Virus record (IMG/VR): IMGVR_UViG_3300031993_004551 | Location: 1 to 64,000 of that record | Strand: one strand, 5' to 3' | Origin: a virus | Lineage: Duplodnaviria > Heunggongvirae > Uroviricota > Caudoviricetes | DNA length: 64,000 nt | Part shown: piece by piece, positions 1 through 64,000 of the stretch | How positions within the stretch are numbered: position 1 is the stretch's first letter | How the letters are laid out: each line of letters opens with the position of its first letter | The notes under the pieces: model-generated | Database searches by the model: none | What the model was told of the DNA's origin: nothing | The model's input: only the letters and a program-made list of their open reading frames with translations | Program-made: the position numbers and the translations under genes

Positions 1-96
1 ATGGCCAAGCGTACCGAGAAAGGCCGCGAGGTCGTCTCGGAGAGCGGACAGTTGAGCTACAAGAACTTGGCGTATTATTGCGCATCTAGGTGGTAA
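1..96 (+). CDS. 3' end of an upstream gene (partial, unknown product)
   Basis: Frame-1 ORF runs from the window edge to TAA at 94-96. No recognisable motif. Confidence 0.3.
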   Translation: MAKRTEKGREVVSESGQLSYKNLAYYCASRW

Positions 97-98
97 GT

Positions 99-314
99 AT
101 GAAGAAGCTGATAGCTATTTCGATTTTGGGCATCTTGTTCGTAGGCTGCACGGAACCTACTATTGAGAACGGTTGCCGTGGCGACGTTATTGAAGACAAC
201 AACAAGTGCCTACGTGTCGTTAACGACCGACAGAGGCACCAGATCGACAGCCTGAACTACGAATTGAAGCTTCTGCAGCAGAAGTTCCACTACGAATGCA
301 CCGACCGCAAGTGA
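99..314 (+). CDS. putative lipoprotein (signal peptide + lipobox)
   Basis: MKKLIAISILGILFVGC: hydrophobic signal peptide ending in a Cys lipobox. The track start at 90 is a GTG; ATG at 99 preferred. Confidence 0.45.
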   Translation: MKKLIAISILGILFVGCTEPTIENGCRGDVIEDNNKCLRVVNDRQRHQIDSLNYELKLLQQKFHYECTDRK

Positions 315-317
315 GTC

Positions 318-1655
318 CTATAGCTTGACGTTGGTTTCCAGCCAAGTCGATATCGACTCCCTGCAGTTGCTGATGCAACGGTAGTGGCAGATTTCCTCGT
401 AAGTTGTTTCCGGGACATCGGCCTTCTCGTAGGTTAAACCTAACCGTTCCACCACTATCAGCTTTATCGTGCTGGTCATCGGCTTGTGGTCGGATTCCTT
501 GTAGTCCAGCGATGCGGCCTCGACCATAGAAGGCAGTGCTAGGCACTTGTACCTCACCTTGCCAGCCGACTTGCCGTACTTCCAGTCGAAATACTCGATG
601 TCGACGTTGACCAGTCCGCCCAAGTCCATTCCGCTGACCGGGTGTCCCTCGTACTCGGAGACGCCGAGAATCACGCCGGGGTAGCGGTAGCCGTTGAACT
701 CGACTTGGCTGTTGACGAAAGATGTCACGGCCATATTGTCCTGGATCCACGTCCAGTCGGCCTTCTGGCTATGGAAAGTGGCCTTCCAGTGGTTCTTCTT
801 CACGAGGTCCGGAAGGCTGTCTATTTTCTCCGCCCAGAACAGCTTCTTCTTTTCGGGGTCTTCCTTTGTGCCGACGTATTCGGCCTCGAACTCCTTGTCG
901 CCCATATACTTCCTCATATTCTGTTCGAACGCCTCTTCCTCCTTGGTTGTGGCACGCCAAGTGTTGACGGAGGCGTAGAACGGTATGTCGCAGTTCTTCC
1001 AGTACAGGGTGTTGGCCTCTGAATGTGCGCCGAATATCTGGGCGTTGGCAAGGACGAGGTGGGAACGTGCGCGGTTCTTTATACCCACGAACTCCGACTG
1101 GGTAAGTTCCAGCATCTTCTTGTCGGTCAGCCAGCCGAACTCGTCGATGAAAAGGTAGTCGGACGCGAACCCGGATATGCTTTTCTGGTCTGCCGGACGC
1201 GCTAGGATGGAGCTTCCGTTCTTGAAGGTGACTGTGTGTTCCGTCCAAGTCTTGACGCCGGGCTGGATGGCGTAGGGGAGCCTGATGATGGCCTGTCGGA
1301 TGTGCATCTCGAACTCGGCGTACGCCTGAGCCTTCTTGGGTGCGCAGTAGGTCAGTACCAGATTGGGCGTGAACATCGCCTTCCAAAGGAAATAGGAGAG
1401 CACGATGGTCGTGTAGCCGGACTGTCTGTACCAGTCCGACTTGATGAACCGCTGGTTCTGCAGAACTTCCAGCTCGGCTCGCTGTCTGGGGCTGGGTTTC
1501 AATATGTTGGTGCCGTCCTTGGAAGGCGTTTGCACGAATGAAGTGATGAACAGGTAGGGGTCGTTTTGGCAGAGCTTGAGCGTGTTCCGCTGCTCTTGTG
1601 TGAGTTCGACTACTTCGTCGGCGGATTTCAGGTTTTCTATTCCTCTATATGACAT
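318..1655 (-). CDS. terL: terminase large subunit (T4 gp17-like)
   Basis: RQSGYTTIV resembles gp17 RQMGKTTVV. IRQAIIRLPYAIQPGV...KNGSSI...DYLFIDEFGWL aligns with gp17 TKQAIELLPDFLQPG...DNGSSI...IYIDECAFI (Walker B). C-terminal nuclease-like region. ATG confirmed at 1653-1655. Confidence 0.92.
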   Translation of the reverse strand: MSYRGIENLKSADEVVELTQEQRNTLKLCQNDPYLFITSFVQTPSKDGTNILKPSPRQRAELEVLQNQRFIKSDWYRQSGYTTIVLSYFLWKAMFTPNLVLTYCAPKKAQAYAEFEMHIRQAIIRLPYAIQPGVKTWTEHTVTFKNGSSILARPADQKSISGFASDYLFIDEFGWLTDKKMLELTQSEFVGIKNRARSHLVLANAQIFGAHSEANTLYWKNCDIPFYASVNTWRATTKEEEAFEQNMRKYMGDKEFEAEYVGTKEDPEKKKLFWAEKIDSLPDLVKKNHWKATFHSQKADWTWIQDNMAVTSFVNSQVEFNGYRYPGVILGVSEYEGHPVSGMDLGGLVNVDIEYFDWKYGKSAGKVRYKCLALPSMVEAASLDYKESDHKPMTSTIKLIVVERLGLTYEKADVPETTYEEICHYRCISNCRESISTWLETNVKL

Positions 1656-1753
1656 AGTTTCCTCGGTTGTTTCGTAATCGAAGTTTATATCTCCGTCGGA
1701 TTTTTGAAAATCGCGGTCATTTTTCGAAAACCGAGGTTGATTTTCGGAATTCG

Positions 1754-1765
1754 TTGCTATATTTA
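1754..1765 (+). promoter_or_regulatory. promoter motif TTGCTATATTTA, plus-oriented, 28 nt upstream of the ATG at 1791
   Basis: Variant of the recurrent TTTTTGCTATATTTG element. Preceded by TTTCGAAAA-type palindromic repeats (1700-1750). Confidence 0.45.
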
Positions 1766-1790
1766 AAACAAATCAACAAAAGAGGACTAT

Positions 1791-1985
1791 ATGAACGTAG
1801 AAGAACTGAAAAAGGCAATCAAGGACAAGGTTCCGAACGTAGCAATCGAAGGCATTACCAAGGTCGTCGTCGCGAAGAAAAAGAAGCGCGGCGGCTACAG
1901 CATCTATCCGTGCGTGACCGAAGCTAATCTGGTCAATATCCCGCTTCTCGGCGGAGACTGTCTGGCCATCGTGTTCGAAGACTAG
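1791..1985 (+). CDS. hypothetical small protein (64 aa)
   Basis: ORF preceded by the promoter motif. Lys-rich. Confidence 0.4.
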   Translation: MNVEELKKAIKDKVPNVAIEGITKVVVAKKKKRGGYSIYPCVTEANLVNIPLLGGDCLAIVFED

Positions 1986-1988
1986 CCT

Positions 1989-2489
1989 ATGCGTAAACAG
2001 AGCAAACTCGAATTCTACCGTACCGTGACCGCAGTCTCGGTTCCGGTGTACAAGTACAGGTTTCCGAAGTCTGTGCTGAAGTACAAGTCGAAGGAGTATT
2101 ACGGCCAATGGAACTGGTATTGGGACCGTGACCTTCCGAAGAAGTCGGTGGACGACCTCCTGTCCAAGATCGCCGCCACGCTGACACAGACGACCTACGG
2201 TGTAGTGTTAGTCACTCGTCAAGGAAACGAGACCAGTTACAAGATTCCATACAAGGTCGTGTTCAAGGACAACCTTGTCAGGATTTACACGACACGGTAC
2301 CAGTTCATCAAGTCGCAGACCGGCAAGACTATCCTCACGACGCGCAAGGTGTATTTCTCGCCCACGCCGCATTTCGAGTGGGACTTCATTACATTGCGCG
2401 ACTTCAAGCAAGTCTTGTACTACTACGCATCGGACTGTGGATGCAAGAAGGCCAAAAAGCTTAGTGACAAGCTGACTGGTAATGGGTAA
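1989..2489 (+). CDS. hypothetical protein (166 aa)
   Basis: ORF tightly packed after the previous gene (3-nt spacer). No recognisable domain. Confidence 0.5.
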   Translation: MRKQSKLEFYRTVTAVSVPVYKYRFPKSVLKYKSKEYYGQWNWYWDRDLPKKSVDDLLSKIAATLTQTTYGVVLVTRQGNETSYKIPYKVVFKDNLVRIYTTRYQFIKSQTGKTILTTRKVYFSPTPHFEWDFITLRDFKQVLYYYASDCGCKKAKKLSDKLTGNG

Positions 2490-2865
2490 CCTACTTACTT
2501 TTGGAGAAAAAATGAGAGACTATATGGTACCTCCCTCGAAGGCCGAAGACCGTCGCGACAATCTATTGTGGATATCGGTTTTCTGGCCTATGCTTGCTGC
2601 GTACGTAGGATTGTTCTATCTGTTCTGGGTGGATAAGTTTAACCGATCGGTCGACCTGTTGTCGATTATGGGAAGTGTCGGCGTCGCCATCCTAGGTATG
2701 GTGCCGGTCGTATTCTTTTGGTTTATTTTTATCGTATATCCAGAGGTTAGAGACTGCCACTCGGAATACAATGACTGGAATTTCTACTGGTCGCACATCT
2801 TCGGTATCAACTTCTTTCCGTTAGCCGGTCTGTGCTGTTTTATCGGTTACAAGATATTCTGCTAG
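2482..2865 (+). CDS. hypothetical membrane protein (3-4 TM segments)
   Basis: Hydrophobic segments LLWISVFWPMLAAYVGLFYLFWV and VGVAILGMVPVVFFWFIFIV. Confidence 0.5.
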   Translation: MGNLLTFGEKMRDYMVPPSKAEDRRDNLLWISVFWPMLAAYVGLFYLFWVDKFNRSVDLLSIMGSVGVAILGMVPVVFFWFIFIVYPEVRDCHSEYNDWNFYWSHIFGINFFPLAGLCCFIGYKIFC

Positions 2866-3065
2866 GTTTTTTATAACATAGCGACGAGAAAACTCACCCA
2901 TCTTTAGTGGGTGAGATGAAAGCCGCTTGACGATTTTCGGAAAATTTGCTACATATATAAACTGATATACGAAGGCAACTCGCACTTGTCGTCGTGGGAA
3001 AGTTTAAGATGTACTTAGGTACATTGTGTCCTACCGGAAGTGCGAGTTCCGGTAGGATTTTTCGT

Positions 3066-4337
3066 ATGATAGTCAAGAAAGGCATAGAAATCAAGCTATA
3101 TCCGAACAAGGCGCAGAAGGTATTCTTTGCGAAGACCTTCGGTTGCTGTCGTTTCGTGTATAACCAGTGCCTTAAAATCAAGTCATATATCTACGAAGAG
3201 ACCAAGATGTCCTTCCAGCCGAAATTGAAGTCGTTTAAGGAAGAATGGGAATGGCTCAAGGAAGCCGACTCGCAAGGACTGGCTAATGCCTATATGGATA
3301 TGAACCAAGCCTACCAGAACTTCTTTACTGGTAAATCCAATTATCCGAGGTACAAGTCCAAGAAGGACAAGCAGAGCTACCGGAATGCTATGTGCCACAA
3401 GGATATTAAGAAACTAATTGTTGGCAATTCTATTGTACTGCCGAAGGTTGGTGCGGTCAAGTGCCGTTTCGGCAAGACATTCGAACACGAAAACATCGTT
3501 AAAATTTACAATGTTACAATCAAGAAAAGCAAGAAAGGCGACTATTATTGCTCAATATGTTGTGATGTTGATGTGCCGGAAATGGAACATACTGGCGAAT
3601 GCGTAGGACTCGACCTCGGCATCAAGTCGTCCATCGTGATGTCCAACGGAGAAGTGATTAAGAATCCACATTTCGATAAGAAGTCGGAACGAAAGATTAG
3701 GCATTTGCAGAGGAAACTCGCAAAGGCGAAGAAAGGCGGCAGTCGATACGAGAAAGTCCGTATTCAACTGGCCGCAGCCTATGAAAAACTGGGTAACAGA
3801 AGGAAAAACTTCCTTCATCAAGTATCGCACAGATTAGTCCGTGACTACGATATCATCTGTATGGAGAACCTTAACATAAAGGGAATGCAGAAAAACCATT
3901 GTCTTGCTGGCGCGTTGGCCAATCAGGCACTCGGTACACTAACTAAGATGATAGAGTACAAAGCTCAATGGCATAACCGTACGGTCGTTAAGGTAGGACG
4001 GTTCTTCCCCAGTTCGCAACTATGCAACAACTGTGGGCATAGATACCATACATTGAAACTTAGCGAACGCGAGTGGATATGTCCAGACTGTGGTAGCGTA
4101 ATAGATAGGGACTGGAATGCCGCCAAGAACATACTTGATGAAGGTCTTAGAATACTAGATAATGAAGGTACCCCGCGAACCGGGGAAGCCGTGGTCTTGC
4201 GACCGCTATGCCTTGCGGAGAACCCAACTGTGGATGAACGTCCTTGTGACCTAAAAAGCAGTGGTGCTATGATGCGGGAAATTCAACTGGTTGCATCGGT
4301 GGTTAACGAAACCCACCGGTCTTTAGCCGGTGGGTAG
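3066..4337 (+). CDS. tnpB: TnpB (IS605 OrfB-family RNA-guided nuclease)
   Basis: LYPNKAQ...GCCRFVYNQ N-terminus. RuvC-I GLDLGIKS. Zn finger CNNCGH...WICPDCGSVIDRDWNAAKNIL. Start moved to ATG 3066 (MIVKKGIEIKLYP). Confidence 0.85.
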   Translation: MIVKKGIEIKLYPNKAQKVFFAKTFGCCRFVYNQCLKIKSYIYEETKMSFQPKLKSFKEEWEWLKEADSQGLANAYMDMNQAYQNFFTGKSNYPRYKSKKDKQSYRNAMCHKDIKKLIVGNSIVLPKVGAVKCRFGKTFEHENIVKIYNVTIKKSKKGDYYCSICCDVDVPEMEHTGECVGLDLGIKSSIVMSNGEVIKNPHFDKKSERKIRHLQRKLAKAKKGGSRYEKVRIQLAAAYEKLGNRRKNFLHQVSHRLVRDYDIICMENLNIKGMQKNHCLAGALANQALGTLTKMIEYKAQWHNRTVVKVGRFFPSSQLCNNCGHRYHTLKLSEREWICPDCGSVIDRDWNAAKNILDEGLRILDNEGTPRTGEAVVLRPLCLAENPTVDERPCDLKSSGAMMREIQLVASVVNETHRSLAGG

Positions 4338-4532
4338 TTCATGCCTTGCTTTCATCCGGTTTCTTCCGGGCGGCCGCGAAGTATGTGCAGCCGTCGTCGT
4401 CCATGCAGTCCTCGTACTGCTGAGCGCGGTCCATTGCGGAAAGGAGGGTCGCACACGGCTGGACCATCTTGGTTTCCCCGGTATTTGTGTTACGACGGAA
4501 CACTCCGTACGGCTTTTCTTCTATAGTGCTCA
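4150..4532 (+). ncRNA. putative TnpB omega-RNA/RE region overlapping the tnpB 3' end
   Basis: In TnpB systems the omega-RNA is established to overlap the 3' end of tnpB. Hairpins seen here (ACCGGTCTTTAGCCGGTGGGT). No confident downstream ORF. Confidence 0.35.
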
Positions 4533-4931
4533 TTAGTGCAGTTCCTTAAGGTGAGGTTTTAAAACAGATATGAAGCTTTTGTATTGCTGTTCAGTCATCG
4601 ATGTCTTATGCATCTCGACCAAAGTATAAGCTTCAATAAATTTTGCCTTCGCCATATGGTTGTATGGCGCACAAAATGCCATAAAATAGATAGCTAAAGA
4701 CAACACAAGAATACCACCACCACTTAATGCCCAATTATAATATCCGCCCTGTTGATTAGAAAGTTGCGATGGTGATTTCCGAATATACAAGACGGCTGCC
4801 ATTACAATAAAAACAATTCCAATTGAAGTCAGAATTATTAAAAATATCGTTAGTGCCGTTTCAACACTATTGTAATTGTATGCTGTTTCAATACAATAAG
4901 TTATTTTATTGATGATATCATTAGACAGCAT
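4533..4931 (-). CDS. hypothetical membrane protein (2 TM)
   Basis: TALTIFLIILTSIGIVFIVMAAVLYI and ILVLSLAIYFMAFCAPY hydrophobic segments. Confidence 0.5.
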   Translation of the reverse strand: MLSNDIINKITYCIETAYNYNSVETALTIFLIILTSIGIVFIVMAAVLYIRKSPSQLSNQQGGYYNWALSGGGILVLSLAIYFMAFCAPYNHMAKAKFIEAYTLVEMHKTSMTEQQYKSFISVLKPHLKELH

Positions 4932-4933
4932 AA

Positions 4934-5530
4934 TTAAGTTTCCTCTTTAGGTTGATTGTCGATGGCAAATACCTTGAGCTTCTTGAGAATTTCAATCGCA
5001 TACGGAAGCCCACCAAGTTCGGGAAGCGTCTTGAGATACTCCATATTCCGCTCACACGCAACGATTACAGCTGGAAGTAGCGCTAACGCATTCTTGGTAA
5101 TCGATGCCTCGGCCATCTTAGAATAGTCGACATGTATCGGAGGAACATTGATTCCACGCTCGGCATTGAATACATCGATGATTTTCTGTTTGTATTCCTT
5201 ATCAGCGTTAGGTTCCGGAAAAATGTGGTAAACTCCCTCATCGTCCAGCTTAACCTGATAGGAACTACCGTCGACCGTTACAAGTCCGCGCCGCTTGTCC
5301 AACGGGGGAAGCTCGATTTTTCCAGCCAAACGGATGATATCGGCTGCCCTGTCAAGCATCCGGCACTTGTACTTGGTTTCCATAAACCCTCTTAGGGTTT
5401 CATCATCCATCAGCTTAAACTTTTTGTGGTTGAGCGTCTGAATCGCATACGCAAAGATATTTGGCCCTTCAACAGGGATATTCGAAGCGTCATCAACCAT
5501 TGGACTTATATTAGAGGCGTCATCAGCCAT
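4934..5530 (-). CDS. hypothetical protein with N-terminal tandem 10-aa repeat
   Basis: ORF runs to 5569. Starting at ATG 5530 avoids a 46-nt overlap with the upstream gene (start uncertain). PMADDASNIS/PMVDDASNIP is encoded by a 30-bp tandem repeat. Confidence 0.45.
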   Translation of the reverse strand: MADDASNISPMVDDASNIPVEGPNIFAYAIQTLNHKKFKLMDDETLRGFMETKYKCRMLDRAADIIRLAGKIELPPLDKRRGLVTVDGSSYQVKLDDEGVYHIFPEPNADKEYKQKIIDVFNAERGINVPPIHVDYSKMAEASITKNALALLPAVIVACERNMEYLKTLPELGGLPYAIEILKKLKVFAIDNQPKEET

Positions 5531-6530
5531 TGGATTTATTCTCCCTATTAGCAGCGCGGCACACCGCACAGTCGAATGTTGCGGTCACCTTGATTGGATG
5601 GAACATCAGGATTTTGTAAGTGTCCGGCAACCCTTCGATATTCCCGTGGGAATCGAACTTGCACTTCAAGGAGATGAGCAACGGGACATCATCGATGTTG
5701 TCGCCGCACCATATGATAGCCCGGCCATAGAAATGTATGTTTTCTACGCCAGGGTCGGACATCTGATACGGGACTACATGCTTGGTATAGTCATTGAGCG
5801 CAAATTCATGCACATCACCAATGTCGATTGAGCATTTCTTGTCACGAAGGGCTTCTTTCGGAATGGAATAAATTAAAGAATCTTTCGGAATGGAATAAAT
5901 TAAATCTTCGTAATACCTGTACGAATCGCTCACCGTTTCGTTTTGCTTCAACGGAAGAGCATACCACGGCTTCTTCCCGTTAGTGAACATTTTAGCACTA
6001 ATTATTCCCTGTTCAGGGGCGACTTCGGTAAGCCTTCCATTAACAATTTTAGGAGGAATCTTCCTGAAATATGCATACGGGGCTACCAACTTGGAAACAT
6101 TGTCCGCCGTCGCCTGTACCCAGTACGCAAGCTTAAATGCCCGAAGCGCCTGTTTAAGCGTCTTCAGTTCTTCAAGATATGGCTTACGAGCTTCAAGATA
6201 GAAGTTCTTAACCTGGGTTCTAGCCGGAAGCAAAGACTCCACCTTGTCCTTACCGAGCGAAGCTTCCCAGATAGTCTTCCCGGTCTTTTCACGGATAGCC
6301 CGTCGGTCGTCAAATGTAATTAAAGTATACACCGTATTGGAGCTTTTGTATGCCACCTTCAGGAGAGAGAGATTGGCGTTAACTTCGTCGATTCGCTTGC
6401 CGCACTTGTCTATGTAAGTAGGAATACTCCAATATGAATGCCCGTTGAACAAGAAACCAGAGTTGGTATGCTGTTCAGTCTTGATTTTCTGGATTATATT
6501 ATCCAGCTCTTTAAAGTTAGTAATTTTCAT
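5523..6530 (-). CDS. hypothetical protein (335 aa) with internal 9-aa tandem duplication
   Basis: Long ORF. DLIYSIPKDS-LIYSIPKEA is encoded by a perfect 24-nt repeat spaced 27 bp (5854-5904). Confidence 0.55.
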   Translation of the reverse strand: MKITNFKELDNIIQKIKTEQHTNSGFLFNGHSYWSIPTYIDKCGKRIDEVNANLSLLKVAYKSSNTVYTLITFDDRRAIREKTGKTIWEASLGKDKVESLLPARTQVKNFYLEARKPYLEELKTLKQALRAFKLAYWVQATADNVSKLVAPYAYFRKIPPKIVNGRLTEVAPEQGIISAKMFTNGKKPWYALPLKQNETVSDSYRYYEDLIYSIPKDSLIYSIPKEALRDKKCSIDIGDVHEFALNDYTKHVVPYQMSDPGVENIHFYGRAIIWCGDNIDDVPLLISLKCKFDSHGNIEGLPDTYKILMFHPIKVTATFDCAVCRAANRENKSNG

Positions 6531-6826
6531 TTTGCTTTCTCCATTAGTCGGCTAGCATTCTTCAGGATTTCGGTACCTACCGAGTCCATCCAATGTCGGA
6601 GTTCGATTTCATTCCGTTCAGTACCGCGCGGGATATTCTTGAATTTCACCGTAATATCATCGCACATGTGTATCCGGGAGGTTGCGTTATAGTAACAGTA
6701 TTCTATCTGTACGGAGGAGTCACGGCTGAATGCACCGAGCTGTATAGCGACTATTATCAACGCGGTAAGCCCGAAGCCCCACTTAAACAAAAACCCGATA
6801 ATCTTCAAAATAGTGTCTGTATTCAT
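6527..6826 (-). CDS. small membrane protein (99 aa)
   Basis: TM segment ILKIIGFLFKWGFGLTALIIVAI. Promoter motif lies 7 nt upstream. Confidence 0.5.
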   Translation of the reverse strand: MNTDTILKIIGFLFKWGFGLTALIIVAIQLGAFSRDSSVQIEYCYYNATSRIHMCDDITVKFKNIPRGTERNEIELRHWMDSVGTEILKNASRLMEKAK

Positions 6827-6833
6827 GATACTA

Positions 6834-6848
6834 CAAATATAGCAAAAA
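6834..6848 (-). promoter_or_regulatory. promoter motif (minus-oriented TTTTTGCTATATTTG) 7 nt upstream of the ATG at 6826
   Basis: Plus-strand text CAAATATAGCAAAAA. Confidence 0.5.
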
Positions 6849-6864
6849 CGATAAACACCTGATT

Positions 6865-7566
6865 ATGAAAGGCGACAAACTAGACTGCATAGTATCTCTC
6901 ACATCGTGGAAAGGACGGATATACACCGAATCGGTCCCGCTTCACCTATATTGCTTGACCCACCAGAAAACCTCATACAATTACAAGGTGGTGCTCGTCC
7001 TGTCCGACGAGGAATTCCCGGGGAAGGAAAAGGACATCCCCAAGACGATATTCGCGATGAGCAAGATGTTCCCGAACTTCGAGATTCTCTGGACCCACAA
7101 GAACACCCGGGCGCTGAAGAAGCTAGACCCGACGATGAAGCGATACCCGACGGTACCGATTATTACGACGGACGACGACATAATGGTACAGGAGAATTTC
7201 GTACAGTGCTTCATGGATTGCCACCGGAGGAACCCGAAGCACATCATCTATGCCCACATGTTCGACTTCCCGGGGAACCACGCCATAAAGGTTTCCGGAT
7301 GGGGACGGCTGTTCCCGCCGCTATCGCTATGCCCGCTCGACAACAAGTACTTCGACACCATATTCAAGGGGCTGGAGGACGATGTGTGGAACGGAATCCG
7401 CGCGTGGCTCGCCGGAACACCTATAATGAAGCTCGGGGCGTGGCCATTCGTGGAGCAGAAGGAAATCGGTAACACCGCGTTCTACCGCCAGTACTCCAAG
7501 GTAGACCCCGTGGCTTGCTACAATCGACTGATGGCGGAGCTTGCAAAGAAAAAATCCAAGGCATAA
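6865..7566 (+). CDS. putative glycosyltransferase (DxD-type)
   Basis: VVLVLSDEEF...PIITTDDDIMV has a GT-A-like DxD signature. Weak. Confidence 0.4.
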   Translation: MKGDKLDCIVSLTSWKGRIYTESVPLHLYCLTHQKTSYNYKVVLVLSDEEFPGKEKDIPKTIFAMSKMFPNFEILWTHKNTRALKKLDPTMKRYPTVPIITTDDDIMVQENFVQCFMDCHRRNPKHIIYAHMFDFPGNHAIKVSGWGRLFPPLSLCPLDNKYFDTIFKGLEDDVWNGIRAWLAGTPIMKLGAWPFVEQKEIGNTAFYRQYSKVDPVACYNRLMAELAKKKSKA

Positions 7567-7580
7567 AGCCTTGGATTCTT
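7555..7580 (+). terminator. intrinsic terminator hairpin after the gene at 6865-7566
   Basis: TCCAAGGC-ATAAA-GCCTTGGA is a perfect 8-bp stem, followed by TTCTT. Confidence 0.45.
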
Positions 7581-7653
7581 ACCCCTTTACAAAAAATATG
7601 GAATCATACCGTTGCCGGGACGCTTCCACTAACAAAAAGGAGGGTTAAGCTTA

Positions 7654-8934
7654 TTATTTAGCAGATAGCTTTTCGGTCAAGTTCATAAGCATATTCAAGC
7701 CTACGGCATCCATTGCGGTACCGGCGCCACCCTTAGAATCGCCACCGGTCATCATGATTTCCGGGACGAGCGGATGTGCGGACTTGGCGAGAGCTTCAGC
7801 AACGCCGACCTTGGTCTTGTAGTCCCATTCGGCGCGTTCCTGCGGGGTCAAACCAGCACTGACGAGAGCCCTGTTGGCTGCTGCTTCAGCTTCCTTCTCT
7901 GCCTTGATTTTCTTAGCGACTTCGAGAGCTCTCAGAGCTTCGAGACGGGCAACTTCCTGTTCCTTCTGAGCCTGGAGGACCGCCACATCGCGTTCCTTTT
8001 CAGCCTGGGTAACAGCCTTGATTTTTTCGACTTCCTGGTCAGCCTTTGCCTGAGCGATACGGGCCTTACCTTCAGCTTCGGCGGTAACGGCAGCCTGTTT
8101 TGCGGTTTCTGCCGCAGTAGCATTAGAAACACGCTTCATTTCGCGGTCCTTCACGATATCGAGCTGCTGCTGGGCCTTCTGGTCTAGACGGACATTCTGG
8201 ATTTCGAACTGGACAACCTTGATGCCATACTGGCGGAGCGCTGACGGCTTCGTGATAATACGGTTGCTGTTCTTATCGAGCTTCAACTTGGTGACTTTGT
8301 ATTCTTGCGTTTCAGCCTTCTTAATAATCTTTCCTTCGGCATTATATTCATCGTCACCGGCCTTTTCAGTAAGCACTTCGATTGCGGTAAGGTATTCGCC
8401 TTCGGTAAGCTGGTCTTCAGCAAGACGGCGGAATTCGGCAATCTTGGTAACCTTGGCTTCTTCGGCTGTGAAAAGCGGTGCGGTTTTTCTAACGGCCGAA
8501 AGCACGGAGTTTCTGATGAGGTCGTGCTTGAGCTTCTTGTCGGAGCGCTGTTCACGATGGATTTTCACTAGGTCTTCACAGTCAGACGGCAACTGGTACT
8601 TGAGGTAGCCACTGATTTCTGCGTTGGCGTTACGCGACAAAGTGACCGAGATGTCGTCTTCGTCATCGTCACCGCCTTCCCATCCTTCGCCCTTCACCTT
8701 TTCGGACGAAGAGTTGAAGTAGAAGTCCTTGGTGCGGTCATAGGAATAGATGCTTGCAAAACCCTTGAAGTAGAAACCGGCGTGGTCGATGCAGGACATC
8801 GTTCCGAACGGAGACTGCTTGACGAGAAGCTGTGTGGCACTATTATAGCCGATGCAGCACTTGAGCAAAATCAAGACAATGATTACGATACCGGCGAAAA
8901 TGATGTACTTAGAGTGCGATTTGATGTTTGCCAT
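7654..8934 (-). CDS. SPFH/band-7 (flotillin/stomatin-like) membrane protein
   Basis: N-terminal TM (IIFAGIVIIVLILL). Long Ala/Glu/Lys-rich coiled coil (AEAEGKARIAQAKADQEVEKIKAVTQAEKERDVAVLQAQKEQEVARLEA) typical of the flotillin C-terminus. Confidence 0.65.
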   Translation of the reverse strand: MANIKSHSKYIIFAGIVIIVLILLKCCIGYNSATQLLVKQSPFGTMSCIDHAGFYFKGFASIYSYDRTKDFYFNSSSEKVKGEGWEGGDDDEDDISVTLSRNANAEISGYLKYQLPSDCEDLVKIHREQRSDKKLKHDLIRNSVLSAVRKTAPLFTAEEAKVTKIAEFRRLAEDQLTEGEYLTAIEVLTEKAGDDEYNAEGKIIKKAETQEYKVTKLKLDKNSNRIITKPSALRQYGIKVVQFEIQNVRLDQKAQQQLDIVKDREMKRVSNATAAETAKQAAVTAEAEGKARIAQAKADQEVEKIKAVTQAEKERDVAVLQAQKEQEVARLEALRALEVAKKIKAEKEAEAAANRALVSAGLTPQERAEWDYKTKVGVAEALAKSAHPLVPEIMMTGGDSKGGAGTAMDAVGLNMLMNLTEKLSAK

Positions 8935-8964
8935 TTTGTTTTGTTTCCTTGTTTGGATGTTTTG

Positions 8965-9561
8965 TTATTTAGATGTTTCAAATGCGACGGCCGGCTTTCC
9001 TGCCTTCACAAGCTCGATTCGGCGCTTGATATCGGCAATCAGGTCGTCCATCGTCTGGAAGTCGAGCGCCATTCGGGAGACAGACATGCCCGTAAGGATA
9101 TACGGGAAGATATTGCGGTGTTCCGGGTACTTCTTGGCGATATTCACCGCGAGTTCGGACCCATTCACCTTGATGACGAAGTTCCAGTCGTCGCGGGTCT
9201 TTACCTTGTGAAGCTTGTGGGTTTCCTTGTCGATGTTGGCATCGGCCTTCTTGAACATTTCACGGAGTGCGGCGATTTCTTCATCGGAGAAGGATACATC
9301 GCGGGTTATGCTCTTCAGGTGTTCGCCGTCGACAAGATACTTGTCAAGCTCGTTATCCTTGACCTTTCCGAGTTCTTCCATGGCATTCTTGAGAAGCGCC
9401 GGGTCATACTTCTCCGGATTTTCCTTAACAAGTTTTTCCATAAGTTCGCTAGCTTCCTTACGGAGCTTTGAAATACGAACACGGTCCGGCGTAGCAAGAC
9501 GGGGAACGCTGTTGTCTTCGGAATCCAAGTCATTAATATTGGTGTTCACGGTTTCAGACAT
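8965..9561 (-). CDS. hypothetical protein (199 aa)
   Basis: Start set to ATG 9561 (MSETVNT) so that the promoter motif at 9586-9600 lies upstream. Confidence 0.5.
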   Translation of the reverse strand: MSETVNTNINDLDSEDNSVPRLATPDRVRISKLRKEASELMEKLVKENPEKYDPALLKNAMEELGKVKDNELDKYLVDGEHLKSITRDVSFSDEEIAALREMFKKADANIDKETHKLHKVKTRDDWNFVIKVNGSELAVNIAKKYPEHRNIFPYILTGMSVSRMALDFQTMDDLIADIKRRIELVKAGKPAVAFETSK

Positions 9562-9585
9562 AAAATCCTCACTAATTATCTGTTT

Positions 9586-9600
9586 CAAATATAGCAAAAA
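9586..9600 (-). promoter_or_regulatory. promoter motif (minus-oriented) 25 nt upstream of the ATG at 9561
   Basis: CAAATATAGCAAAAA on the plus strand. Confidence 0.5.
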
Positions 9601-9619
9601 GTTTCACTCGTGGATTGAC

Positions 9620-9632
9620 TTGCTATATTTGT
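9620..9632 (+). promoter_or_regulatory. promoter motif (plus-oriented TTGCTATATTTG) 4 nt upstream of the ATG at 9636
   Basis: Divergent partner of the 9586 motif. The very short spacer suggests a leaderless transcript. Confidence 0.4.
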
Positions 9633-9635
9633 GAT

Positions 9636-9911
9636 ATGAATATTAAATTATTTGCCAAATACATCATCATATTAGTTGCTGCAATCATCACCTTTCCGTT
9701 CATCCTGGCGACCTTCATCGTGAGCATGCTCGCACTCGGCATCTACTACCTAGCCTATGTAGTCCTGCTCCCAGCAATCGCTATATACAAGTTCGCCGGC
9801 ACCATTACCTTTATAGCAGATGAAACCAAAGCAAACCAGAAGAAATTAAAAAGCCCTCTATTACGGTTAGAGGACTGGCTTCTTGACCTTGCCGACTGGA
9901 AGGGCGTCTAG
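9636..9911 (+). CDS. small membrane protein (2 TM)
   Basis: IIILVAAIITFPFILATFIVSMLALGIYYLAYVVLLPAIAI. Confidence 0.45.
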   Translation: MNIKLFAKYIIILVAAIITFPFILATFIVSMLALGIYYLAYVVLLPAIAIYKFAGTITFIADETKANQKKLKSPLLRLEDWLLDLADWKGV

Positions 9912-10312
9912 AACAATTTCTTAACCCAACCGGCTACCCGCTCAAACAACCGCTTAGGTATAGACTTGGGCGGCTTTGGAGGATATATTGCTGCTACCGG
10001 GGGTACGTTATGAACGACAAAACGGCCATCTTCATATGGGCCAACCGTGCATTGTTTCTTCAATGCCTCAAGCAGTACCTTTTCCTGATGTGCCGGCTTT
10101 CCGGTGATTCGCTTCCAACGGACGAACAGCTTACCGTGGTCCCACCTCAGACCATTGATAAAATGGAAATAACCAAGCCACTGCTTACCATCTTCCCGCC
10201 AGTAATCCTTCGGTAAGTCCTGTGCGACATCCAGCTCATCGGGTTTGAACTCGAAGAACCGTGCAAACGGATAATATGCACTGACGCAAATCTTGAAATG
10301 TTCGCGTTCCAT
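9908..10312 (-). CDS. hypothetical protein (134 aa)
   Basis: ORF with 4-nt stop/start overlaps to its neighbours. Confidence 0.5.
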   Translation of the reverse strand: MEREHFKICVSAYYPFARFFEFKPDELDVAQDLPKDYWREDGKQWLGYFHFINGLRWDHGKLFVRWKRITGKPAHQEKVLLEALKKQCTVGPYEDGRFVVHNVPPVAAIYPPKPPKSIPKRLFERVAGWVKKLF

Positions 10313-10596
10313 CAGTTAATCCTTATTTTTTCTTCAGGAACCAGCCCAAGCGTAATACGGTAATTCCCGGTTGATTCAGCAACGCTTTTCAGCGTCTTAA
10401 GCCCATTGGAGACACATCCTACACTCGATGTGGGGTTACTATGGTCCTGAAGCCACTTCTCTAGCTTGGAGTTAAACTCGGTGGCAGCACGGGATTCCCC
10501 GATGGTAGCCTCGTACTTAGGCTTCCTAAGGGTTTCCATCGTCGGCTCGATGAGCCTACTGCAGGTTGCATCGACTAAAAGTTCTTTAGTGTACAT
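10312..10596 (-). CDS. hypothetical protein (94 aa)
   Basis: ORF packed against neighbours. Confidence 0.45.
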   Translation of the reverse strand: MYTKELLVDATCSRLIEPTMETLRKPKYEATIGESRAATEFNSKLEKWLQDHSNPTSSVGCVSNGLKTLKSVAESTGNYRITLGLVPEEKIRIN

Positions 10597-10715
10597 GGGT
10601 CATTTCCTCCTTTTATCCTTTTCATTACTGCTGGAAGGCCAAAACCAAAACCATATATCAACAATCAAATCAAGCAGCTCAAAAAGGTATTCCATATAGT
10701 GCCTCGATACACAAT

Positions 10716-11564
10716 CTATTTCTTTTTCGGCGTGAAAACCGGCAAATCCGCCTTTACGATTTTATGTTTCAACTCAAGGAGAATCCGCTGAGCTTCAAGT
10801 TTCATCCCCTGGCAGACCTCGATATAGGGGGAATCCCCGGCATTCTTTCCGGTGAACCCGAGGTTCTTGCCTTCCATGCTAGAATGGGTCATATCGACGG
10901 AATACTTCAAGGAAAGCTTGTTGTCCGCGGTAACGACCGGATTGAAATCAATCCAGAAAAAGAATTCATCATCGCCGACATCATGTATGTTGATGCCGAG
11001 GCTTTCATCGGTCTGCGCCTCGATAATACTGAACCTGACCTCGTTTGATTCGGAATCTTTCACGAATACCGGACGAAGGAACTTGTCAGCCAGATAATAC
11101 AGGAACACGAGCTGATACATCTTTTTACCCGGGGAACCGACCGTGTACTCAATCGGAACAGCGTGGGACTTAATTTTCTTGCCCATCTCGAATGGTTCGT
11201 CGTTAAGAATACTGTCCATAGAAATTTGGCGCAGTTCGGTCATAAATGGAGTAATCCAGTCATCCCCGTTTTCCCTTATCAGATTCCATAGCTCAAGCCG
11301 CCGGGTAACATTCCACATAAGCCGTTCGGTACATAGCAAGAGGAATGGATAGCGGGACAATTCAAGCTTCCTAATACCGGAATAGAAGAAGTCCGTAATA
11401 ATTTCCCGCATTTCGAGACCGGTCTTCCGGTAGTCCGGGTTATCCGGCAATTTCCTTTCATCCGGACGGTACAACAGGTTCATTTCGTATTCGGAAGCTT
11501 CCCAATGCGTCTCAAAGTCGCCGGAATCCCATGAACCCTTCTGTTGGGTATTAATATAAGGCAT
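10716..11564 (-). CDS. hypothetical protein (282 aa)
   Basis: Long ORF. No recognisable domain. Confidence 0.55.
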   Translation of the reverse strand: MPYINTQQKGSWDSGDFETHWEASEYEMNLLYRPDERKLPDNPDYRKTGLEMREIITDFFYSGIRKLELSRYPFLLLCTERLMWNVTRRLELWNLIRENGDDWITPFMTELRQISMDSILNDEPFEMGKKIKSHAVPIEYTVGSPGKKMYQLVFLYYLADKFLRPVFVKDSESNEVRFSIIEAQTDESLGINIHDVGDDEFFFWIDFNPVVTADNKLSLKYSVDMTHSSMEGKNLGFTGKNAGDSPYIEVCQGMKLEAQRILLELKHKIVKADLPVFTPKKK

Positions 11565-11581
11565 ACGTTTCCTCTCAAAAA

Positions 11582-12106
11582 CTAGTTATTATAGTAAAAG
11601 CCGTAGTAAGTGTCCACTTCCTGCATTACAGGGCGGATTACGCTATCCAAGGAATTTGCCGAGTGCTTCAAAAGTTCGTGAAACTCTTCCGGAAAATCTT
11701 CGTATATGTGATACGCTTTCTCGGCACGGTTAAGAAAGTATGAAACGGACTTCCTTCCGATGAAGCCATACAGTACCTGGAATTTATTTTTCCGCAAGCA
11801 TGCCAACGCTTGCATAATCATCGACTTTTCATCACGGCACAATATTACACGAGTAGTGTCTGGAGTAACCGGCATCTTGTTTCGAAGGAAAGTCGAGAAG
11901 TAGCACTTGTGGATATGCTCGGCATAGGTAATTATGTATGCCAGGCCCGGAGTAAACCCTATTTGAATTGCATCAATCGGGATATCCGGCAGCATCGAAA
12001 AAACATTATCCAATTTAACCTTACCGTTCAGGGTAATCGCAAAATGGCAACCCTTTACAGTTTGAACATCATCACATTTAATAATACCGTTGATAAAATT
12101 CGCCAT
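11582..12106 (-). CDS. hypothetical protein (174 aa)
   Basis: ORF with the promoter motif 29 nt upstream. Confidence 0.5.
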   Translation of the reverse strand: MANFINGIIKCDDVQTVKGCHFAITLNGKVKLDNVFSMLPDIPIDAIQIGFTPGLAYIITYAEHIHKCYFSTFLRNKMPVTPDTTRVILCRDEKSMIMQALACLRKNKFQVLYGFIGRKSVSYFLNRAEKAYHIYEDFPEEFHELLKHSANSLDSVIRPVMQEVDTYYGFYYNN

Positions 12107-12130
12107 GTTTCAAAAAATCCTGTTCAACTA

Positions 12131-12161
12131 CAAATATAGCAATTTCCTTTTGCTATATTTG
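12131..12161. promoter_or_regulatory. divergent promoter pair: CAAATATAGCAA (12131-12142, for the minus gene) and TTGCTATATTTG (12150-12161, for the plus gene)
   Basis: Two inverted copies of the motif separated by 7 nt between divergent genes. Confidence 0.55.
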
Positions 12162-12212
12162 TATTCACAACAGTTTCCTAATTAATATCTACCGACCTAT
12201 GGAGGGCCCATC

Positions 12213-12635
12213 ATGCCTATGTTATCACCTGAAGAGCAATGGCAGCGAGCGCTAGCCGCGCAAATGCCGCAGGCACCTAAGCCTACGACATCCATACATG
12301 AGGAAGTTGCCGCAGACCGGCGCAAACGCAACCTGCTCGCCAACAAGAAGTACCGCCACACCGAAAAGGGGCGCGAACGGAACAAGGAACACTGCCACAA
12401 GTACTACGAGAAACACAAGGACGAGTTCATCAAGGCTGTCGCGCAGTACAAGGTAAACTTCGCACTGTTCTACGGAATCGAGTTCAGCTCGTGGGACTAC
12501 TGGCGCAGAAAGATTCTTGCCAACAAGTGCCAGACTACCGAAGTTCCCGAAATGTACGGGAAGATACTCGCCGACTGGCTCGCCAAGGGAAAGAAGGGCT
12601 ACGGGTTCACCTCCGCAGACTTCAAGAAGAAATGA
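12213..12635 (+). CDS. hypothetical basic protein (140 aa)
   Basis: Lys/Arg-rich. Terminator follows. Confidence 0.5.
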   Translation: MPMLSPEEQWQRALAAQMPQAPKPTTSIHEEVAADRRKRNLLANKKYRHTEKGRERNKEHCHKYYEKHKDEFIKAVAQYKVNFALFYGIEFSSWDYWRRKILANKCQTTEVPEMYGKILADWLAKGKKGYGFTSADFKKK

Positions 12636-12654
12636 GTTTTGTTTACCTCAGGGG

Positions 12655-12681
12655 GCCGTCGGGAAACCGGCGGCTTTCTTT
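12655..12681 (+). terminator. intrinsic terminator
   Basis: GCCGTCGG-GAAA-CCGGCGGC stem with one G-U pair, followed by TTTCTTT. Confidence 0.5.
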
Positions 12682-12740
12682 ATGTACGAATAATGCCGCC
12701 CGGGAAACCCGGACGGCACCATTATGGCAACTAGTATCTT

Positions 12741-13025
12741 TTATGCGATTCGCACGAAACGCTTTTCCTCTGTAGCATCCGGGTACTTCAGCCTGTCCAC
12801 CTCCGAAAGGAACATATCGAGCGGACGGGCATAAATTCCGTTCCCATGGTTGCTTTCCTTGGTGTTGCCGGTGCAACGATAGATTACCAGGGGCTCCCCG
12901 GTTTCACTATGCGATGCCACCGTGATTACGACCGCCGTACTGCCCTTGAAATGGCGCCATACGCTGAACGGTTCGATAGCAACGGACGATTCGTCCGACT
13001 TAAGTTCTTCTGGTGTAGTGCTCAT
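12741..13025 (-). CDS. small protein, DUF1653-like
   Basis: Start at the internal ATG (MSTTPEEL). FSVWRHFKGSTAVVITVASHSETGEPLVIYRC resembles the DUF1653 core. Weak. Confidence 0.4.
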   Translation of the reverse strand: MSTTPEELKSDESSVAIEPFSVWRHFKGSTAVVITVASHSETGEPLVIYRCTGNTKESNHGNGIYARPLDMFLSEVDRLKYPDATEEKRFVRIA

Positions 13026-13026
13026 T

Positions 13027-13380
13027 CTATTTTCCTTTCTTGATGTAGTTGTAATAGCGCGGCGCCCGGTTGGTGGAATCCTTCTTGTACGATACATATT
13101 CCGAAAGGCAATCCGTGCTTAACGTGTCCAGCATTGTGTGTGTCCCTATACAGCTCGGCGGCACCACATTTTCGTTGAAATAGTCCATCGAGCCCCTGTA
13201 CATCGTTTCCATATCGGGTAACGCCAGCCATGAATATAGCAAGGCTACACCGGATATAGGAAGTAACACAAGAGCCATCTTCTTGTGGAAGGATAAAGCG
13301 CATGCACATCCGAATCCAGAGCAAATTATAGCCAATACCTTGCAAAATACATAGCAGTCGAAATCAGTTGCGAATATCAT
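13027..13380 (-). CDS. Cys-rich small membrane protein
   Basis: Start set to ATG 13380, directly (4 nt) downstream of the promoter motif at 13385-13400. Confidence 0.45.
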   Translation of the reverse strand: MIFATDFDCYVFCKVLAIICSGFGCACALSFHKKMALVLLPISGVALLYSWLALPDMETMYRGSMDYFNENVVPPSCIGTHTMLDTLSTDCLSEYVSYKKDSTNRAPRYYNYIKKGK

Positions 13381-13384
13381 AATA

Positions 13385-13400
13385 CAAATATAGCAAAAAA
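13385..13400 (-). promoter_or_regulatory. promoter motif (minus-oriented) with ATG 4 nt downstream
   Basis: CAAATATAGCAAAAAA. Confidence 0.45.
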
Positions 13401-13445
13401 GGCGCCTCCCCGAAGGAAGACGCCCATAAGAGCAAAACTCTTTTA

Positions 13446-15092
13446 CTAGCGGCGGCGCATCTTGGCGGCCTTGTTCTTTGCCGCGTAAGCCTTCCACGGG
13501 GCATCAAATGTCTGCCCGTCGACGGTATCGACATGCGGCTCGGCGGCCATAAGATGGTCGTCAATCTGGCCAGTACTGTACGAAAGTTCATTAGGCGGAG
13601 TCCACAGGGTCATCCCGCGGAAGAACTTGTCCATGAACAGCTGAGCCTTCTTCGGCCACACCATCTGGCTGACATCGTGGTTCTTCACCTCGTACTCGCA
13701 CTGGCAGGCAACCTTGTACGCCTGCTTGATGTCGTTCATCAGGTTCTTGCGCCCGTGGCCGTTGTCGGACTGGTTCGTGCCGGAGAACGGAATTCCGCTA
13801 TTGAAAGACCGGCTCTCTTCCGTGCCGAGATGTTCCTGAGCATACCTGAGAATGCTGTCGTCAGTCTTAATCTTCAGCTTAGTGGTATGCATACCTGTCT
13901 TGGGCATTTCCACCCAGTCACCGGTGGCAACTAGGAACTTGTACAGCGGACGGAGGTCACTGCAGACCACGCCGCCTTCCAAAATCGCCATATACCCCTC
14001 GACCAGAACCTTGCGCAAGTTCGCATCGGTAATGTGGCTCATGCACTCAGTAATCGCGTTCATCTTTTTCTCTCCTGTAGTTTCGGATTCGCGCAGCGGG
14101 AGTCCGTCCCACATACGCATCTGGGATGCATAGCTGTCCCCGTTCTCGGAAATCCAGTTAAGGCAATCCCTGTAAGTTTTCTTGGCAAGCAGCGGTCTCG
14201 ACGGGTTCTTCCCGTAGACCGACCAGTTCGCCGTGTCAAAATTTGCCGTATCCATCACCCCGTCGTACTTGACGAGAAAGCAGCTCTTTGGCTCGTTAAT
14301 GTCGAATATGACCTGCCGTTCCCGGTCGCCATCATGGTCCACCACGACACCGCTACCCCGGAACACTATACTTGCACCCGGTTCGGCATAAGTATACTTC
14401 AGCCCGTGGTTACGGTGGCGCTCGCCCGGTGCAGGTGCATCGGCAAGCCTGTATGCGAACCCATACTTTCCCTGGCGGTCATTCGCCTTGTAGCCATATG
14501 CAAGGTACCCGAGGTAGTTCCCGCGGCGGAACCCGGAATTGTAAATCTGGCCGGCGTGGTCCGAATTATGGACTAGCCACCCGTTGATTACCCGCCGGTC
14601 CGCAGTGTCTTCAGGCTGGCTCAAGTTCCGCTCGTCAGAAAGGTCCCAGTCGCTTATGATTGGGTCCAGCACTATAGACGAAAGGATGTTCGGAATAGTC
14701 TCCATTACGGTTATTACGGTGTCCACGCTCAGCGGCATTTCGTCGCGAGCGGCGCGTAGCATATCCTTTTCCTTATTGGAAAGCCTAAGCGCCTCGTATT
14801 CGCAGGCCTCGGAATTACGCATATCCCTGATGTCCATCCCGAGCGCATAGTCGATAGCCCTACGGAAAGCCCTCAGGGCATCGCGGTTTCCGCTGACGAG
14901 GTAATGCACGACCTTTTCCGGGTCGCCCTTGGTAGAATAGTCGTTCGTGAAGGCGGTGGCGAACTTACTGCGGTCCAGATGTTCCGGCGAGTCCACCTCG
15001 CGGATGTACCTTGACAGGGCATTGAAGCCCGGCGTGATGCCCTCGAGTATAGTATCCTGTATTTTTTCAGCACATCCGTCCATAATACACAC
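13446..15092 (-). CDS. hypothetical protein (548 aa)
   Basis: Long ORF. No recognisable motif, and no canonical promoter motif upstream. Confidence 0.55.
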   Translation of the reverse strand: MCIMDGCAEKIQDTILEGITPGFNALSRYIREVDSPEHLDRSKFATAFTNDYSTKGDPEKVVHYLVSGNRDALRAFRRAIDYALGMDIRDMRNSEACEYEALRLSNKEKDMLRAARDEMPLSVDTVITVMETIPNILSSIVLDPIISDWDLSDERNLSQPEDTADRRVINGWLVHNSDHAGQIYNSGFRRGNYLGYLAYGYKANDRQGKYGFAYRLADAPAPGERHRNHGLKYTYAEPGASIVFRGSGVVVDHDGDRERQVIFDINEPKSCFLVKYDGVMDTANFDTANWSVYGKNPSRPLLAKKTYRDCLNWISENGDSYASQMRMWDGLPLRESETTGEKKMNAITECMSHITDANLRKVLVEGYMAILEGGVVCSDLRPLYKFLVATGDWVEMPKTGMHTTKLKIKTDDSILRYAQEHLGTEESRSFNSGIPFSGTNQSDNGHGRKNLMNDIKQAYKVACQCEYEVKNHDVSQMVWPKKAQLFMDKFFRGMTLWTPPNELSYSTGQIDDHLMAAEPHVDTVDGQTFDAPWKAYAAKNKAAKMRRR

Positions 15093-15117
15093 AGTTTATA
15101 CAGTAGAGGCACCAGTA

Positions 15118-15132
15118 TTTTGCTATATTTGG
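15118..15132 (+). promoter_or_regulatory. promoter motif (plus-oriented TTTTGCTATATTTGG) 28 nt upstream of the ATG at 15161
   Basis: Motif match. Confidence 0.5.
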
Positions 15133-15160
15133 AATAACCCTCTTTACAAAGAGTGAACCT

Positions 15161-16048
15161 ATGGAATACAAAATGGACAAGATTAACGCCTTGGAACTCC
15201 CGTACACCAAGGGCATATCCCTCGTGGATGACCACCTAGAGTACGGGGCCAGGGTAATAATACCCGAGAACAAGTGGACCATAATCCGGGTAGACGGCCA
15301 CAACTTCAAGCGCTTTGCGAAGCCCTTCAAGAAAATCAACCCGTTCCACCCGCTGGTTAACCTCGCGATGAAGACCGCGATGGAAGCGCTCATCAAGGAG
15401 TTCTCCCCGAAGGTCGCATATACGCAGAGCGACGAGATAACCCTCGTCATCGACCCTGGCCACCGGAAATACTCCGGAAGGACATGCAAGCTAGCCTCGC
15501 TGTCCGCGTCGATTGCCACGATGGCGTTCGACGACGCGATGAACCGCAACAACAAACTTGTTCCCGAGGAACTGCGGAAGGCATCGCCGGACGGCATCTA
15601 CCGGTGCGACGCCATCTTCGACGGAAGGGCGTACGCCGCCAACGAGAATGAGATAGCGGGTACCCTCCGGTGGCGCCAGAGGGACTGCATTCGAAACTCG
15701 ATTTCGAACCAGGCAAACCGCTACTTCTCCAACAAGCAGCTGCTCGGAAAGAACAATACCCAGCGGCTGGAGATGCTGAGGGAAATCGGGCATCCTTGGG
15801 AAGACCTGCCCTTCTGCGACAAGTACGGCATAATAGCCGTTCCGGTCCTGGAGGTGGTCGAGGTCGACATCGAGAAGCGCCGGGCGGAAGGCGCAAGCGA
15901 ACGCGAACTTGCCAACATCGCAGCGCACGATGGCCACACCCTGCGCTCCGTAGTAACCTACCCGTTGTACCCGCCGATGAAAGACATCAGCAACCTAATG
16001 GAAGTCCTGATTGAACACAAGGACCCTATCCTGAGAGGACAAAAATGA
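15161..16048 (+). CDS. Thg1-like protein (tRNA-His guanylyltransferase family, 3'-5' nucleotidyltransferase)
   Basis: [20 protein letters not shown] resembles Thg1 [33 protein letters not shown] resembles AYGQSDEYSFVF (catalytic acidic residues). [11 protein letters not shown] resembles SWRQADCHINN. Confidence 0.85.
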   Translation: [295 protein letters not shown]

Positions 16049-16506
16049 AAAAACTGTTTAAATTCATCTACACCTGCTATGAAATCTGGTGGCTTGCCAT
16101 AATCGCAAACACGGTCATCGGCATACTTGAAAAATGGATGCTGAAGAACCGCAAGAAACCAGCAAAGCCGGCCAACCCGCAGAAAGCCCTGTTCGAATCC
16201 AAAGAGGAACTTCTTCGTAAGGAAAGGGAAAAGCATGCTCAGACGAAGGCATTTTACGACAACTATCCCAAGATAGAACCGTTCGGCATCTCCGCGCAGG
16301 TAGCTACGCCGATTTCCACTGGCGAACGAGGAAAACAACTGATGCTCGAATCGTTCTCCCCGGAAGAACGCGAGCAGTTCATGGCTGCCGAGCCGACATC
16401 GAGCGCAAAGGAACTCACCAAGGAATGCATGAAGCAGTTCGACAAGCTGATGCGCGTGTTCGAGAAGAAAGAAGAAGACAAGATTCGCAGCGAGGAGGAT
16501 TTCTAA
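16045..16506 (+). CDS. hypothetical membrane-anchored protein (153 aa)
   Basis: N-terminal TM (IWWLAIIANTVIGIL). Overlaps neighbours by 4 and 1 nt. Confidence 0.5.
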   Translation: MKKLFKFIYTCYEIWWLAIIANTVIGILEKWMLKNRKKPAKPANPQKALFESKEELLRKEREKHAQTKAFYDNYPKIEPFGISAQVATPISTGERGKQLMLESFSPEEREQFMAAEPTSSAKELTKECMKQFDKLMRVFEKKEEDKIRSEEDF

Positions 16507-17258
16507 TGCCAAAGGCAATATCTTGCGGGTTCATCATCTTCGACCAGCACACCGGGGAAATACTCGGGTGCCACCCGACGGGACGCCCGGGAGGACCCGA
16601 GATGTCATTCGACATCCCCAAGGGCCACCTGGAGGAAGGAGAGGAACCGCTGGTCACCGCTCTCCGTGAACTTTACGAGGAAACCGGGCTTATCCTGCCG
16701 CAGGACTACCCGGTACACCAAATCGGCCTCCGCCCGTACCAAAAGCAGAAGTCCCTGTTTCTGTTCTCGACCGAAGTCGACAATCTTAAAGCAATGCTGC
16801 CGAACCTGAAATGCAACTCAATGTTCACCGACAGCTTCGGTAACCAGAAGCCAGAAGTCGACCGCTATACCGCAGTTGCCGACCCGAACTGGTTTTTCCA
16901 CAACATGCAGCCGCACATCAAGGCGGAAATCGAACGGGCAAAGTGCGAACCCGTGTGTCGCGTAGAGGCGACCGTAGACGATACCACTACCTATGTGAAG
17001 CTTCAGCTGACTGAAGAACTCAGGAACAAATCCCGCGATTCAATCGTGTACCTCAAGGACTCCAATGTGTATCCGAACGGGATTTCCTTCGATGTGAAGC
17101 TATCCACCGGCGATTATGCCAACATCGACATGGACGACCTGCAGAAAGCACTTGTCAACCCGGTCGTGGTAGATGTTACCGGCCTTACCGGGGCATTGCC
17201 CACATTCGACATCAACGAATGGCTCGACCAGGCACTCGCCCACGAGTCGTTGCACTAA
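16506..17258 (+). CDS. Nudix hydrolase
   Basis: Nudix box GHLEEGEEPLVTALRELYEETGL. Start at ATG 16506 (TAATG overlap with the upstream gene) rather than the track's 16425. Confidence 0.8.
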   Translation: MPKAISCGFIIFDQHTGEILGCHPTGRPGGPEMSFDIPKGHLEEGEEPLVTALRELYEETGLILPQDYPVHQIGLRPYQKQKSLFLFSTEVDNLKAMLPNLKCNSMFTDSFGNQKPEVDRYTAVADPNWFFHNMQPHIKAEIERAKCEPVCRVEATVDDTTTYVKLQLTEELRNKSRDSIVYLKDSNVYPNGISFDVKLSTGDYANIDMDDLQKALVNPVVVDVTGLTGALPTFDINEWLDQALAHESLH

Positions 17259-17290
17259 CGAAATTGATACGCAATCAATGTCTTCATATT

Positions 17291-17324
17291 AAAAAACAAG
17301 GCAGCCGCAAGGCTGCCTTTCTGC
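17291..17324. terminator. bidirectional intrinsic terminator between convergent genes
   Basis: AAAAAAC-AGGCAGCC-GCAA-GGCTGCCT-TTCT: an 8-bp stem flanked by A and T runs. Confidence 0.55.
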
Positions 17325-17345
17325 GTCTTAAAGAAGACCGGCCGA

Positions 17346-17711
17346 TTATTCGTCGCTAGCCTCGCGTACTGTCTTGCGAAGAATCTCCTGAGCTTCCTCT
17401 GAAAGCCCCGGGATTTCATCAATAGGGGTTTCAGGAATCTCATATATGCGGAGTATCTCGATATTCCCGCGGAGCGCAGGAACGGCATCGTAGAAAGCCT
17501 TTGCAAGGTGCCTAGCCTCGCCACGGTGCAGGTCGCTGACGATGGCATACTTGTGGTACAGCCGGATTGCGTACCAGTCGTCTTCATCCATCTTCACCAT
17601 CGGGATGACATCATCCATTTCCTCCACGATTTTAGCCAGTGTACGGCGAGTGAAGTGGAAGAATATAATGAGATAGACTGCGCTAAATACTTGTTTCATT
17701 ATCTTGTCCAT
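17346..17711 (-). CDS. hypothetical protein (121 aa)
   Basis: ORF. N-terminal hydrophobic segment. Confidence 0.45.
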   Translation of the reverse strand: MDKIMKQVFSAVYLIIFFHFTRRTLAKIVEEMDDVIPMVKMDEDDWYAIRLYHKYAIVSDLHRGEARHLAKAFYDAVPALRGNIEILRIYEIPETPIDEIPGLSEEAQEILRKTVREASDE

Positions 17712-17753
17712 AAGGTTTCTCCTTACATATCCCTTGCACCACCATACAGTAAA

Positions 17754-19481
17754 CTAGTCCATTTTGGACATCTGTTTCGTGTTCGGGTCGAAAAGATACA
17801 AGTTATTTTCAAAATCTTCCAGTTCGATAAGGAAGCTACCTGATTCATTGTTGATATCAATGTAGTTGAACGGCTGGTCCAGTGCCGGCTTGCTATCCTT
17901 ATAGAGATAATAAGCCCTAGACTTACGCTCTTGAGAGAACCTTGCGATGCGATAATATCCATCAGGAGTAAGAATGTCATCGACATACAACTCGACACCG
18001 GGATTCGTTATCTTAATGCATTCGTCCAGCCTAGACCCGGCCTTTCGCACGATATAGATATCGTCGCCTACCGCGGCAGCCCAGAAATCGGTATCCTTCA
18101 TGCCGACCAGGGCAGGCTTCTTGTTTACGCAAGAGCAGAACTTTGCCTCAGTAAGTTCACATTCGGTATCCTTTGAAAGGAACAGGGGCATCCCGGCTTC
18201 ATACAAGAATATCCCATTGGCTATCCGGTGGGAACCAGGCTTGTATACACGGAGCATCGAGTGATTTTCATCCAAGTATATCTGCCCGTCGGTTGAAATA
18301 TTCATATTCTTTGTATCAAGGACAACATTCCCATCGGTATAGTCTACAAGCAAATGCCCGTTAGCCACGACAAAATCACCGGCCTCGTTATCATTGAATG
18401 CCTCGATACTGTCATATACATCTGTAGTGTAACTGGGAATATTATCGTCATGCAGGATGCAATACCCTCTTTGCCCATTGCCGGAAAAGCCAACTATGCA
18501 GTATTCCGATTTATTAAGTCGTTCGCAGTCGGGAAACACGCTTTCCGGGTCAAGCCGTTCGTGCTTCATCACATCGATAGCATTGCCGAAACTGGACGCT
18601 TCCGATGTATTGAGCCCGGAGTTCTCAACGATTTGCCGGACGATATTCTTGCTTACGACATCGTTTGCCCGGTCAAACGCGAACACAACATCGCCGTATG
18701 CGTTCAGGGTGACACCAATCACCGAATACTTGTCGTAAGACTTTGACTGGTCGGCGCCGCGGCGGACAAGCAAGTAGAACCTCCCATCGCCATATAAGCT
18801 GTAGCGGTCCCAGTCATCCTCATGCTGTACATTGCACCAACGGTCGAGGTGGAACCTTTCGGAAAGCCTGCGCAGCTCATCCCACGAATTTACCCGTATT
18901 GCCTCGTAGTTAAGGGAACCGATGTCCTGCTCGATATCAGAACCGCTGACCTCGGTGGCCAAGTTATCGAAAGCGTCGTCACTCATCTCGGGTGCGCCGT
19001 TCGGGTAGTGCTGCTTGCAATACTCTACGAACTTGGTGGAAAATTCTTCAGCCGCTTCCCTACGGTATGAAGGGCTTCCCATGCGGTACCGGTCGACCAT
19101 CATAAAAGTCAACTGAGGGAACAGCGGAAGCATCTTCTTGAAAGTCGGGTCCGTAGTCGGGCTAACCCCGGGAGCAGCAAGGGGGTCCAGGAAGAGATGC
19201 CTTGTAGCAAGGACTACCTGATTTGCCAGTTCCTTGCTCATCCCGCGGGCATGTACCAGTCCATCACGGGTCCCGTCGATGATGCGACAGACCATCCCCT
19301 TCCCTTCCAGAATAGCACGGTAGCCGCTGTTGAGCGCCTCGGCAAGTGCAGCATCTTTAATTCTAATCTTCCTGTCCATAACCCGGAGTTTATACAATAA
19401 ATCCGCCGGATATAAAAAAAAAGAACGGACCTGGTGCGCGATGCCTTCGTCAATACGCAAGGTAGAGGCGTGTCCGTTCAT
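17754..19481 (-). CDS. hypothetical protein (575 aa)
   Basis: Long ORF. No motif recognised. Confidence 0.55.
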   Translation of the reverse strand: MNGHASTLRIDEGIAHQVRSFFLYPADLLYKLRVMDRKIRIKDAALAEALNSGYRAILEGKGMVCRIIDGTRDGLVHARGMSKELANQVVLATRHLFLDPLAAPGVSPTTDPTFKKMLPLFPQLTFMMVDRYRMGSPSYRREAAEEFSTKFVEYCKQHYPNGAPEMSDDAFDNLATEVSGSDIEQDIGSLNYEAIRVNSWDELRRLSERFHLDRWCNVQHEDDWDRYSLYGDGRFYLLVRRGADQSKSYDKYSVIGVTLNAYGDVVFAFDRANDVVSKNIVRQIVENSGLNTSEASSFGNAIDVMKHERLDPESVFPDCERLNKSEYCIVGFSGNGQRGYCILHDDNIPSYTTDVYDSIEAFNDNEAGDFVVANGHLLVDYTDGNVVLDTKNMNISTDGQIYLDENHSMLRVYKPGSHRIANGIFLYEAGMPLFLSKDTECELTEAKFCSCVNKKPALVGMKDTDFWAAAVGDDIYIVRKAGSRLDECIKITNPGVELYVDDILTPDGYYRIARFSQERKSRAYYLYKDSKPALDQPFNYIDINNESGSFLIELEDFENNLYLFDPNTKQMSKMD

Positions 19482-19490
19482 AATTCCTGT

Positions 19491-20255
19491 TTATACAGCC
19501 GGAATCATTTTTTGGAACTTTTCAGCCGTTTCCTTCAAAAAAATATCGGGAGGCAACCTAAGTACCTTGCATAATGAAACCGCAAGCCGCCACGCCTCAA
19601 ACTGCGTCGGGGTGACATTTCCGCGGCCGGGCTTGGTCATGTTTACCACGAACTGCGTCTCCGGCGGTTCATAGGTCAACTGTCCCGGATTGGACACCAA
19701 GTCGAACACGACGGGATTCTCGCCGTTCTCCATGTACTCCACGCGGCACCCCGGGTCGATTGACTTGGTTACATCCGGCGAAGGACACTTGCGGGTGATG
19801 AAGGTCATCTTGTCCTTGAGCGCCGCAAGGGCTACACGGGAAGTCCAGTCGTCATCGTAAACGAGCCCTATCGGGTTCTCCGTCTTTTCGATGAAGGGAA
19901 GGACGAGCCTCCGGTAAGCCTCTACGGCACAGCAGTCACCAACAAGGTTCCAGTTCGTCTTGTCGACAAAGATGGTATCCACCATACCGGCAAGAATTGC
20001 ATCCCCCGTCACGGAATCCATGTAGTCCATCGCGGCTTCCCCGAAGGCAGGGTCCACGAGCATCCCGCGGAATATCCCGGCGCGAACCGTATTGGTAGCC
20101 GATTCAAGGCGGATGCGCTTTATACGGCAAGGGACTATAACCGACGAAGGGTCGGCTGATAGCATTGTCGCGAAAGCATTCATCCGGGGAACCCGGGAAC
20201 CTTCCTCGTGGAGGTACCCGAATACCATCGTTTCGGATGTGACCGTACTAGCCAT
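19491..20255 (-). CDS. hypothetical protein (254 aa)
   Basis: ORF. Confidence 0.5.
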   Translation of the reverse strand: MASTVTSETMVFGYLHEEGSRVPRMNAFATMLSADPSSVIVPCRIKRIRLESATNTVRAGIFRGMLVDPAFGEAAMDYMDSVTGDAILAGMVDTIFVDKTNWNLVGDCCAVEAYRRLVLPFIEKTENPIGLVYDDDWTSRVALAALKDKMTFITRKCPSPDVTKSIDPGCRVEYMENGENPVVFDLVSNPGQLTYEPPETQFVVNMTKPGRGNVTPTQFEAWRLAVSLCKVLRLPPDIFLKETAEKFQKMIPAV

Positions 20256-20550
20256 TCTTGCTCACCAAGACAACTTCGGCCTTGAATATCATCTTTGCAA
20301 CTTCAAGGTCTGCCGAAGCCTTTGCTGCCGCATCGCGAAGCGCAATAATGGACTTGTTACTGTCAATCGTGGCAAGAATCATCGATTCGGACGGCTTCTT
20401 GGAACCGTCGGTCGGGTTGCTGAGGCGTACAAATTCGGCAGCTTTTGCCGTGCGGTATGTACTGTCGGCCTCATTGGAAGCGGCGTAAAGTTTTTCGAGT
20501 TCTTCCTTGTATGCAGGAATTGTTTCTGCGGTAATAGGCTTGATTTCCAT
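20248..20550 (-). CDS. hypothetical protein (about 100 aa)
   Basis: Start moved to ATG 20550 (MEIKPI) so the gene does not overlap the terminator hairpin. Confidence 0.45.
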   Translation of the reverse strand: MEIKPITAETIPAYKEELEKLYAASNEADSTYRTAKAAEFVRLSNPTDGSKKPSESMILATIDSNKSIIALRDAAAKASADLEVAKMIFKAEVVLVSKNG

Positions 20551-20565
20551 AGGTTTCTCCTTATT

Positions 20566-20593
20566 AAAAAACACGGGTTTCCCCGTGTTTAAA
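20566..20593 (-). terminator. intrinsic terminator for the gene at 20614-20925
   Basis: ACACGGG-TTTC-CCCGTGT stem. On the minus strand it is followed by TTTTTAATAA. Confidence 0.45.
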
Positions 20594-20613
20594 TATAATA
20601 TAATGTATCGGAG

Positions 20614-20925
20614 TTATACCGCACCGTCGGGCAGAGAATACCGTTTAAAGTCGCACTTTGCCCACTTTGACGTGCCGCCGTCTGATACGAACACATGGTA
20701 GCCCTCTGCAGGCAATGCCGACGGGACGCTATCGATTGACTTCTCGGAAATATTGATTTCGCCATCGACACCAGGGACAAGGATTTTCTTGCCAACCCGA
20801 GGGTCAGCCGGCGATTCAATGTTAAGTTTCTTCGCGGCATCGATATTCGAGCGGGCATGCTGCTTCTGCGTTTGGTCCAAACCCTGATTTCCTGTCGTAA
20901 GAACTTTTGATTTAATCACTGGCAT
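20614..20925 (-). CDS. hypothetical protein (103 aa)
   Basis: ORF. Confidence 0.45.
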   Translation of the reverse strand: MPVIKSKVLTTGNQGLDQTQKQHARSNIDAAKKLNIESPADPRVGKKILVPGVDGEINISEKSIDSVPSALPAEGYHVFVSDGGTSKWAKCDFKRYSLPDGAV

Positions 20926-20956
20926 ATAATTTCTCCCGTCGATTTTAACCTAGTTT

Positions 20957-21424
20957 ATGTACCGAGAGGAAATTATGACCGATACAAATACAACACCAGA
21001 TATTATTGAAGCCACATTACACACCCCAACCGCAGCCGAGGAACTCCTGAAGATAGCCAAGGCATACCAGAACCGCACGATGGCGCAGAAGTACTACGAC
21101 GACATCTACGAGCAGATGGCCAAGCGTGCGGCACACGGGGTTACCCAGCTCAGGGATGAAAAGAAGAGCTTCGCGTTCTTCCAGCTGAGCTTCAGGGGCA
21201 TGCCGATTCCGTCGAACGTGACAGACATTGAACAGCATCTCAAGGACCTCTACAACGGACAGGAGGAATGCTACAAGATGCTCGAAGCGAACGGTTTCAA
21301 GGTGACAAAGGAAGAACCGCGGTTCCCGAGCCTTCTCGACCCGAACCTCACCGAGCAGCAACGGCAGCTCATCCATAACGAACAGATGAGCATCGAAGCT
21401 ATCGTCACGATTTCCTTGGAATAA
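20957..21424 (+). CDS. hypothetical protein (155 aa)
   Basis: ORF. Alternative ATG at 20975. Confidence 0.5.
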   Translation: MYREEIMTDTNTTPDIIEATLHTPTAAEELLKIAKAYQNRTMAQKYYDDIYEQMAKRAAHGVTQLRDEKKSFAFFQLSFRGMPIPSNVTDIEQHLKDLYNGQEECYKMLEANGFKVTKEEPRFPSLLDPNLTEQQRQLIHNEQMSIEAIVTISLE

Positions 21425-21450
21425 TGCCTCAGACATCGTTGTAAATAACA

Positions 21451-21487
21451 CAAAAATCCACCGGATACCTCCGATGGATTGTTTATT
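21451..21487. terminator. bidirectional terminator-like hairpin between convergent genes
   Basis: AATCCACCGG-ATACCT-CCGATGGATT (10-bp stem, 1 mismatch) flanked by CAAAA and GTTTATT. Confidence 0.4.
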
Positions 21488-21502
21488 ATGATTTCGAATG
21501 TC

Positions 21503-23470
21503 CTAATCGAACTTCTTCGAAGCGTTCTGGCGGCTTGTAAGTATGCGCTCAACGGAAACCTCAAGGTCTGCCGGCGTAAATGTGCCGTCTTCCTCGGGGG
21601 TTGCATAAAGCGAAATGTTGCTCACCGCCTCAGTAATATCGGCAAGGCTGAACTTCGCTTCGCTCATCTTACCAATAGCTACATTGAACGCCGGGTTCGT
21701 ATAGTCAGTCGGGTCTGATTCCGCCTTAATACGGTTGATTATGCTAGCAATTCTTCCCGCGTTAGGAGGCGGAACCTCGATAACCTCGTCAAGACGACCT
21801 GCTCGCTTAATGATTGTTGAATGGATTAAGGTCGGGTCATTGATGGTCGCCATGAAGATTAGCGAGATACCCATTGCATTAGCTCGGAGACGCAATCCAT
21901 CAATCAATAATATGATGAGCTCGACCAAGGCATTCTTGTTTTCGAGCTGAGCGGAATCGATATCGTCGCAGCAGATGAATACCTGGTTAAACCCAGCACC
22001 GGAAAGCGACTCGATAATCTCCTCGAATTCAAACAATGGCTGCGTATGCTCTATCATAAGCGAGCTGACGCTGAAGAACAGTACAGGGACATTTGGGAAT
22101 TCCCAGGTCAACTGGTTCATCATGATAGTCTTTCCGGTACCCGGATAACCGACAAACGCGAGACCGCGGGACTTCTTAGCCTTGAAGCACTGTTCAATCG
22201 AGTGGCGGATTGCACCATATTCGGGAATGACATGGAAATCCGTCGGTGAACAATGGGTTGAAATTCGCGACATGAACCGAATACTCGACGAACGGCGATA
22301 TGCCCAGTCACCCGGATTAATCGGGGTAGGTACATACCGCAAACTCGTCCGTTTCGGTTCGAACAGTCTAAACCGCATCTTCTTGTAGATTGAATGCGCA
22401 ATACTGTCGCCTTGCTGGGAATTTATCTGGTTACCGATACCCGATATTCCAGTACTAATACCATATAGGGGCGTCTTGGAAACATAGAGTGCGGCGAGCA
22501 TCTGCTGTCCAATCTTAGGACTGCTCGGATTTTGGCGCTCCATTCGGTTCATAAAGTAATACACATAGCCAACAATATTGTCCTTGGACATGTCGACCTT
22601 GCCATTACTCGCTTTACGGACTTCAAACACCTGCAGCCAATACCAGTATTTTCCGGCCGGCAACAAAGCGAACTCGGTCTTCGATTCGCCAGAAATCATA
22701 TCAATATGCGGAGCATAAAGGTATATAGATTTGGCAAACAGCAAACTGCCATTCAGGGTTCCAGCTCCACCATTCGGCTTGATAGCAATCCATTCGGACT
22801 TACGATGGGCATCCTGCAAGGAATACAATTCCTGGGCAGCTACAGAGAACGGGTTCAATGGCGTTATGCACATGTCCCGGTCATTAATGTTAGCCGGCAA
22901 GAACGGCTTCGGCATCGGATTGGAAGCATCCTTGATGTCAATCGTCTTAAAGCCAGCAAGCAAATCATCCTTGTTGGAACCGCCTTCGATAACAAACTTA
23001 GACTTGATATCGTGGTACAGTTGGCTCAATGCAAGAGTATTCCGGATGAACTGTGCAAATTTCTTGAGCCTCGGGCAACCGATTGGGTCACAAAGGTCGC
23101 ACAATATGGATGCGCCCAGCATACTAAACCGGAGCAACTCACGCTTCATCGTAGAGTTGTTCAATATAGCAGTCTGGAAATTGGTATGCCTTGCATCAAT
23201 GTTAACCGCCGGCAACGCATCGGTAAGCACGGTCAGATACTTCATGAACACAGGAAGATTTCCCCGTGAAGAAGCATCGTTCGACGGACCGTGAAGGTTA
23301 GCCACCTCGGGCCCAGCCAATGCACGAAGCATTTCCGGAGTCATATTGAACTCGACCGGAACCGGAGCACCCTGGGGTGTTCCCGGTTGCGACGACTGCG
23401 TAGTCGGCTGAGAACCCGGCTGCATAGCTGCCGGGTTTATCCGGTGCCTTATTTGGTATTCATACGCCAT
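21503..23470 (-). CDS. AAA+ ATPase with large N-terminal domain
   Basis: Walker A GYPGTGKT. Walker B FICCDDIDS. Sensor/arginine region in LIFMATINDPTLIHSTIIKRAGRLDEVIEV. N-terminus is P/Q-rich. Confidence 0.7.
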   Translation of the reverse strand: MAYEYQIRHRINPAAMQPGSQPTTQSSQPGTPQGAPVPVEFNMTPEMLRALAGPEVANLHGPSNDASSRGNLPVFMKYLTVLTDALPAVNIDARHTNFQTAILNNSTMKRELLRFSMLGASILCDLCDPIGCPRLKKFAQFIRNTLALSQLYHDIKSKFVIEGGSNKDDLLAGFKTIDIKDASNPMPKPFLPANINDRDMCITPLNPFSVAAQELYSLQDAHRKSEWIAIKPNGGAGTLNGSLLFAKSIYLYAPHIDMISGESKTEFALLPAGKYWYWLQVFEVRKASNGKVDMSKDNIVGYVYYFMNRMERQNPSSPKIGQQMLAALYVSKTPLYGISTGISGIGNQINSQQGDSIAHSIYKKMRFRLFEPKRTSLRYVPTPINPGDWAYRRSSSIRFMSRISTHCSPTDFHVIPEYGAIRHSIEQCFKAKKSRGLAFVGYPGTGKTIMMNQLTWEFPNVPVLFFSVSSLMIEHTQPLFEFEEIIESLSGAGFNQVFICCDDIDSAQLENKNALVELIILLIDGLRLRANAMGISLIFMATINDPTLIHSTIIKRAGRLDEVIEVPPPNAGRIASIINRIKAESDPTDYTNPAFNVAIGKMSEAKFSLADITEAVSNISLYATPEEDGTFTPADLEVSVERILTSRQNASKKFD

Positions 23471-23472
23471 TA

Positions 23473-23676
23473 TTACTTCTTAACCTTGAAGCGGAGTTTA
23501 GAAACCTGGGAGATAAGATACACCAAAATGCGGCCAACGATGAAACCATAGGTAGCCCACTGTGCGTACTTAAGTACATCGTCAACGGACGGGAGGCTCG
23601 GCTTCGGGAGCTTGAGCTTCGGAAGTTTGAGCTTGGGGAACTTGAACTTGGAGAGTTTCGGGAATTTGATAGCCAT
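23473..23676 (-). CDS. small membrane protein with KLKLP repeats
   Basis: FPKLSKFKFPKLKLPKLKLPKPSLP followed by a TM segment. Confidence 0.4.
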   Translation of the reverse strand: MAIKFPKLSKFKFPKLKLPKLKLPKPSLPSVDDVLKYAQWATYGFIVGRILVYLISQVSKLRFKVKK

Positions 23677-23698
23677 TGTATTTAGCCTCGTGTTAATG

Positions 23699-23977
23699 TT
23701 AAAGGGAACGGATAGTCACCCATTCGATACGGCCCGGGTAGACATCCTTGCGAAGGACAGCTGCGCTGTTTCCGTCTTCATCCAGGATTTCAGCACTGTC
23801 CAGCGATGTAACTTTCCTGTTCTTGAGAAGGGTCGTCGCTTCAGCCTTGCCGGTATCTACCGAGTTGGCGGTAAATTCGCCGGCACAGAACTTGTTGCCC
23901 ATCGTGGTGAACATGACCTTGAAGGTCTGCCTCTTGAAAGAGGAAGTGTCTTGCAGTGTAGTTTTCTTTTTTGACAT
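23699..23977 (-). CDS. hypothetical protein (92 aa)
   Basis: ORF. Promoter motif 19 nt upstream. Confidence 0.45.
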   Translation of the reverse strand: MSKKKTTLQDTSSFKRQTFKVMFTTMGNKFCAGEFTANSVDTGKAEATTLLKNRKVTSLDSAEILDEDGNSAAVLRKDVYPGRIEWVTIRSL

Positions 23978-23995
23978 TTGCTATATCCTTTTGTT

Positions 23996-24010
23996 ACAAA
24001 TATAGCAAAA
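23996..24010 (-). promoter_or_regulatory. promoter motif (minus-oriented)
   Basis: CAAATATAGCAAAAA. Confidence 0.5.
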
Positions 24011-24011
24011 A

Positions 24012-25124
24012 TCACAGGGAAAACAGCTTCTTTATGCGAGTCCGTATACCGAATGTCGCATAAAGCCATATCAGCTTCCATTTGATTGCACAGTCTTCAG
24101 TTTTACGGCAAGCCGTGATGCACAGTTCGATTAGCGATTTTGCCAGTCTACTGTCATCCGTCTTAGTAGCATTACAGAATCCGATAAGGGAATCATCGGT
24201 AATTCCCGGGATAGACTTGGTTTTCTTGTCGAAATAGTTGTTGGATACCAACTCGATATACCACTGCCTTCCAGGGACACGGGCAACAATCGCATCATCA
24301 TTGGTGACCATTATGACATCGCCAAGGTCAAACTTCGTCATGTCGGATATCGTAATACCACCCAGCATATGAATATCATCATCCGCGTGGCATACTGCAT
24401 ATAAACCGGTCAAATTTGCCCCGTCGACTGAATAAGGTGGATTTGATACATTCTCAACATTTAAACCCATACCACGAGGAACACCATGATAATCGATGAT
24501 TGAATTTGTTATGTGACAGTTGCTCAGCTGAGCTGGCCCCAGAATCCTAGACGAGAAGAGAAAGCAGCCATCGACCATTGTCGCTTTATGCAATTCAGAA
24601 TCCTTGAACTCTGAATTATTGATACGCATATTATGCAAGTCAATGATTGGAACCTCGGTATCGCCAATCTTCGACCGATTAATGACGACTTTTCCAGATA
24701 TATGGACATTCATGCACCGTATCGTGCTCTGCTCCATCTTTAACGAGGCAGAGTAAAGAAGTGCACATTTTTCAGCAACCAATATCTTAGAGTCACGCAA
24801 GCAGATGTTGGTATGGAAATCAGTGCTACCGGAGACAATACCGTTAACCTCCGAATGACTAATATCCCCATAAAATCCACCCATTCGGCAATTAGTCAAT
24901 TTCGACCCGACAATATGCAAATCACCGTATACAGAAGTATTGACCAACATAGAGGTTTTATCCGCCCAAGAATCATCTTCCTGTGAAATGTTCGAATCTT
25001 CATCTATGATGGCGCCAAGGTCACCCTCGCTGAAAAACTGACCGTCCCTCAGCGCCTTTATGCGGCGTTCAAGTTGGCCGTTATCGTTCTTAACAGTAAC
25101 AATCTTGTATTTCTTCTTAAACAT
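24012..25124 (-). CDS. beta-helix-like repeat protein (possible glycan-modifying enzyme or fibre/spike)
   Basis: Periodic short repeats rich in N/G/S/I/V (GDISHSEVNGIVSGS..., NCHITNSIIDYHG...) suggest a parallel beta-helix. Adjacent to glf. Confidence 0.4.
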   Translation of the reverse strand: MFKKKYKIVTVKNDNGQLERRIKALRDGQFFSEGDLGAIIDEDSNISQEDDSWADKTSMLVNTSVYGDLHIVGSKLTNCRMGGFYGDISHSEVNGIVSGSTDFHTNICLRDSKILVAEKCALLYSASLKMEQSTIRCMNVHISGKVVINRSKIGDTEVPIIDLHNMRINNSEFKDSELHKATMVDGCFLFSSRILGPAQLSNCHITNSIIDYHGVPRGMGLNVENVSNPPYSVDGANLTGLYAVCHADDDIHMLGGITISDMTKFDLGDVIMVTNDDAIVARVPGRQWYIELVSNNYFDKKTKSIPGITDDSLIGFCNATKTDDSRLAKSLIELCITACRKTEDCAIKWKLIWLYATFGIRTRIKKLFSL

Positions 25125-25134
25125 ATACTTATCC

Positions 25135-26277
25135 TTACTTTAAGTAACAATCGGCAAGCTGCAAAGCCTGCGAAATAGTGTCGTCCATGTCGTTATAGCG
25201 GTACATCCCGAGGCGCCCCGTGGGTACCACATTGAGTGGGAGCATTTCACGGTACTTCCTGTACAGCTCGGAGCTTTCCTTGCTCTTCACCGGGTAGTAT
25301 ACCTCTGTATCACGGGTCATTTCCTGCGGGTACTCGAAGCTCACTATGGACTTGGATTCCATCATGGCAAGCTGGTTCCACGGCTCGAAATGCTTGTGCT
25401 CGATGGTACGGGTGTAGTCCGGGTGGCGCTGGGTATAGTTCACTACGGCAACACCCTGATAGTTGTCGGTATCCTTTTCCTCGGTAACGAACTTCAGGCT
25501 GCGATACGGGAGGTCACCGAGCGAATAGTCAAAGTATTCGTCAAGCCGCCCGGAGTAAAATACCAAATTAGCCCGGTCATTCCATTCGTCCTTGCACTTG
25601 AGGTAGTCCTCTCCGGTGATGACCTGTGCAACCCCGTCGAACATATTGGAAATCCACTGGGTGTACCCGTTCTTCGGGATTCCCTGGTAGATATCGTTAA
25701 AGTAATTATTGTCGAAGCGGAACCTGAGCGGGATGCGGGTAATGATGTTCGAGTCAAGCTCTTTACAAGACTTCCCCCACTGCTTCTCGGTGTATCCCTT
25801 GATGAACAGCTCGTAGATTTCCTCGCCGACCATCGAAAGCGCCCTTTCTTCGAGGTTGGTATAGACCAGCTTCTGGAACTTCTTGGCGGATTCCTCGATG
25901 CGCTTCTTGGCGTCGGCTACGCTGAGCACATCGGGCCAGAGTTTTGTGAAGGTGTTCATGTTGAACGGGAGGTTGAACACTTCCGGATTCGTGTGACCCT
26001 CGCGGGTAACCATAGCAACCGGGCTGTTCACGAACGGCATCATCTCGTCAAAAAGGTTGGCGAAATCCCATACCTTCTTCTCGGATGTATGGAAAATATG
26101 CGCACCGTACTTGTGGACATTGATAGTGCCCATCCGTTCAGTAGCACAGTTTCCGCCCAGTTCTCCGCGGCGTTCAATGACAAGGACTTTCTTGCCCGCG
26201 TTGCCGAACTTATTGGCCAACACCGCGTTAAACAGGCCGGCGCCGACAAAGATAGCATCAAACTTTTGTTCTGACAT
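25135..26277 (-). CDS. glf: UDP-galactopyranose mutase
   Basis: FDAIFVGAGLFNAVLANKFGNAGKKVLVIERRGELGGNCATE...INVHKYGAHIFHT matches the Glf flavin-binding N-terminus nearly motif for motif. Start at ATG 26277 (MSEQKFD). Confidence 0.9.
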   Translation of the reverse strand: MSEQKFDAIFVGAGLFNAVLANKFGNAGKKVLVIERRGELGGNCATERMGTINVHKYGAHIFHTSEKKVWDFANLFDEMMPFVNSPVAMVTREGHTNPEVFNLPFNMNTFTKLWPDVLSVADAKKRIEESAKKFQKLVYTNLEERALSMVGEEIYELFIKGYTEKQWGKSCKELDSNIITRIPLRFRFDNNYFNDIYQGIPKNGYTQWISNMFDGVAQVITGEDYLKCKDEWNDRANLVFYSGRLDEYFDYSLGDLPYRSLKFVTEEKDTDNYQGVAVVNYTQRHPDYTRTIEHKHFEPWNQLAMMESKSIVSFEYPQEMTRDTEVYYPVKSKESSELYRKYREMLPLNVVPTGRLGMYRYNDMDDTISQALQLADCYLK

Positions 26278-28312
26278 TGTAGCTCCTCTTTGGAATGACG
26301 GCATCGTGCGCCTCTGTCTTTACTTCGACTACAGTGGACTCTTCGTTCACCGGGGCCTCTACCGGCTTCGGTTTTTCCTTGACCGGCTCAGTAAAGAACT
26401 TGATGAGCGTATCGCGGTCCATCTTGGTAAGGTCGAGGTCGACTTCACCCTGGTAATCCGCATTGACCGGATGGAAGCCAAATAGCTTGAGAACAGACAC
26501 GAGGCTAATCGTGCGGCCAATCTGCATAATGAGGGAGTCTACCATATTTACGGTATCGCCGTTCTTCATCGGGGCGCGGTTGTTACCGGTAGCCTTACCG
26601 ATGAGCATCACGAAGGAATGGTTAGCGATAGCAAGCGTAGTCCTCTTGGCGGCAATCCTGGAGTCAAGCTGAACGATAATTTCCTCGGGCTTCACCATGC
26701 ACTCCCCGTCTGCCAACGGGCAGGCATCCTTCTTGGCGAAGAACATACGGTAGCGCCCCTGCTTGGCCGAACCGCTGAACTGGTGGAGATTGAAGATGAC
26801 GCCACCATTAGCATAGCCACCGAAATAGATACATTCCGTTGCTTCCGGGTCAGCATTCGTCATGTCCCCGGAGTAGCGCAGATGGAACATCTTCTTCTTC
26901 GGGTCCTCGCCCGGGATATCCGACTTGAAGGTAGTATTCCAGGAAACAGTAGTGCCTTCCAAAGTGGACGCCGAGAGGTCAAAGTCATGCGTACCCCATT
27001 CGTTTCTCCAGTATACCCCAATTACATTGTGCTCGTAGCGGCGAAGCTTGGTACCCATCGGGTAGTCGCCGACGAAGTTTTTTTCGGAGGTCGGGAGCGC
27101 GACCGCGATATTATCGTCAACCTTGATGAACCCAGTCTTCTTCTTTTTGGTGATGAAGTTCGAGATAGACGCGATGATAAGACCCTGCACACTCTGGAGC
27201 CAGAGCATGGATTCCGGGGAACGCTTCGGAGCGTATCCCTTGCGGACAAAGAGTCTACCCGTACGGATAGTGTACACGCTATTCTGGAGAGGTCTCGGGG
27301 CAAGACGGTCGGCGACCGCCTGAAGGAGCCTGAGACGGCGGAACATCGGAGTCTTTTCGAGGGCTTCGGCAACGGCGTCAAGCTTGGCACGGTCACCCGG
27401 AACAAAAATGCAGTCGAGAACGCCCGGTTCATAAGGCTGTTTCAACTTCTTGGCAAGGTGGCTGATGCGGTTGATTGCCATATGGACGGAGTACTTTTCG
27501 ACATCGCCGTAGTCCACCCCGCGGAGCGCCATGAAAAGCTTCTTGAAGCGGAAGTAAACGGTAGCAAGGATTTTATACTCGGTCTCACCAAGGTTCTCGA
27601 AAATCTCGAGCAGTTCTTCATCGTTCTCGGTCGCCCGAATCTCCTGGCATGTCTTCTTGGTGTTCACCAGCATCGCGCTTCCGGTCGCCACATACACGAG
27701 GTAGCGAACGAATTCCACCGGGTCCGTGGGAGTAGTTGCCGTATCCTGATAAATCAGGCAGCGCGCTTCCCTGTTGCGGATTTCTGAAATGTCGCACCCG
27801 CCGTGGGCCTTGATATAACCATAAACGAGAAGCACCGTATCGGCACTGAGGGCAATCCCGGAAGCAAGCATCTTGATGCAGCGCTGCTTGAGTTCATCTG
27901 CAGTGACCGAAGGAATCGTGGTAAGCTTGCTGAAGTCGATTACATAGGTTTCCTGTTCGATTACCTTTTCAGTTTCACGGTTATTCGGCACATAGCCGTT
28001 CCCACAGGCAAAGTCCGTCCCGTAGGTGGACATATAGTGTACCATCTGGTCGAATGCAAGCTGGACTTCGGAGCGGCTTTCGATGTCGTTCCAAGCCTTG
28101 TAGAAGGTGCTGTTCGGGTCGGTAGCTGTATCGAGGAGCCAGTCGCGCACCAGTTCGGTACACGACTCGGGAGCCACCATGAATCCCCTCATGCAGGCGA
28201 GGCGGTTCACCTCGTTAAAGCTTACAAGTTCCCCGCATTCCCCGGGAACTACACAGTGGAACAACTTCAAAAGCTCCACCGGCATCACATATTTTTCAAT
28301 AGCTTCGGACAT
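26258..28312 (-). CDS. hypothetical protein (684 aa)
   Basis: Long ORF. Start at the internal ATG 28312 (MSEAIEK). 20-nt overlap with glf. Confidence 0.55.
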   Translation of the reverse strand: MSEAIEKYVMPVELLKLFHCVVPGECGELVSFNEVNRLACMRGFMVAPESCTELVRDWLLDTATDPNSTFYKAWNDIESRSEVQLAFDQMVHYMSTYGTDFACGNGYVPNNRETEKVIEQETYVIDFSKLTTIPSVTADELKQRCIKMLASGIALSADTVLLVYGYIKAHGGCDISEIRNREARCLIYQDTATTPTDPVEFVRYLVYVATGSAMLVNTKKTCQEIRATENDEELLEIFENLGETEYKILATVYFRFKKLFMALRGVDYGDVEKYSVHMAINRISHLAKKLKQPYEPGVLDCIFVPGDRAKLDAVAEALEKTPMFRRLRLLQAVADRLAPRPLQNSVYTIRTGRLFVRKGYAPKRSPESMLWLQSVQGLIIASISNFITKKKKTGFIKVDDNIAVALPTSEKNFVGDYPMGTKLRRYEHNVIGVYWRNEWGTHDFDLSASTLEGTTVSWNTTFKSDIPGEDPKKKMFHLRYSGDMTNADPEATECIYFGGYANGGVIFNLHQFSGSAKQGRYRMFFAKKDACPLADGECMVKPEEIIVQLDSRIAAKRTTLAIANHSFVMLIGKATGNNRAPMKNGDTVNMVDSLIMQIGRTISLVSVLKLFGFHPVNADYQGEVDLDLTKMDRDTLIKFFTEPVKEKPKPVEAPVNEESTVVEVKTEAHDAVIPKRSYNVRTKV

Positions 28313-28359
28313 CGTAAATCCTCGTAGATACAAAAAAGTACCGGCCACAGCCGATACTT

Positions 28360-28374
28360 TAAATATAGCAAAAA
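28360..28374 (-). promoter_or_regulatory. promoter motif variant (TAAATATAGCAAAAA, minus-oriented) 47 nt upstream of the ATG at 28312
   Basis: Motif match with TTTA in place of TTTG. Confidence 0.4.
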
Positions 28375-28384
28375 TACGGAAACC

Positions 28385-28897
28385 TTACGGCTTCAGCATA
28401 TTCCTGACAGTGGTAATAGCCTTGCCGAGAAGGTTCTGACCGCGCCAGTTAGCCTCGTCGTCAATGCCGTTGGCACCCATAGGCATCAGGATTCCCCAAA
28501 TTCCGTCTACCGGGGAAGCCTCGACGAAAGTCTTCCCGTCGAAGCGAGGGTCGAGCAACTTCTCCAGCAAATCCGGATTCTGCCGGTACTTCTCGAGATT
28601 GACCTGAATCATTATGTCGTACCGTACCTTGGCCCACTTTTCGTTATCAAACGGCTTCACCTGACGGCCAAGCGACTTGGCATCCATCGGGGTAGCCGCC
28701 TTGAGTATGGCGTCCGCCGTCCTGGTGTCGCCGAAGTAGTTCGCCTTTTCCCACATGAACGCCTGTTCCGTGCAGAAGAAAGTTTCCGTCTTCTTGGTTG
28801 TGCCGTCGATATGGCTGCTGTAGGCGAAGCTGCACCGCCTGAAGTTGGATGGCCATTCCTTGTAGAAGAATACATGCGTATCAGTGATATCCAGCAT
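28385..28897 (-). CDS. NADAR-domain protein (YbiA/DUF1768-like)
   Basis: FFYKEWPSNF...FCTEQAFMWEKA...WAKVRYDIM...GIWGIL matches the NADAR fold signature. Start at ATG 28897. Confidence 0.72.
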   Translation of the reverse strand: MLDITDTHVFFYKEWPSNFRRCSFAYSSHIDGTTKKTETFFCTEQAFMWEKANYFGDTRTADAILKAATPMDAKSLGRQVKPFDNEKWAKVRYDIMIQVNLEKYRQNPDLLEKLLDPRFDGKTFVEASPVDGIWGILMPMGANGIDDEANWRGQNLLGKAITTVRNMLKP

Positions 28898-28905
28898 GGC
28901 TACCC

Positions 28906-29529
28906 CTATGCGTCGTTGATGACGCGGCTGAGCCACCGTCCGAAACGGTTATCGTACATGTTAAGTTCCGGGAGATGCTTGGCGATAGCATCGATGCAAT
29001 CGCTGACGCACTCGTCGATACCCTTACGGCCATCCACATAGACCACCGGCGTATTCCCGAGGAACTTCTCGGTCTCCGCATACGCGGTACGCAAATTCTC
29101 GAGACGCCCCGGAGTTTCCTTGAGCTTGGGTTCGCGGTCATAGCAGGTCTCGAGCGGGGTCTCCATGAAGATGTACAGGTCGGGCTGCTTGAAGATGTTG
29201 AAGTCCTGATACAGCTCCTCGCAGAACGAATAGATGCTCGGGGAGAATGCCTTGGCATAGGCAAGCCCGCTCCATAGGTACCTGTCGAGCAGAACCATAT
29301 TCCCGTTGTAGAACTTCTGCTGACGGAGACGGCCTTCGAGGAAAAACACCTCGCGCTTGGCGTCCTTGCCCTTGAACTCGTCCGAGTTGAGCCGGTCAGC
29401 CTCCTCGGTGGAAAACAGGGGTTCCTTGCTCCACTTGAATTCCGGGTAGCGCTTGGCGATAATCTTGGAAATCGTGGTCTTGCCGGAGTTGTCCACGCCT
29501 TCAAACACGATAAGCGGATTATGCTTCAT
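28906..29529 (-). CDS. tmk: thymidylate kinase-like P-loop kinase
   Basis: P-loop IVFEGVDNSGKTT. LDRYLWSGLAYAKA resembles the dTMP kinase DRY..S..AYQ motif. Start at ATG 29529 (MKHNPL), not 29652. Confidence 0.68.
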   Translation of the reverse strand: MKHNPLIVFEGVDNSGKTTISKIIAKRYPEFKWSKEPLFSTEEADRLNSDEFKGKDAKREVFFLEGRLRQQKFYNGNMVLLDRYLWSGLAYAKAFSPSIYSFCEELYQDFNIFKQPDLYIFMETPLETCYDREPKLKETPGRLENLRTAYAETEKFLGNTPVVYVDGRKGIDECVSDCIDAIAKHLPELNMYDNRFGRWLSRVINDA

Positions 29530-30382
29530 TCTTCGGGCCCTCCTTGGGCTTCTGTAAACGGGTCTCCACGAGGGCAGTGGTCGCGTCAGCGTGAACAATA
29601 TTATATCCCGGGTATTTCCCTGACGCATTAAAGTTCTTGGTGTACGGGTCAATCTGCATCTGGATGGCCGGGGCGGTATACTGGATAAGCCCGGTACGGT
29701 GGCAAATCTTGGTGTTTGCGTGGTGGTAATGGCCGCAGCAGACGGTAGTAACCTTAGCGCTCTTCATAAGCACCCGGACGAACTCAAAGTTTACCGGAAG
29801 CGTGAACTGTTCCTGGTTCATGAAGCGGTGGAACGGACGGACAAGCGGCATATGAGTGAACGCAGTCATCGTATGTTCGCCGACATCTGGCATTGCCAAC
29901 AGGCGGAACAGCCCTTCGACCGGATAGTCCTTATGCGCCGTATCGAGCAGGCATAACCTTGTATTGGAACTCTTGCCCTTGGCAAATGCAATAGCCTGTC
30001 CCGGGACATTAAACGAGCCGTCGAACCGAAATTCGAAAAATGCATTCTTATTGTAAAGGTATACGAACTTTTTACGGAACGCCGTAAATGCTTCCTCAAG
30101 AGCAGCACGGTTATCGTGGTTACCCGGGGTTACCAAGATTGCCGGCTGATACTCTTCAGGCAAGTCCCCCCCGAACGCCCGTTGCAATCCCTCGAGAAGA
30201 TTAGTGTAATCTTCGACCGTAGCGTCATCCACGAGGTCGCCGGTAAGGACGATAAGGTTGTAATGGCTGTACTGCCTTCCGGCATCAGCCAGTACGGCGT
30301 CCAGGTTTCCCTGGACATCGAACATACCCTTCTGGTCCCCCTTGAGGTGTATATCCGAAAGTTGAAGTATTAATGATTCCAT
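29519..30382 (-). CDS. calcineurin-like metallophosphoesterase (CpdA/Icc-type cyclic nucleotide phosphodiesterase-like)
   Basis: Motif series SDIHL, GDLVDD, GNHDN, GHYHH. Confidence 0.7.
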   Translation of the reverse strand: MESLILQLSDIHLKGDQKGMFDVQGNLDAVLADAGRQYSHYNLIVLTGDLVDDATVEDYTNLLEGLQRAFGGDLPEEYQPAILVTPGNHDNRAALEEAFTAFRKKFVYLYNKNAFFEFRFDGSFNVPGQAIAFAKGKSSNTRLCLLDTAHKDYPVEGLFRLLAMPDVGEHTMTAFTHMPLVRPFHRFMNQEQFTLPVNFEFVRVLMKSAKVTTVCCGHYHHANTKICHRTGLIQYTAPAIQMQIDPYTKNFNASGKYPGYNIVHADATTALVETRLQKPKEGPKNEA

Positions 30383-30401
30383 AGGTTTCTAGGTTCCTTA
30401 T

Positions 30402-30869
30402 TTATTTGTAAACAATCTTGATTACATGCGGTGTTTCCAAGAACACTCCCTTGATTATCTCGGAGACGACCTCCCATTCCAACCGGTCAAGCCCGCAGCC
30501 GATTTTCGGCATCACGATGACCTTAGGCTCGGCAAAGTTCATCGCAAGGTACTGCCGAAACGCAACCAGGGACTTAGTGAGCGTAAGATAGGTCGGCTTA
30601 TCCCACGAATGCTCCTTCGTTATCAAGTTAATAAAAGTCCCTTTATCTGTAACGACCGGCATCGCCATTCCCGGGAACAAGTCGATAGTATTGCCTTCCG
30701 GGTTATTGCTGCACCTGTACCGGCACTTCTTTTCCGCATTGTACATATCGCGGATGATTACCGGGGCTATTCCGCTGCCCCATGCGAGGTCGGCCGCGAT
30801 GCAATGGGCAATGATTACTCCGGTCGTATCGACGGTCGTGATATCACGCTTTTCTTCAAAATATCTCAT
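30402..30869 (-). CDS. macro-domain protein (ADP-ribose binding/processing)
   Basis: VIIAHCIAADLAWGSGIAPVI resembles the macro-domain phosphate-binding loop (VVNAAN...G.GIA). Size 155 aa. Confidence 0.55.
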   Translation of the reverse strand: MRYFEEKRDITTVDTTGVIIAHCIAADLAWGSGIAPVIIRDMYNAEKKCRYRCSNNPEGNTIDLFPGMAMPVVTDKGTFINLITKEHSWDKPTYLTLTKSLVAFRQYLAMNFAEPKVIVMPKIGCGLDRLEWEVVSEIIKGVFLETPHVIKIVYK

Positions 30870-31713
30870 CGGCTTTAATTTCCTTCGTTATCAGGCGCGA
30901 ATAAAGGTTCGCGTATGCTTTAAACTCCTCGGCATCGATGAACGGCCCAAGATTCACTACCGGGTTGTTATGCTCGTTCACCACCTCGAATACGCACTGC
31001 GGATGTTCTTTAGTAGCGCGGTAGTAGGTATTCTTCTTGAGCAGGAGAATCTTCCTCGTCGTATATGGCGTATTGGCATAGTTGATTGCCATGCCATAAT
31101 TGCCCTCAAATGCTATCCCGTAACCGTTGCCAAGCTTAAGTCTAGGGAACAACTTGCGGTCGGACGCATCCTTGCCGCATATTTTCTTAACCCATACAAG
31201 AAAACGGTAATCCTCGTCGTGGTAGGCATTCCATATCCGGGAAACCTCCTGCACACTCTCCACGCCCAGTTCGGAGTCTTCCGTTATCATATAACGGACG
31301 CCTTCCGGAATATCAACAATGCGAAGCGTATTGTTGTCGTTCAGCTTGTCGAGCATCTTGTAGTCGCCACCGAGAGCATCCACATAGGAAACAAGGGTGT
31401 CGCGCAGTTCGCTACCGGTAGTGTCAAAAGAAAGGTTCACCGATGCGGTATCGGGCACATCTCCATGTAGAGGATTACCGGAATCGTCATAGCAGGACTT
31501 TGTAGCGTTAAAGTGGACAAGCCAAGCCTTGATGAGCTTGCTCGAACCCCCGAAAACAGCCAAGGCTTTCCCGTTGGAGTCCGCAGGTAAAAAATAAGGG
31601 TCGGGGGATACGGTATCCCCTACCCTTTCGGCCAAATACATTGCCGCCCCGAGAGATATCTGGGGTACGCCGATACTTGTCGAGACGAGCACCTTTGGCA
31701 TTATACGCCCCAC
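30856..31713 (-). CDS. hypothetical protein (285 aa) inside the NAD island
   Basis: ORF overlapping both neighbours (14 and 13 nt). No recognisable motif. Confidence 0.5.
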   Translation of the reverse strand: MGRIMPKVLVSTSIGVPQISLGAAMYLAERVGDTVSPDPYFLPADSNGKALAVFGGSSKLIKAWLVHFNATKSCYDDSGNPLHGDVPDTASVNLSFDTTGSELRDTLVSYVDALGGDYKMLDKLNDNNTLRIVDIPEGVRYMITEDSELGVESVQEVSRIWNAYHDEDYRFLVWVKKICGKDASDRKLFPRLKLGNGYGIAFEGNYGMAINYANTPYTTRKILLLKKNTYYRATKEHPQCVFEVVNEHNNPVVNLGPFIDAEEFKAYANLYSRLITKEIKADEIF

Positions 31714-32486
31714 TTCGGAATACGGACGATATCGCGCTTGAACTGCGATGCCTTTACACGGGCCTGGATTTTACCCAAAACGCCAATATTAAGTGTTTCC
31801 GGATTATTGACATAAGTCCGGATGTCATCGTAAGTAAAGCCGAGGTTGTCCTCGTCCGTCTTACCACTGAGGCCGTCGGACGGAGCCTTGTAGACAAGAT
31901 GTTCCGGGAGGCCAAGCGCCATTCCCAGCTTGCAGACATCCTGCTTGAACAGGGTACCAATCGGAGCCAAATCGCCAGCAAGGTCGCCCCACAAGGTACA
32001 GTATCCGACGAGAGCTTCTGAGAAGTTTCCCGTGCAGAGAACGCGGCCTTCACCGAGCGCCTGTGCAACCATGTACAGCTTTTCCATACGGATACGCGGG
32101 GCGAGATTGATTTCTGCCTGACGGTCATACATGTGCTTCGTACCGAGACCCTTGATGAGTTCAATCTGCTTCAGCCCAATCTGGTAATCGTCGTGGATGT
32201 TGATTGTAAGCGTACGGGTAATCCCGGCAGCTACTGCACAATTGTGAGCATCTTCAAGGTCTGGCTGGACTCCGTTCGGGAGGAACACGCCGATTACCTT
32301 GTCCGCGCCTAAAGTCCTCGTGGCAAGCTTGCCGACAACCAAGGAGTCGGTTCCGCCGGACATACCGAGAACGAGAAATTCGCCGTGATTTTCTTGCATC
32401 GTGAGCTTAATCCACTGTCCGATGCTATCGGCCATTTCGATGAACTTGGCGGTTTCTTCTTCAGTCATTTTATCTGGCGTGAGCAT
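31701..32486 (-). CDS. nadE: NH3-dependent NAD+ synthetase
   Basis: PP-loop LVLGMSGGTDSLV. Downstream LCTGNFSEALVGYCTLWGD is characteristic of NadE. Start at ATG 32486 (TAATG coupling to pncA). Alternative ATG at 32467. Confidence 0.85.
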   Translation of the reverse strand: MLTPDKMTEEETAKFIEMADSIGQWIKLTMQENHGEFLVLGMSGGTDSLVVGKLATRTLGADKVIGVFLPNGVQPDLEDAHNCAVAAGITRTLTINIHDDYQIGLKQIELIKGLGTKHMYDRQAEINLAPRIRMEKLYMVAQALGEGRVLCTGNFSEALVGYCTLWGDLAGDLAPIGTLFKQDVCKLGMALGLPEHLVYKAPSDGLSGKTDEDNLGFTYDDIRTYVNNPETLNIGVLGKIQARVKASQFKRDIVRIPKWGV

Positions 32487-33106
32487 TATGCGGCTCCTTT
32501 GTAAATAGTGGGGACGACATCGCAGAGCATGGAACGGGCAAGCGTGAATGCCGCTTCCTGAGCCTGCTTGTTCTGTTCGGCATTGATGAAGCAAGCCGCA
32601 GTAGCACCGTCGACCACCTCAATTTTTGCATCCGGGAACCAAGCGCGGTCGATTGCCCAGTTGGAGGCATCACAGATGTCCGTGCAGGTACCGGTATAGC
32701 GAATGACGATGTTCTTGCCACGGGTAAGTGCGGCAACGGCATCCTGGTCCGTAGAGTCGATATCGAACATAACCTTCGGCCAGTTGATGAAACCAAAGTT
32801 ATGCTTGTCGATGATGATGGCATTCTTCTTCTTGAGAGCAGCCATGATTCTCGGCTCGATTTCCCATTCCGGTGTGCCGTAGACACAGTGAATCGGGAGA
32901 CGCTTGCCTTCAATAGACTGGTAATAGGAATCGTCGTCGAAGTGCGTATCGCGGGTGGCGATAATGATGCCGTCCCACGCCTCGATTTCGGCGATTACGG
33001 CGTCAATGATGGCTTCTGCAGCCGGATTCTTGAGGACTCCGGTTATGAATCCTATCTGCATGTCGATTACTTTGAGAATCTTGAGAGCTTTATCTATCAG
33101 GTTCAT
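32486..33106 (-). CDS. pncA: nicotinamidase (isochorismatase/cysteine hydrolase family)
   Basis: VIDMQIGF (D), conserved K region, GTCTDICD catalytic Cys. Confidence 0.82.
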   Translation of the reverse strand: MNLIDKALKILKVIDMQIGFITGVLKNPAAEAIIDAVIAEIEAWDGIIIATRDTHFDDDSYYQSIEGKRLPIHCVYGTPEWEIEPRIMAALKKKNAIIIDKHNFGFINWPKVMFDIDSTDQDAVAALTRGKNIVIRYTGTCTDICDASNWAIDRAWFPDAKIEVVDGATAACFINAEQNKQAQEAAFTLARSMLCDVVPTIYKGAA

Positions 33107-33121
33107 TTTTGCTTCTGTTGG

Positions 33122-34777
33122 TTATAAGCGTATTCCGCCGAAAAGGCCACACTGGTCTACTCGGTCAAGCGGTTGTTTCTTGATTCCATCCGGGAACTTC
33201 CTAATGTAGTCGTCGAGGATGCGGTTGTGGTGGAAAGCCAGCTGCATCTTCTGCGCATCGGAGATAGCAACCCACTGGACTTCCTTGGCGTCATCGGCAG
33301 GTTCAGCCCCGATGATATGCGGAATTTCAACGGCGAGACCCACATCGTATGCGCCGTGGTCTGGCTTGATGCCTGCGCGGGGGTCCGTCGGATAGTAGAC
33401 GCCGACACACTCGACTTCGGACTTGTCGATTGTGGTGATACTCGTCTCTTCCTTGACCTCGCGTAGTGCGGCTTCCTCGATATCCTCACCCGGGTCGGCG
33501 AATCCGCCCGGGAAGCACCAGTAGCCCATATACGGGCCATACTTCCTGCGGACAAGAAGGACGAATCCCTTGGAAACAATCAGAGTAGTCGCCGTCACGG
33601 AGAATGACGGGTAGTTATCCGGGTTTGCACGGGCAATCGCTTCCTTCTCGGCGGCATCGTATTCTTCCTGGGTAACCTGCCCGTACAACTTATTGTCAAC
33701 GATGTACTCGAGGGCTTCGCCCGGAACATCGGTACCGGCATACATCGGGTTGTGCAGGAGATTGAACCGTGCCTGCGTAGAGGATGTCGCCGGTATCCTG
33801 GCATTGACAATCCTGAGACGCTCCCCGACATCATCGTTGGGACGGTTAATCCTCCGGTCATTTAACGGAATGTCATTGCGCCCGAACACCATGAAGGAGA
33901 ACTGGGTAAGCAATTCCTCGCTATGCTCCCACCGGTGGAAATCGTGGAGCATACGCCATTCATCGGCGCCCATGCAGATGGTGACCTTCGACGGGTCAAG
34001 TTTGAGGGTTTCGGTGAGGAACTGGTATGTGCGCACCGGCTGTTCGACAATCTGAACAACATTGTCATCCTCGGCCCAACGGTCGGAATAACGACAAATT
34101 TCCTGAAATACTGTACGGAGCATGCGCTTTCGTGTGCCTGCCCTTACAGTATATTTCTTTTCGTCATTATTACTTACCATAAGGATGAGTGCAACCGGAA
34201 GAGGTCTATCGATATCAACCGGCTTAAACCTTTCGTTGGCAATCGCAATCATCTGGTTCAACAGGGCACGGATAATTTCCTTGTGACCGGTTGTCACCGG
34301 GTCGAACGCTCCTCCGTAAACAAGGATGTGCTTCGCATTGCGAACATTGTCATACAGAGTGACCTTATCCTTGACCTCAGCCGGCTTATCATGTAACGAC
34401 ATAACTGCAAACGACTTCTTTGCAAAGGACTTGGCAACTTCAACAGACTTGTTAAACACCGTGTAAAACAGGTCGCCCGGTGTTAAATCGATATCACACG
34501 ACTGGAGCACCTTAGAAGTCCTCTGGCGGCCCAAATCGTTAAGTTGTCCGGCAGCTTCTGCAATTCCATAGGCTTCCTTGCGGTCGACAAAGCGGAAATT
34601 GTTGCTATCTTCGCCGGCAATAAAGCCAGTACAGCTAGGTACATCGCTTGCAACCCATTCGTAGTCATCCTTGAGAGACATCAGGTTCATAGATGCATCG
34701 CCGTGGTCCTTCGCGACTGCAAACGGCTGACTGAAATTAGGGGCAAATCCCTTGAATGCACAGATAATCTTTTCCAT
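33122..34777 (-). CDS. nadM: nicotinamide/nicotinate mononucleotide adenylyltransferase fused to Nudix hydrolase, with extra N-terminal domain
   Basis: YGGAFDPVTTGH is the (H/T)xGH nucleotidyltransferase motif. C-terminal Nudix box GGFADPGEDIEEAALREVKEETSI. About 160-aa unassigned N-terminal region. Confidence 0.82.
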   Translation of the reverse strand: MEKIICAFKGFAPNFSQPFAVAKDHGDASMNLMSLKDDYEWVASDVPSCTGFIAGEDSNNFRFVDRKEAYGIAEAAGQLNDLGRQRTSKVLQSCDIDLTPGDLFYTVFNKSVEVAKSFAKKSFAVMSLHDKPAEVKDKVTLYDNVRNAKHILVYGGAFDPVTTGHKEIIRALLNQMIAIANERFKPVDIDRPLPVALILMVSNNDEKKYTVRAGTRKRMLRTVFQEICRYSDRWAEDDNVVQIVEQPVRTYQFLTETLKLDPSKVTICMGADEWRMLHDFHRWEHSEELLTQFSFMVFGRNDIPLNDRRINRPNDDVGERLRIVNARIPATSSTQARFNLLHNPMYAGTDVPGEALEYIVDNKLYGQVTQEEYDAAEKEAIARANPDNYPSFSVTATTLIVSKGFVLLVRRKYGPYMGYWCFPGGFADPGEDIEEAALREVKEETSITTIDKSEVECVGVYYPTDPRAGIKPDHGAYDVGLAVEIPHIIGAEPADDAKEVQWVAISDAQKMQLAFHHNRILDDYIRKFPDGIKKQPLDRVDQCGLFGGIRL

Positions 34778-34781
34778 AGCT

Positions 34782-34813
34782 CAAATATAGCAAAAATCCC
34801 CGTTTCCGGGGAT
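34782..34813 (-). promoter_or_regulatory. overlapping terminator hairpin (34796-34813) and promoter motif (34782-34796). ATG of nadM lies 4 nt downstream
   Basis: ATCCCCG-TTT-CGGGGAT hairpin. Its 3' T-run is the TTTTT of TTTTTGCTATATTTG. Confidence 0.55.
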
Positions 34814-34823
34814 TCTTTTAAGT

Positions 34824-36074
34824 CTAATCGGGTAGTCCGGTGTACTTCTTTCCGGTATCCACGCGCTCAAACTTCGGCATCGTGAGCTTTACCGCCATGA
34901 AGTAATCCTCGCCCATAGGTGTCGCGTTCGGGATAGCCCTTACCGCAATCAGTGATGAAGACTCATCGCGGTATATCTGAATATACAGCTCGCCGTTCTC
35001 GCCGCGGTCACCATTGTAGTACAGGAGACGCTGACCATCCGCTGTGCAAAGCTCCTTGCGGAAATCCTTGTCCAGCGTCGCGTGTAGAACATGCGTCTCG
35101 GGGTTGTACGAACGCTCACAGCCGGCGCCGGAATACCCCTCCACCAACGCAAGCAGCATATAGGCTTCGTCAATGTGGCACTGCGATGCAACCGTAGGGT
35201 CATGCTGGCGCAACTGGTAGTGAATCTCGGTAAGCCTTGCGAGAAGCGCGGGAACCTTCGGGGAACGGTCCGCGACAGCCTGCATCGCGCCGTTCAGCGT
35301 ATCCCAGAACACATCAAGGATGTCCAGGGTCTTCGAGCGGAATTCCCGGTATACCCTGTCGATATCGGCCGTGCACTCGTTGTACTTTTTGATGACCGTC
35401 TTGGCGGCACGGTCAATGTAGTCGAAGTCACTTTCGTCAGGATGCTTCGCCTCGTCGATTACTGTGTAGTCATCGAGAAGGCATTCCACAATCCTTTCAG
35501 GACCCTTTACATTGCACCGGAATCCAAACTTACGCGGAACCAAGATATCATTGTCGACAATATTAATCAGGGAATTCGCCCCGAGCATGGAAATCTTGCG
35601 GATACCCTCGATATTTTCGTTTACAAGGATGTTCCCGTCAAGCATTCCCTGCATCGTCTTCCTACCGGGATTAAACCATTCTGCGGACGAAACCTGTGAC
35701 AACAGGATATGGAACCGGTTCATAGCAACCTTTGCTTCTTCTGCCGTCTCATCGGTAAAGGTATGGTCCTTGAAGTCACGGTAGGACGGCTTCGGCTTAT
35801 AGGTCTTTTCATTATCGAGAGTCATCCCGAAGTTCTCGATAATGTAGTTCCTTGCGTCGGCTATAGCCTCCTCGGGCCGTTTCATATCACGGTTAATCAC
35901 CATAGCCCTGCCATGGGGCTGCCGCTTGTTGAACTTGATGCCGAACCCGTAACGGGTAACATTCAGCGTACCGACGACCTTGCAGGCATTTTCACCATCC
36001 GTATCGACAATATCAGCGGAAAAAAGAAGGAATGGCTTTGGAGCCACCCCTTCCTCGAATATCACAGTACGCAT
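34824..36074 (-). CDS. hypothetical protein (416 aa), translationally coupled to pncB
   Basis: Start ATG overlaps the pncB stop (TAATG). No recognisable motif. Confidence 0.6.
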   Translation of the reverse strand: MRTVIFEEGVAPKPFLLFSADIVDTDGENACKVVGTLNVTRYGFGIKFNKRQPHGRAMVINRDMKRPEEAIADARNYIIENFGMTLDNEKTYKPKPSYRDFKDHTFTDETAEEAKVAMNRFHILLSQVSSAEWFNPGRKTMQGMLDGNILVNENIEGIRKISMLGANSLINIVDNDILVPRKFGFRCNVKGPERIVECLLDDYTVIDEAKHPDESDFDYIDRAAKTVIKKYNECTADIDRVYREFRSKTLDILDVFWDTLNGAMQAVADRSPKVPALLARLTEIHYQLRQHDPTVASQCHIDEAYMLLALVEGYSGAGCERSYNPETHVLHATLDKDFRKELCTADGQRLLYYNGDRGENGELYIQIYRDESSSLIAVRAIPNATPMGEDYFMAVKLTMPKFERVDTGKKYTGLPD

Positions 36075-37492
36075 TAGGCAGCCACCTCGAACTCGTCGAT
36101 GATATTACCCTTCGGGTCAAACTTAACCAGTTTTCCACCGTAGATAATCTCATCGAGCTGCTTACGGCTGAAGCGGTCAATCGGAGCCCAGTTGTATGCG
36201 AGCTTTGTATCGATGATTGTCTTCTGGTCGGTGCACATGCACTTGCCTTCACTGTCGGAAAGCTTGACGACATGCTGGCCGTTGCATTCGGTGACCTTCA
36301 TCACGATGGGCAACGGCTGCTTTGCACCCGGCTTGCAGCAGATTGTGGCAGAGAGGAATGTACCGATACCGAATGCGACATTGATATCCTTGTAGAACTC
36401 CCAGGCAATCTTGAGTGCCTTGTCCGCATCCAAGCTGTCGCTCCAGCAGGCCGTCTTGGACTTCGGGTCGACCTTTCCACGCCTGTAGTGGTCGATGAGC
36501 ATGTGCCCCCACTTGAACGGGTCGCCGCTGTCGTGGCGGCAGCCGTCGTAGAGCTTCATGAAGGACACGTCGAAGTCGCGGAGGAACGCAGCGAAACCGA
36601 AGTTGTCGCTCAAGGCGATACCGAGGGAACCGCGGAACTCGTCGTCCCAGTTGGAAAGGACCCACTTCTGGGCGTCCTTCAGGCGAATGCCCTTTGCCTG
36701 TGCGATTGCGTAAAGCTCGTGGGCAAATGTGCCAATCGCTTTACAGTCGCACTTGATTGCGAGCCAGACGTTGGATGTTCCCACGAATGCCGGGCAGAAC
36801 TTGAGGAGGTACATGACCATGTACTCGTTCCACTCGTTGCTGATGCCACGGCGGACACCGAAGTCGGAAACCGTGAAGCGGCATCCTTCGCGCCAAGCCT
36901 TGTTCCACTTGACGACGACTTCCTCGAGGTTCTTCTTGGCGTATTCCCAGTCGAACTCCTCGCCCTCGAAGTAGAGCTGCTGCACAATCTGCAGCACATA
37001 TATTTCGAACCAGAACACATCGAGCTGCGGACCTTCGGCAACGATGCGGACGCCGCCGTTCACGGACGGGTCGGCGAATACGCGGATGTACTTGCGGTCA
37101 AGCTGGAGCTTCTCGAGGTAACGGATGAAGTCATCGCTGAGCCACGGGAGCTTCTTGCGGATGCCCTCGATTTCTTCCTTGGTGTAGCGCAAGGTGCAGA
37201 GCCAGTCGAGTTCGGCACAGATGTCCTCAATGAGATAAGTGAGGTCTACGCCCTTCGTACGGAGGCAGAATTCCCATTTAGCCTTATCATTATAACAGCG
37301 ATGCTTGTAGAACTGACCCATTGAGTATTTATAAGTATCTGTTTGGGTCAGATGCTCAATGATATGCTTATCCGGGTTGCGCCGGGTAAACTTCTTGATA
37401 GCCTTCGTGATAATCTTCTTGCGCTTCGGACGGGTCTTGAACGGGTCAATTCCCTTCTTGAGCAAAGCCTTGTCACTTAGTTTCCGTGTCAT
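36074..37492 (-). CDS. pncB: nicotinate phosphoribosyltransferase
   Basis: TDTYKYSMGQ, WFVGTSN, GTFAHELY, LGIALSDNFGFAAFLRDF, GCRHDSGDP and KVTECNGQHVVKLSDSEGK all match E. coli PncB blocks. Extra 40-aa basic N-terminus. Confidence 0.9.
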   Translation of the reverse strand: MTRKLSDKALLKKGIDPFKTRPKRKKIITKAIKKFTRRNPDKHIIEHLTQTDTYKYSMGQFYKHRCYNDKAKWEFCLRTKGVDLTYLIEDICAELDWLCTLRYTKEEIEGIRKKLPWLSDDFIRYLEKLQLDRKYIRVFADPSVNGGVRIVAEGPQLDVFWFEIYVLQIVQQLYFEGEEFDWEYAKKNLEEVVVKWNKAWREGCRFTVSDFGVRRGISNEWNEYMVMYLLKFCPAFVGTSNVWLAIKCDCKAIGTFAHELYAIAQAKGIRLKDAQKWVLSNWDDEFRGSLGIALSDNFGFAAFLRDFDVSFMKLYDGCRHDSGDPFKWGHMLIDHYRRGKVDPKSKTACWSDSLDADKALKIAWEFYKDINVAFGIGTFLSATICCKPGAKQPLPIVMKVTECNGQHVVKLSDSEGKCMCTDQKTIIDTKLAYNWAPIDRFSRKQLDEIIYGGKLVKFDPKGNIIDEFEVAA

Positions 37493-38699
37493 TTTCGTTA
37501 TCCCTGTTGATGTTTTCCTGTTTAAATTCCTGCATTTTCAGATTCTCCAAGGTTACCTTGCGCATACCCTTGTAGATACTCTCGCGGATGGCCATCCAGC
37601 CTTCCTCGGATATCGAACCATTCAATGCCCACCGTCCCGCCGAAGCGGCCGCGCCGATGACCGTCGGGTAATCGTCGAACTCCTTGCGAGCCAGCTCGTA
37701 AACCGCCCGGCCGGCGTCAACCTTGTCGCTAACACATCTGTCGGCGAATCCCTGTATACGAGTATACAAGCTGTCGAAGATTTCGCCGAAGCTTTTCAGG
37801 AACGCCTTAATGTCCACCAGTTCCTCCGGGACGCTCTTGACGGTTTCGTCCGGGAACTTCCCGTCCTTCCACGAGAATATATCCAAGAGGTTCCTCGGGG
37901 TGAGGCTGTGGAACAGCTTCTGCGCGGCAAGGAACTCCGGACCCTTGAGCTTCACCTTGAACCCGTCGCCGTAGGTAAGGACGAGCCCTTCCTTGCTTGC
38001 CGGCAGCTTCTTGACATACTCGCAGGTAGCCTCGAAGGACGGAAGCTCGATGCGCTCGGCGAGAGGCACTCCCATCGCCTTGGCAATCATCTTCAGGTTC
38101 TCGTAGGAATATTCCCTGCCGGTAGCATTCAGGATTACCCCGGTAAGCACACAGGCCTCGTAGTCGTACCTGATAGGATGGACATCCTCCTTGCAGAGAA
38201 TCTCGAACATATAGGTACATCCGGAAGCCATGTAGTTCTGGATTCCCCTCTCGCGGAGCCACTTTTCGGCCCATTCGCCCTGGAAAGCCGTGAATGCACC
38301 CGAAGTGGTTACCAAAAGATTCCCGTCGACGATACCCGCGATGCACAGCGAACCGTCAAGCTTGTCGGTCGCGCTGAACCATCCTTTCGGGTCGAACTTC
38401 GGCTCGTACCCGGGAATCTTGCTGAGCAGGTCGAACAGCGAAGTATGCTGCATCGTCTCGCTATAGAGTTCCCCGAAGTTGAAGAACTTGGACCACGGGC
38501 GCAGTACGCACTCGCCGTCGCTGACCCTAAATACATGCCCCCTCGAGTTGAGGGTGATTTCGTCCCATCGCTGGTCGTATATCGTGTACTCGGTATACTT
38601 GAACTTGACATATTTCCTGTCAGGCGAATATGTCATGATTAAGTCCGGGCCGTCGGCACGGGCGATATACTCGGAAAGCGGGGGTAATTTTTCTACCAT
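37473..38699 (-). CDS. RNA ligase, T4 Rnl1 family
   Basis: LNSRGHVFRVSDGECVLRPWSKFFNFGE resembles T4 Rnl1 [31 protein letters not shown]. Motif I TDKLDGSL resembles KEDGSL. Confidence 0.85.
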   Translation of the reverse strand: MVEKLPPLSEYIARADGPDLIMTYSPDRKYVKFKYTEYTIYDQRWDEITLNSRGHVFRVSDGECVLRPWSKFFNFGELYSETMQHTSLFDLLSKIPGYEPKFDPKGWFSATDKLDGSLCIAGIVDGNLLVTTSGAFTAFQGEWAEKWLRERGIQNYMASGCTYMFEILCKEDVHPIRYDYEACVLTGVILNATGREYSYENLKMIAKAMGVPLAERIELPSFEATCEYVKKLPASKEGLVLTYGDGFKVKLKGPEFLAAQKLFHSLTPRNLLDIFSWKDGKFPDETVKSVPEELVDIKAFLKSFGEIFDSLYTRIQGFADRCVSDKVDAGRAVYELARKEFDDYPTVIGAAASAGRWALNGSISEEGWMAIRESIYKGMRKVTLENLKMQEFKQENINRDNENDTETK

Positions 38700-38730
38700 A
38701 GGTTTAAGCTCGCTTAAAATTTGTTAATTT

Positions 38731-38745
38731 CAAATATAGCAATTT
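38731..38745 (-). promoter_or_regulatory. promoter motif (minus-oriented) 31 nt upstream of the rnl ATG
   Basis: CAAATATAGCAATTT. Confidence 0.5.
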
Positions 38746-38775
38746 TACTGGCGGAGAGCGCCAAATACCGAACCT

Positions 38776-39351
38776 ATGAAATACAAGTGTGTGTATCCAA
38801 AGTGCGATTACGAGACAGACGAGCGTTCACTTATCCATTTCCACCATGTAGTCCCAAGGGAACTCAAGAGGAAGCTCAACAGGAGGCTGACGCTTCCTTT
38901 CTGCCCGATACACCACAACCTCATATTCCACCCGGACGCCCAGAGCGGCCAGCACTCGGAAATCAGGGAAGGCTCCCTTGTCATTGAGCAGGTGGCCCCG
39001 ACCAATACGGGCAAGGCGATTATCTACAGGGACATGGCGGGGAACGAAATAACTGTCAATGTGGATGTACGGAGGGTCACCGCGGGGACCATATCGGTGC
39101 TCCGGTGGGATATCGTGAACGGTCTGACCGAGGAAGAGCTCATCGAAAGCGACCCGAAGATTGAATCCGTTGTCGACCGTCGTGGATACTACACAGATGG
39201 GCACTCCATATACTTCACCGACGGGTTCCGCCATGTAGCAGTGGACCTCCTCCGCGGAATCATCTCCACCTACATAGCAAAGATGGAAGGTGAATACGAA
39301 AAGGCCCTGGCAAAAGCCAAGGCCGACCGCGACGAACTGGACAAAATCTAG
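38776..39351 (+). CDS. hypothetical protein with N-terminal HNH/Zn-finger-like motif
   Basis: CVYPKC...HFHHVVPRE...CPIHHNLIFH weakly resembles an HNH motif. Only plus-strand gene in this block. Confidence 0.4.
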   Translation: MKYKCVYPKCDYETDERSLIHFHHVVPRELKRKLNRRLTLPFCPIHHNLIFHPDAQSGQHSEIREGSLVIEQVAPTNTGKAIIYRDMAGNEITVNVDVRRVTAGTISVLRWDIVNGLTEEELIESDPKIESVVDRRGYYTDGHSIYFTDGFRHVAVDLLRGIISTYIAKMEGEYEKALAKAKADRDELDKI

Positions 39352-39713
39352 TTCTTCACTTCCTCTATATTGAGCATCTCGCGCATCTTCGCGTCGATGA
39401 TATCGAATGCCGTCGTCAATCCGCTATTGAACCCGGTACCGTAGGCATCGATAACACCCTGCGATATGTTGCGTGTAAGCTCCTCGGAAAACGCTACCCC
39501 CATTTGTTCCGGGGTAAGTATGTCAGCTTTCTCCTTACGAATCCTCTTCGCGTTCTTTTCGTAGGTATTGATAATCTTGACGACAATGGTCTCTATAGTC
39601 TGCTTATTCCCGTCAATCGCCCGGGATATCAGGTCCCCGATTTGGTCTTTGGAAAGAGTGACTTTAACCAGCCCCTCGATTGGCTTATTTTCTTCTCCGT
39701 TGGTTCCGTCCAT
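39348..39713 (-). CDS. hypothetical protein (121 aa)
   Basis: ORF. Confidence 0.45.
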   Translation of the reverse strand: MDGTNGEENKPIEGLVKVTLSKDQIGDLISRAIDGNKQTIETIVVKIINTYEKNAKRIRKEKADILTPEQMGVAFSEELTRNISQGVIDAYGTGFNSGLTTAFDIIDAKMREMLNIEEVKN

Positions 39714-39718
39714 GCCAG

Positions 39719-40483
39719 TTATTCCTCCTTGATGTCAGGGATGTATAGGTTTGTAACGCCGTCATCCTTGACAAGGGAATGACCCTTGGAATCCTTCCCG
39801 AACCGCTCGGTGAATGTCTTGGTGTTAAACGGCTTGGTAATCAGGTGAATCCCGGTGCGGCTATGGAGGACAGCAATTTTCTTGTCGCCATTGACCGGTG
39901 TGCAGGATTCGTTGATGAACTTCATGTAGGTATCGGAAATCTCCTCGACCGAACGAAATCCTTCGACATCCGGCTTAACGAGGTCCGCGTCGATATCGAT
40001 AATCCACTTTGTCGTAGAGCGGTCTTCGGAATTGTACATACCAAGCGCATTGGAGTATAAGCTTGCCGCAGACTTCAGCCGAGGGAATTTAAACGGCTTG
40101 CCGGTTACCGGGTCGACACGGTTGCCAGTCATTATCATCGAGGCATCCCCATGGCGGATAGCCTTGCGGATAGTGGCGTTATACTGGATTTCTCGACGGA
40201 GAATCTCAATCTGGACATAGAGGTTGGCTTCCTGTACATTCCTCTGGTTGAGTCGGATGATTGCGCGGGCGCCGAGACGGTCACATTCCGCCTTGATGCG
40301 GGGCTTGAGCGAATCCCACTCCTTGAAGGACTTAATATGGTAGTCGCGAACCATGCGTTCGCCAGTAGTCCCGTGGTCCTTGCCACGCCAAATAATTTCG
40401 ACGAAGTACATATCGCCGTTGAGTTCAAAGTGGATTAAGTCCCTAATCCTATCAAAATTGTCGACCATAATTTTTTCCTTCAA
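39719..40483 (-). CDS. hypothetical protein (254 aa)
   Basis: ORF. No motif. Confidence 0.5.
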   Translation of the reverse strand: MKEKIMVDNFDRIRDLIHFELNGDMYFVEIIWRGKDHGTTGERMVRDYHIKSFKEWDSLKPRIKAECDRLGARAIIRLNQRNVQEANLYVQIEILRREIQYNATIRKAIRHGDASMIMTGNRVDPVTGKPFKFPRLKSAASLYSNALGMYNSEDRSTTKWIIDIDADLVKPDVEGFRSVEEISDTYMKFINESCTPVNGDKKIAVLHSRTGIHLITKPFNTKTFTERFGKDSKGHSLVKDDGVTNLYIPDIKEE

Positions 40484-40499
40484 ATTATAGGGATTCGAG

Positions 40500-41006
40500 T
40501 TACCGCTTTAAATTTACATAATCGGTTGCTTCCCTTAGCAAAGATAGCAATTCCTCGGCAACAGGAGGTTCATACTTGCACAGCAACTCGTTGATATTCA
40601 AGTCTTTCTCGATAAAATAATTGGGGTCGGCCCACAGCAGGCATATTTCGTACTGCCCCTTGGTAAGCTTCAGGAATTTCTTCGCCGCATCAGTCTCGGC
40701 AAGCGCCGCAGCGATATACCCGGCATCCAAGTCGGATATCTTGATGTAGTTGCCGTACCGGTAGGTTTCCAAACGCATATCGATATACGGCGAAACATAT
40801 ATCGCATAATTCTTCGGCTCTTCTTCCGGCGCCCAACTGGCGGCAGCATCCTTGTGACCAACCCGGCGAAGCACCGAGGTAGACCTTCTCAGTATCCGTC
40901 TAAGCCAATGAAGAGCAATGAGCAGGTATAGCGCCTTCTTCAGCACAGTATAGATTCCCTCGCCTTCTTCAGCTTGAGATAGGTGTGGACATTGTAGTGG
41001 ACACAT
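40500..41006 (-). CDS. hypothetical protein (start uncertain)
   Basis: ORF. Its 5' end overlaps the phosphatase gene by 66 nt, so the true start is probably internal or non-ATG. Confidence 0.35.
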   Translation of the reverse strand: MCPLQCPHLSQAEEGEGIYTVLKKALYLLIALHWLRRILRRSTSVLRRVGHKDAAASWAPEEEPKNYAIYVSPYIDMRLETYRYGNYIKISDLDAGYIAAALAETDAAKKFLKLTKGQYEICLLWADPNYFIEKDLNINELLCKYEPPVAEELLSLLREATDYVNLKR

Positions 41007-41440
41007 GGATTATCCGGGTTAGTCTCGTTATGGTCCGGATAGAAGTCAAGCACATAGCGGGTGACCGCCTGGGAACGGGACTTGCCGGCCCTGCAGTGAA
41101 CCATTATGTCCATATCCTTGTGGGACTCGATGAACCGGACTATTTTCCCGGCGGTCTCATTGGTTATCCCGTGAGCAGTAAGCGGGTCGCTATTGTCGCC
41201 ATCGTCGCGCATATCGAAATAATCGACATCAACCGTTATGTCGTCGAACTCCACATTGAGGACATTTTCGTGGTCTTCGGAGAAGAAATGCGGGTCGCCG
41301 TCACGGAGAACCCGGTTAGCCACTTCCGGGTTGCAGCAGATGGAAATCACGGCGAAATCCTTGGGAGGATTAGCGTCGCTGAACCCGTGTTCACGGCAGT
41401 ACTTCTCGAAGTTTCGCTTGCTGAAACAGATTATCTTCAT
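40940..41440 (-). CDS. dual-specificity (CX5R) protein/RNA phosphatase
   Basis: VHCRAGKSRSQAV is the HCxxGxxRS P-loop of cysteine phosphatases. Confidence 0.7.
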   Translation of the reverse strand: MKIICFSKRNFEKYCREHGFSDANPPKDFAVISICCNPEVANRVLRDGDPHFFSEDHENVLNVEFDDITVDVDYFDMRDDGDNSDPLTAHGITNETAGKIVRFIESHKDMDIMVHCRAGKSRSQAVTRYVLDFYPDHNETNPDNPCVHYNVHTYLKLKKARESILC

Positions 41441-41449
41441 CGGGGGAAC

Positions 41450-41665
41450 CTACTTGAGCGAACTAGGAACCTTGAGCTTCTTGCCGCACGGGCACCTGAG
41501 AACCAAGTTCTTGTATCGTTCGAGCTCGGCCTTGAGGTTCTTGTTCTCGTTGCGCAAGGCGGCAAGCTCGATTGCAATCTTGCTATCAACTTTCGGGGAG
41601 CCGTCCGGGTTCATCCCGCACATATCCATAAGTTTTTCGTAGCTGAACGGATTATCATCAGCCAT
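41450..41665 (-). CDS. small hypothetical protein (71 aa)
   Basis: ORF with coiled-coil-like segment and a CPCG motif. Confidence 0.35.
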   Translation of the reverse strand: MADDNPFSYEKLMDMCGMNPDGSPKVDSKIAIELAALRNENKNLKAELERYKNLVLRCPCGKKLKVPSSLK

Positions 41666-41724
41666 AATAGTCTCCTTAATTTCCTTCCATAGGCATGTAT
41701 TGTCAGTTTAGCGGATGCCGCCGC

Positions 41725-42438
41725 TTATTCCAGCGCGACTACCGGATGTCCCTCGCACAGCCCGTGGTAGACATGGTTGGCCGTGTAGAGCTTTTCCGCC
41801 GGTATCGGGGCGTAGGCGACTTCCCAGGACACATTGTTCTGCATCTTGAAGTCCTTCCACGGGAGGGAGCTGAACCGTTCCTCCTCATGGGTATGCCCGT
41901 GTACAAGCACGGTCTTCGCCGGGTCGAGCTTCTGCCGGTACGCCATCAGGTTCCTGGAATCCGGACGGTCCACCTGACGCTTCGAGAAGAACGGAAAGTG
42001 CTGACAGAAATACACCTTGTCGTGCCAACGCAGTACGGCGTAGTCCCTGATGTCGACCAGGCCGCCATGTACGCTCTTGTCGTGGTTCCCGCGGATGTAC
42101 AGCTTGATACCCGGGAGCGGACCGTACAGAGCGTTGAACTTCTCGTCGAATTCCTCCTGCGTATCGGAGTGCCCCATCATGAAATCACCGAGGAACACCA
42201 CGACATCATCCGGCCGAATCAGCGTCATCCACTTATTGCGCATGTCGTCGTTCATTTCCTTAGTAGTCTGGTATGTCCGGATACGCTCGAAGTGCTTCGG
42301 GGACGCCGGAGTGAGCTTTGCGTGATTGAAATGGGTATCCGATATGAAGAACAGCCTGGAGCTATCCGGGATGACCTGGGAGAAATATGTTCGTTCGGAC
42401 TGTTCGTCCGGAATTGAAAGATTTAAAACTTCAGACAT
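41725..42438 (-). CDS. calcineurin-like metallophosphoesterase (lambda phosphatase-like)
   Basis: ISDTHFNH, GDFMMG, GNHD, VHGHTH. Start at ATG 42438 (MSEVLNL). Confidence 0.7.
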   Translation of the reverse strand: MSEVLNLSIPDEQSERTYFSQVIPDSSRLFFISDTHFNHAKLTPASPKHFERIRTYQTTKEMNDDMRNKWMTLIRPDDVVVFLGDFMMGHSDTQEEFDEKFNALYGPLPGIKLYIRGNHDKSVHGGLVDIRDYAVLRWHDKVYFCQHFPFFSKRQVDRPDSRNLMAYRQKLDPAKTVLVHGHTHEEERFSSLPWKDFKMQNNVSWEVAYAPIPAEKLYTANHVYHGLCEGHPVVALE

Positions 42439-43666
42439 TTTTATTTTCCTCTGGGAGTCTTCGGCGTTCCCGAAGTTCTCCCGGTGTGACACGGAATACC
42501 GGCAAGCTCGAAAACTCGTCTGGGAGCGACGCCAGCAAGTCGATGAACATTTCATCGAGCTGCTCGTCGGTTACCGGGTCGTGGAGATATTTAGAATCCT
42601 TGAAGCATTCCTCAACTTCCTTCACAAGGGAATCGCTCAGGTTCATCATATCTTCGTATGAATATGTACCCTTCTTGATACTGAGAAGGTAATCGCGCTT
42701 GTCGCTGCAGTCTACCGTCACTTTTCCGGTAAGCGCGATGTTCTTAGCTGTAAGCAGGAGACGGATGCAGTGCATCGTATTCTTTGCATCGTATCCCTTG
42801 CCGTGTTTTTCGGTTTCCGCATACCTGACCTCGTTGCGTTCCTTCTTTACCCAGTTCCAGTAATGGGTATGTTCCTTGCAGTCATGAGAGAACGCATCTG
42901 GGTTGAATGTCAGGAAGGCAACCGGATTGAGACCCTTCGGAATATGCTTGGCAAGCTGGATATCGCAGGCCTTCTTTTCGTCCGTGACGACGCCGTATGC
43001 CCAGCGCCATTTGTGTTCAGGAATTTCCTCGGGCGGACGGTCTGGCTGCAACAAGGAATAGCTAAGTCCTTCAGCTTTATCCTGATAGTACAGCGCATAG
43101 GTATTCTTGCAGTGGTCAATCTTTGCCAATCCGTACCACTTCTGGTCTTGTTTTGCCAGAGTATCCTGCTCAGCAAGGAACTGCTTGAACGGCTTGCACT
43201 TGATGTCCTGGCCGTACACATAACAGTAATCGAGAACCTGCGGAGCTTCCTCGGGGCACGGGTTATTGAATTTCTTGTTGAGGCCGTACGCGCGGCTCAA
43301 CTGAGTCTTGGCATATTCCTGGTAGGACTTGAGGACTCGGGTTGTAACCCAGATATCCTTCGGAATCGCGTCGAAAAGTTCCTTACCCTTGAGTATGCAC
43401 CTTTCGGGGCTATTGAGCAACTCCAGAGCGTTCGGGTTGCCCTGCTGCAAATACTGGAGGAAGTTGGAGAGTTCCCAGTATTCGGTGTTATTCTTGTCGT
43501 CAGCTACACGCATATCCGGCTTGAACGACACCCTTTCCTTCATCGGCAACACATAGACGCCGCGGACATCAGTATCAGATGTCTCGGTGGCAAGTCCGAA
43601 AGACTGGCTTCCCACGACAGCTTCCATGAGTATCCAGCCCTTTTCCTTGAGTTCTTCAATAGTCAT
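42431..43666 (-). CDS. Pol-beta superfamily nucleotidyltransferase (411 aa)
   Basis: VVGSQSFGLATETSDTDVRGVY matches the minimal NTase signature [GS]x9-13Dx[DE]. Confidence 0.6.
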   Translation of the reverse strand: MTIEELKEKGWILMEAVVGSQSFGLATETSDTDVRGVYVLPMKERVSFKPDMRVADDKNNTEYWELSNFLQYLQQGNPNALELLNSPERCILKGKELFDAIPKDIWVTTRVLKSYQEYAKTQLSRAYGLNKKFNNPCPEEAPQVLDYCYVYGQDIKCKPFKQFLAEQDTLAKQDQKWYGLAKIDHCKNTYALYYQDKAEGLSYSLLQPDRPPEEIPEHKWRWAYGVVTDEKKACDIQLAKHIPKGLNPVAFLTFNPDAFSHDCKEHTHYWNWVKKERNEVRYAETEKHGKGYDAKNTMHCIRLLLTAKNIALTGKVTVDCSDKRDYLLSIKKGTYSYEDMMNLSDSLVKEVEECFKDSKYLHDPVTDEQLDEMFIDLLASLPDEFSSLPVFRVTPGELRERRRLPEENKNV

Positions 43667-43682
43667 ATTTTTACCTCTATCC

Positions 43683-43716
43683 CAAATATAGCAAAAAGAC
43701 CGCCGAAGCGGTCTTC
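43683..43716 (-). promoter_or_regulatory. promoter motif (43683-43697) overlapping a terminator hairpin (43696-43715). 16 nt to the ATG at 43666
   Basis: AAGACCGC-CGAA-GCGGTCTT hairpin directly abuts CAAATATAGCAAAAA. Confidence 0.5.
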
Positions 43717-43770
43717 ATTGCTACCTGGCGACCTTCGATATGTTCGCCATAAGTTGACATACTCTCACGA

Positions 43771-44901
43771 CTAAAGTCGTGGGATTCTGGGAGTTGCCAC
43801 AGATGGGCAACATGTCCCAAAGGTAGATGCCCCTACCTTACATAAGTTAATTGCGGCATTCCTATCCCTATCGTGTTCCGCACCACATTTAGGACATATC
43901 CAATGACGGATTGACGCATCCTTCAATTTGTGGTTTTTATAACCGCATTCGGAGCATAGCTGACTGGATGGATACCACTTGTCTGCGTACATGACCGTCT
44001 TACCAGTCCTATGAGCTACATATTCGAGAACGCTCAAGAAGGTATCGAACCCGAAGTCATACATGGACTTTTTGTACTTCCTGGATAGATTACCCAAGTC
44101 CAGCGTTTCAAACACCATCACATCGTAATCACGGCAGAACCGCCGAGCCAACTTCCAGTGCATGTCCGAACGCTGATTAGCCACCTTCTCGTGTAGCTTC
44201 TGCAATGTACGCAGCGAGCCTCGCTTACCTTTAGACTTTCGGTATTTCTCCGATAAGTTCCTTAAAGAATTGAGGTTCTTCTGCAAGATTTTAGGCATAC
44301 TGCAATCATCACCGTTAGAGGAAACCAAGAAGTCATGCACACTGAAGTCGAAACCAACGATTTCACCCGATTTAGTCCACTCTGTCTGTGTACATTCTTG
44401 CTCTACGACTACATAAATATAGAAACCATTACTCTTGCGTTTGACGGTGAGCGTTTTAATCTTGCCGTCGAAATCCCTGCTGTTCCAGTAGGGAAAGTCT
44501 TTCTTGCCTATCTTAACATGATTTAAGTCGTGAAACTTGTATCCAGCTTGCTTCGTCGTGAATGAATGATATTTAGCCGTCTTCTGGAAGTGAGGAGGAT
44601 TAGTCTTCTTTCCAGCTTTCAAATTCGAGAAGAATAAATGGTATGCCCGGTCTATCCTATCCGTTATGTCTTGGATGGCTTGCGAAGGAACTTCGTTCCA
44701 CTCTGTATATTGTTTCTTCAACTTTGTGAGGTACTTCTGTAACTGGTACTTATTCAACATCTTATGGTAGATGCCATAGTACCGACGGTGCAGAGCAATA
44801 CAGTGGTTGAATATCCGACCAGCAATAACAAGTATATTGTCGAGATACTTCAAGGAATCCCGATTGTACAGCTTGTATTTGTATGTATTCAATTCAACCA
44901 T
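43771..44901 (-). CDS. tnpB: TnpB (IS605 OrfB family)
   Basis: RuvC-I VGFDFSV. SQLCSECGYKNHKLKDASIRHWICPKCGAEHDRDRNAAINL is the Zn finger plus RuvC-III. Start at ATG 44901 (MVELNTYKYKLY). Confidence 0.85.
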   Translation of the reverse strand: MVELNTYKYKLYNRDSLKYLDNILVIAGRIFNHCIALHRRYYGIYHKMLNKYQLQKYLTKLKKQYTEWNEVPSQAIQDITDRIDRAYHLFFSNLKAGKKTNPPHFQKTAKYHSFTTKQAGYKFHDLNHVKIGKKDFPYWNSRDFDGKIKTLTVKRKSNGFYIYVVVEQECTQTEWTKSGEIVGFDFSVHDFLVSSNGDDCSMPKILQKNLNSLRNLSEKYRKSKGKRGSLRTLQKLHEKVANQRSDMHWKLARRFCRDYDVMVFETLDLGNLSRKYKKSMYDFGFDTFLSVLEYVAHRTGKTVMYADKWYPSSQLCSECGYKNHKLKDASIRHWICPKCGAEHDRDRNAAINLCKVGASTFGTCCPSVATPRIPRL

Positions 44902-44955
44902 AGATAAGCAAAATGTCCACAGAACGCTTAATTTGCCCGTCAGCATTCCGTGGAC

Positions 44956-44983
44956 ATTCTAAATTCTAAATTCTAAATTCTAA
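44956..44983. repeat. tandem heptamer repeat (ATTCTAA)x4
   Basis: Four direct copies read from the sequence, 55 nt from the tnpB start. Confidence 0.8.
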
Positions 44984-45241
44984 TCGTGATAGGAGGACGG
45001 GCAAGAACTCTTATCTTAATAAAGTTTATAATAATATACTAAAACTTTTCCTACTTAGCAACCGTTTCCATCATCCTACGGCAAAAAAAAAACGTGACAT
45101 TTCGGTTCAGCGTAAGCCATTATAGCCGCGGATTGCGGTACTTGAACGGGTTCCGCAACGGATTCTACCTGGATATTTTCCTGTGGCGGAGACGGTATCT
45201 TATGTCTAGGAGTTTTAGTGGTCATACTTAAACCTTCCTTA

Positions 45242-46432
45242 TTAAATGTGGCCGTCAGAGGTTCCGAAACAGCGAATCGGAGAATACTCGATTAAATATG
45301 CCCAATCGTCGCCGACCGTCGTAATTTCGCCGACAAATACCGATTCCGTAATGCCGTCAAGCTGGAGTATCTTACGGTTATACATATTGTCCTTGAACGA
45401 GAAACATTCGGTCTTAAGATTATTGACCAATTCGTCGCAATGGGCCAATACTGCTCGTGCGAGCAGTTGCCTTAAGGTCTTCTCATTCATATTCAGCCAA
45501 GGTTCACGAGTCAATTCGCTGTTAAAATTGTTGGCATAGAATCTTTGCACATCGAGAATACCTGAAATATCCACCGAAGCAACGGCCAAGGTCGCCGCCT
45601 TATAGAACTTCGCCACATCGACTTCTTTGGCTGAAGCTTTAGGGTATATTGTCTCGAGGCCGCCCGTCTTTGGCGGTTCAGCCGTTTCGACCGGTTCTTC
45701 GGAAATGGTAGCTTCCGGCGCATCAGCGTCTACCGTGGTCACCTTGATAGCATTTGCCGCCTTCTTTACGGGAGGATGCACGACAGGTTCCGTATCATGA
45801 GAATCGTGCGGGTAATCACGGTCGACTACGGATATCGGCTGGCCGAAAGATTCGGACGCCAAAGTATTATATAGTTCAATTGTACCGATTCTAGCCAACA
45901 AGTCATTCATCATGATTGACGGTGAGCCAATCGTGGCGGCAGGAATATTATGCCATTCGGCAACATCAGGGTATACGGAATTATCATACAACAGTCCATC
46001 GGTATACCCAAGTTGAGTGTTATGTCCAAAACAAGCGCACAGCCAAATGCTATAATCGTTGTATTCAAGTATAAAGCCGGAATCAATCTTTTTATCAGTG
46101 GATAAAAAGTCTGCATAATCGCGCAAGCACAACGAACAATTAAAAGTCCATTCTGGGTAGTTGCTATCGTAAAAACGCGATTTCCCAACACGGTCAATAT
46201 AGGGAACACCCGAATTATTTTCAAGTGTAACATTAAGTTCTTTCTTTAAAAGCTCATTAATGGCGTCACAACGAGATGCAACTGAATCTAACGGTTGCTT
46301 ACCGTCCTTTCCCATTCGATATAAATATGATAACGCCTTGCCTAATGCAGAATCGGCTAATGATTCAATAAAGCGTTCTTGATTAGTAACACTCTTATGT
46401 ATATAGAAACTGATATTATAAGTAATTTTCAT
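45242..46432 (-). CDS. hypothetical protein (396 aa)
   Basis: Long ORF. Promoter motif 4 nt upstream of the ATG. Confidence 0.5.
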   Translation of the reverse strand: MKITYNISFYIHKSVTNQERFIESLADSALGKALSYLYRMGKDGKQPLDSVASRCDAINELLKKELNVTLENNSGVPYIDRVGKSRFYDSNYPEWTFNCSLCLRDYADFLSTDKKIDSGFILEYNDYSIWLCACFGHNTQLGYTDGLLYDNSVYPDVAEWHNIPAATIGSPSIMMNDLLARIGTIELYNTLASESFGQPISVVDRDYPHDSHDTEPVVHPPVKKAANAIKVTTVDADAPEATISEEPVETAEPPKTGGLETIYPKASAKEVDVAKFYKAATLAVASVDISGILDVQRFYANNFNSELTREPWLNMNEKTLRQLLARAVLAHCDELVNNLKTECFSFKDNMYNRKILQLDGITESVFVGEITTVGDDWAYLIEYSPIRCFGTSDGHI

Positions 46433-46436
46433 ATTT

Positions 46437-46451
46437 CAAATATAGCAAAAA
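46437..46451 (-). promoter_or_regulatory. promoter motif (minus-oriented) with ATG 4 nt downstream
   Basis: CAAATATAGCAAAAA. Confidence 0.5.
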
Positions 46452-46808
46452 CTACAGCTCGAGCAGTCGGTCCAGTTTCCCGGTCTCGACCATCGTGTCG
46501 ATTTGGGCATACGCCCTTTCGATAACAGCCAGTCCACCATCGATATCCTCGTCGCCGAACAGCAGCACGATGTCGTCATCAAGGTCGATTGACATGCTGT
46601 GAATCTGGTCCCCGAAGCATATCGTCCGCTTGTTTGGCGCAAGCACATCTATGTAGCAACGGTCGACACCAGGGTTGAATACCATCGGGTACCCGTGGAT
46701 GTCGCAGTACTTGACGAGCTTCATTATGCGCTCGTCTTCCCCGGTCCACTCCAGCAGGTTCACCCGGGCTGTCTTAGACGGGTCAAACGGCCCATTCTTC
46801 GGATTCAT
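46452..46808 (-). CDS. hypothetical protein (118 aa)
   Basis: ORF. 4-nt overlap with the upstream gene. Confidence 0.45.
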   Translation of the reverse strand: MNPKNGPFDPSKTARVNLLEWTGEDERIMKLVKYCDIHGYPMVFNPGVDRCYIDVLAPNKRTICFGDQIHSMSIDLDDDIVLLFGDEDIDGGLAVIERAYAQIDTMVETGKLDRLLEL

Positions 46809-47683
46809 ACCCGGTCCCCCACAAGCTCGGCAAGAGTCTTGAACTCGCCCTTGTACAACCCCTGCGACCTGAACAGGTACACCAGCTCCCTGCGCTTAGA
46901 CTCGAGCAGCTGCAGGAATGCGTCATGCTGGTAAATATTGGTTGGCCGGGGATGCTCTATATGGCATACACCGTCCCGTTCCATGACGGGCGTCGTCCGG
47001 ATAGGAATGCCACCGTAGAAGCACTCCATCCCGACGAAGCCGTCCTCCCCTCCCCATCTCCCGGCAAATGCCGGGCTGAAAACGGAACGGTGGCCATACA
47101 GTTTTCCGTTAAGGTCACTAAGGGCCTTGACGGCCTCCCCCGTAATACCGAAGTTGCAAGTCCATACCACCCCAGAATCGGCTATGTACCGTTCCGAAGT
47201 CACTGTACCCGGCTTGTCCGTAAAAATAGGAATCGGACGGGAAGCTATCGCCTCCCTCTGGTCGTGCGAACCCCACTTGCATTCCGTGCGGCGCCCCACG
47301 GTGACACACCCGGGCTCCATTGCGGCTACATGGGATTCAACCATCTGCGGCAACGGAATACAGTCGCCGTCGGTAAATATCACCAGGTCGCAGTCGTACA
47401 GCATAGCCAGCGCCAAGTCACGGCACCTCCCTGCGCCAAACGGAGGAACACCCGGCATCATCGGCGGCCGCCCCATCGGGTTCACACGGGTACTTACCGC
47501 AAGGAACTCGCATCCCGGAATTGCCGAGTACGCCCTGTTCACGGCGACCCGTTCGACGATTGACGGCCTGTCCATCACCACGAGCACACGGTCGGGCTTC
47601 ACCGTCTGGGAAAGAACGCCTTCCACGATGGCGGGGGCGTACTTTTCCTGTTCCTTGCACAATATAGTCAGAGCTATCTTCAT
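46805..47683 (-). CDS. putative family-2-like glycosyltransferase
   Basis: VLVVMDRPS...DCDLVIFTDGDCIP is a DxD region. Start at ATG 47683 (MKIALTIL). Degenerate promoter motif (TTTTGCTATAG) about 90 nt upstream. Confidence 0.45.
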   Translation of the reverse strand: MKIALTILCKEQEKYAPAIVEGVLSQTVKPDRVLVVMDRPSIVERVAVNRAYSAIPGCEFLAVSTRVNPMGRPPMMPGVPPFGAGRCRDLALAMLYDCDLVIFTDGDCIPLPQMVESHVAAMEPGCVTVGRRTECKWGSHDQREAIASRPIPIFTDKPGTVTSERYIADSGVVWTCNFGITGEAVKALSDLNGKLYGHRSVFSPAFAGRWGGEDGFVGMECFYGGIPIRTTPVMERDGVCHIEHPRPTNIYQHDAFLQLLESKRRELVYLFRSQGLYKGEFKTLAELVGDRV

Positions 47684-47759
47684 AAAATATTCGGCCAAGA
47701 AGATGCCACCTGCCGCGATTAGCGGTCCGGGACCCTTTAGGGTGGCATAGGAATAGCCG

Positions 47760-49165
47760 CCTCCAACAAAACTATAGCAAAATATATTGGAATTGGATAA
47801 AATATTTTGTAAATTATATAAACATTTTAATGTATCGGAATTATTGGCCTTCTTCTGGTACAAGATAGGAATTTTAGATGCTCGGTAGATACTGAAGGCC
47901 AAAATAAGTGTCTACCGGGCATTGCTTGTTTTATGGTGATTAGTTATAACGCAGTTCTCATCTTTCCTAATACGGAAACCGAATCGAGATACAAGGAAGT
48001 TCTCGATGCTGAGAAGGATTGCTATAACTATCTTAGCCAGATATTCGACCGAATAAACTTTAAGCACCATAGATTAAGTCGATACGATGTACAATCGGAA
48101 TATTACAAGGAACTTAGGGAGAAATTTCCATTATTAAGCAGCCAGATGGTCCTGAAGACTATATTGGAAGCTGTAGGCAACTGGACTACTTGCATAGCAA
48201 ACGAAAAGGACAATTTCGAACCGCCTATCAAAAAGAACCTTTCCATGGTTCTCGACAAGCGACTGTACAGCAATTTAACGCGTAATACCGTCGATTTGAC
48301 TATACCCGGTTTCAAACGGGTCCACTGTACCATTGAAACATACGAACAGCTAGACAAGTTGTTTGAGGTATACCGCCCGCAGAACTGCAATATATTCTAT
48401 CGAAACGGTCGGTTCTTCCTAACGATACAGTTCGATGTACCGGAAATTGAGCACACCGAAGGCGAAGCTATCGGTATCGACCGAGGAATTCGCCGTATAG
48501 TGACCTGTTCCGATGGAACCGGGTGGATTAACCGTGATTTCAACCGAGAACGAAGGAAGCTCCGCTATCTTCGCCGTTGCTTAAAGTCAAAGAATAGCAA
48601 GTCCGCTAAGCGTCATTTGAGGAAATTGTCAAAGACTGAACGAAATCGTTCGAAGAACGAAGTCCATCGAGTAGTGAACTGGCTTCTTACCAAGGACTAT
48701 ACTACCTATGTACTAGAAGATTTAAGCAAAATTAAGAAGTCTACTTCCAAGAAAACCATCAAGATATATGGGAAGAACACGGAAGTCAAACGAAAGAAGC
48801 ATAATAACCGGTTTGGGCAGATTCCTCTGAAAGAAATCCAGACCACGCTAGAGTACAAGGCACCGCTTCTCGGGAAGGAAGTGGTAACAGTTGAACCAGC
48901 TTATACATCCCGCCTCGACTACCGAGGATTGCCCGAAGGCAAACGGCTGGGTACTCGTTATTATGCCTCGAACGGAGAATTGCTTGATGCCGATGGTAAT
49001 GGCGCTTGCAATATCGCCCTCCGTCACCGCCCCGACTCAATCGTAGTCAAGCCGACATACGGCTCTATGATATTCTCGGGCAGGCCGATGTCAACCGGCC
49101 AATCGTGGTTACAACTATTTCAAACGGTTGCAACTACAAGCTCACCGCCTAAAGGCGGTGCGTAG
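47760..49165 (+). mobile_element. IS200/IS605-family tnpB-only element
   Basis: AT-rich noncoding LE-like region at 47760-47932. The tnpB 3' end carries the hairpin CACCGCCTAAAGGCGGTG. Confidence 0.4.
47933..49165 (+). CDS. tnpB: TnpB-like protein lacking the canonical Zn finger
   Basis: RuvC-I AIGIDRGIRR. RuvC-III-like GNGACNIAL. No CxxC...CxxC between them (YTSRLDYRGLPEGKRLGTRYYASNGELLD). Confidence 0.72.
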   Translation: MVISYNAVLIFPNTETESRYKEVLDAEKDCYNYLSQIFDRINFKHHRLSRYDVQSEYYKELREKFPLLSSQMVLKTILEAVGNWTTCIANEKDNFEPPIKKNLSMVLDKRLYSNLTRNTVDLTIPGFKRVHCTIETYEQLDKLFEVYRPQNCNIFYRNGRFFLTIQFDVPEIEHTEGEAIGIDRGIRRIVTCSDGTGWINRDFNRERRKLRYLRRCLKSKNSKSAKRHLRKLSKTERNRSKNEVHRVVNWLLTKDYTTYVLEDLSKIKKSTSKKTIKIYGKNTEVKRKKHNNRFGQIPLKEIQTTLEYKAPLLGKEVVTVEPAYTSRLDYRGLPEGKRLGTRYYASNGELLDADGNGACNIALRHRPDSIVVKPTYGSMIFSGRPMSTGQSWLQLFQTVATTSSPPKGGA

Positions 49166-49964
49166 TTGACTTTTTCCTCTCCTCGCAATGCTTGCGGTAG
49201 ACTTCGGGCGCATTCATCCCGACATCCTTCCAAAGCCCGTTATCAAGCACATGCTGAACCGTGCCAACAAGCTTATTAACCGGGCACTCGACAATAGCCT
49301 TCCCGAACTCGTTATGCGGGCTGCGCTCCGAAATGACACAAGCGCCATTGATTACCGGATAGAACATACGGACCTGTTCCTGCCGGCAGCCATCAACGAA
49401 AGAATGAACATTAAGAATTACCTTAGAACGGGCAATCATATCCTTCAGCTTGTCACCGGAAATCCCGGTAGCCCAGACGGTAGAATAAGAATTCCAGGTA
49501 TTCGCCATAAGAGCACCGAGAATACTCATCCGGCGCGGAGTAGGGAATCCATAGAAAAGGATGTCGATGTCCTTATCCTTCGGCTCGATATCCTTGAGCG
49601 CATCACAGAATACCATCGGGCGATAAACCGGCTTGAACCGGTGCCGTGCCATCCACTCCATATTCGACAGGTCGTATTCCCATATCTCGTCGGCGTTCGC
49701 CAGCCAGTTAGCCGAATGCGCCTGCTGCGGTGTACGCGGCGCATTCCCCCAAGCCCACTTGGAACTGTCAAACATCTGCTCCAACTGGTAGACAATAATC
49801 TTCTTCCCCGGATACTTCTTCCGGAGATGCATGGGAAGATACTTAGCGACATTGTAGCCAAGCACCACGACAGAATCGTCATAAGCCCTGTCCCCATCGT
49901 AGAGCGCGTGAAGCATGCGCTCCACTTCGGAGAACACGACCTTATTTTCAGAAACAACTATCAT
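49149..49964 (-). CDS. putative glycosyltransferase (GT-B C-terminal-like)
   Basis: SKVILNVHSF...EQVRMFYPVINGACVISE resembles the GT1/GT4 C-terminal nucleotide-sugar-binding region. Weak. Confidence 0.4.
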   Translation of the reverse strand: MIVVSENKVVFSEVERMLHALYDGDRAYDDSVVVLGYNVAKYLPMHLRKKYPGKKIIVYQLEQMFDSSKWAWGNAPRTPQQAHSANWLANADEIWEYDLSNMEWMARHRFKPVYRPMVFCDALKDIEPKDKDIDILFYGFPTPRRMSILGALMANTWNSYSTVWATGISGDKLKDMIARSKVILNVHSFVDGCRQEQVRMFYPVINGACVISERSPHNEFGKAIVECPVNKLVGTVQHVLDNGLWKDVGMNAPEVYRKHCEERKKSTTHRL

Positions 49965-51388
49965 CTGATTGCCGAGAAGTCAAAGAGACGGAGGTCGACT
50001 ACCTGCTTACCGTCAGTAATGAAACTGTAGCTAGAAGCCGGGAAGCCACCGTGTAGGTTATTGAGGGCGTATTCGTTCGGTCCAATCATACTCGGGTTGA
50101 AATACACCGGTGATACCGTGCCCGGTAGATACCAGAGACCGCCGATGTGCCAGTGTCCCATAATAGTAGCGTCGAAGTTCTGCCCCGTAGCGCCGAAGAT
50201 GGCCTGGTCCTTGAAGTTGTCGCGGATGACGGTGGAAAGCGGGGAAACAAATGCGGAGCCGCCCTTGAAACGGTCACCGTGTTCAATCTTCCAGCGCTGT
50301 TCGCCGACCGTCGTAAAGCGGACCGGAGAGTCGCCGAAGTTGACCTTGACATTATCGCTGCCCTTGAAGTGGTCCTGAATGAACGCATACAGGATGTACT
50401 CGTAGTTGGATATGCCCTTTTCCTTGAACTGGAACTTCATCGTGGTGCGGGCATGGTTACCGACAACGCAGTCAATGTAGATTTTCTTGTAAAGCTTAGC
50501 ATAAGAATCTATGAGCCCCGTAATGAACTGGTAGTACTCCACGATGCACTTGGTAATGCTCATCTCGTTAGATTCGCGGAGCTCGTCGTGGATGTTGCCG
50601 GAGAACATATCCCCGAGCATAAAGATGTGAAGCTCGTCGCAACCAAACTGGGAAGCGTACTCGTAGTTCTTCTGGAAGAAATCGATGTGGCGCCTGCGGG
50701 AAATGTCCGTATTGTACGCATTGGCGTTGTTGATTTCGCCCGGCTTGACCACTTCGCCCCAATGAATATCGGAAAGCGGGAGGATGTTATAGAACTTGCC
50801 CTTTACAATCCGCTTGGACGGAGTTACCTTGAGCTCGAACTTGTCGGGCTTTGCGGATTCGAGTTCGGCGCTAAGTTCCTTGACAAGCCGGCGGTGCTCA
50901 TACTCCATTATCTGGCTGTCGGTGTACTTCTTGCGAAGGTGGGTGATTTCCTTCTGCATCATCGCGACCATGCCGATATCCTGCGTTTCCACTGCGGATT
51001 CCACGAGTTCCGGGTCAATCCTTTCTTTCGGGGCCTTCTTGGACTTCTTCGGCTTTTCCTCGGCATCCTTGCGCGGACGCCCGCGCTTGGCCACCTGCGG
51101 AGGAGTAAGCATTTCCTCGCGGGACATCTGTGAAACTTTCTTGTCGACAAAGGAAGCGTACTTCGTGAGCTGCTTTTCCATTTCGCGCTCGGTCATATCC
51201 GATTCGACCCACCCAAGTTTCTTGAGCGTGTCGGTCCACCTGCACACCTGAGCAATATCCCCATTGAGATACTTCATTAGCTTGATGATGGCGGGGTTGG
51301 TCTTGACTGAATAGCTAGTTGTCGTGGTCGGTTTGCCAAGAAATGAAAGAATCTTCTCGGCCTCTGCGGTATCTTTCTTGCTGTTCAT
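49961..51388 (-). CDS. metallophosphoesterase with N-terminal Lys-rich domain
   Basis: C-terminal half has ELHIFMLGDMFSGNIHDE, VVGNHAR, GHWH. The N-terminal 200 aa is basic and coiled-coil-like. Confidence 0.6.
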   Translation of the reverse strand: MNSKKDTAEAEKILSFLGKPTTTTSYSVKTNPAIIKLMKYLNGDIAQVCRWTDTLKKLGWVESDMTEREMEKQLTKYASFVDKKVSQMSREEMLTPPQVAKRGRPRKDAEEKPKKSKKAPKERIDPELVESAVETQDIGMVAMMQKEITHLRKKYTDSQIMEYEHRRLVKELSAELESAKPDKFELKVTPSKRIVKGKFYNILPLSDIHWGEVVKPGEINNANAYNTDISRRRHIDFFQKNYEYASQFGCDELHIFMLGDMFSGNIHDELRESNEMSITKCIVEYYQFITGLIDSYAKLYKKIYIDCVVGNHARTTMKFQFKEKGISNYEYILYAFIQDHFKGSDNVKVNFGDSPVRFTTVGEQRWKIEHGDRFKGGSAFVSPLSTVIRDNFKDQAIFGATGQNFDATIMGHWHIGGLWYLPGTVSPVYFNPSMIGPNEYALNNLHGGFPASSYSFITDGKQVVDLRLFDFSAIR

Positions 51389-51551
51389 CGGTTAATTTTC
51401 TCCTACCTGTCGTACAAAACAACCGGTCTGTATCAACAAGCTACAAATATATCCACACGGTGTCAACAGCGAACAAATAAGATGTCAACAAAAAAACGGA
51501 AAGGTGCCCGGTCATCCCGGGCACCTTGAACACTATGAGCATTAAGAATAT

Positions 51552-52241
51552 CTATTTCTTGGACACTGGAGAGCAGAGCATCGTGTATGTGTTGCCCATC
51601 CCTACCGGGTCACCCACGGTAGCTCCCTTGACAATCTCGACAGCTTCATCATGGAGGAACGCCATGACATCTCCCGCGTGAGCCATCTCGCGGCCGCGGA
51701 ATCGGACACTGAGGCGAACCGGATGTCCTTCAGATACAAACTTGGCGGCCTGTCCAAAAAGCCTGAGACGGTCGGACTTGGATGAATCCGACTTGTCCGC
51801 CGGAAGCTTCAGTTCCTTGAGCTTGCTGGAGTTCGCGGCCTGACGCTGCTTCTTTTCCTTTTCTGCAGCAGCCTTCTTCTTTTCATACTCGTACTTCTTG
51901 AGGTCACCGAGCATACAGACATTCGGTGTGGAATTAGCGTTAAGTACAATAATGTCGAGTTCGGCTTCCTTCGCCTTAGCCCTGACTTCGGCGGCGGACA
52001 TAATGCCAATCATTTCGCGATTCGCATTGACCAGCCTGACCTGTTCACTGAGGATTCCATCTTTCTTGGGCGAGCCGAGCGAATATACAGGCGGGAAAGA
52101 CTTGTCGTTGACAGGTGTAAGGCGGATATTCTTCTTGTTGGCAATATCCTTAGCCTTGCCGGCGGGCATCACGCCCATTGAGCGTCCATTTTCGTCCAAG
52201 AGGGTCACCGACGGTGACGGAATGAAGAAATCGTTAAGCAT
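51552..52241 (-). CDS. infC: translation initiation factor IF-3 homologue with duplicated N-domain
   Basis: VRLVNANREMIGIMSAAEVRAKAKEAELDIIVLNANSTPNVCMLGDLKKYEYEKKK resembles the IF3 N-domain. RLSVRFRGREMAH matches the IF3 C-domain signature exactly. An extra N-domain-like copy (LLDENGRSMGVMPAGKAKDIANKKNIRLTPVNDKSFPPVYSLG) precedes it. Confidence 0.85.
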   Translation of the reverse strand: MLNDFFIPSPSVTLLDENGRSMGVMPAGKAKDIANKKNIRLTPVNDKSFPPVYSLGSPKKDGILSEQVRLVNANREMIGIMSAAEVRAKAKEAELDIIVLNANSTPNVCMLGDLKKYEYEKKKAAAEKEKKQRQAANSSKLKELKLPADKSDSSKSDRLRLFGQAAKFVSEGHPVRLSVRFRGREMAHAGDVMAFLHDEAVEIVKGATVGDPVGMGNTYTMLCSPVSKK

Positions 52242-52267
52242 TAGTTTCCTTTATATTTTTAATAATC

Positions 52268-52307
52268 CAAATATAGCAAAAAAGAAAAGTCCCGGTGGAA
52301 CCGGGAC
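52268..52307 (-). promoter_or_regulatory. promoter motif (52268-52283) plus terminator hairpin (52289-52307). 27 nt to the infC ATG
   Basis: GTCCCGG-TGGAA-CCGGGAC hairpin followed (minus strand) by a T-rich run merging into TTTTTTGCTATATTTGG. Confidence 0.5.
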
Positions 52308-52325
52308 CCGAATGAGCCGTTTCGA

Positions 52326-53669
52326 CTAGATTTTGTAATCCGGGGACTTCGCCTTGAAGGAGACCGAGAAGTCGTCCCTGCGGCGGAGCACAAGCCCTTC
52401 GCGGAGGTGGCTCAGGTTGTTCCCGTACACAGTCTTCGCCGTGGAAATCACGAGGAGATACTGGACATCTGCCGGGAGGCGGAAGTGGTCGTCGATGACC
52501 GGGACATACTGGAAGCCGTGCTTTTCGCAGAATGCAACGGTATCCTCGTAGTTATAGCGCTTTACAAACTTGCGGGTATCCGGGTCAATCGGGAACACAT
52601 CGTAGATACGGATGTCGTGTCCGCCGAGCTGGTAGATATTCTTCTGGATACCTTCACCGACATGCTCACCACGGATGAACCATTCGCCCGGAACTGCAAG
52701 GAGCTTCTTATCAAACCCGTAATCGACAACCGTCTTCCAGAACTGCATCTTCTTGCACTTACTGAACGGAAGGTTACGGGTGCGGCTCATGACATAGAGC
52801 TTCTTGGTCTTTTCGCCGGTAAAGCGTTCCTTCAACCTTGCAAAGAGGGAAGTGGAGTACCGGGTAGCGATGGAAATCGACTGGCCTTCTAGCTTTTCGG
52901 TAGCCACGAAATCCTCGTCCTTGTTCTTGTCATAGATGCTAGAGTAGATTTTCTGCGCGTTGGTCTCGTCGGACTTCAGAGGAGCCCAGTCTGGCCACCC
53001 AACAGGGTCATTGTTTACACACTGGCGCAGCCAACGGTACCACCTGAAACGCATGAGCTTCTTATGGATAATCCGGAACAGGAAGAACTTCGGCTCGTCA
53101 CCGCCAAGCCCTGCTTCCTCCTCGTCCTCCACCGGCTCGGTAATGCCGAGGAAATCGGTGAAGTCCGCGCCTTCCTTAATCTTGTTTTCCGGGATACCGA
53201 CTACCTTTGGGTCGAACAGGATACCCTCGGAAATCACGCCGAACTTCTTCATGAAGTTAAGGGACTTGATTTCAAAGTGGCGCTCGCGGAGGAACTCGAA
53301 GTACGGGTACTTGGACTTCTGCTGGGTAAGCTCCATAGCTTCCTTGAGCTTTTCGAGGGGGATATAATCAGCCGGTTCTTCCGGGACCGGCTCACCCTTG
53401 TCCAGCGCCTTCTGTACGGCGTTATTGTACTTCTTGGCAATGGAAGCCTTCTTGGCAAGAACATTGTAAGCATCCCGGTCGGCAATTTCGAGGCCGTCGG
53501 GCAAGATGGAACCGATTTCGACATAGAGTGCAAGGTCGCCTTCCTTGAACTCGCCCTTCTTGGCGATGAGGTTCCAGTCAAGAACGGTCACCCGTTCGAT
53601 ACGGTCGGCACCCTCGATAGGATGCACGGATTTTACTCTTTCGATATGAGCAAGCGATTTTCCAAACAT
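52326..53669 (-). CDS. RNA/DNA ligase-family nucleotidyltransferase with N-terminal OB (tRNA-binding-like) domain, DraRnl-like
   Basis: N-terminus VHPIEGADRIERVTVLDWNLIAKKGEFKEGDLALYVEIGSILPDG matches the Myf/EMAP-type OB fold. C-terminal motifs TEKLEGQS (I), WFIRGEHVGEG (III), DIRIYDVF (IV), REGLVLRRRD (V), KAKSPDY (VI). Confidence 0.65.
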   Translation of the reverse strand: MFGKSLAHIERVKSVHPIEGADRIERVTVLDWNLIAKKGEFKEGDLALYVEIGSILPDGLEIADRDAYNVLAKKASIAKKYNNAVQKALDKGEPVPEEPADYIPLEKLKEAMELTQQKSKYPYFEFLRERHFEIKSLNFMKKFGVISEGILFDPKVVGIPENKIKEGADFTDFLGITEPVEDEEEAGLGGDEPKFFLFRIIHKKLMRFRWYRWLRQCVNNDPVGWPDWAPLKSDETNAQKIYSSIYDKNKDEDFVATEKLEGQSISIATRYSTSLFARLKERFTGEKTKKLYVMSRTRNLPFSKCKKMQFWKTVVDYGFDKKLLAVPGEWFIRGEHVGEGIQKNIYQLGGHDIRIYDVFPIDPDTRKFVKRYNYEDTVAFCEKHGFQYVPVIDDHFRLPADVQYLLVISTAKTVYGNNLSHLREGLVLRRRDDFSVSFKAKSPDYKI

Positions 53670-53704
53670 AATTTACTCCTTACGGAGTAAACTATGTCAT
53701 TCTT

Positions 53705-54091
53705 CTAGAATGGAATGTCTTTTCCTAGACAATCTTTCCCCGGGGGAGGGTCCTTATCGAACCCGGCCGGGCAATACCCGTCCTTATCATGTGGAATCGG
53801 GTGCGGTGCAGATATACCGTTGCAGCAGAAACTTTCGTTTCTTTTCGCCATAGCTGCACCATCAGCCGGAGTAGCCTGAGGAAGCGCATCCAGCTGAGGC
53901 TTAACTTCTTCATGAGAAAGCTGTTTTCTTTTCGGTTTCTTCGGCTCCTTGCCGTCGTCATAGAAAAATGCGTACGCGCCGCCACCTCGGTTGGTATAGT
54001 GCACTACCTGGAACTCGTTAATCTTGAGCCCAAGCTCGTTAGCCCGCTTAGGCACATCCGGCAAACTCTTAATAGTTTCATAGGTTATCAT
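53705..54091 (-). CDS. hypothetical protein (128 aa)
   Basis: ORF. Cys/Pro-rich C-terminus. Confidence 0.4.
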   Translation of the reverse strand: MITYETIKSLPDVPKRANELGLKINEFQVVHYTNRGGGAYAFFYDDGKEPKKPKRKQLSHEEVKPQLDALPQATPADGAAMAKRNESFCCNGISAPHPIPHDKDGYCPAGFDKDPPPGKDCLGKDIPF

Positions 54092-54094
54092 TTT

Positions 54095-54514
54095 TTACTT
54101 CCCCTTTCTATTCATAAATTCCTGTATGGTCTGGCACAGGCTCGGGTCGTCGTACCAGTAGATATCGGCATCCTTGGTAACATCGGCCGCCGGTACCATA
54201 TCGAGATTCTTGGTACTCTTATGCTCGATAAGGACGGAGCCTACCCGGAGCACATCCGGGAGCTGCTCGGCGGCGCAACGCCACGGATGATTCTCCGAAT
54301 CGGTCTTCCAGTCGGCCCGCCGTTTCACCGGCTTCGTAAACCAGTACTCCACCTGGCACCATATCTGAACCGTCATCTTAGCCGAGATTGGAAGCATCAG
54401 GAAGCCACTGTCGGCAGACCAGGTTAGCCACATATTGCCAAACCGCTTCTCGTCCTTGGTAGGCACACGAGCAATCCCGTCTTCCACCGTTTTAATCCAA
54501 GTAGCGCCATTCAT
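54095..54514 (-). CDS. hypothetical protein (139 aa)
   Basis: ORF. Confidence 0.45.
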   Translation of the reverse strand: MNGATWIKTVEDGIARVPTKDEKRFGNMWLTWSADSGFLMLPISAKMTVQIWCQVEYWFTKPVKRRADWKTDSENHPWRCAAEQLPDVLRVGSVLIEHKSTKNLDMVPAADVTKDADIYWYDDPSLCQTIQEFMNRKGK

Positions 54515-54523
54515 AGTAATCTC

Positions 54524-55930
54524 CTAGATAAGCACATGAAGTTCCCGCGCGGCACGGGTGAACGCCGTGTACTTCAGCTTGTTGCGCTCGATGATATCCT
54601 GGTTCTCGTTCATGTCACGCTCGACGACAAATACATTCTGCACCGTAGTACCCTGCGCCTTGTGGGTCGTCATTGCATAGATGTAGTCCACCCAAAGGTA
54701 GTAGTTCCGGAGCTCCTTGTACGGCTTCCACGCCTCGGAATGGGTATAGAGCTTCCCCTTTCCGTCATGACCCGGTTCCTTCTCGCGCTCCTTGCATTCT
54801 GCAGCCTTCTGGGTAAGGAGGATATTGTATGCCTCTACCGAAGTGCTCTTCAGGATGTACGCGTACATGGTCATCTGGTTCTTCGGAAGTGCGCGGAAAT
54901 TGTTCACCTTCACTTTCCAGCACTCGAGTCCATAAACCGGGTCTGACTGGTCCTCCACCTCGAGAATCTTGAGGCGTTCCTCCTTGTTGTACACCGGGAA
55001 GTACGAGTCAGACTTTCCCGGGGTCTTACGACGGAGGGCTATCGCGGTGCGCACTTCTTCCCCCTCGGCATATTCATCGGTAAGGTCCGGGTAAATCCTC
55101 TTACGGATGTACTTGTTCAGCATATCGACAGCGTTATTGCGCCAGCATACCGCCATGCAGTAGTCGGTATCCTTCTTGTATTCTTCCGAGAGGAACCTGT
55201 TCATCATCTCTTGGAGAAAAAGGCCGCGGTTGTCATAAAACCGTACCCCGGAACCGTCTTCAAGAATATCATTATCATAGTCGAATTGGTCCTCAGGCTT
55301 CGTCATGTCCTGGCGCATCCGAGTAACAAGCTTGACTATCGGGTTGTCGAGAGCGGTACGCATTACCTGCCTGAGTTCAACCCATATCACCAGCCCGAAT
55401 ACTGCAGACTCGGTGAATCCATATTTCTTATCCTGTACAGGAGGGAGCTGACAAGGGTCGCCAATATAGAGAATCTTTGGACGGCTATGCTCAAGGAGGT
55501 CCTGCTCGATTTCCGCGATAACCTGACGGGGAAGCATGGAGGCCTCGTCCACCACGATGAGGTCATAGTTCTTCAGCTTGGATTCCGACCCGGGTTCCCT
55601 AACAATCCGTTCGCCCTTGTCGTCGTCATCCTTCACGGTAAGCCCCACGAGAGAATAAATCGTACGGTCGTATTCGCGGCCAGTATTCCTCGCAATGACT
55701 TCCACCGCCTTGTTGGTCGTAGCTGTACAAATATAGTCGAAGAACTTGCCACGCTTCTTTGCCTGGTCAATCTCGGCAAGCAGCACATTGACGATTGAAG
55801 TCTTGCCGGTACCGGCGGCGCCGCGGAGAATCATCTCACGGTTGGGGCCCTCAATAAATGCCTTGATGTATTTCAGGGCCGCCTTCTGGTCATCGGTCAA
55901 CATCGCGGCAGTCAAGCGCTTCTGGCTCAT
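54524..55930 (-). CDS. SF1 helicase, Dda/RecD-like
   Basis: Walker A GAAGTGKTS. Walker B LIVVDEASM. GDPCQLPPV. C-terminal YAMTTHKAQGTT. Confidence 0.85.
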   Translation of the reverse strand: MSQKRLTAAMLTDDQKAALKYIKAFIEGPNREMILRGAAGTGKTSIVNVLLAEIDQAKKRGKFFDYICTATTNKAVEVIARNTGREYDRTIYSLVGLTVKDDDDKGERIVREPGSESKLKNYDLIVVDEASMLPRQVIAEIEQDLLEHSRPKILYIGDPCQLPPVQDKKYGFTESAVFGLVIWVELRQVMRTALDNPIVKLVTRMRQDMTKPEDQFDYDNDILEDGSGVRFYDNRGLFLQEMMNRFLSEEYKKDTDYCMAVCWRNNAVDMLNKYIRKRIYPDLTDEYAEGEEVRTAIALRRKTPGKSDSYFPVYNKEERLKILEVEDQSDPVYGLECWKVKVNNFRALPKNQMTMYAYILKSTSVEAYNILLTQKAAECKEREKEPGHDGKGKLYTHSEAWKPYKELRNYYLWVDYIYAMTTHKAQGTTVQNVFVVERDMNENQDIIERNKLKYTAFTRAARELHVLI

Positions 55931-56706
55931 AGACGGTCAGCCGCCTCCCTGAACCACTTGCACCCGTCATCCTTAAGGAAGCAGACACGGGACAGCTCGC
56001 CTTCCCCGTACATGTAGCCCTGGATGATGAACGGGGGATGGTCGACTCCAGACACGAGCCATACAATCCTGCGATAGATTCTGCCGGCGATATCCTCGTC
56101 TGCAAGCAAAGAGACCTTTACCTTGTGGCCGTTAAGAAGCTCGACTTCAGAAAACGGAGTATCCTTGTTGACAAACTGTTCCAAGTCAAATGCAGTGTAC
56201 AGGTGAACGATGCAGTTGTAGTCGTCGCAGCCGGTACGAATCTGCTTCTGACGCCAAACGAACTTCTCGCGGAGCTTCGGCAGCCTTGACACCAGTCGGT
56301 TGAGGATATCGACAAGCCGTCGGTTCAACTCCTCGCGGAATTCCTTCGCGGATTCCTTCCCGGTAATCCAGCAGAGCTTCTCCTCGCGAAGATGGACCGG
56401 CTTCCCGTTTTCTCCCGTGGTCCACCCGAGCGAACGGCGTGTCTTGAAAATGGGCTTCACCAATCCCGGATGAAAACCCGCCCCGCACCTAGCCATTTCC
56501 TCTTGATTGCCGCCCAGAATGAACTGGTCGGCAAGGAAAATGTTCCCTGCCGGTGCATTGAACACATAGCCAAGCACTACGCCGGTATCGGCATAGGTAA
56601 ATACATAATCGCCATCATTTTTCTTCGTGACGGTGATGAAGTGCTTTTCGAGGTACTTCTTGTCGATAAGCGTGTCGAATTCGATATCTCTTTCGTTTGC
56701 AGTCAT
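55927..56706 (-). CDS. hypothetical protein (260 aa)
   Basis: Start at ATG 56706 (MTANERD), 33 nt downstream of the promoter motif. 4-nt overlap with the helicase gene. Confidence 0.45.
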   Translation of the reverse strand: MTANERDIEFDTLIDKKYLEKHFITVTKKNDGDYVFTYADTGVVLGYVFNAPAGNIFLADQFILGGNQEEMARCGAGFHPGLVKPIFKTRRSLGWTTGENGKPVHLREEKLCWITGKESAKEFREELNRRLVDILNRLVSRLPKLREKFVWRQKQIRTGCDDYNCIVHLYTAFDLEQFVNKDTPFSEVELLNGHKVKVSLLADEDIAGRIYRRIVWLVSGVDHPPFIIQGYMYGEGELSRVCFLKDDGCKWFREAADRL

Positions 56707-56739
56707 ATTTAACTTCCATTGGTGGGCCAATATTCTATT

Positions 56740-56755
56740 CAAATATAGCAAAAAA
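56740..56755 (-). promoter_or_regulatory. promoter motif (minus-oriented)
   Basis: CAAATATAGCAAAAAA. Confidence 0.5.
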
Positions 56756-56783
56756 TCATAAACTCCAGATAACGAGGTACAAA

Positions 56784-57578
56784 ATGTTCAAGCCGATTTT
56801 AAATGCACGACAGAAGCAGTTCATCCACAGCGTCGTTTCGAGGGATAACGGTGAAAACCGCCCCATTCTCGAAGCAATCGTAAAGTCCTACATCCTCAAC
56901 GAGGGACTGTTCCGCTCGGCGAAGATGCTCGCCTCCAATTTCCGGTCCGCACCGAAGCAGGCCGAACCCCCGAAGTGCCCCGAGCCAGACCCGAAGACAC
57001 TCCCGGACTACGCATCGCTCAGCCGTGCGATAATGTTCGAGAAGGACTGCTGGGAGAGGGACCTCCGCAAGTTCTACGAGAACTGCGAGCTCATCAAGTA
57101 CTACCTCTCCACCTACGGAATCCGGGACTTCAACCAGATAGTCCACTCGGAAGCGTTCAAGAACGCCCTGCGGATGGGTCAGCAGCTTGACAAGATGCGC
57201 ATCAACCCGTTAAAGCGGGACGAGGGTCGGCGCCAGAACATGCACGAGTGCCTCAATATGCTGAACCGCGGCGAGGACCGGGTGCTAATCGAGGGAATCC
57301 TGCTTGACTTCGACGACAGTGAACGGGTAGAAGTCGGGCTCCCGCCAGTCATGGAATCCCGTGAGGACAACCTCGGCCCGTTCAAGGAAGCGATGGCCGG
57401 CATAGCCAATTTCATGCGGCGCCACGGTAGCTACCCGTGGGAACAGTTCCTGAAGGAAAACCGGATGCTTCTCGCCCGTGCAAACCGATTCGACGAACCG
57501 ATAAAACCGGACCACTCGAATGCGAAGTCACCGAACAGCGACTTCCGCTACTCGTTAAACTTGAAGGCAACCGCCTAG
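56784..57578 (+). CDS. hypothetical protein (265 aa)
   Basis: ORF from ATG 56784 (MFKPILN). The track start at 56697 would overlap the divergent promoter. Confidence 0.45.
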   Translation: MFKPILNARQKQFIHSVVSRDNGENRPILEAIVKSYILNEGLFRSAKMLASNFRSAPKQAEPPKCPEPDPKTLPDYASLSRAIMFEKDCWERDLRKFYENCELIKYYLSTYGIRDFNQIVHSEAFKNALRMGQQLDKMRINPLKRDEGRRQNMHECLNMLNRGEDRVLIEGILLDFDDSERVEVGLPPVMESREDNLGPFKEAMAGIANFMRRHGSYPWEQFLKENRMLLARANRFDEPIKPDHSNAKSPNSDFRYSLNLKATA

Positions 57579-58141
57579 ATAATATCATTTTCGATTGAAT
57601 TTATTATGCCGAGGGAGATGGCTTCCTCGGCATTCAAGTATACATCGCCGGACATCATCTTGTCGCATTCGGTATCGGATACTCCGACATTCTTGAGTAT
57701 GCGCTTGAACATCCCGTTGAACATCTCGAGCTCCTCATACATTTCCTTAAGTTCTTTCGGTGTAAGGGTCTTGCTTTCATCACCCTCCTCGTAGCGGCCC
57801 GGATGGAACATCATTCTTGAATGGGAGTACATCGTACGAGTGTCCCCGATGCATGTAATCAGTGCGGCCATAGAATAAGCTTTTCCGGATACTACCGTGT
57901 GGATATGACAATTCTTCGTCTTAGCTATGGTAAGAGCATCTATGATGCGGAGTCCCTCCTCTATATCCCCACCGTCACTAGAAATAATAACGGTGATGTT
58001 GCCCGGGACTTTAGCGACTCTGTGCAATGAGAGAACGAACTTCTCCGAGGAATCCTCGTCGATTTCCCCCGTAATCCTTATTATTCTTTCCGCCTCTTCG
58101 TCCCGGGCAATATCAACATCGTCAAAATCGTCGTCGCACAT
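57575..58141 (-). CDS. clpP: ClpP-family serine protease (likely prohead/scaffold protease)
   Basis: ISSDGGDIEEGLRIIDAL...GKAYSMAALI (Ser)...RMMFHPG (His) align with the ClpP catalytic core. Confidence 0.78.
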   Translation of the reverse strand: MCDDDFDDVDIARDEEAERIIRITGEIDEDSSEKFVLSLHRVAKVPGNITVIISSDGGDIEEGLRIIDALTIAKTKNCHIHTVVSGKAYSMAALITCIGDTRTMYSHSRMMFHPGRYEEGDESKTLTPKELKEMYEELEMFNGMFKRILKNVGVSDTECDKMMSGDVYLNAEEAISLGIINSIENDII

Positions 58142-58299
58142 ACCTGAAGATTATATGACTTAGCATGCCGGGTGTGCACTTTTCATTGTTGATATCCTGT
58201 TGATAAAATGTTATTATCTTGGTTATAGTGTTGATAGATTTTCAAAAGCGTCATTTCCGTATTAAAAACGCTATTTCCAACTTGGAATATTCCAATATA

Positions 58300-58750
58300 T
58301 GTAAATGGACGCATTTTATACAAAAAATATCAAAAGTATAGCCAAAATAGCTAAATAGATGCTAGATTTGAATATAGCAAGCACCAATAATCAATATTTG
58401 TGTGTTGCATTTAGCAACATATATGTATTCATAAGGAATGCTCGCATCAACGGCCCATAGATGTATAATCTAAAAGTGAATCTTGAACTCTTTGCTCTGG
58501 ATAACACTTTTCGTTGATTAGACTCAGTGAAGCATAATAATATGCTGAACTATGTTAAAAAGACCATGACACCCTGAGATATTTGGCCAAGTCTCTCGCC
58601 CTGTCGAACGATATTAAACAACCCAGATGGGTAAGGGTAGTGTATCGTTCATAAAAATCTTTTTAACCTTGTCGATGGTCACCCACAGGGATTAATCCCT
58701 GCATTACCTATTAAATTAGGTATAAAAGGATAGCGAAATGGTTTATGTGT
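58300..58750 (+). ncRNA. putative IscB omega-RNA (upstream of and overlapping the iscB 5' end)
   Basis: IscB omega-RNAs are established to lie directly 5' of iscB. Hairpins GTTGCATTTAGCAAC and CAGGGATTAATCCCTG are seen. Exact boundaries unknown. Confidence 0.4.
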
Positions 58751-60021
58751 TGAACAAGTCGGGAACCCCACTAATGCCAACTAGACGGTATGGTAAGGTT
58801 CGCCGTCTTATCAAAACCGGATTAGCTATTGTAATTCAGCACCAACCGTTCACTATCAAATTATTATATGATACTCTTAACAAAGTACAATTTGTTAATC
58901 TAGGTGTTGATGCGGGAAGTAAACATGTTGGCTTTTCGGCATCTACAACACAAACAGTATTGTTTGAAGCTCAACTAGATTTACGAACCGACATCACTAA
59001 AAAAATAGCAACTCGCAAACAATATCGTATTGGACGACGCTACCACAAAACACGGTATCGAGAAGCTAGATTTAATAATCGTATCAAATCAAAACGACAT
59101 AATTGGGTAGCGCCATCAATTAAAAATAAAATCGATAGCCATATATATTGGATTACTCGAATATGTTCTTTTTTACCAATTAAAAAAATAATAATTGAAG
59201 TAGGACAATTTGATACTCAATTATTAAAAGCAAATGATAATAATGAACTTGCTCCCAGGGGACGTGACTATCAAACTGGTGTGCAACTCGCCTTTTGGAA
59301 TACACGCGAATATATATTATACCGCGACAATCACACTTGTCAATGTTGCAAAGGGAAAAGTGGCGATTCGATACTGAACATTCATCACATTGAAAGCCGC
59401 AAGATTGGCGGAAATCGACCAGATAATTTAATTACCTTATGTAAAACATGCCATCGCAACTATCACGCTGGTATTTTAAAATTACCTAGTCGAATAAAAC
59501 GACCCAAATCATATCGGGATGCCGCTACAATGAATATGTTTCGAAACCACATGTATAAACAATTAAAACAAATGCTTGAACCAATTATTCAAGTAAATGT
59601 AACATATGGATATATCACTAAGCATTGCCGCATTAAGTATAACCTACCTAAAACACATATAATAGATGCTAGATGCATTAGCGAACACCCATTAGCTAAA
59701 CCGAGTTCAACATATTGGCGTATCAAAAAACGAAGAAACCATAATAGACAATTGCACAAATCTACCATTCTTAAAGGTGGGTTAAGAAAAAATAATCAAG
59801 CACCATATGAAGTATTTGGATTTCGATTATTTGACGCTGTTAAATATCACCAAATGACTTGTTTTGTAACGGGACGCCGTTTAACCGGGTTATTTGCAAT
59901 AAACAATATTGATAAAACTATACGGGACAATTCAATTAGTTATAAAAAATTATCTCATATGTATCACACTAATTCTAACCTAATGGAGGAAATGATGTAT
60001 CATTCATCTAATACCAACTAA
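58738..60021 (+). CDS. iscB: IscB (OMEGA RNA-guided nuclease: PLMP-RuvC-bridge helix-HNH-RuvC)
   Basis: N-terminal GTPLMPT (PLMP domain). RuvC-I LGVDAGSKHVGFS. Arg-rich bridge helix RKQYRIGRRYHKTRYREARFNNRIKSKRHNW. RuvC-II IIIEVGQFD. HNH CQCCKG...NIHHIESRKIGGNRPDNLITLCKTCH. RuvC-III THIIDARCIS. Confidence 0.85.
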   Translation: MVYVLNKSGTPLMPTRRYGKVRRLIKTGLAIVIQHQPFTIKLLYDTLNKVQFVNLGVDAGSKHVGFSASTTQTVLFEAQLDLRTDITKKIATRKQYRIGRRYHKTRYREARFNNRIKSKRHNWVAPSIKNKIDSHIYWITRICSFLPIKKIIIEVGQFDTQLLKANDNNELAPRGRDYQTGVQLAFWNTREYILYRDNHTCQCCKGKSGDSILNIHHIESRKIGGNRPDNLITLCKTCHRNYHAGILKLPSRIKRPKSYRDAATMNMFRNHMYKQLKQMLEPIIQVNVTYGYITKHCRIKYNLPKTHIIDARCISEHPLAKPSSTYWRIKKRRNHNRQLHKSTILKGGLRKNNQAPYEVFGFRLFDAVKYHQMTCFVTGRRLTGLFAINNIDKTIRDNSISYKKLSHMYHTNSNLMEEMMYHSSNTN

Positions 60022-60024
60022 TGA

Positions 60025-61152
60025 GTGTATACATCATATATTTACATTATGAACCCTGTCATTTCATACTCAGATGAACACTATCACGGGTACCGCGGGT
60101 CCGAAATCATCCGGACCAAGCACGGTGAACCAATCTACGCCAAGACAGAAGGGCAGCAGCGCCTCGTCGAAGCAATCGCCAATAACGACATCATCTTCGT
60201 GAACGGTCCTTCGGGCACCGGCAAGACCGCCATATCCACCTGGCTAGGCATCGCCGGAATCGACAGGGGCATTTACAAGCATCTCGTCCTGACCCGCCCG
60301 GTGGTTACCTCGGGCGAAGAAATCGGGTTCCTCCCGGGTACGATGGATGAAAAGGTGGCTCCCTACATGGAGCCCCTGTATTCCGCCATCAGCCTCATCA
60401 AGGGTAGGCGCGACGAGAGGCCGGTAGAATCCAAGGAGCAGCTCCCGGTCGATTTGTCCACCAAGGAGAAACGCAAGAAGCGCGCCGAAAAGAAAGTGGA
60501 AGCAGTCGAAGAGCACAAGTCATTCTACGATATCGTACAGGTTTGCCCGCTCGCGTTCATCCGCGGCTCCACGCTCGCCAGTTCATTCATTGTCTGCGAC
60601 GAATTTCAGAACACGACCATCGCGCAGATGAAGACGATGCTCACCCGCATCGGCCGCGGCTCCAAGATGGTAATCTGCGGGGACAGCAAGCAGTGCGACC
60701 TCCCGGAAAATGTAGAATCCGGATTCACCCACGCGATGAAGCTCCTCAAGGGCCTCAAGCGCGTAGCCTTCGTGGAACTGGGCATCGACGACATCGTTCG
60801 TCACGGGCTCATCAAGAACATCATCCTTCGCTACGAGCGCCCCGAGGAAGCCAAGAATCTCTCCGAGGAGGAAGCCGCCATGGACTATGTGAAGAAGACA
60901 CACACGCCTGGCTGGATGAAGGAAGATGACGGAATCGACTTCTCCAAGGATGATATCGAAGACCAAGACGAAAACACCCACGACATCGACCCGGTGGAAC
61001 CCAAGGAAGAAAGCAGCGAGCCGTCCGGTTTCGAGCCGTTCGACGAGCAGGAGCTCATCAACCGAGAAAACGAGAAGTACGCCGCCGAATACCAGGAGCA
61101 AATGGAAGCTCGCCGCGGGCCTCACCACGGGAACTGGCGAAGGACCCGATAG
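60025..61152 (+). CDS. phoH: PhoH-like ATPase with internal Lys-rich insertion and acidic C-terminal tail
   Basis: Walker A GPSGTGKTA. LTRPVVTSGEEIGFLPG. CPLAFIRGSTL. VCDEFQNTT. ICGDSKQCDL. Confidence 0.88.
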   Translation: MYTSYIYIMNPVISYSDEHYHGYRGSEIIRTKHGEPIYAKTEGQQRLVEAIANNDIIFVNGPSGTGKTAISTWLGIAGIDRGIYKHLVLTRPVVTSGEEIGFLPGTMDEKVAPYMEPLYSAISLIKGRRDERPVESKEQLPVDLSTKEKRKKRAEKKVEAVEEHKSFYDIVQVCPLAFIRGSTLASSFIVCDEFQNTTIAQMKTMLTRIGRGSKMVICGDSKQCDLPENVESGFTHAMKLLKGLKRVAFVELGIDDIVRHGLIKNIILRYERPEEAKNLSEEEAAMDYVKKTHTPGWMKEDDGIDFSKDDIEDQDENTHDIDPVEPKEESSEPSGFEPFDEQELINRENEKYAAEYQEQMEARRGPHHGNWRRTR

Positions 61153-61174
61153 CCTTCCAAAATGAAAAATAAGT

Positions 61175-61207
61175 GCCTCCGGGTAAATGCCCGGAGGCAT
61201 CTTTTGT
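61175..61207 (+). terminator. intrinsic terminator after phoH
   Basis: GCCTCCGGG-TAAATG-CCCGGAGGC is a perfect 9-bp stem, followed by ATCTTTT. Confidence 0.6.
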
Positions 61208-61245
61208 ATAAACTTCGAAACATTAAGCAACGAGGAAATTCCACT

Positions 61246-61824
61246 ATGCTCTTGGAAACTCTCACTCCGCACATCCAGACGGCGACATCGTTCCTTATCG
61301 CGGTATCCGGGCTGCTAGCAATACTTGGTGCCTTTTTCAAGCCAGTACGAAGCTGGATATCAAGACGGTTTGCCGACAGTGAAGAACGCAAGAAGGAAAA
61401 GGAAGAACACCAGAAGGAAATCCTAGCCATCAAGGCAGCAATCGAAAAGACGAACTTGCGGCTGGACGAATACAAGGATATACTGGGCAAGGACCGCGAA
61501 GAACAGAAGCTCCTCAAGGAGGCGCTCGTGGGAATGCTCCGGGACAGGCTGACAACGATATACAACCAGGCGGAAACCCGGGGGTATATCGACACTACCT
61601 ACCGAGCAAACTTCATAGAGATGTACGACATCTACCGCTCGCTAGGCGGGAACCACTATGTGCACGACCTGTATGAAAAAATTAAGACGATGCCCGGGAA
61701 ACCCCCGAGGACAACCAAGAAGAAAGTGGTATTCTGGTCAGCCGATACCGAAAGAACCGTCGAGGAGCCAAGCGTGGTTCGCCGGCCGAGGACGACAAGG
61801 ACAAGAGCATATACGAGGATTTGA
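61246..61824 (+). CDS. hypothetical membrane-anchored coiled-coil protein
   Basis: Start at the internal ATG (MLLETL). TM segment SFLIAVSGLLAILGAFF. Lys/Glu-rich coiled-coil segment. Confidence 0.4.
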   Translation: MLLETLTPHIQTATSFLIAVSGLLAILGAFFKPVRSWISRRFADSEERKKEKEEHQKEILAIKAAIEKTNLRLDEYKDILGKDREEQKLLKEALVGMLRDRLTTIYNQAETRGYIDTTYRANFIEMYDIYRSLGGNHYVHDLYEKIKTMPGKPPRTTKKKVVFWSADTERTVEEPSVVRRPRTTRTRAYTRI

Positions 61825-61825
61825 C

Positions 61826-62119
61826 ATGAAAAAGACTTTATTTGACCGGGTTACCCCGATTTACAGGAGCGTGGTGATTCCCCAGTCACACTGGATGGCC
61901 GTAAGGCACCCGTACTTCATCCCGATTCAGCCCCCGCCGCCCCCGGGATGTTGCTGCCCGGTTCACGGGAGGCCAATCCTGAGGCCGACAAAGTACGGCC
62001 CGGAATGCATACTGAACCAGGCCAATATACCCTGCTGCATGGTGAGCGAAAAGCCGAGGTTCCCTGTAGCCAACCCGGCGGTACCCGACCCGATGATTCC
62101 GGAAGACCGAATGTACTAA
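61826..62119 (+). CDS. small Cys/Pro-rich protein (97 aa)
   Basis: ATG at 61826 (MKKTLFD). PPPPPGCCCP motif. Confidence 0.35.
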   Translation: MKKTLFDRVTPIYRSVVIPQSHWMAVRHPYFIPIQPPPPPGCCCPVHGRPILRPTKYGPECILNQANIPCCMVSEKPRFPVANPAVPDPMIPEDRMY

Positions 62120-64000
62120 TTGAAAAACCGTTGTCAAAAATCTAACAAAACCTACCAGTAGTAGATAATTGCTGATTTTCTATAGCTTGCTTGAACAAGC
62201 CATCGCAACGGCATTTTTCCAGACACTTCTTCACCTTCCACCTAGTAAGGAGTCCTTTCGGAATGAAGTACCTGTATTCGCTATCCCCTGCTCTTATGAG
62301 CAGGTTCCCTCTTAACACGGTCGAGGTAAGGCGAAATTTAATGTTCTCGGCCGAATGGATGTCGGCATTCTCGGAATGTCCGCATTCCACGCAGCAAAAT
62401 TCTTCTTGGGTCTGTCGGTTGCGGTCGTCGATGCAACCGCACTCACCGCACATCTTGGATGTATATTCGGGCTGTACAAGCGATACTAGCAAGCCGTACT
62501 TGGGTGCAATATGTATGAACTCGTCCTTCAACGAAGATAGTCCAGTCCGCAGATGCAACCTACCTAGATTAAATCCTTTTGAGTCATTAGCATGGAGTTT
62601 GCTCCCTTTGAAGCCGTCGAGGTTCTCCATTGCGATGTGCTTGAGTCCCTTAGCAGCAAAGGCTTGACAGAGCAGTACAATGGCTCGCTTGTTGGACTCG
62701 TTCAGCTTTAAGGTGATTGATTCAATGCGAGCTTTGTCCTTCTTGGATATCTTGAACGCATCGTGTTCCTCGCCTTCCTTAAACTTGGTATTGTAATTCT
62801 TCTGCTTCTGGTCTATATTGAGTAGTTCGGTTTCTAGGTCAGCTATCAGAGCATCGTCATTCGGCATGAACTCGCCGTTGCTCAATGCAAACATATTGTG
62901 CTTGGAATTGACATCTATACCGAGGGTATTTTCTTCGGTAATTTCCTCATTATTCTTGTATCGGTATCCGTCCCTAGCAAGAACAAAATGGATGTCCTTA
63001 CCACGGATAACTATTGTATAGGAAGTATCGGTTCCGTTGCAGTAACGGTTCAATGAACGGTGGTATGCCTTGTTATACTTGAACGGAATACATAGTGTGT
63101 TCTTACTATCGCCACGGTAGCCTTTGTCGTACCAATCCCAAGAAATTTCAATATAGTAGTCGAACTTTCCGGTCTCGTTCCTTCTGGCATCTACGATAGG
63201 ACGCTTGATGCGACTTCTGCCACTGAACGTAAGCGATTCGAAGGTAATCTTGCCTCGTTTCTCGTATTCAGAAAATACGGCAGACCGTCTTGATAGAGCC
63301 AACCGCATAAGGCGGTCAAACCCGAACTTCCTAATCTTATCCAATATGGTGCGGTAGAATTTCTGCTTTGTTGCATCAACCGTAGGAATTACTGATTCCA
63401 GCCAGTAGACAGTTTCATCCTTACCGTATCGTGCAAGCCAAGTCAGCACTTTGGTAAGTTCTGTCTTCTTTGTGCGAACTTCAACAGATTTAAGGTCACC
63501 TTTCTTGTGTCCCTTGACATTTATCTTGTAGAAAAATGGTACTAATTCATCAACCTTGACGAACTCAATCTTCCGGCGGATTGCATCGAACCGGAGCTGA
63601 TAGGCTCGCCATACATCCTCAATGGTCTTCTTCAAATAGTGACTAGACAGACGTGTATTGAATGTAGGGTTGAAGAAATTGAAAGCATCAAACTTGCTCA
63701 TATCTTGGAAACCGAGCATATCCGAGAAGAACACTTCGGATATGTCGTTTCTTACTGCACGGATTTCCTCAGCACGGTGGATGATTTCGGCTCGCTTCGT
63801 GTCGGACAAAAACATAGGATAGAACGCAGCCGAAAACTGCGATTCAAACCTATCTTTCAATGTCCAACAGTGCTTGCTCATATAAACAGAAATGGCTCGT
63901 AAGGAACTTATTGTGAGATTCAATTCCAAACGAGCCATCATAAATGGCTTCTACCTAGCCCAATGAAGAATCTCACTAATTCATTGAACCTCGATACATC
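62105..64000 (-). mobile_element. IS200/IS605-family element with long tnpB (extends past the window end)
   Basis: tnpB ORF 62142-63941. Only 59 bp of 5' flank lies in the window. Confidence 0.4.
62142..63941 (-). CDS. tnpB: TnpB-like protein, long form (599 aa)
   Basis: RuvC-I LGIDVNSKHN. Zn finger CGECGCIDDRNRQTQEEFCCVECGH plus ADIHSAENIKF (RuvC-III). About 200 aa longer at the N-terminus than the other copies. Confidence 0.78.
   Translation of the reverse strand: MMARLELNLTISSLRAISVYMSKHCWTLKDRFESQFSAAFYPMFLSDTKRAEIIHRAEEIRAVRNDISEVFFSDMLGFQDMSKFDAFNFFNPTFNTRLSSHYLKKTIEDVWRAYQLRFDAIRRKIEFVKVDELVPFFYKINVKGHKKGDLKSVEVRTKKTELTKVLTWLARYGKDETVYWLESVIPTVDATKQKFYRTILDKIRKFGFDRLMRLALSRRSAVFSEYEKRGKITFESLTFSGRSRIKRPIVDARRNETGKFDYYIEISWDWYDKGYRGDSKNTLCIPFKYNKAYHRSLNRYCNGTDTSYTIVIRGKDIHFVLARDGYRYKNNEEITEENTLGIDVNSKHNMFALSNGEFMPNDDALIADLETELLNIDQKQKNYNTKFKEGEEHDAFKISKKDKARIESITLKLNESNKRAIVLLCQAFAAKGLKHIAMENLDGFKGSKLHANDSKGFNLGRLHLRTGLSSLKDEFIHIAPKYGLLVSLVQPEYTSKMCGECGCIDDRNRQTQEEFCCVECGHSENADIHSAENIKFRLTSTVLRGNLLIRAGDSEYRYFIPKGLLTRWKVKKCLEKCRCDGLFKQAIENQQLSTTGRFC

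What the first reader, a model, noticed from the sequence alone, without database searches (positions are those of the whole stretch)
2866..4532. Four mutually divergent tnpB-only IS200/IS605 elements in 64 kb (this one plus 43717-45241, 47760-49165, 62105-64000)
The four TnpB proteins share only the RuvC and Zn-finger skeleton. Their N-terminal halves are unrelated in sequence, which implies independent acquisitions rather than intragenomic spread. None has a tnpA partner. This density of OMEGA nucleases (plus IscB) in a phage is notable and may reflect guided-nuclease roles such as homing or competitor exclusion.
Basis: seen in the sequence. Interest (0 to 1): 0.55.

Follow-up and report, generated by a model that had tools for sequence, protein, structure and literature searches.

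The report
Four guide-RNA nuclease transposons in phage
A 64-kb stretch of a large gut phage genome carries four unrelated, transposase-less "TnpB plus guide RNA" mobile elements (three IS605-type, one IS607-type) that sit at different places in related phages; this is a well-preserved example of a known kind of selfish element, not a new system.

Summary
Four intact TnpB genes and one IscB with its HEARO RNA lie in this window, which comes from a 109-kb ENA metagenome contig.

None of the four has a tnpA. They share no nucleotide similarity apart from one 51-nt patch.

Several details of the finding are wrong:
- The coordinates are off by 5 to 190 nt.
- T1, T2 and T3 are homologous over their full length, N-terminal halves included.
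- T3 and its whole clade lack the zinc ribbon.
- T4 is an IS607-family element, not IS200/IS605.

Relatives define exact ends. T1 follows TTTAT, T2 follows TTAC and ends in TCAA, T3 follows TTYAY, and T4 uses a GGG/GG core.

Each family recurs at 70-98% nucleotide identity at different sites in related large phage contigs. dN/dS is 0.05-0.2, and the 3' guide-RNA regions are conserved.

Autonomous relatives exist in related contigs: a Y1 TnpA for the T1 type and a MerR-serine recombinase for the T4 type.

Best reading: these are non-autonomous OMEGA elements endemic to this phage lineage. A transposase supplied in trans moves them, and RNA-guided cutting of empty sites keeps them in place. Phage-to-phage homing is plausible but untested.

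T4 copies also carry a 5' leader with a hypervariable, covarying kissing loop of unknown role.

The parts
2870..2874 (+). T1 target/TAM pentanucleotide TTTAT, immediately 5' of the left end
   Evidence: It is conserved at the left junction of 8 T1 copies whose flanks are otherwise unrelated. In the filled/empty pair L035 vs L034 the pentamer belongs to the target.
2875..4342 (+). T1: IS200/IS605-type tnpB-only element, 1468 bp
   Evidence: Similarity to L028-L035 starts and stops at window 2870 and 4342 while the flanks differ. L028 is 98% identical but sits at another site. Removing the element leaves the convergent 64-aa ORF unchanged.
2893..2915 (+). T1 left-end hairpin CTCACCCATCTTTAGTGGGTGAG
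   Evidence: Read from the sequence and recovered by a motif scan. It is conserved in relatives. The LE of the autonomous relative L045 is 81% alike.
3066..4337 (+). T1 tnpB, 423 aa from the ATG giving MIVKKGIEIKLYPN
   Evidence: Pfam HTH_OrfB_IS605, OrfB_IS605 and TNB all match. It aligns full length with ISDra2 TnpB, E 1.8e-68. dN/dS is 0.05-0.09 outside the RNA overlap.
4120..4342 (+). T1 presumed omega-RNA scaffold overlapping the ORF 3' end, including the RE hairpin at 4312-4334
   Evidence: dS falls from 0.3-0.67 to 0.04-0.09 in the last 75 codons. The region is nearly invariant at nucleotide level and folds into conserved hairpins. The last 35 nt are identical in the autonomous relative L045.
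4343..4362 (+). T1 predicted guide (flanking DNA read through from the RE): GCCTTGCTTTCATCCGGTTT
   Evidence: Inferred from the IS605 omega-RNA architecture. No transcript data exist.
43754..45111 (-). T2: IS608-like tnpB-only element, 1358 bp. TAM TTAC at 45115-45112; right end ...GTATGTCAA
   Evidence: Boundaries are shared with L039, L041 and L042, whose flanks are unrelated. The TTAC target and TCAA end match the classical IS608 cleavage sites, which I cite from my own knowledge of IS608.
43771..44901 (-). T2 tnpB, 376 aa from the ATG giving MVELNTYKYKLYN
   Evidence: Pfam OrfB_IS605 and TNB match. ISDra2 TnpB aligns at E 3e-42. dN/dS is 0.06-0.08.
43764..43783 (-). T2 right-end hairpin CCCACGACTTTAGTCGTGAG, with one C.A mismatch in this copy
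45075..45099 (-). T2 left-end hairpin position, decayed in this copy: TGTCACGTTTTTTTTTTGCCGTAGG against GCCCACGGCTTCAGCCGTGGG in relatives
   Evidence: Alignment of left ends. It implies this copy can no longer be excised by a Y1 transposase.
47679..47683 (+). T3 target/TAM TTCAT, which is also the reverse complement of the ATG of the glycosyltransferase gene
   Evidence: L004 has TTCAC here, and the empty site in L006 has TTTAC. Reconstruction gives an ATGA stop/start overlap of two phage genes.
47684..49170 (+). T3: IS200/IS605-type tnpB-only element, 1487 bp
   Evidence: It is 91% identical to L004 1246-2738, whose flanks are unrelated. The precise empty site is in L006.
47705..47746 (+). 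T3 left-end palindromic region: GCCACC...ACCCTTTAGGGTGGC
   Evidence: Read from the sequence. It is conserved in L004.
47933..49165 (+). T3 tnpB, 410 aa. The RuvC D-E-D is present but the zinc ribbon is absent
   Evidence: Pfam matches are weak. The Zn-less trait holds across the clade. Full-length profile homology to the T1 family is 99.6% probable. dN/dS is 0.21.
49144..49161 (+). T3 right-end hairpin CACCGCCTAAAGGCGGTG
   Evidence: L004 reads CACACCCTAAAGGGTGTG, a double compensatory change that keeps the stem.
49171..49190 (+). T3 predicted guide TTTTTCCTCTCCTCGCAATG
   Evidence: Inferred from the architecture. Coordinates.
62128..64000 (-). T4: IS607-family tnpB-only element. The left end lies about 121 nt beyond the window, at L044 9695
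   Evidence: 19 IMG/VR loci share the sequence from GGGTTAYCAACAGCTAACC to ...TAGATTTYWGNCAACGG, with unrelated flanks. The source contig shows the missing left end. Autonomous relatives with a serine recombinase share the RE. The filled/empty pair L049/L050 shows insertion at GG.
62142..63881 (-). T4 tnpB, 579 aa from the ATG giving MSKHCWTLKD
   Evidence: Pfam TNB only. D323, E419, D507 and the four Cys are invariant across 56 relatives down to 24% identity. The closest solved structures are Cas12f proteins, E 3.6e-27 with the family profile. dN/dS is 0.07-0.11.
62128..62335 (-). T4 omega-RNA scaffold overlapping the ORF 3' end
   Evidence: RNAalifold predicts 63 pairs, 12 of them with compensatory changes. 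The terminal CAACGG pairs with an upstream GCCGTTGC. dS is 0.3 here against about 1.0 upstream.
62108..62127 (-). T4 predicted guide (flank after the GG core): TTTTTCAATTAGTACATTCG
   Evidence: Inferred from the architecture. Coordinates.
63892..63987 (-). T4 5' leader. Two hairpins (63987-63960 and 63938-63892) are joined by a 7-bp loop-loop helix (63976-63970 with 63919-63913)
   Evidence: 99.2% of 390 cells are paired, against 34-44% when the partners are slid. Four of the 7 kissing pairs covary, and 13 copies carry 7 alleles. Each 7-mer occurs only once per element.
58446..60021 (+). Context: IscB (58738-60021) with its upstream HEARO/omega RNA (58446-58686)
   Evidence: Pfam RRXRR and HNH. 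Rfam HEARO 97.7 bits, E 8e-19. GC is 0.35 against 0.50 for the window.

Best explanation
WHAT IT IS
The window holds four non-autonomous OMEGA transposons. Each is just a tnpB gene, its 3' guide-RNA (omega RNA) scaffold and the transposon ends.
- T1, T2 and T3 are IS200/IS605-type. They have subterminal hairpins and insert 3' of TTTAT, TTAC or TTYAY without duplicating the target.
- T4 is IS607-type. It has a GG crossover core, a GGG motif on its left side, and no hairpin ends.
- All four belong to element families endemic to one lineage of large gut phages.

HOW IT MOST LIKELY WORKS
1. Shown: the ends are precise, and copies sit at different sites in related phages.
2. Shown for the T1 and T4 types: autonomous relatives with near-identical ends carry a Y1 TnpA or a MerR-serine recombinase TnpA.
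3. Inferred: those enzymes move the tnpB-only copies in trans, supplied by a co-resident element, a co-infecting phage or the host.
4. Inferred from established TnpB biology: TnpB, loaded with an omega RNA whose last ~16-20 nt are transcribed from the flank, cuts any genome copy that has the motif plus flank but lacks the element. Homologous repair from an element-bearing copy then reinstates it or copies it in.
5. Inferred: in a phage the empty targets would be excision products among replicating genomes, or a co-infecting relative. The second case is homing with possible marker exclusion.

The insertions sit at gene boundaries and spare phage genes. That fits tolerated selfish elements better than phage-serving genes.
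For: IDENTITY
- Pfam matches and PDB matches.
- The catalytic D-E-D is intact in all four.

ENDS AND MOBILITY
- Boundaries are consistent across 8 (T1), 5 (T2), 1 (T3) and 19 (T4) loci with unrelated flanks.
- Filled/empty site pairs exist: L035/L034, L034/L035, L004/L006 and L049/L050.
- The T1 copy in L028, at a different site, is 98% identical. The copy at the same site in L036 is only 96% identical.

SELECTION
- dN/dS is 0.05-0.21.
- Synonymous change collapses over the last 75 codons of T1 and T4.

GUIDE-RNA SCAFFOLDS
- T4 has 63 predicted pairs, 12 compensatory.
- The T3 right-end stem carries a compensatory double change.
- The T1 and T2 3' regions are nearly invariant.

TRANSPOSASE PARTNERS
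- L045-L047 carry a Y1_Tnp gene next to a T1-like tnpB. The last 35 nt of their RE are identical to T1's, and their LE is 81% alike.
- L029 carries a TnpA N-terminus.
- L049, L053 and L058 carry a MerR+Resolvase gene directly upstream of a T4-like tnpB with the same RE.
- The IS607 rules (GG core, TGGG-type TAM, omega RNA at the RE) are described in bioRxiv 10.1101/2023.11.20.567912.

GENE-SPARING INSERTION
- T3 sits inside an ATGA stop/start overlap.
- T1 sits between convergent stop codons, and the neighbouring ORF is unchanged.

NO CRISPR ARRAY
- None was found in the window.
Against: - No expression or cleavage data exist. The guide RNAs, TAMs and nuclease activity are inferred from anatomy and homology.
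- No transposase partner was found for the T2 or T3 types.
- The window's T2 copy has a decayed left-end hairpin, yet its ORF is intact and under purifying selection. For that copy, retention of the ORF cannot be explained by its own transposition cycle.
- No empty site matching a window guide was found in the fetched loci or in JGI metagenomes.
- In the filled/empty pairs that were found, flanks are only ~80% alike, so the guides would mismatch.
- The T4 left flank shows only a GGG motif, which would be a very permissive TAM.
Confidence: 0.7

Rival explanations
1. Phage weapons. The TnpB and IscB ribonucleoproteins are kept mainly because they benefit the phage. They would cut co-infecting relatives that lack the insertion (competitor or marker exclusion), much as free-standing homing endonucleases do in T-even phages. 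Transposition would be incidental.
For: - Five guided nucleases lie in 64 kb.
- All ORFs are under strong purifying selection, including T2, whose left end is decayed and which is probably immobile.
- Insertion polymorphism among related phages creates the targets this would need.
- The concept is laid out for homing endonucleases and OMEGA systems in PMC13565253.
Against: - No matching empty target was found for any window guide.
- The elements keep complete transposon ends, and some are 98% identical at different sites. That is the signature of selfish mobility.
- Each guide is fixed by the insertion site and can only recognise the element's own empty site.
- GC of 0.42-0.45, against 0.50 for the window, suggests elements not fully ameliorated to the phage.
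Confidence: 0.2
2. Domesticated, nuclease-independent regulators. These would be TldR-like RNA-guided repressors, or other repurposed TnpBs acting on host or phage genes.
For: Phage-encoded TnpB derivatives that act as RNA-guided transcription factors are known (TldR; papers listed). T2's decayed left end fits an immobilised gene.
Against: - All four keep the RuvC D-E-D triad, whereas TldRs are nuclease-dead.
- All four keep transposon ends and occupy variable sites.
- The predicted guides are simply flanking sequence, with no convincing second match in the window.
Confidence: 0.05
3. Inert passengers. These would be dead remnants of insertion sequences picked up from the host, with no current activity.
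For: There is no tnpA in the window. The T2 left end is decayed. GC is lower than the surrounding phage DNA.
Against: - The ORFs are intact with dN/dS 0.05-0.21.
- The RNA structures are conserved, with covariation.
- Near-identical copies sit at different sites in different phages.
- No T4 relative was found in 185,579 species-representative bacterial and archaeal genomes. That scan only finds close relatives.
Confidence: 0.05

Closest known systems
ISDra2 / IS608-type IS200/IS605 elements with TnpB and omega RNA (Deinococcus ISDra2, Helicobacter IS608)
   Same: - T1 and T2 align end to end with ISDra2 TnpB.
- They have subterminal hairpins at both ends and insert 3' of a 4-5-nt motif without duplication. 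T2 uses TTAC and ends in TCAA, exactly as IS608 does.
- The guide-RNA scaffold overlaps the 3' end of tnpB and the right end.
- A Y1 TnpA is present in autonomous relatives of T1.
   Different: - There is no tnpA in any window copy.
- They reside in a large phage, and the families circulate among phages.
- T1 uses TTTAT as target and TTCAT as its end.
- T3 lacks the zinc ribbon.
IS607-family elements (serine recombinase TnpA plus TnpB), e.g. the C. botulinum IS607 IStron studied in bioRxiv 10.1101/2023.11.20.567912
   Same: - T4 has a GG core at both junctions and a G-rich motif (NGGG) on the left, comparable to TGGG in the C. botulinum element.
- It has no inverted repeats and no target duplication.
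- Its omega RNA lies at the right end.
- Autonomous relatives carry a MerR-HTH plus Resolvase gene directly upstream of tnpB.
   Different: - The window copy lacks tnpA.
- No group I intron was detected (Rfam E<=10).
- TnpB is large (579 aa) and closest to Cas12f among solved structures.
- The tnpB-only lineage has its own ~240-nt left region with a kissing-loop leader that the autonomous copy lacks.
Zinc-finger-less TnpB branches described by Altae-Tran et al. 2023 (PMC10691335), e.g. clade RIIIr-4, noted there as enriched in viruses
   Same: T3 and its clade lack the C4 zinc finger and occur largely in virus-sized contigs.
   Different: RIIIr-4 is defined by a rearranged RuvC-III site. T3 keeps a canonical-looking DADxNxAxNI motif. 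Membership was not tested by phylogeny.
Free-standing homing endonucleases of T-even phages (Seg, Mob) and 'non-restorative transposon homing' (review PMC13565253)
   Same: Both involve a nuclease gene placed between conserved phage genes, present or absent among relatives. Both are expected to cut the allele that lacks it during co-infection.
   Different: Recognition here would be RNA-guided and tied to the element's own empty site. It is not demonstrated for these elements.
Multi-copy TnpB in Lak megaphages and other huge phages
   Same: T1 finds 39-43% identical genes at 2-5 places per Lak phage genome. Matches occur in 426 of 50,697 phage records.
   Different: Those records are unannotated, and their element ends and mobility were not examined here.

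Membership tests
IS200/IS605 (T1, T2, T3) | TnpB with split RuvC (D, E, D) and usually a C4 zinc ribbon | tested here: met
   RuvC motifs are present in all three, with Pfam OrfB_IS605 and TNB matches. T1 and T2 have the ribbon. T3 lacks it, as does its whole clade; such branches are known (PMC10691335).
IS200/IS605 (T1, T2, T3) | Subterminal imperfect palindromes (hairpins) at left and right ends; no terminal inverted repeats | tested here: met
   - T1: LE 2893-2915 and RE 4312-4334.
- T2: RE 43764-43783. The LE hairpin is present in relatives but decayed in the window copy.
- T3: LE 47705-47746 and RE 49144-49161, the latter with a compensatory change.

IS200/IS605 (T1, T2, T3) | Insertion 3' of a short conserved target, without target-site duplication | tested here: met
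   Conserved TTTAT (T1), TTAC (T2) and TTYAY (T3) lie at the left junctions. Filled/empty pairs exist for the T1 type and for T3. Reconstructed empty sites restore the neighbouring ORFs.
IS200/IS605 (T1, T2, T3) | Y1 HUH transposase TnpA in autonomous members | tested here: inconclusive
   It is absent from the window. It is present next to T1-like tnpB genes with the same RE in L045-L047 (Pfam Y1_Tnp) and in L029. None was found for the T2 or T3 types in the loci available.
IS200/IS605 and IS607 (all four) | Omega RNA transcribed from the tnpB 3' end and RE, with a flank-derived guide; RNA-guided DNA cleavage next to a TAM | not testable with these tools
   Only indirect support exists: the dS collapse, and conserved or covarying 3' structure. 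No Rfam family matches these regions.
IS607 (T4) | Serine recombinase TnpA (MerR-like HTH plus Resolvase) upstream of tnpB in autonomous members | tested here: met
   L049 369-1007, L058 and L053 carry Pfam MerR, HTH_17 and Resolvase directly upstream of a 579-aa T4-like tnpB. It is absent from the window copy.
IS607 (T4) | GG core dinucleotide at both junctions; no inverted repeats or hairpin ends; no target duplication | tested here: met
   All complete copies read N-GGG|TTAYC...CAAC-GG|T. L050 (aca GGG TTATCGG) against L049 (aca GGG [TTACC...CAACGG] TTATCGG) shows exact insertion at GG. The rule itself comes from bioRxiv 10.1101/2023.11.20.567912.
IStron (IS605/IS607 fused to a group I intron) | Group I intron core in the left part of the element | tested here: not met
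   Rfam found no match at E<=10 in L009 2600-4900 or at E<=1 in the window. The T4 left region is only ~240 nt.
Type V CRISPR-Cas (Cas12f, CasPhi, CasLambda) for T4 | An adjacent CRISPR array supplying the guides | tested here: not met
   No array was found in the window. The conserved unit ends 15 nt after the stop codon in 19 loci.
TldR-type nuclease-dead TnpB regulators | Loss of RuvC catalytic residues | tested here: not met
   D, E and D are retained in all four proteins.

The most novel reading that the evidence does not exclude
The tnpB-only IS607 lineage (T4) may have evolved its own control module. This is a 5' leader in which two hairpins kiss through a 7-bp helix. The central 4-5 nt of that helix are hypervariable yet always complementary: 13 copies that are ~80% identical carry 7 alleles. 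The autonomous tnpA-bearing relative has no such leader.

The most novel reading not excluded is that this is a copy-specific specificity determinant, a kind of 'incompatibility barcode'. It could govern TnpB translation, mRNA-versus-omega-RNA processing, or cross-talk between co-resident or co-infecting copies, by analogy with the kissing loops of plasmid antisense control.

A second, broader reading is that these elements spread phage to phage by RNA-guided homing during co-infection.
Probability: 0.15. Interest if true: 0.65.

Novelty: new member of a known kind. Interest (0 to 1): 0.42.

Why it matters
TnpB and IscB elements are the ancestors of Cas12 and Cas9. They are known to be common in phages, so their presence here is not a surprise.

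What this locus adds is a natural system that is unusually easy to read:
- There are four families with exactly mapped ends, target motifs and predicted guides.
- Filled and empty sites exist among related large gut phages.
- Autonomous and non-autonomous partners are available for two families.

This makes one open question directly testable. Do RNA-guided nucleases drive homing or marker exclusion between co-infecting phages, as protein homing endonucleases do in T4?

The locus also supplies compact nuclease candidates: a Zn-less 410-aa TnpB and a 579-aa Cas12f-like IS607 TnpB. In addition it shows a strongly covarying 5' leader RNA of unknown function.

Tried and rejected
- Megablast of window 1-20000 against INPHARED phages found no match. 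The phage is only distantly related to isolates; its terminase is 24% identical to the best hit.
- IMG/VR scans with two flanking phage proteins (45242-46432 and 5523-6530) found no relatives. Synteny-based empty sites for the window's own T1, T2 and T3 could therefore not be obtained.
- Exact look-ups of flanking proteins returned only contigs that also carry the element.
- Exact 25-mers spanning the reconstructed empty sites of T1 and T3 had no match in JGI metagenomes.
- Rfam has no family for the four TnpB 3' regions or the T4 leader. A group I intron (IStron) reading for T4 was therefore rejected.
- A search for guide-like second targets in the window and 69 loci gave only chance-level hits. 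The best was a 2-mismatch match of the T2 guide inside T4-like ORFs, without a TTAC motif, and I judged it chance.
- The AlphaFold2 model of T4 from a shallow alignment was poor (pLDDT 50.6, pTM 0.32). No fold search was run. Profile searches against PDB sequences were used instead.
- A GTDB genome scan found no close T4 relative. This method only finds close relatives.
- Cluster look-ups gave no organism names.
- I tested whether the variable T4 leader loops pair with flanking DNA, which would make them a programmable target selector as with the IS608 guide tetranucleotide. No correspondence with the flanks was seen.
- CRISPR arrays: none.
Full report
WHAT IS THERE

The window is part of a 108,958-bp ENA metagenome contig (ERZ27257203 k141_1517512). 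It is clearly viral. It encodes a T4-type large terminase, PhoH, an RNA ligase, RlaP, a tail-fibre protein and an IF3-like gene. It has no close relative among isolated phages. It is 96% identical over 3.8 kb to a 355-kb IMG/VR contig.

Pfam confirms four TnpB-like ORFs and one IscB. Rfam finds the IscB guide RNA (HEARO, 97.7 bits) just upstream of IscB. Profile searches of all six-frame ORFs find no further TnpB. There is no CRISPR array.

No IS200-type transposase is present. A TnpA probe that scores 145 bits on Pfam Y1_Tnp finds nothing in the window.

Divergence is real. T1 and T2 share 27.5% identity, and the other pairs barely register by BLASTP. The only nucleotide similarity is a 51-nt T1/T2 patch. 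Three statements fail.

- The N-terminal halves are not unrelated.
  - T1 and T2 each align from residue 1 to about 360 with ISDra2 TnpB (E 1.8e-68 and 3e-42).
  - Family profiles of T1 and T3 align over residues 7-366 at 99.6% probability.
  - A deep T4 profile aligns with T1 only from the last WED strands onward (T1 121-358 with T4 261-516). Only T4's first ~250 residues stand apart.
- T3 has no zinc ribbon, and neither do any of its 120 listed relatives. Zn-less TnpB branches enriched in viruses have been described (PMC10691335).
- T4 is not an IS200/IS605 element (see below).

ELEMENT ANATOMY FROM RELATIVES

Related loci from IMG/VR and ENA/Logan give exact ends, because similarity stops abruptly while the flanks differ.

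- T1 = 2875-4342. It is preceded by TTTAT and ends ...GGGTAGTTCAT. Hairpins with a CTTTAG loop lie at both ends.
- T2 = 45111-43754 on the minus strand. It is preceded by TTAC and ends ...GTATGTCAA, the classical IS608 pair of sites. In the window copy the left hairpin has decayed and the right one has a mismatch, so this copy is probably immobile.
- T3 = 47684-49170. It is preceded by TTCAT (TTCAC in L004) and ends ...GTAGTTGAC. Its right hairpin carries a compensatory double change in L004.

Filled/empty pairs among relatives confirm insertion 3' of the pentamer with no duplication. The pairs are L035/L034, L034/L035 and L004/L006.

Removing the elements in silico restores sensible phage gene ends.
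- T3 sits inside an ATGA stop/start overlap of two co-oriented genes.
- T1 sits between two convergent stop codons, and its TTCAT end recreates the neighbour's stop.

T4 IS IS607-FAMILY

Nineteen IMG/VR loci share a unit with unrelated flanks. It runs from GGGTTAYCAACAGCTAACC, about 240 nt upstream of the ATG, to ...TAGATTTYWGNCAACGG, 15 nt after the stop. The left flank shows no conserved motif beyond GGG.

Pig-gut contigs L049, L058 and L053 carry a MerR-HTH plus Resolvase gene directly upstream of a 579-aa T4-like tnpB with the same right end. L050 against L049 is an exact empty/filled pair, showing insertion at a GG.

These are the published hallmarks of IS607: a serine recombinase, a GG core, a TGGG-type TAM, and no hairpins or duplications (bioRxiv 10.1101/2023.11.20.567912).

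The window's copy runs off the window end. The source contig shows its left end abutting a terminator-like hairpin.

T4's family comprises more than 1000 clusters at 90% identity, and 97 clusters at 50% identity with E<=1e-30. Many lie on contigs of 200-470 kb. No close relative was found in 185,579 reference genomes. Among solved structures its profile is closest to Cas12f (E 3.6e-27) and far from ISDra2 TnpB (6e-5).

ARE THEY ALIVE?

All four ORFs are intact with D-E-D triads. Against relatives, dN/dS is 0.05-0.21.

In T1 and T4 the synonymous rate collapses in the last 75 codons: 0.04-0.09 against 0.3-0.67 in T1, and ~0.3 against ~1.0 in T4. That is the signature of an overlapping functional RNA.

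- The T4 3' region folds into a consensus of 63 pairs, 12 with compensatory changes, and closes onto the terminal CAACGG.
- The T1 and T2 3' regions are nearly invariant, with conserved hairpins.

This is the standard omega-RNA layout. The guides would be the 16-20 nt beyond each right end.

MOBILITY AND PARTNERS

The T1 copy in L028, at an unrelated site in another phage, is 98% identical to the window's. The copy at the orthologous site in the 355-kb relative is only 96% identical. This indicates recent movement between genomes.

The same families co-occur in several related contigs. Examples are T1, T2 and T4 in IMGVR_UViG_3300031998_000006, and T1 and T4 in four others. The elements often sit next to one another.

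Autonomous relatives exist for two families.
- L045-L047 have a Y1 TnpA divergent from a T1-like tnpB. The last 35 nt of the right end are identical to T1's, and the left end is 81% alike.
- L049, L053 and L058 are the T4-type equivalents described above.

No partner was found for the T2 or T3 types.

MECHANISM

The best-supported account is the established OMEGA life cycle, transplanted into a phage population. A transposase supplied in trans moves the tnpB-only units. TnpB with its omega RNA cuts the motif-plus-flank joint wherever the element is missing, and recombination copies the element back. Phages replicate as many recombining copies and co-infect with relatives, so this could act as homing. 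The literature has proposed this as 'non-restorative homing' (PMC13565253).

I could not find an empty site matching any window guide. The phage-versus-phage step therefore remains inference.

The elements' lower GC (0.42-0.45 against 0.50; IscB 0.35), their gene-sparing positions and their complete ends fit tolerated selfish elements better than domesticated genes. The well-conserved ORF of the apparently immobile T2 copy is the one observation pointing towards a benefit beyond self-transposition.

AN UNEXPLAINED EXTRA

All tnpB-only T4 copies have a ~100-nt leader between a promoter-like region and the ATG. It forms two hairpins whose loops pair through 7 bp.
- Across 13 copies, 99.2% of cells are paired, against 34-44% when the partners are slid.
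- Four of the seven kissing pairs covary, and there are seven alleles.
- Each 7-mer occurs only at these two places in its element.
- The autonomous copy lacks the leader.
- It matches no Rfam family, and its role is unknown.

VERDICT

The finding is real but ordinary in kind. TnpB is known to be frequent in phages: 426 INPHARED records match T1, and Lak megaphages carry 2-5 copies each (PMC12607003).

The value of the locus lies in its completeness as a natural test bed for RNA-guided homing in phages, and in the T4 leader RNA.

Noticed in passing
window 63892-63987 (minus strand); also L009-L027 around 2895-2990: The T4 5' leader has two hairpins joined by a 7-bp loop-loop helix. Its central 4-5 nt are hypervariable but always complementary, with 7 alleles in 13 copies. 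The autonomous IS607 relative lacks it, and it matches no Rfam family.
   Followed up: partly
window 58446-60021: The IscB plus HEARO unit has GC 0.35 against 0.50 for the window. It is absent next to PhoH in the syntenic relatives L003-L007. A 56% identical IscB lies in L035 6114-7265, beside a T1 copy. Its element ends were not mapped.
   Followed up: partly
window 45075-45099 and 44956-44983: In the window's T2 copy the left-end hairpin is replaced by a T-run. A 7-nt unit (ATTCTAA) is repeated 4 times in the left region, where relatives have about 2 copies.
   Followed up: partly
window 47679-47683 / 49149-49172 and 2863-2874 / 4339-4344: Insertions sit exactly at gene junctions. T3 splits an ATGA stop/start overlap and gives the upstream gene a new 7-codon tail from the right end. 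T1 lies between convergent stops, and its TTCAT end recreates the neighbour's stop codon.
   Followed up: yes
L049 112-4752 (also L058); L026 1-1000; L011 1640-1690; L031 1047-4269: Elements are nested or clustered.
- An autonomous IS607 is inserted at the GG of a resident T4 copy's left junction.
- There is a tandem partial duplication of a T4 3' end.
- The right end of another IS605 element lies beside T4.
- A T2-like copy lies beside T1.
Together these suggest insertion hotspots.
   Followed up: partly
L035 5283-5345: The site that is 'empty' relative to L034's T1 insertion keeps a 14-nt stretch, TTTATAGCATCGGG, that resembles the first bases of the T1 left end. It may be a deletion footprint.
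   Followed up: no
window 62881 (+) and L002 3830, L016 3737, L049 5729: The predicted T2 guide 16-mer matches a site inside T4-like tnpB ORFs with 2 mismatches, or 4 in the window's own T4. No TTAC motif lies next to it, and I judged it chance.
   Followed up: partly
window 51552-52241 (minus strand): A 229-aa ORF carries Pfam IF3_N/IF3_C hits on the source contig's gene call. This looks like a phage-encoded translation initiation factor 3.
   Followed up: no
L045 1952-3382: A related phage contig carrying the autonomous T1-like IS605 also encodes a Fib_succ_major domain protein. Other relatives come from pig-gut metagenomes (PRJEB11755). These hint at a gut Fibrobacter or Bacteroidota host. 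The host was not determined.
   Followed up: no

Follow-up and report, generated by a model that had tools for sequence, protein, structure and literature searches.

A repeated motif as the probable extended -10 promoter core of non-structural genes in an uncultured T4-like phage of the ruminant gut

A short sequence motif that recurs upstream of genes in a large T4-like phage is probably the principal extended -10 promoter core of its non-structural genes, of the early or middle type, read by the host RNA polymerase with a sigma factor of the sigma-70 type. The motif was studied in a 64-kb stretch of viral DNA (64,000 nucleotides, hereafter the window), where the core TTGCTATATTT(G/A) is present at 16 sites, with none expected by chance. 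In the promoter frame that we infer from these sites, a T tract is followed by TG at -15/-14, C at -13, the hexamer TATATT at -12 to -7 and a second TG at -6/-5. The consensus is previously unreported, and the motif was not found as a regulatory element in any paper in the literature; the architecture is of a known kind.

The phage and the distribution of the motif

The window is part of an uncultured T4-like phage of ~200 kb from the ruminant gut, of which ~84 kb was sampled. Its proteins are also encoded on metagenome contigs from ENA and JGI, one measuring 109 kb and another, ERZ27257204 k141_557452, 201,688 bp, and the source samples of the matching contigs are cattle, buffalo and other ruminant guts. 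The window begins with a T4-type large terminase gene, and genes for a T4-type portal (Portal_T4) and a Gp23-type major capsid protein lie just to its left. A 24-kb nucleotide search against cultured phages returned only one trivial match of 61 bp. The genes of the window are mostly non-structural and include those for a Dda-like helicase, an exonuclease, two RNA ligases, RlaP, a Thg1-like enzyme, an NAD salvage set, ClpP, PhoH, an IF3 homologue and several TnpB proteins. Many other window proteins have no recognisable function, and a tRNA scan of the window found none.

The exact 15-mer TTTTTGCTATATTTG occurs nine times in the window, always on the minus strand (6834, 9586, 13385, 23997, 34782, 43683, 46437, 52268 and 56740), and never in 100 dinucleotide shuffles. 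When up to two mismatches are allowed, the 15-mer has 12 matches versus 0.14 expected, and the 11-mer TGCTATATTTG with up to one mismatch has 19 versus 0.99 expected. The remaining sites of the core, listed like the others by the low end of TGCTATATTTR, are 1755+, 9621+, 12131-, 12151+, 15121+, 28360- and 38731-. All 16 copies listed in the original prediction are thus real and lie within 0-4 nt of where it had placed them. In the position table of these sites TTGCTATATTT is invariant, and the final base of the core is G at 14 and A at two of them, which gives the box TATATTTG at 14 sites and TATATTTA at two. The upstream extension TTTTTGC, which had been described as invariant, is so only for TTGC (16/16), each of the three preceding bases being T in 11-12 of the 16 copies. 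Downstream there is a bias towards A at +12 (13/16), T at +14 (12/16) and A at +15 (12/16). Between -20 and -60 upstream of the 16 sites the alignment has no information content, hence no conserved -35 or -33 sequence. Three additional one-mismatch matches, at 26247, 40539 and 58360, differ inside the box; that at 26247, which is located in coding sequence, is probably due to chance.

Non-coding DNA amounts to ~5% of the window in our own ORF model, and each of the 16 sites falls between genes or no more than a few nucleotides from a start codon. Equal frequency inside coding regions would speak against a promoter, as the original prediction recognized; the motif is confined to gene gaps. Its orientation towards the adjacent gene starts, also predicted, holds for every copy: all 16 aim at an ORF of 64 aa or longer that opens with ATG 0-47 nt past the predicted start site. 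The motif is neither palindromic nor clustered, and two divergent pairs are present, 12131-/12151+ (span 12131-12161) and 9586-/9621+. In the first, the 11-mers are at 12131-12141 (minus strand) and 12151-12161 (plus strand). The left half, AAATTGCTATATTTG (12131..12145, minus strand), has its predicted start at 12126 and serves the gene 11582-12106, and the right half, CTTTTGCTATATTTG (12147..12161, plus strand; predicted start 12166), the gene 12213-12635. The second pair consists of an exact 15-mer on the left (9586..9600, minus strand; predicted start 9581) and the core TGACTTGCTATATTTG on the right (9617..9631, plus strand), where the ATG at 9636 is itself the predicted start. Also on the plus strand, TCGTTGCTATATTTA (1751..1765; predicted start 1770) precedes a small gene, 1791-1985, that is divergent from the terminase gene, and ATTTTGCTATATTTG (15117..15131; predicted start 15136) precedes the Thg1-like gene 15161-16048.

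The other copies are all on the minus strand. Exact 15-mers are found at 6834..6848 (predicted start 6829, with a 3-nt leader to the ATG of the ORF 6527-6826), at 23997..24011 (start 23992; ORF 23699-23977), at 43683..43697 (start 43678; RlaP-like gene 42431-43666), at 52268..52282 (start 52263; phage IF3 gene 51552-52241) and at 56740..56754 (start 56735; ORF ending at 55927). At three more the ATG coincides with the predicted start: 13385..13399 (ATG 13380; ORF 13027-13380), 34782..34796 (ATG 34777 of the NMNAT/Nudix gene) and 46437..46451 (ATG 46432; gene 45242-46432). The core AAATTGCTATATTTG recurs at 38731..38745 (predicted start 38726) upstream of the RNA ligase gene 37473-38699, and TTTTTGCTATATTTA, with a final A, is located at 28360..28374 (predicted start 28355) upstream of a 684-aa ORF ending at 26258.

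Several additional sequences, again on the minus strand, resemble the motif without matching it fully. Probable variant promoters are CTATAATTTG (40484..40493), 17 nt upstream of the ATG of the gene 39719-40455, and TTTTACTATAATAA (11588..11601), upstream of the gene 10716-11564. A further variant, TTGCTATATTC (58371..58381), is aimed at the ClpP gene and overlaps TGCTAGATTTG (58360-58370, plus strand) as an imperfect palindrome. A second promoter type, of -35/-10 form, precedes the exonuclease gene (51438..51489): it consists of GTTGACA, a 17-bp spacer and TAGCTT, and the spacer itself holds TATATTTG at 51444-51451.

The transcription units headed by the motif comprise NAD salvage, RNA repair, IF3 and many small genes of no assigned function. 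The motif is absent from the 7.3 kb of the left-hand contig that carry the portal, Gp23 and other structural genes (L243 1-7313) and from the region upstream of the terminase gene; it is therefore not a late promoter. A weak candidate for that role is TATAAAC, which precedes the terminase gene and two large genes of no assigned function; it has 11 copies versus ~8 by chance, and only 3-5 of them are well placed.

Promoter anatomy and predicted transcription starts

At every one of the 16 sites, TGC-TATATT places TG one base upstream of a hexamer of the form TAnnnT, and because there is no -35 box we assign the motif to the TGn/-10, or extended -10, class. Promoters of this class need no -35 box, are independent of sigma region 4 and are immune to the T4 protein AsiA (PMC2988021). 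A sigma-70 -35/-10 scan of the window did not pick up the motif sites. The likeness to extended -10 promoters covers TG at -15/-14, the single spacer base, TATATT, the lack of -35 information and a predicted start 7 nt past the hexamer. In contrast to those promoters, the fixed positions here extend to C(-13), T(-6)G(-5) and the T tract further upstream; in sister lineages it is the G of TG that changes, to T or A, while C(-13) stays constant, opposite to the usual TGn rule.

Boxes of the form TAnnTTTG are found at -12 to -5 relative to mapped start sites (PMC9723704). The standard and the Bacteroidota frames coincide at -12 to -5, and both therefore put the start 5 nt past the motif. The base at this predicted start is usually A (12/16), and the base before it is T at 12 of the 16 sites. 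At four sites (9621+, 13385-, 34782- and 46437-) the sequence reads TATATTTG-N4-ATG, which puts the ATG exactly 7 nt past the hexamer; at any given offset, an ATG is expected by chance with a probability of 1/64 per site. Since the ATG would be the predicted start base at these four genes, their mRNAs are predicted to be leaderless. The other leaders would measure 3-47 nt, and 8 of these 12 have a Shine-Dalgarno-like site, including one AAGG. The N4-ATG arrangement of the gene 45242-46432 is kept at its orthologues in the relatives L248 and L251 (N4) and L028 (N5), where the surrounding DNA has otherwise diverged. Comparable start-codon arrangements occur in L254 (two), L255 (one), L261 (two), L264 (one) and L013, a contig with three motif copies (three, N5). 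The N4-ATG sites and their recurrence in relatives are consistent with both the predicted start site and leaderless mRNAs.

The T tract has a second probable use, as at four or more sites it doubles as the U tail of a preceding intrinsic terminator. Strong hairpins, of -14.8 to -19.7 kcal/mol, adjoin the sites at 13385, 34782, 43683 and 52268: the first promoter is joined to a terminator hairpin upstream (-19.7 kcal/mol), the T run of the second is the tail of the hairpin 34792-34817, the third is preceded by a hairpin of -14.8 kcal/mol and the fourth by the hairpin 52287-52309. Weaker hairpins adjoin three more sites, and the same arrangement is present in L028, L248 and L251. Conserved terminator-promoter composites known as PeSLs (promoter-early stem-loops) have been described in T4-type phages (PMC4122927, PMC2839356). 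As with PeSLs, the elements studied here are short conserved composites, repeated between small non-structural genes and rare in structural modules. Unlike in PeSLs, a clear hairpin adjoins only 4-7 of the 16 copies, and the -35/N17/-10 layout of the published promoters is retained in the relative L261 but not in the lineage of the window, where the -35 is missing.

These features can be combined into a mechanism in which the host RNA polymerase with a canonical primary sigma factor of the sigma-70 type would use the motif through sigma regions 2 and 3 alone. Most promoters in the lineage of the window would have lost the -35 box and come to depend on TG and the hexamer, and the sharing of the T tract with the terminator would produce compact, PeSL-like terminator-promoter cassettes.

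Variation of the motif among related phages

A scan of viral contigs with the 15-mer led to a 170-kb IMG/VR contig that is syntenic with the window at 42-58 kb, with 42-68% protein identity, and has the motif at orthologous gaps; a viral-contig search seeded with the helicase protein returned no match. Loci of other relatives were fetched through the phage IF3 family, in which over 60 clusters (46-95% identity) were found, with contigs that in some cases measure about 100-470 kb. The closest of the loci compared (L248-L252; IF3 identity 62%, G+C 53-58%) use TGCTATATTT(G/A). In L254 and L264 (IF3 49-51%, G+C 53-57%) the corresponding sequence is TTTTTC-TATATT followed by TA, TG, TC or AG, and also TTTTC-TATAAT. 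L255 (IF3 47%, G+C 40%) has TTTTAC-TATATTTA, the extension also found in the window variant TTTTACTATAATAA, and L261-L263 (IF3 38%, G+C 49%) have taTTGACA, 17 bp and TATATTTA.

The pattern (T)n-N-C-TATAWT is thus kept at orthologous gaps among relatives whose proteins are 47-67% identical and whose G+C is 40-58%, and in which the flanks cannot be aligned. Across the clade the T tract, T(-15), C(-13) and TATAWT are conserved, and G(-14), T(-6) and G(-5) vary. Relatives substitute the TTTG end of the box, which appears as TATATTTA, TATATTC, TATATTAG or TATAAT. The base at -14 is fixed within each lineage: G here, T in L254/L264 and A in L255. The promoters of the latter two groups (TTC and TAC, respectively) have neither TG nor a -35 box, and in these T and A lineages the -10 hexamer and the T tract may be insufficient for an unaided holoenzyme.

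In L261-L263, taTTGACA-N17-TATATTTA is present in five copies in 20.7 kb versus ~0.015 expected by our own estimate; TGC or TTC precedes the box in some copies, and N4-ATG follows it in two. The same composite with the box of the window, taTTGACA-N17-TATATTTG, also lies in the genome of this phage, to the left of the window at a distance of a few kb (L243 18823- and L244). Upstream of the exonuclease gene, TTGACA-N17-TA(G/A)(C/T)TT is shared by the window (51438-51489), L250 and L251, the form in the latter two being TTGACA-N17-TAATTT. GTTGAYA is not enriched genome-wide (22 versus 14.5) and is clustered only locally. Since the box sits with TTGACA at the canonical 17-bp spacing, the sigma factor that reads it is inferred to be a standard primary sigma of the sigma-70 type.

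Alternative readings, the host and implications

The original prediction had equated the motif with the -7 element of Bacteroidota and had taken the host to be of that phylum. The literal match stands: TATATTTG conforms to TAnnTTTG, at an identical predicted distance from the start site (PMC9723704), and could thus be the -7 box of a promoter for the Bacteroidota primary sigma factor (sigma-ABfr type). Additional observations fit such a reading. The exact 15-mer is over-represented in Bacteroidota, which account for ~41 of the 80 genome matches listed; among the matches listed, an ATG-started ORF lies within 150 nt in 33 of 40 from Bacteroidota versus 19 of 40 elsewhere. The exonuclease protein has weak matches (27-30%) to Bacteroidales phages, and upstream of its gene TA and TTTG are fixed among relatives, with variation at the two middle bases. 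The prediction of the host phylum nevertheless fails on the use of Shine-Dalgarno sites, on the TTGACA-N17 composites and on the relatives without TTTG, and we consider a Bacteroidota promoter improbable. Ribosomes of Bacteroidia are reported not to recognise Shine-Dalgarno sequences (PMC9976891, PMC7797042, PMC13000453), whereas in the phage clade Shine-Dalgarno cores precede 27 of 50 genes in the window (54%; null 12%), 20 of 26 in L251 (77%), 10 of 21 in L248 (48%) and 10 of 17 in L261 (59%), the null over these four sets being 12-16%. The controls have 2 of 49 for the Parabacteroides phage PM21P1 (4%), 8 of 45 for crAss001 (18%, null 13%) and 10 of 109 for Bacteroidales genome loci (9%). 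The A-rich signal at -11 to -14 that is typical of Bacteroidia is present in PM21P1 but missing from the window. TTTG near -33 (19-21 bp upstream) is missing at the 16 sites as well, which alone is not decisive because the -33 element is weak in some Bacteroidota (PMC7366714). The middle bases of the box are not degenerate here, unlike in the Bacteroidota -33/-7 promoter (TTTG ... TAnnTTTG): of the 39 occurrences of TAnnTTTG in the window, 16 are TATATTTG and the other 23, mostly in coding sequence, are at the chance level (~31 expected), so that a single form is used. Relatives replace the final G and the TT of the box, and in relatives and in the phage's own genome the box lies 17 bp from a perfect TTGACA, whereas Bacteroidota promoters are reported to be without the classical -10/-35 boxes (PMC7366714). 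Finally, TG before TAnnTTTG is not general in Bacteroidota (9.8% versus 7.1%).

Of the readings other than a host sigma-70-type promoter, the one with the most in its favour, although still unlikely, is that recognition of the motif requires a phage-encoded factor (a sigma factor, a -10-only sigma like gp55 or an activator that appropriates sigma) and that the motif marks a middle class activated by an early phage protein. The 12 bases that are invariant in 14 of the 16 copies are tighter than most promoters of host sigma factors, which counts against our preferred reading, and near-perfect invariance over 12-15 bp without a -35 box resembles the logic of T4 late promoters (gp55, TATAAATA), which share with the motif a short, invariant, A/T-rich -10 box; the backbone of the present phage is itself T4-like. 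Unlike T4 late promoters, the motif is missing from the capsid, portal and terminase genes, where TATAAAC is the weak candidate. A base at -14 that is specific to each lineage and fixed inside it would also fit a co-evolving phage-encoded factor, as would the TTC and TAC lineages that are without both TG and -35; the separate -35/-10 class could drive the earliest genes, and the factor could be among the many window proteins of no recognisable function. A phage sigma or sigma-binding protein could also be encoded outside the ~84 kb seen. Against this, no domain of a sigma factor, RNA polymerase, MotA or AsiA was found among ~60 window proteins (Pfam, PHROGs). No other promoter-like element found in the non-structural region comes close to the motif in number, and therefore at least some of the genes that the motif serves must be expressed first. 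Its box is a good sigma-70 -10 hexamer that is paired with canonically spaced TTGACA in relatives, and the TGn/-10 class is self-sufficient (PMC2988021). The loose resemblance to the MotA box of T4 middle promoters, pointed out in the original prediction, does not hold up: the MotA box, (a/t)(a/t)(a/t)TGCTTtA, has its centre at -30, with 12+/-1 bp between it and the -10 box downstream (PMC2988021), and the idea fails because the TGC of the motif, at -15 to -13, abuts the -10 box, is followed by TAT rather than TT and is accompanied by no signal at -30. Nothing in the present data requires a phage-encoded factor. It is very improbable that the repeat functions mainly in another way than as a promoter, for instance as a site for recombination or shuffling, for a repressor or replication protein, or for packaging. 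A role in gene shuffling has been suggested for the composite terminator-promoter repeats of T4-type phages (PMC2839356, PMC4122927), and gene content does vary beside some conserved copies, with an extra 272-aa gene before IF3 in L028, L248 and L251; a shuffling role would add to promoter function rather than replace it. The strict orientation to downstream genes, the fixed N4-N5 spacing to start codons in several lineages, the -10-hexamer sequence with its canonical -35 partner in relatives, and the lack of palindromy and clustering all argue for a promoter.

The host is probably a ruminant-gut bacterium with Shine-Dalgarno sites and canonical sigma-70 promoters, and the taxonomic labels recovered are too weak to name it. 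No isolate has capsid or terminase proteins more than 30% identical to those of the phage, the isolates have diverse hosts, and the helicase is uninformative. The cellular homologues of IF3 are 33-40% identical, the one named match being to Clostridia at 33%, and UDP-galactopyranose mutase (Glf) has one named match, to Treponema at 50%. Named IscB homologues are labelled Fibrobacter sp. and occur on a phage-like contig of 347-473 kb, which is a weak hint at most, as that contig shares only mobile-element genes with the window; the literature offered nothing useful on promoters or phages of Fibrobacter.

The timing of expression, like the polymerase and sigma factor, is deduced here from gene content and promoter structure, and a bolder extension of the host-polymerase reading may be considered, which we regard as speculative. 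The clade may have put most of its non-structural genes on promoters independent of -35, and it could then disable sigma region 4 of the host polymerase, or its recognition of the -35 box, and so silence host genes. If this were true, phage genes would stay on while host genes are shut off; the lineages with TTTTTC- or TTTTAC-TATATT would need a phage protein that reads T(-15)/C(-13), with the -14 base tracking that protein; and the abundance of leaderless genes, combined with an IF3 encoded by the phage, would amount to a matching takeover at the level of translation.

The analysis also carries a caution, in that agreement to the letter with the -7 consensus of Bacteroidota failed to identify the host. 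Translation signals and the promoter variants of relatives disagreed with it, and host predictions from a single motif should therefore be cross-checked with ribosome-binding-site usage and related genomes. For a widespread clade of uncultured, large T4-like rumen phages, the motif provides a usable promoter model, with predicted transcription starts and leaderless genes, that helps to define transcription units and to correct gene starts across the clade.

An IscB-type element and related nuclease genes

Between positions 58142 and 60021 of the window lies a low-G+C island (36% vs 50%) that contains a HEARO RNA (58446–58686, plus strand; Rfam RF02033, 97.7 bits) and, directly 3' of it on the same strand, an ORF for an RRXRR+HNH protein (58738–60021). 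This pairing identifies the island as an IscB-type mobile element that resides, guide RNA included, within the phage genome. Rumen data contain thousands of homologues that are 55–62% identical. At 58360–58381, some 70 nt 5' of the HEARO RNA, TGCTAGATTTG on the plus strand overlaps TTGCTATATTC on the minus strand, forming the imperfect palindrome TGCTAGATTTGAATATAGCA, which would represent two promoter-like boxes facing each other.

The window also carries four genes for TnpB (IS605 OrfB / Cas12f-like TNB domain) in its 64 kb, two on the plus strand (2994–4337 and 47933–49165) and two on the minus strand (43771–44946 and 62142–63941), and further copies are present in related phages. By this gene content, small RNA-guided-nuclease elements have heavily colonised the phage clade to which the window belongs. 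IscB and TnpB copies also occur, together with a sheath-like 1235-aa protein, on L257, an ENA contig of 347,525 bp that was deposited in a Fibrobacter MAG but looks like a very large phage. It shares an identical protein with a 473,528 bp contig labelled as a Fibrobacter sp. MAG, and its phosphatase gene is preceded by a TTGCTATATTC box.

Additional promoter-like motifs and translation signals

Two gene gaps hold clusters of three GTTGAYA repeats each (51431–51489, minus strand; 58188–58236, plus strand), spaced 11–31 bp apart, and part of these repeats match the promoter form TTGAYA-N17-TAnnnT; across the whole window the heptamer is not enriched (22 vs 14.5). TATAAAC, a possible T4-late-like promoter (cf. 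TATAAATA), is found on the minus strand at 1683, 15094 and 19489, in the part of the same genome left of the window (L243, 16424 and 17102), and on L257 (3841 and 18351). It precedes the terminase gene and two large unknown genes, all lacking the main repeated promoter motif, by 8–35 nt, and its total count is close to chance.

In the window and in three loci from related phages (L248, L251, L261), genes are preceded by Shine-Dalgarno cores far more often than in the null, at 48–77% compared with 12–16%, whereas two Bacteroidales phages have no such enrichment. The phage encodes an IF3 homologue (51552–52241, minus strand; 229 aa, IF3_N and IF3_C domains) that is conserved, with 46–95% identity, across over 60 clusters of related phages, while cellular IF3 is only 33–40% identical to it. 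The homologue is found alongside several predicted leaderless genes, a class normally disfavoured by IF3.

Sugar, NAD and RNA repair genes

This lytic-type phage encodes a UDP-galactopyranose mutase and two glycosyltransferase-like proteins (25135–26304, 46805–47902, 49149–49964), all retained in relatives, which may act in sugar modification of DNA or of the cell surface. Five NAD-related genes, for a NADAR domain protein (28385–28936), NAD synthase (31701–32594), an NMN adenylyltransferase-Nudix fusion (33122–34777), nicotinate phosphoribosyltransferase (36074–37492) and a further Nudix protein (16425–17258), resemble the NAD+ reconstitution pathways with which phages overcome NAD-depleting defence. 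An RNA repair set (15161–16048, 37473–38699, 42431–43666, 52326–53669, 29519–30382) comprises a Thg1-like guanylyltransferase, two RNA ligases of different families, an RlaP nucleotidyltransferase and a metallophosphatase; its composition suggests a defence against cleavage of tRNA or mRNA by the host.

Follow-up and report, generated by a model that had tools for sequence, protein, structure and literature searches.

In enzymes of the Thg1 family, a 5'-monophosphate RNA end is adenylylated to App-RNA, and the 3'-OH of the incoming NTP then attacks this intermediate to give a 5'-triphosphate that is able to power the next addition (PMC6471195, PMC8131947). Removal of pyrophosphate is the last step carried out by eukaryotic Thg1, whereas the Thg1-like proteins (TLPs) are thought not to do so (PMC6471195). 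In the HINNLYN motif of the eukaryotic enzymes, a His makes a stacking contact with the anticodon (PMC6471195). A physiological role has been demonstrated for the TLP3 of Dictyostelium (DdiTLP3), which rebuilds truncated 5' ends in mitochondrial tRNA 5'-editing.

Members of the family have long been noticed in phages. RNA-repair roles were proposed for Thg1 in "certain large DNA viruses" by Anantharaman, Iyer and Aravind in 2010, and genes for polynucleotide kinase, Macro and RNA ligase were described that year as neighbours of Thg1 (PMC2904730). In 2021, Iyer et al. presented Thg1 as a restorer of 5' nucleotides in some jumbo phages, beside RlaP, a CCA-adding enzyme and RNA ligases (PMC7824862). 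The view of phage Thg1 as a tRNA 5'-end repair enzyme is thus already published and not new (PMC2904730, PMC7824862). As a kind, phage TLPs are very ordinary and widely annotated. Relatives of the TLP studied here were found by tblastn in 157 GenBank phage records, many of them annotated as tRNA-His guanylyltransferase, with hosts such as Bacillus, Prevotella, Caulobacter, Mycobacterium and Brevundimonas, and also in BcepSaruman and phage G. All of these relatives are less than 60% identical to our protein, and those listed are ~26-34% identical. In IMG/VR, relatives are encoded on at least 399 contigs. In the literature searched we found no paper on the biochemical characterisation of a phage TLP, and no description of a link between Thg1 and Nudix proteins or of a TLP-NUDIX operon. 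The gene described below is a divergent member of this known phage family, and the new element is a lineage-wide TLP-NUDIX operon.

Identity of the Thg1-like protein and its active site

The gene lies in the window, i.e., the whole stretch of 64,000 nucleotides that was analysed. The phage origin of this DNA is borne out by a gene for the terminase large subunit at 318-1655, whose product is ~24% identical to its nearest cultured matches, those of T4-like phages. We found no cultured relative when positions 14000-18000 were compared with GenBank phages by megablast. Relatives of the TLP cassette sit on contigs of 123-431 kb, and the window therefore probably belongs to a huge-phage lineage. 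The features of the gene are the following:

15161 to 16048, plus strand: Thg1-like protein (TLP) gene, 295 aa (ORF, Pfam PF04446, PHROG 4717, PDB 4kgk, AF2/Foldseek)
15287 to 15298, plus strand: RVDG motif (R43, D45, G46), invariant in the 20-sequence alignment A1
15428 to 15436, plus strand: SDE motif (S90, D91, E92), invariant in alignment A1
15671 to 15706, plus strand: TLP-type version of the HINNLYN region, residues 171-182 (motif comparison, 44 sequences)

The product of this ORF is confirmed as a Thg1-superfamily protein. The ORF starts with ATG and has exactly the boundaries given in the preliminary description, which had assigned the gene to the family from signature blocks. All three strings that it quoted are present in the translation (residues 43-52, 88-97, and RWRQRDC at 170-176), a result far past chance. 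Residues 30-158 were matched by the Pfam profile PF04446 (Thg1) with 85.9 bits (E 2.9e-24), for a gathering cut-off of 29.2 bits, and the protein was also matched by PHROG 4717, "tRNA-His guanylyltransferase" (E 7e-39). NCBIfam contained no model matching the protein. Its top solved relative in HMMER searches was the TLP of B. thuringiensis (BtTLP, PDB 4kgk; E 1.8e-18, residues 27-227). An AF2 model, built from 20 homologues, had a mean pLDDT of 88.3 and a pTM of 0.84. When it was compared with the PDB by Foldseek, all 32 matches with E ≤ 0.001 were Thg1/TLP chains (top E 1.7e-15; target-normalised TM-scores of 0.67-0.81), and matches beyond these chains had E > 0.01. The modelled protein thus has the Thg1 fold, with palm and fingers. 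The gene is under purifying selection (dN/dS 0.30 relative to a 90%-identical relative).

The active site is intact. Using an HMMER alignment to human Thg1 (3otb) to map the numbering, we found that D45 corresponds to D29, the first metal-binding carboxylate, and that S90, D91 and E92 correspond to S75, D76 and E77. Alignment A1 includes 20 sequences with identities to the window protein as low as 29%. Its invariant positions are R43, D45, G46, F49, Y87, Q89, S90, D91, E92 and K110 in the N-terminal part, and F153, D154, R156, W171, R172, D175, N179 and R262 in the C-terminal part. They cover the DxR signature and the WRQxD motif, both of which are specific to Thg1. Had the catalytic carboxylates been lost, this would have spoken against the TLP reading; since D45, D91 and E92 are all invariant, this reading is not refuted on that ground. 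The protein is thus predicted to be catalytically competent, and 3'-5' nucleotidyl transfer would be its activity.

Several lines of evidence support the assignment to the TLP type rather than to bona fide Thg1, as judged from sequence. The protein scored ~70 bits against BtTLP and ~30 bits against the human, Candida and yeast Thg1. A comparison of 44 sequences, including BtTLP, CaThg1 and HsThg1, showed DCIRNSIS in the window TLP and DASKNSIS in BtTLP at the place where human and Candida Thg1 have DCHINNLYN, and the TLP form of the motif was present in 40 out of the 40 homologues retrieved. A neighbour-joining tree of 133 core columns placed the protein on the TLP side, within a monophyletic subclade (P0001-P0019), with the human and Candida Thg1 fragments as the outgroup. 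This distance tree is supportive and not definitive because it carries no support values and its reference sequences are fragments. The grouping with TLPs that the preliminary description had proposed to check by phylogeny is thus the one recovered. The subclade has features of its own, i.e., a two-helix insertion of ~25 aa (residues ~235-258) and a conserved C-terminal tail, in which a Pfam scan gave nothing over noise. The canonical C-terminal strand with the invariant R262 is kept.

Among characterised proteins, BtTLP (PDB 4KGK/4KGM) is the top match in both sequence and structure, and it shares the carboxylates and the D-x-x-K/R-N-S-I-S motif. It differs in that the identity is only 23-30% over the Foldseek alignments and that the window protein is ~50 aa longer, with insertions at residues ~235-258 and ~130-150 in addition to the C-terminal tail. 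Eukaryotic Thg1 (human 3OTB, Candida albicans 3WBZ, yeast 5XOX) shares the fold, the two-metal active site and the three-step chemistry, but matches with only ~30 bits, and its HINNLYN motif is missing from the window protein. It adds one G-1 without a template and takes off the 5'-pyrophosphate by itself, whereas TLPs add templated nucleotides (PMC6471195). The archaeal TLP (PDB 5AXK-5AXN, including a complex with tRNA-Phe) is a weak match in sequence (23 bits to 5axk). The annotated phage genes of PHROG 4717, e.g., BcepSaruman gp332 and Bacillus phage G gp378, are of the same family, occur in large or jumbo phages and have been placed in an RNA-repair toolkit by comparative genomics (PMC7824862). 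Yet, they are at most ~32% identical to the window TLP, and their neighbours are annotated as hypothetical, SSB or guanylate kinase, with no annotated NUDIX.

Organisation and conservation of the TLP-NUDIX operon

Downstream of the TLP gene, on the same strand, we found two further genes and a hairpin:

16045 to 16506, plus strand: small middle ORF, 153 aa; hydrophobic helix at the N-terminus, then a charged tail (junction and homologous ORFs)
16506 to 17258, plus strand: NUDIX hydrolase, 250 aa counted from its conserved start, MPKAISCGF
16623 to 16691, plus strand: Nudix box G40-x5-E46-x7-R54-E55-x2-E58-E59-x-G61-L62, invariant in the 29-sequence alignment A2
17298 to 17319, no strand assigned: GC-rich hairpin of 9 pairs (terminator-like site called on the minus strand)

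The stop codon of the TLP gene overlaps the ATG of the middle ORF (ATGA at 16045-16048), and the stop codon of the middle ORF overlaps the start of the NUDIX gene (TAATG at 16504-16508). Both junctions are immediately preceded by a Shine-Dalgarno-like purine run. The TLP, the hydrophobic small protein and the NUDIX are therefore probably co-transcribed and translationally coupled. The hairpin separates two convergent genes, that of the NUDIX (plus strand) and the one at 17346-17711 (minus strand), and it is likely to end the three-gene transcription unit, a role in which it would act on the plus strand. A scan of positions 14800-17800 for sigma-70 promoters gave no sites. The middle ORF, with conserved Cys/Lys-rich and PLFES motifs and a dN/dS of 0.36, had no Pfam or PHROG family match. 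This operon is the sole real linkage of the TLP gene and had been missed in the preliminary description.

The NUDIX has an N-terminal Nudix domain and a C-terminal domain of ~100 aa, in which a Pfam scan gave nothing over noise. Its Nudix box GHLEEGEEPLVTALRELYEETGL is intact and invariant in A2. The RNA 5' pyrophosphohydrolases RppH and BsRppH (YtkD) resemble it by the intact Nudix box, and their models are among its weak top matches. The best RppH model gave 20.7 bits, under its cut-off of 116 and hence no subfamily-level match, and the NudE, MutT and YtkD models scored similarly. The top Foldseek matches, which are weak, include decapping enzymes, with RppH and Dcp2 structures among them. 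The NUDIX gene is more constrained than the TLP gene (dN/dS of 0.18 vs 0.30), and its product is better conserved across loci (~52-56% vs ~40% identity).

A TLP gene followed by a NUDIX gene of the same family on the same strand was found in 12 out of 12 subclade loci (the window, L001-L007, L086, L087, L172 and L173), which cover all five deep branches, usually with a small hydrophobic ORF in between. The order TLP, small ORF, NUDIX was observed in L001-L007, L086, L087 and L173, with homologues of the middle ORF of 50-160 aa in L001, L002, L005, L006 and L007. The TLP of L001 is 90% identical to that of the window, and those of L002-L004 and L006, as well as those of L005 and L007, are 39-40% identical. 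The pair occurs in at least three flanking contexts, i.e., those of the window type, of the L002 type and of L172. In the latter, which represents the fifth deep branch, the middle ORF is absent and the TLP gene is directly followed, with overlapping stop and start codons, by a gene for a single-domain NUDIX of 165 aa, and the flanking genes are wholly different. This NUDIX is 54% identical to that of the window (E 1e-56).

To place these counts, ORFs with a NUDIX box within 1.5 kb of a TLP gene were counted in other loci, and were found in none of 61 cellular loci, a point in which the window TLP also differs from BtTLP, and in three of 77 viral loci. Two of these three belong to the window subclade; at the third, L048, the NUDIX is unrelated, which leaves one of ~75 viral loci outside of the subclade. 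Linkage to a NUDIX as a general property of TLPs is thus ruled out.

RNA-repair genes elsewhere in the window

The preliminary description had placed the TLP together with two ligases and end-healing enzymes, and proposed that the phage repairs tRNA 5' ends as well as anticodon loops. Four genes are relevant to this setting:

29519 to 30382, minus strand: calcineurin-like metallophosphoesterase, a possible 3'-end healing enzyme (PF00149, 48.9 bits; no PHROG match)
37473 to 38699, minus strand: Rnl1-type RNA ligase (PF09511, 46.1 bits; phrog_562)
42431 to 43666, minus strand: RlaP, RNA repair pathway Pol-beta nucleotidyltransferase (PF10127, 79.2 bits; phrog_388)
52326 to 53669, minus strand: second RNA ligase (PF09414 and PHA02142 OB domain; phrog_968)

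Both ligases, RlaP and the metallophosphoesterase do exist, but no P-loop polynucleotide kinase was found. A search for Walker A and DxDxT motifs in the window ORFs of at least 90 aa gave no polynucleotide kinase-phosphatase: the only Walker A proteins were an AAA ATPase, an SF1 helicase and PhoH, and no protein had DxDxT, several ORFs of less than ~200 aa lying outside of the profile-library scans. The repair genes are 13-37 kb away from the TLP gene and on the opposite strand (the nearest at 13 kb, the ligases at 21 and 36 kb), so that "together" can only mean co-presence in one genome. A repair toolkit hence holds at the scale of the genome, where it matches the one published for jumbo phages (PMC7824862), but linkage between the TLP and the ligases is absent. 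The opposite strand also carries an NAD+/ADP-ribose island, with NADAR, NadE, an NMNAT-NUDIX fusion and an NAPRTase family protein. A putative Macro domain at 30402-30869 was rejected, being sub-threshold only (13.6 bits vs 22).

The system that comes to mind for such genes is the anticodon-loop repair by Pnkp and Rnl1 of T4. The presence of an Rnl1-type ligase and other RNA-repair genes resembles it, and the phage therefore probably repairs broken tRNAs. The differences are that no Pnkp-type kinase was found in the window, that the repair genes are unlinked to the TLP, and that T4 ligates nicks whereas a TLP polymerises onto a 5' end. We found no tRNA genes in the window or in any locus bearing the cassette. 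The proposal of tRNA 5'-end repair is thus upheld as regards the type of the TLP and its intact carboxylates, and weakened by the lack of a tRNA gene and of linkage to the ligases.

Possible roles of the TLP and NUDIX

We favour a reading in which truncated tRNA 5' ends are rebuilt by the TLP and are finished or proofread by the co-expressed NUDIX, to which we give a probability of about 55%. The TLP would activate a 5'-monophosphate end with ATP to App-RNA, or take a 5'-triphosphate end directly, and would then add NTPs singly in the 3'-to-5' direction, with the 3' strand of the acceptor stem serving as the Watson-Crick template. By analogy with the characterised bacterial and archaeal TLPs, 5'-truncated tRNAs would thereby be rebuilt during infection; tRNA as the substrate and repair in vivo are what we infer here. 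Since TLPs presumably do not remove pyrophosphate, a repaired and fully paired acceptor stem would keep a 5'-triphosphate, which makes a finishing step by the NUDIX plausible. Both App-RNA and ppp-RNA are chemically the type of substrate that Nudix enzymes hydrolyse. Most likely acting on the same RNA 5' end, the NUDIX could convert the remaining 5'-triphosphate into the 5'-monophosphate of mature tRNA, or might alternatively clear abortive App-RNA. The stronger statement, that TLP and NUDIX make up a module of two enzymes dedicated to RNA 5' ends, in which the NUDIX supplies pyrophosphate removal or App-RNA clean-up, is one that we advance tentatively and regard as doubtful.

The reading that competes most directly is that the TLP acts alone and that the NUDIX is an inherited neighbour, e.g., an enzyme of nucleotide or ADP-ribose housekeeping or of counter-defence, with no mechanistic link. 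We consider this quite possible. The pairing is limited to one phage lineage and may thus reflect shared ancestry; more distant NUDIX homologues lack an adjacent TLP (L088, L089), and in L086 the NUDIX is intact while the TLP is split into two ORFs, all of which are points against functional coupling. Inherited synteny is harder to reconcile with the persistence of the pair in loci where TLP identity is down to 39% and the flanks are wholly different (L002, L172), with the overlap of start and stop codons, and with L172, where the two genes are still adjacent after loss of the middle ORF. At the other extreme, the TLP might be an inactive remnant, or a palm-domain enzyme of another chemistry such as the synthesis of signalling nucleotides, given that Thg1 is related to the palm domains of GGDEF proteins and CRISPR polymerases, e.g., Cas10 (PMC2904730). 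The invariance of all Thg1-specific residues, including the DxR signature and WRQxD, the dN/dS of 0.30 and the absence of structural matches beyond Thg1/TLP chains at E ≤ 0.01 make this very improbable.

Two further readings keep the enzyme active but change its task. The standard database annotation of the family suggests upkeep of tRNA-His identity, where G-1 would be added or restored opposite C73 on the tRNA-His of host or phage rather than in general repair. Bacterial and archaeal TLPs are indeed able to add G-1 opposite C73 (PMC6471195), and a tRNA-His gene lies within 6 kb of a TLP gene at two phage loci of other lineages. However, both of these tRNA-His genes already encode G-1 and C73, so that G-1 addition is not obligatory there, the window TLP is devoid of the HINNLYN motif for anticodon recognition, and neither the window nor the cassette loci have a tRNA-His gene; we find this role unlikely. 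About as improbable, in our view, is that the pair remodels the 5' ends of other RNAs, the NUDIX converting a triphosphate or a cap (NAD, Np4N) into a 5'-monophosphate that the TLP then extends, or that the TLP edits the 5' ends of phage tRNAs in the mitochondrial manner. The RNAs recognised by TLPs are indeed more varied than those of Thg1 (PMC6471195), decapping enzymes are among the top Foldseek matches of the NUDIX, and the sequence does not reveal in which order the two enzymes act. Yet, we found no candidate substrate RNA, Rfam showing only a HEARO RNA in the window. As for editing of the DdiTLP3 type, there is no sign of phage tRNAs that need it: in 36 phage tRNAs near TLP genes, all from other phage lineages and aligned with the offset that maximised pairing, acceptor pairs 1-3 were mismatched at one of 108 positions, and hence nothing indicates such a need. 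The ALTERNATIVES tested and set aside were thus tRNA-His maturation (the phage genes encode G-1 and C73) and 5'-editing (1/108 mismatches).

Repair of tRNA 5' ends by the TLP, finished by the NUDIX, has a difficulty of its own. In the literature checked, tRNA-directed defences cut in the anticodon loop or in the 3' strand and CCA tail, not in the 5' strand; the damage done by Retron Eco2, Cas12a3 and HEPN-MNT, for example, is to the 3' strand or the CCA tail, and we found no defence that truncates tRNA 5' ends. Because a TLP needs the 3' strand as its template, none of the known defences accounts for a phage's need of 5'-end repair. Should the repair reading prove right, one would have to ask whether a host nuclease acts on tRNA 5' ends, and which one; the two-enzyme module, if true, would imply a host attack of that kind.

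What bacterial-type TLPs do physiologically has yet to be settled, and the phage TLP-NUDIX operon is a tractable lead. For the route from the 5'-triphosphate left by templated 3'-5' addition to a mature 5'-monophosphate, the operon offers a concrete pair of enzymes and a testable hypothesis. If the two-enzyme module is true, a TLP would, with this NUDIX, have a defined partner for the first time.

Middle ORF and relatives of the TLP-NUDIX cassette

The Thg1-like protein (TLP) gene and the NUDIX hydrolase gene are separated by a small ORF (16045-16506, +), which has equivalents in five related viral loci (L001, L002, L005, L006, and L007). In the window and in these loci, this middle ORF conserves an N-terminal hydrophobic helix together with Cys/Lys-rich and PLFES motifs. 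Its length ranges from 50 to 160 aa, and its dN/dS of 0.36 indicates purifying selection. The ORF is absent from L172, another locus with the TLP-NUDIX pair. In the related locus L086, the TLP was called as two ORFs of 100 and 214 aa (2629-3539), each matching PF04446, and the NUDIX gene downstream of them is intact. This split could stem from a frameshift or an assembly error, or the TLP gene there could be a pseudogene.

Two NUDIX homologues were found away from TLP. In L088 (region 4001-6555), the protein P0147 belongs to the two-domain family of the cassette NUDIX and is more distantly related (38% identity). No TLP was found beside it in this locus, its neighbours being ClpP and an Rnl1-type RNA ligase. 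The 154-aa relative P0146 (locus L089) adjoins ClpP, without the ligase.

TnpB/Cas12f-like genes and a putative IscB-type element

The 64 kb of phage DNA in the window encode four TnpB/Cas12f-like (IS605 OrfB) genes, and such genes also occur near the cassette in the relatives L005 and L087. A HEARO RNA is directly followed, on its 3' side, by a gene encoding an RRXRR and HNH protein.

TnpB/Cas12f-like and putative IscB-type features of the window
2994-4337 (+), TnpB/Cas12f-like (IS605 OrfB) gene
43771-44946 (-), TnpB/Cas12f-like (IS605 OrfB) gene
47933-49165 (+), TnpB/Cas12f-like (IS605 OrfB) gene
62142-63941 (-), TnpB/Cas12f-like (IS605 OrfB) gene
58446-58686 (+), HEARO RNA (Rfam RF02033, 97.7 bits)
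58738-60021 (+), RRXRR and HNH protein, 427 aa

The HEARO RNA and the RRXRR/HNH protein look like an IscB-type element with a guide-like RNA, carried by the phage genome. The GC content is locally low around the pair (0.356 over 58001-60000), which suggests a recent insertion.

NAD+/ADP-ribose island and other phage genes

Three long ORFs of the mechanical gene list, at 40985-42417 (+) and 28881-29504 (-), have V-, R-, and L-rich translations and gave no family matches. They look like antisense or non-coding frames. They were left out of the gene count, and the coding content of 40.5-42.4 kb is therefore tentative.

Other phage genes and the NAD+/ADP-ribose island
51552-52241 (-), translation initiation factor IF-3 homologue (IF3_N 88.4 bits; IF3_C 32.0 bits, slightly under the cut-off of 34.8)
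25135-26304 (-), UDP-galactopyranose mutase (232 bits)
46805-47902 (-), glycosyltransferase family 2 (23.3 bits, exactly the threshold)
28385-37492 (-), NAD+/ADP-ribose island

The mutase and the glycosyltransferase may be involved in sugar modification, either of the host surface or of the phage DNA. The island encodes a NADAR protein (140 bits), a metallophosphoesterase, a Macro-like ORF (30402-30869, a sub-threshold match), a NAD synthase, an NMNAT-NUDIX fusion, and a NAPRTase/Nampt-like protein, and is immediately followed by the Rnl1-type RNA ligase gene. PMC7824862 discusses phage NAD+-restoring systems, which this island resembles.
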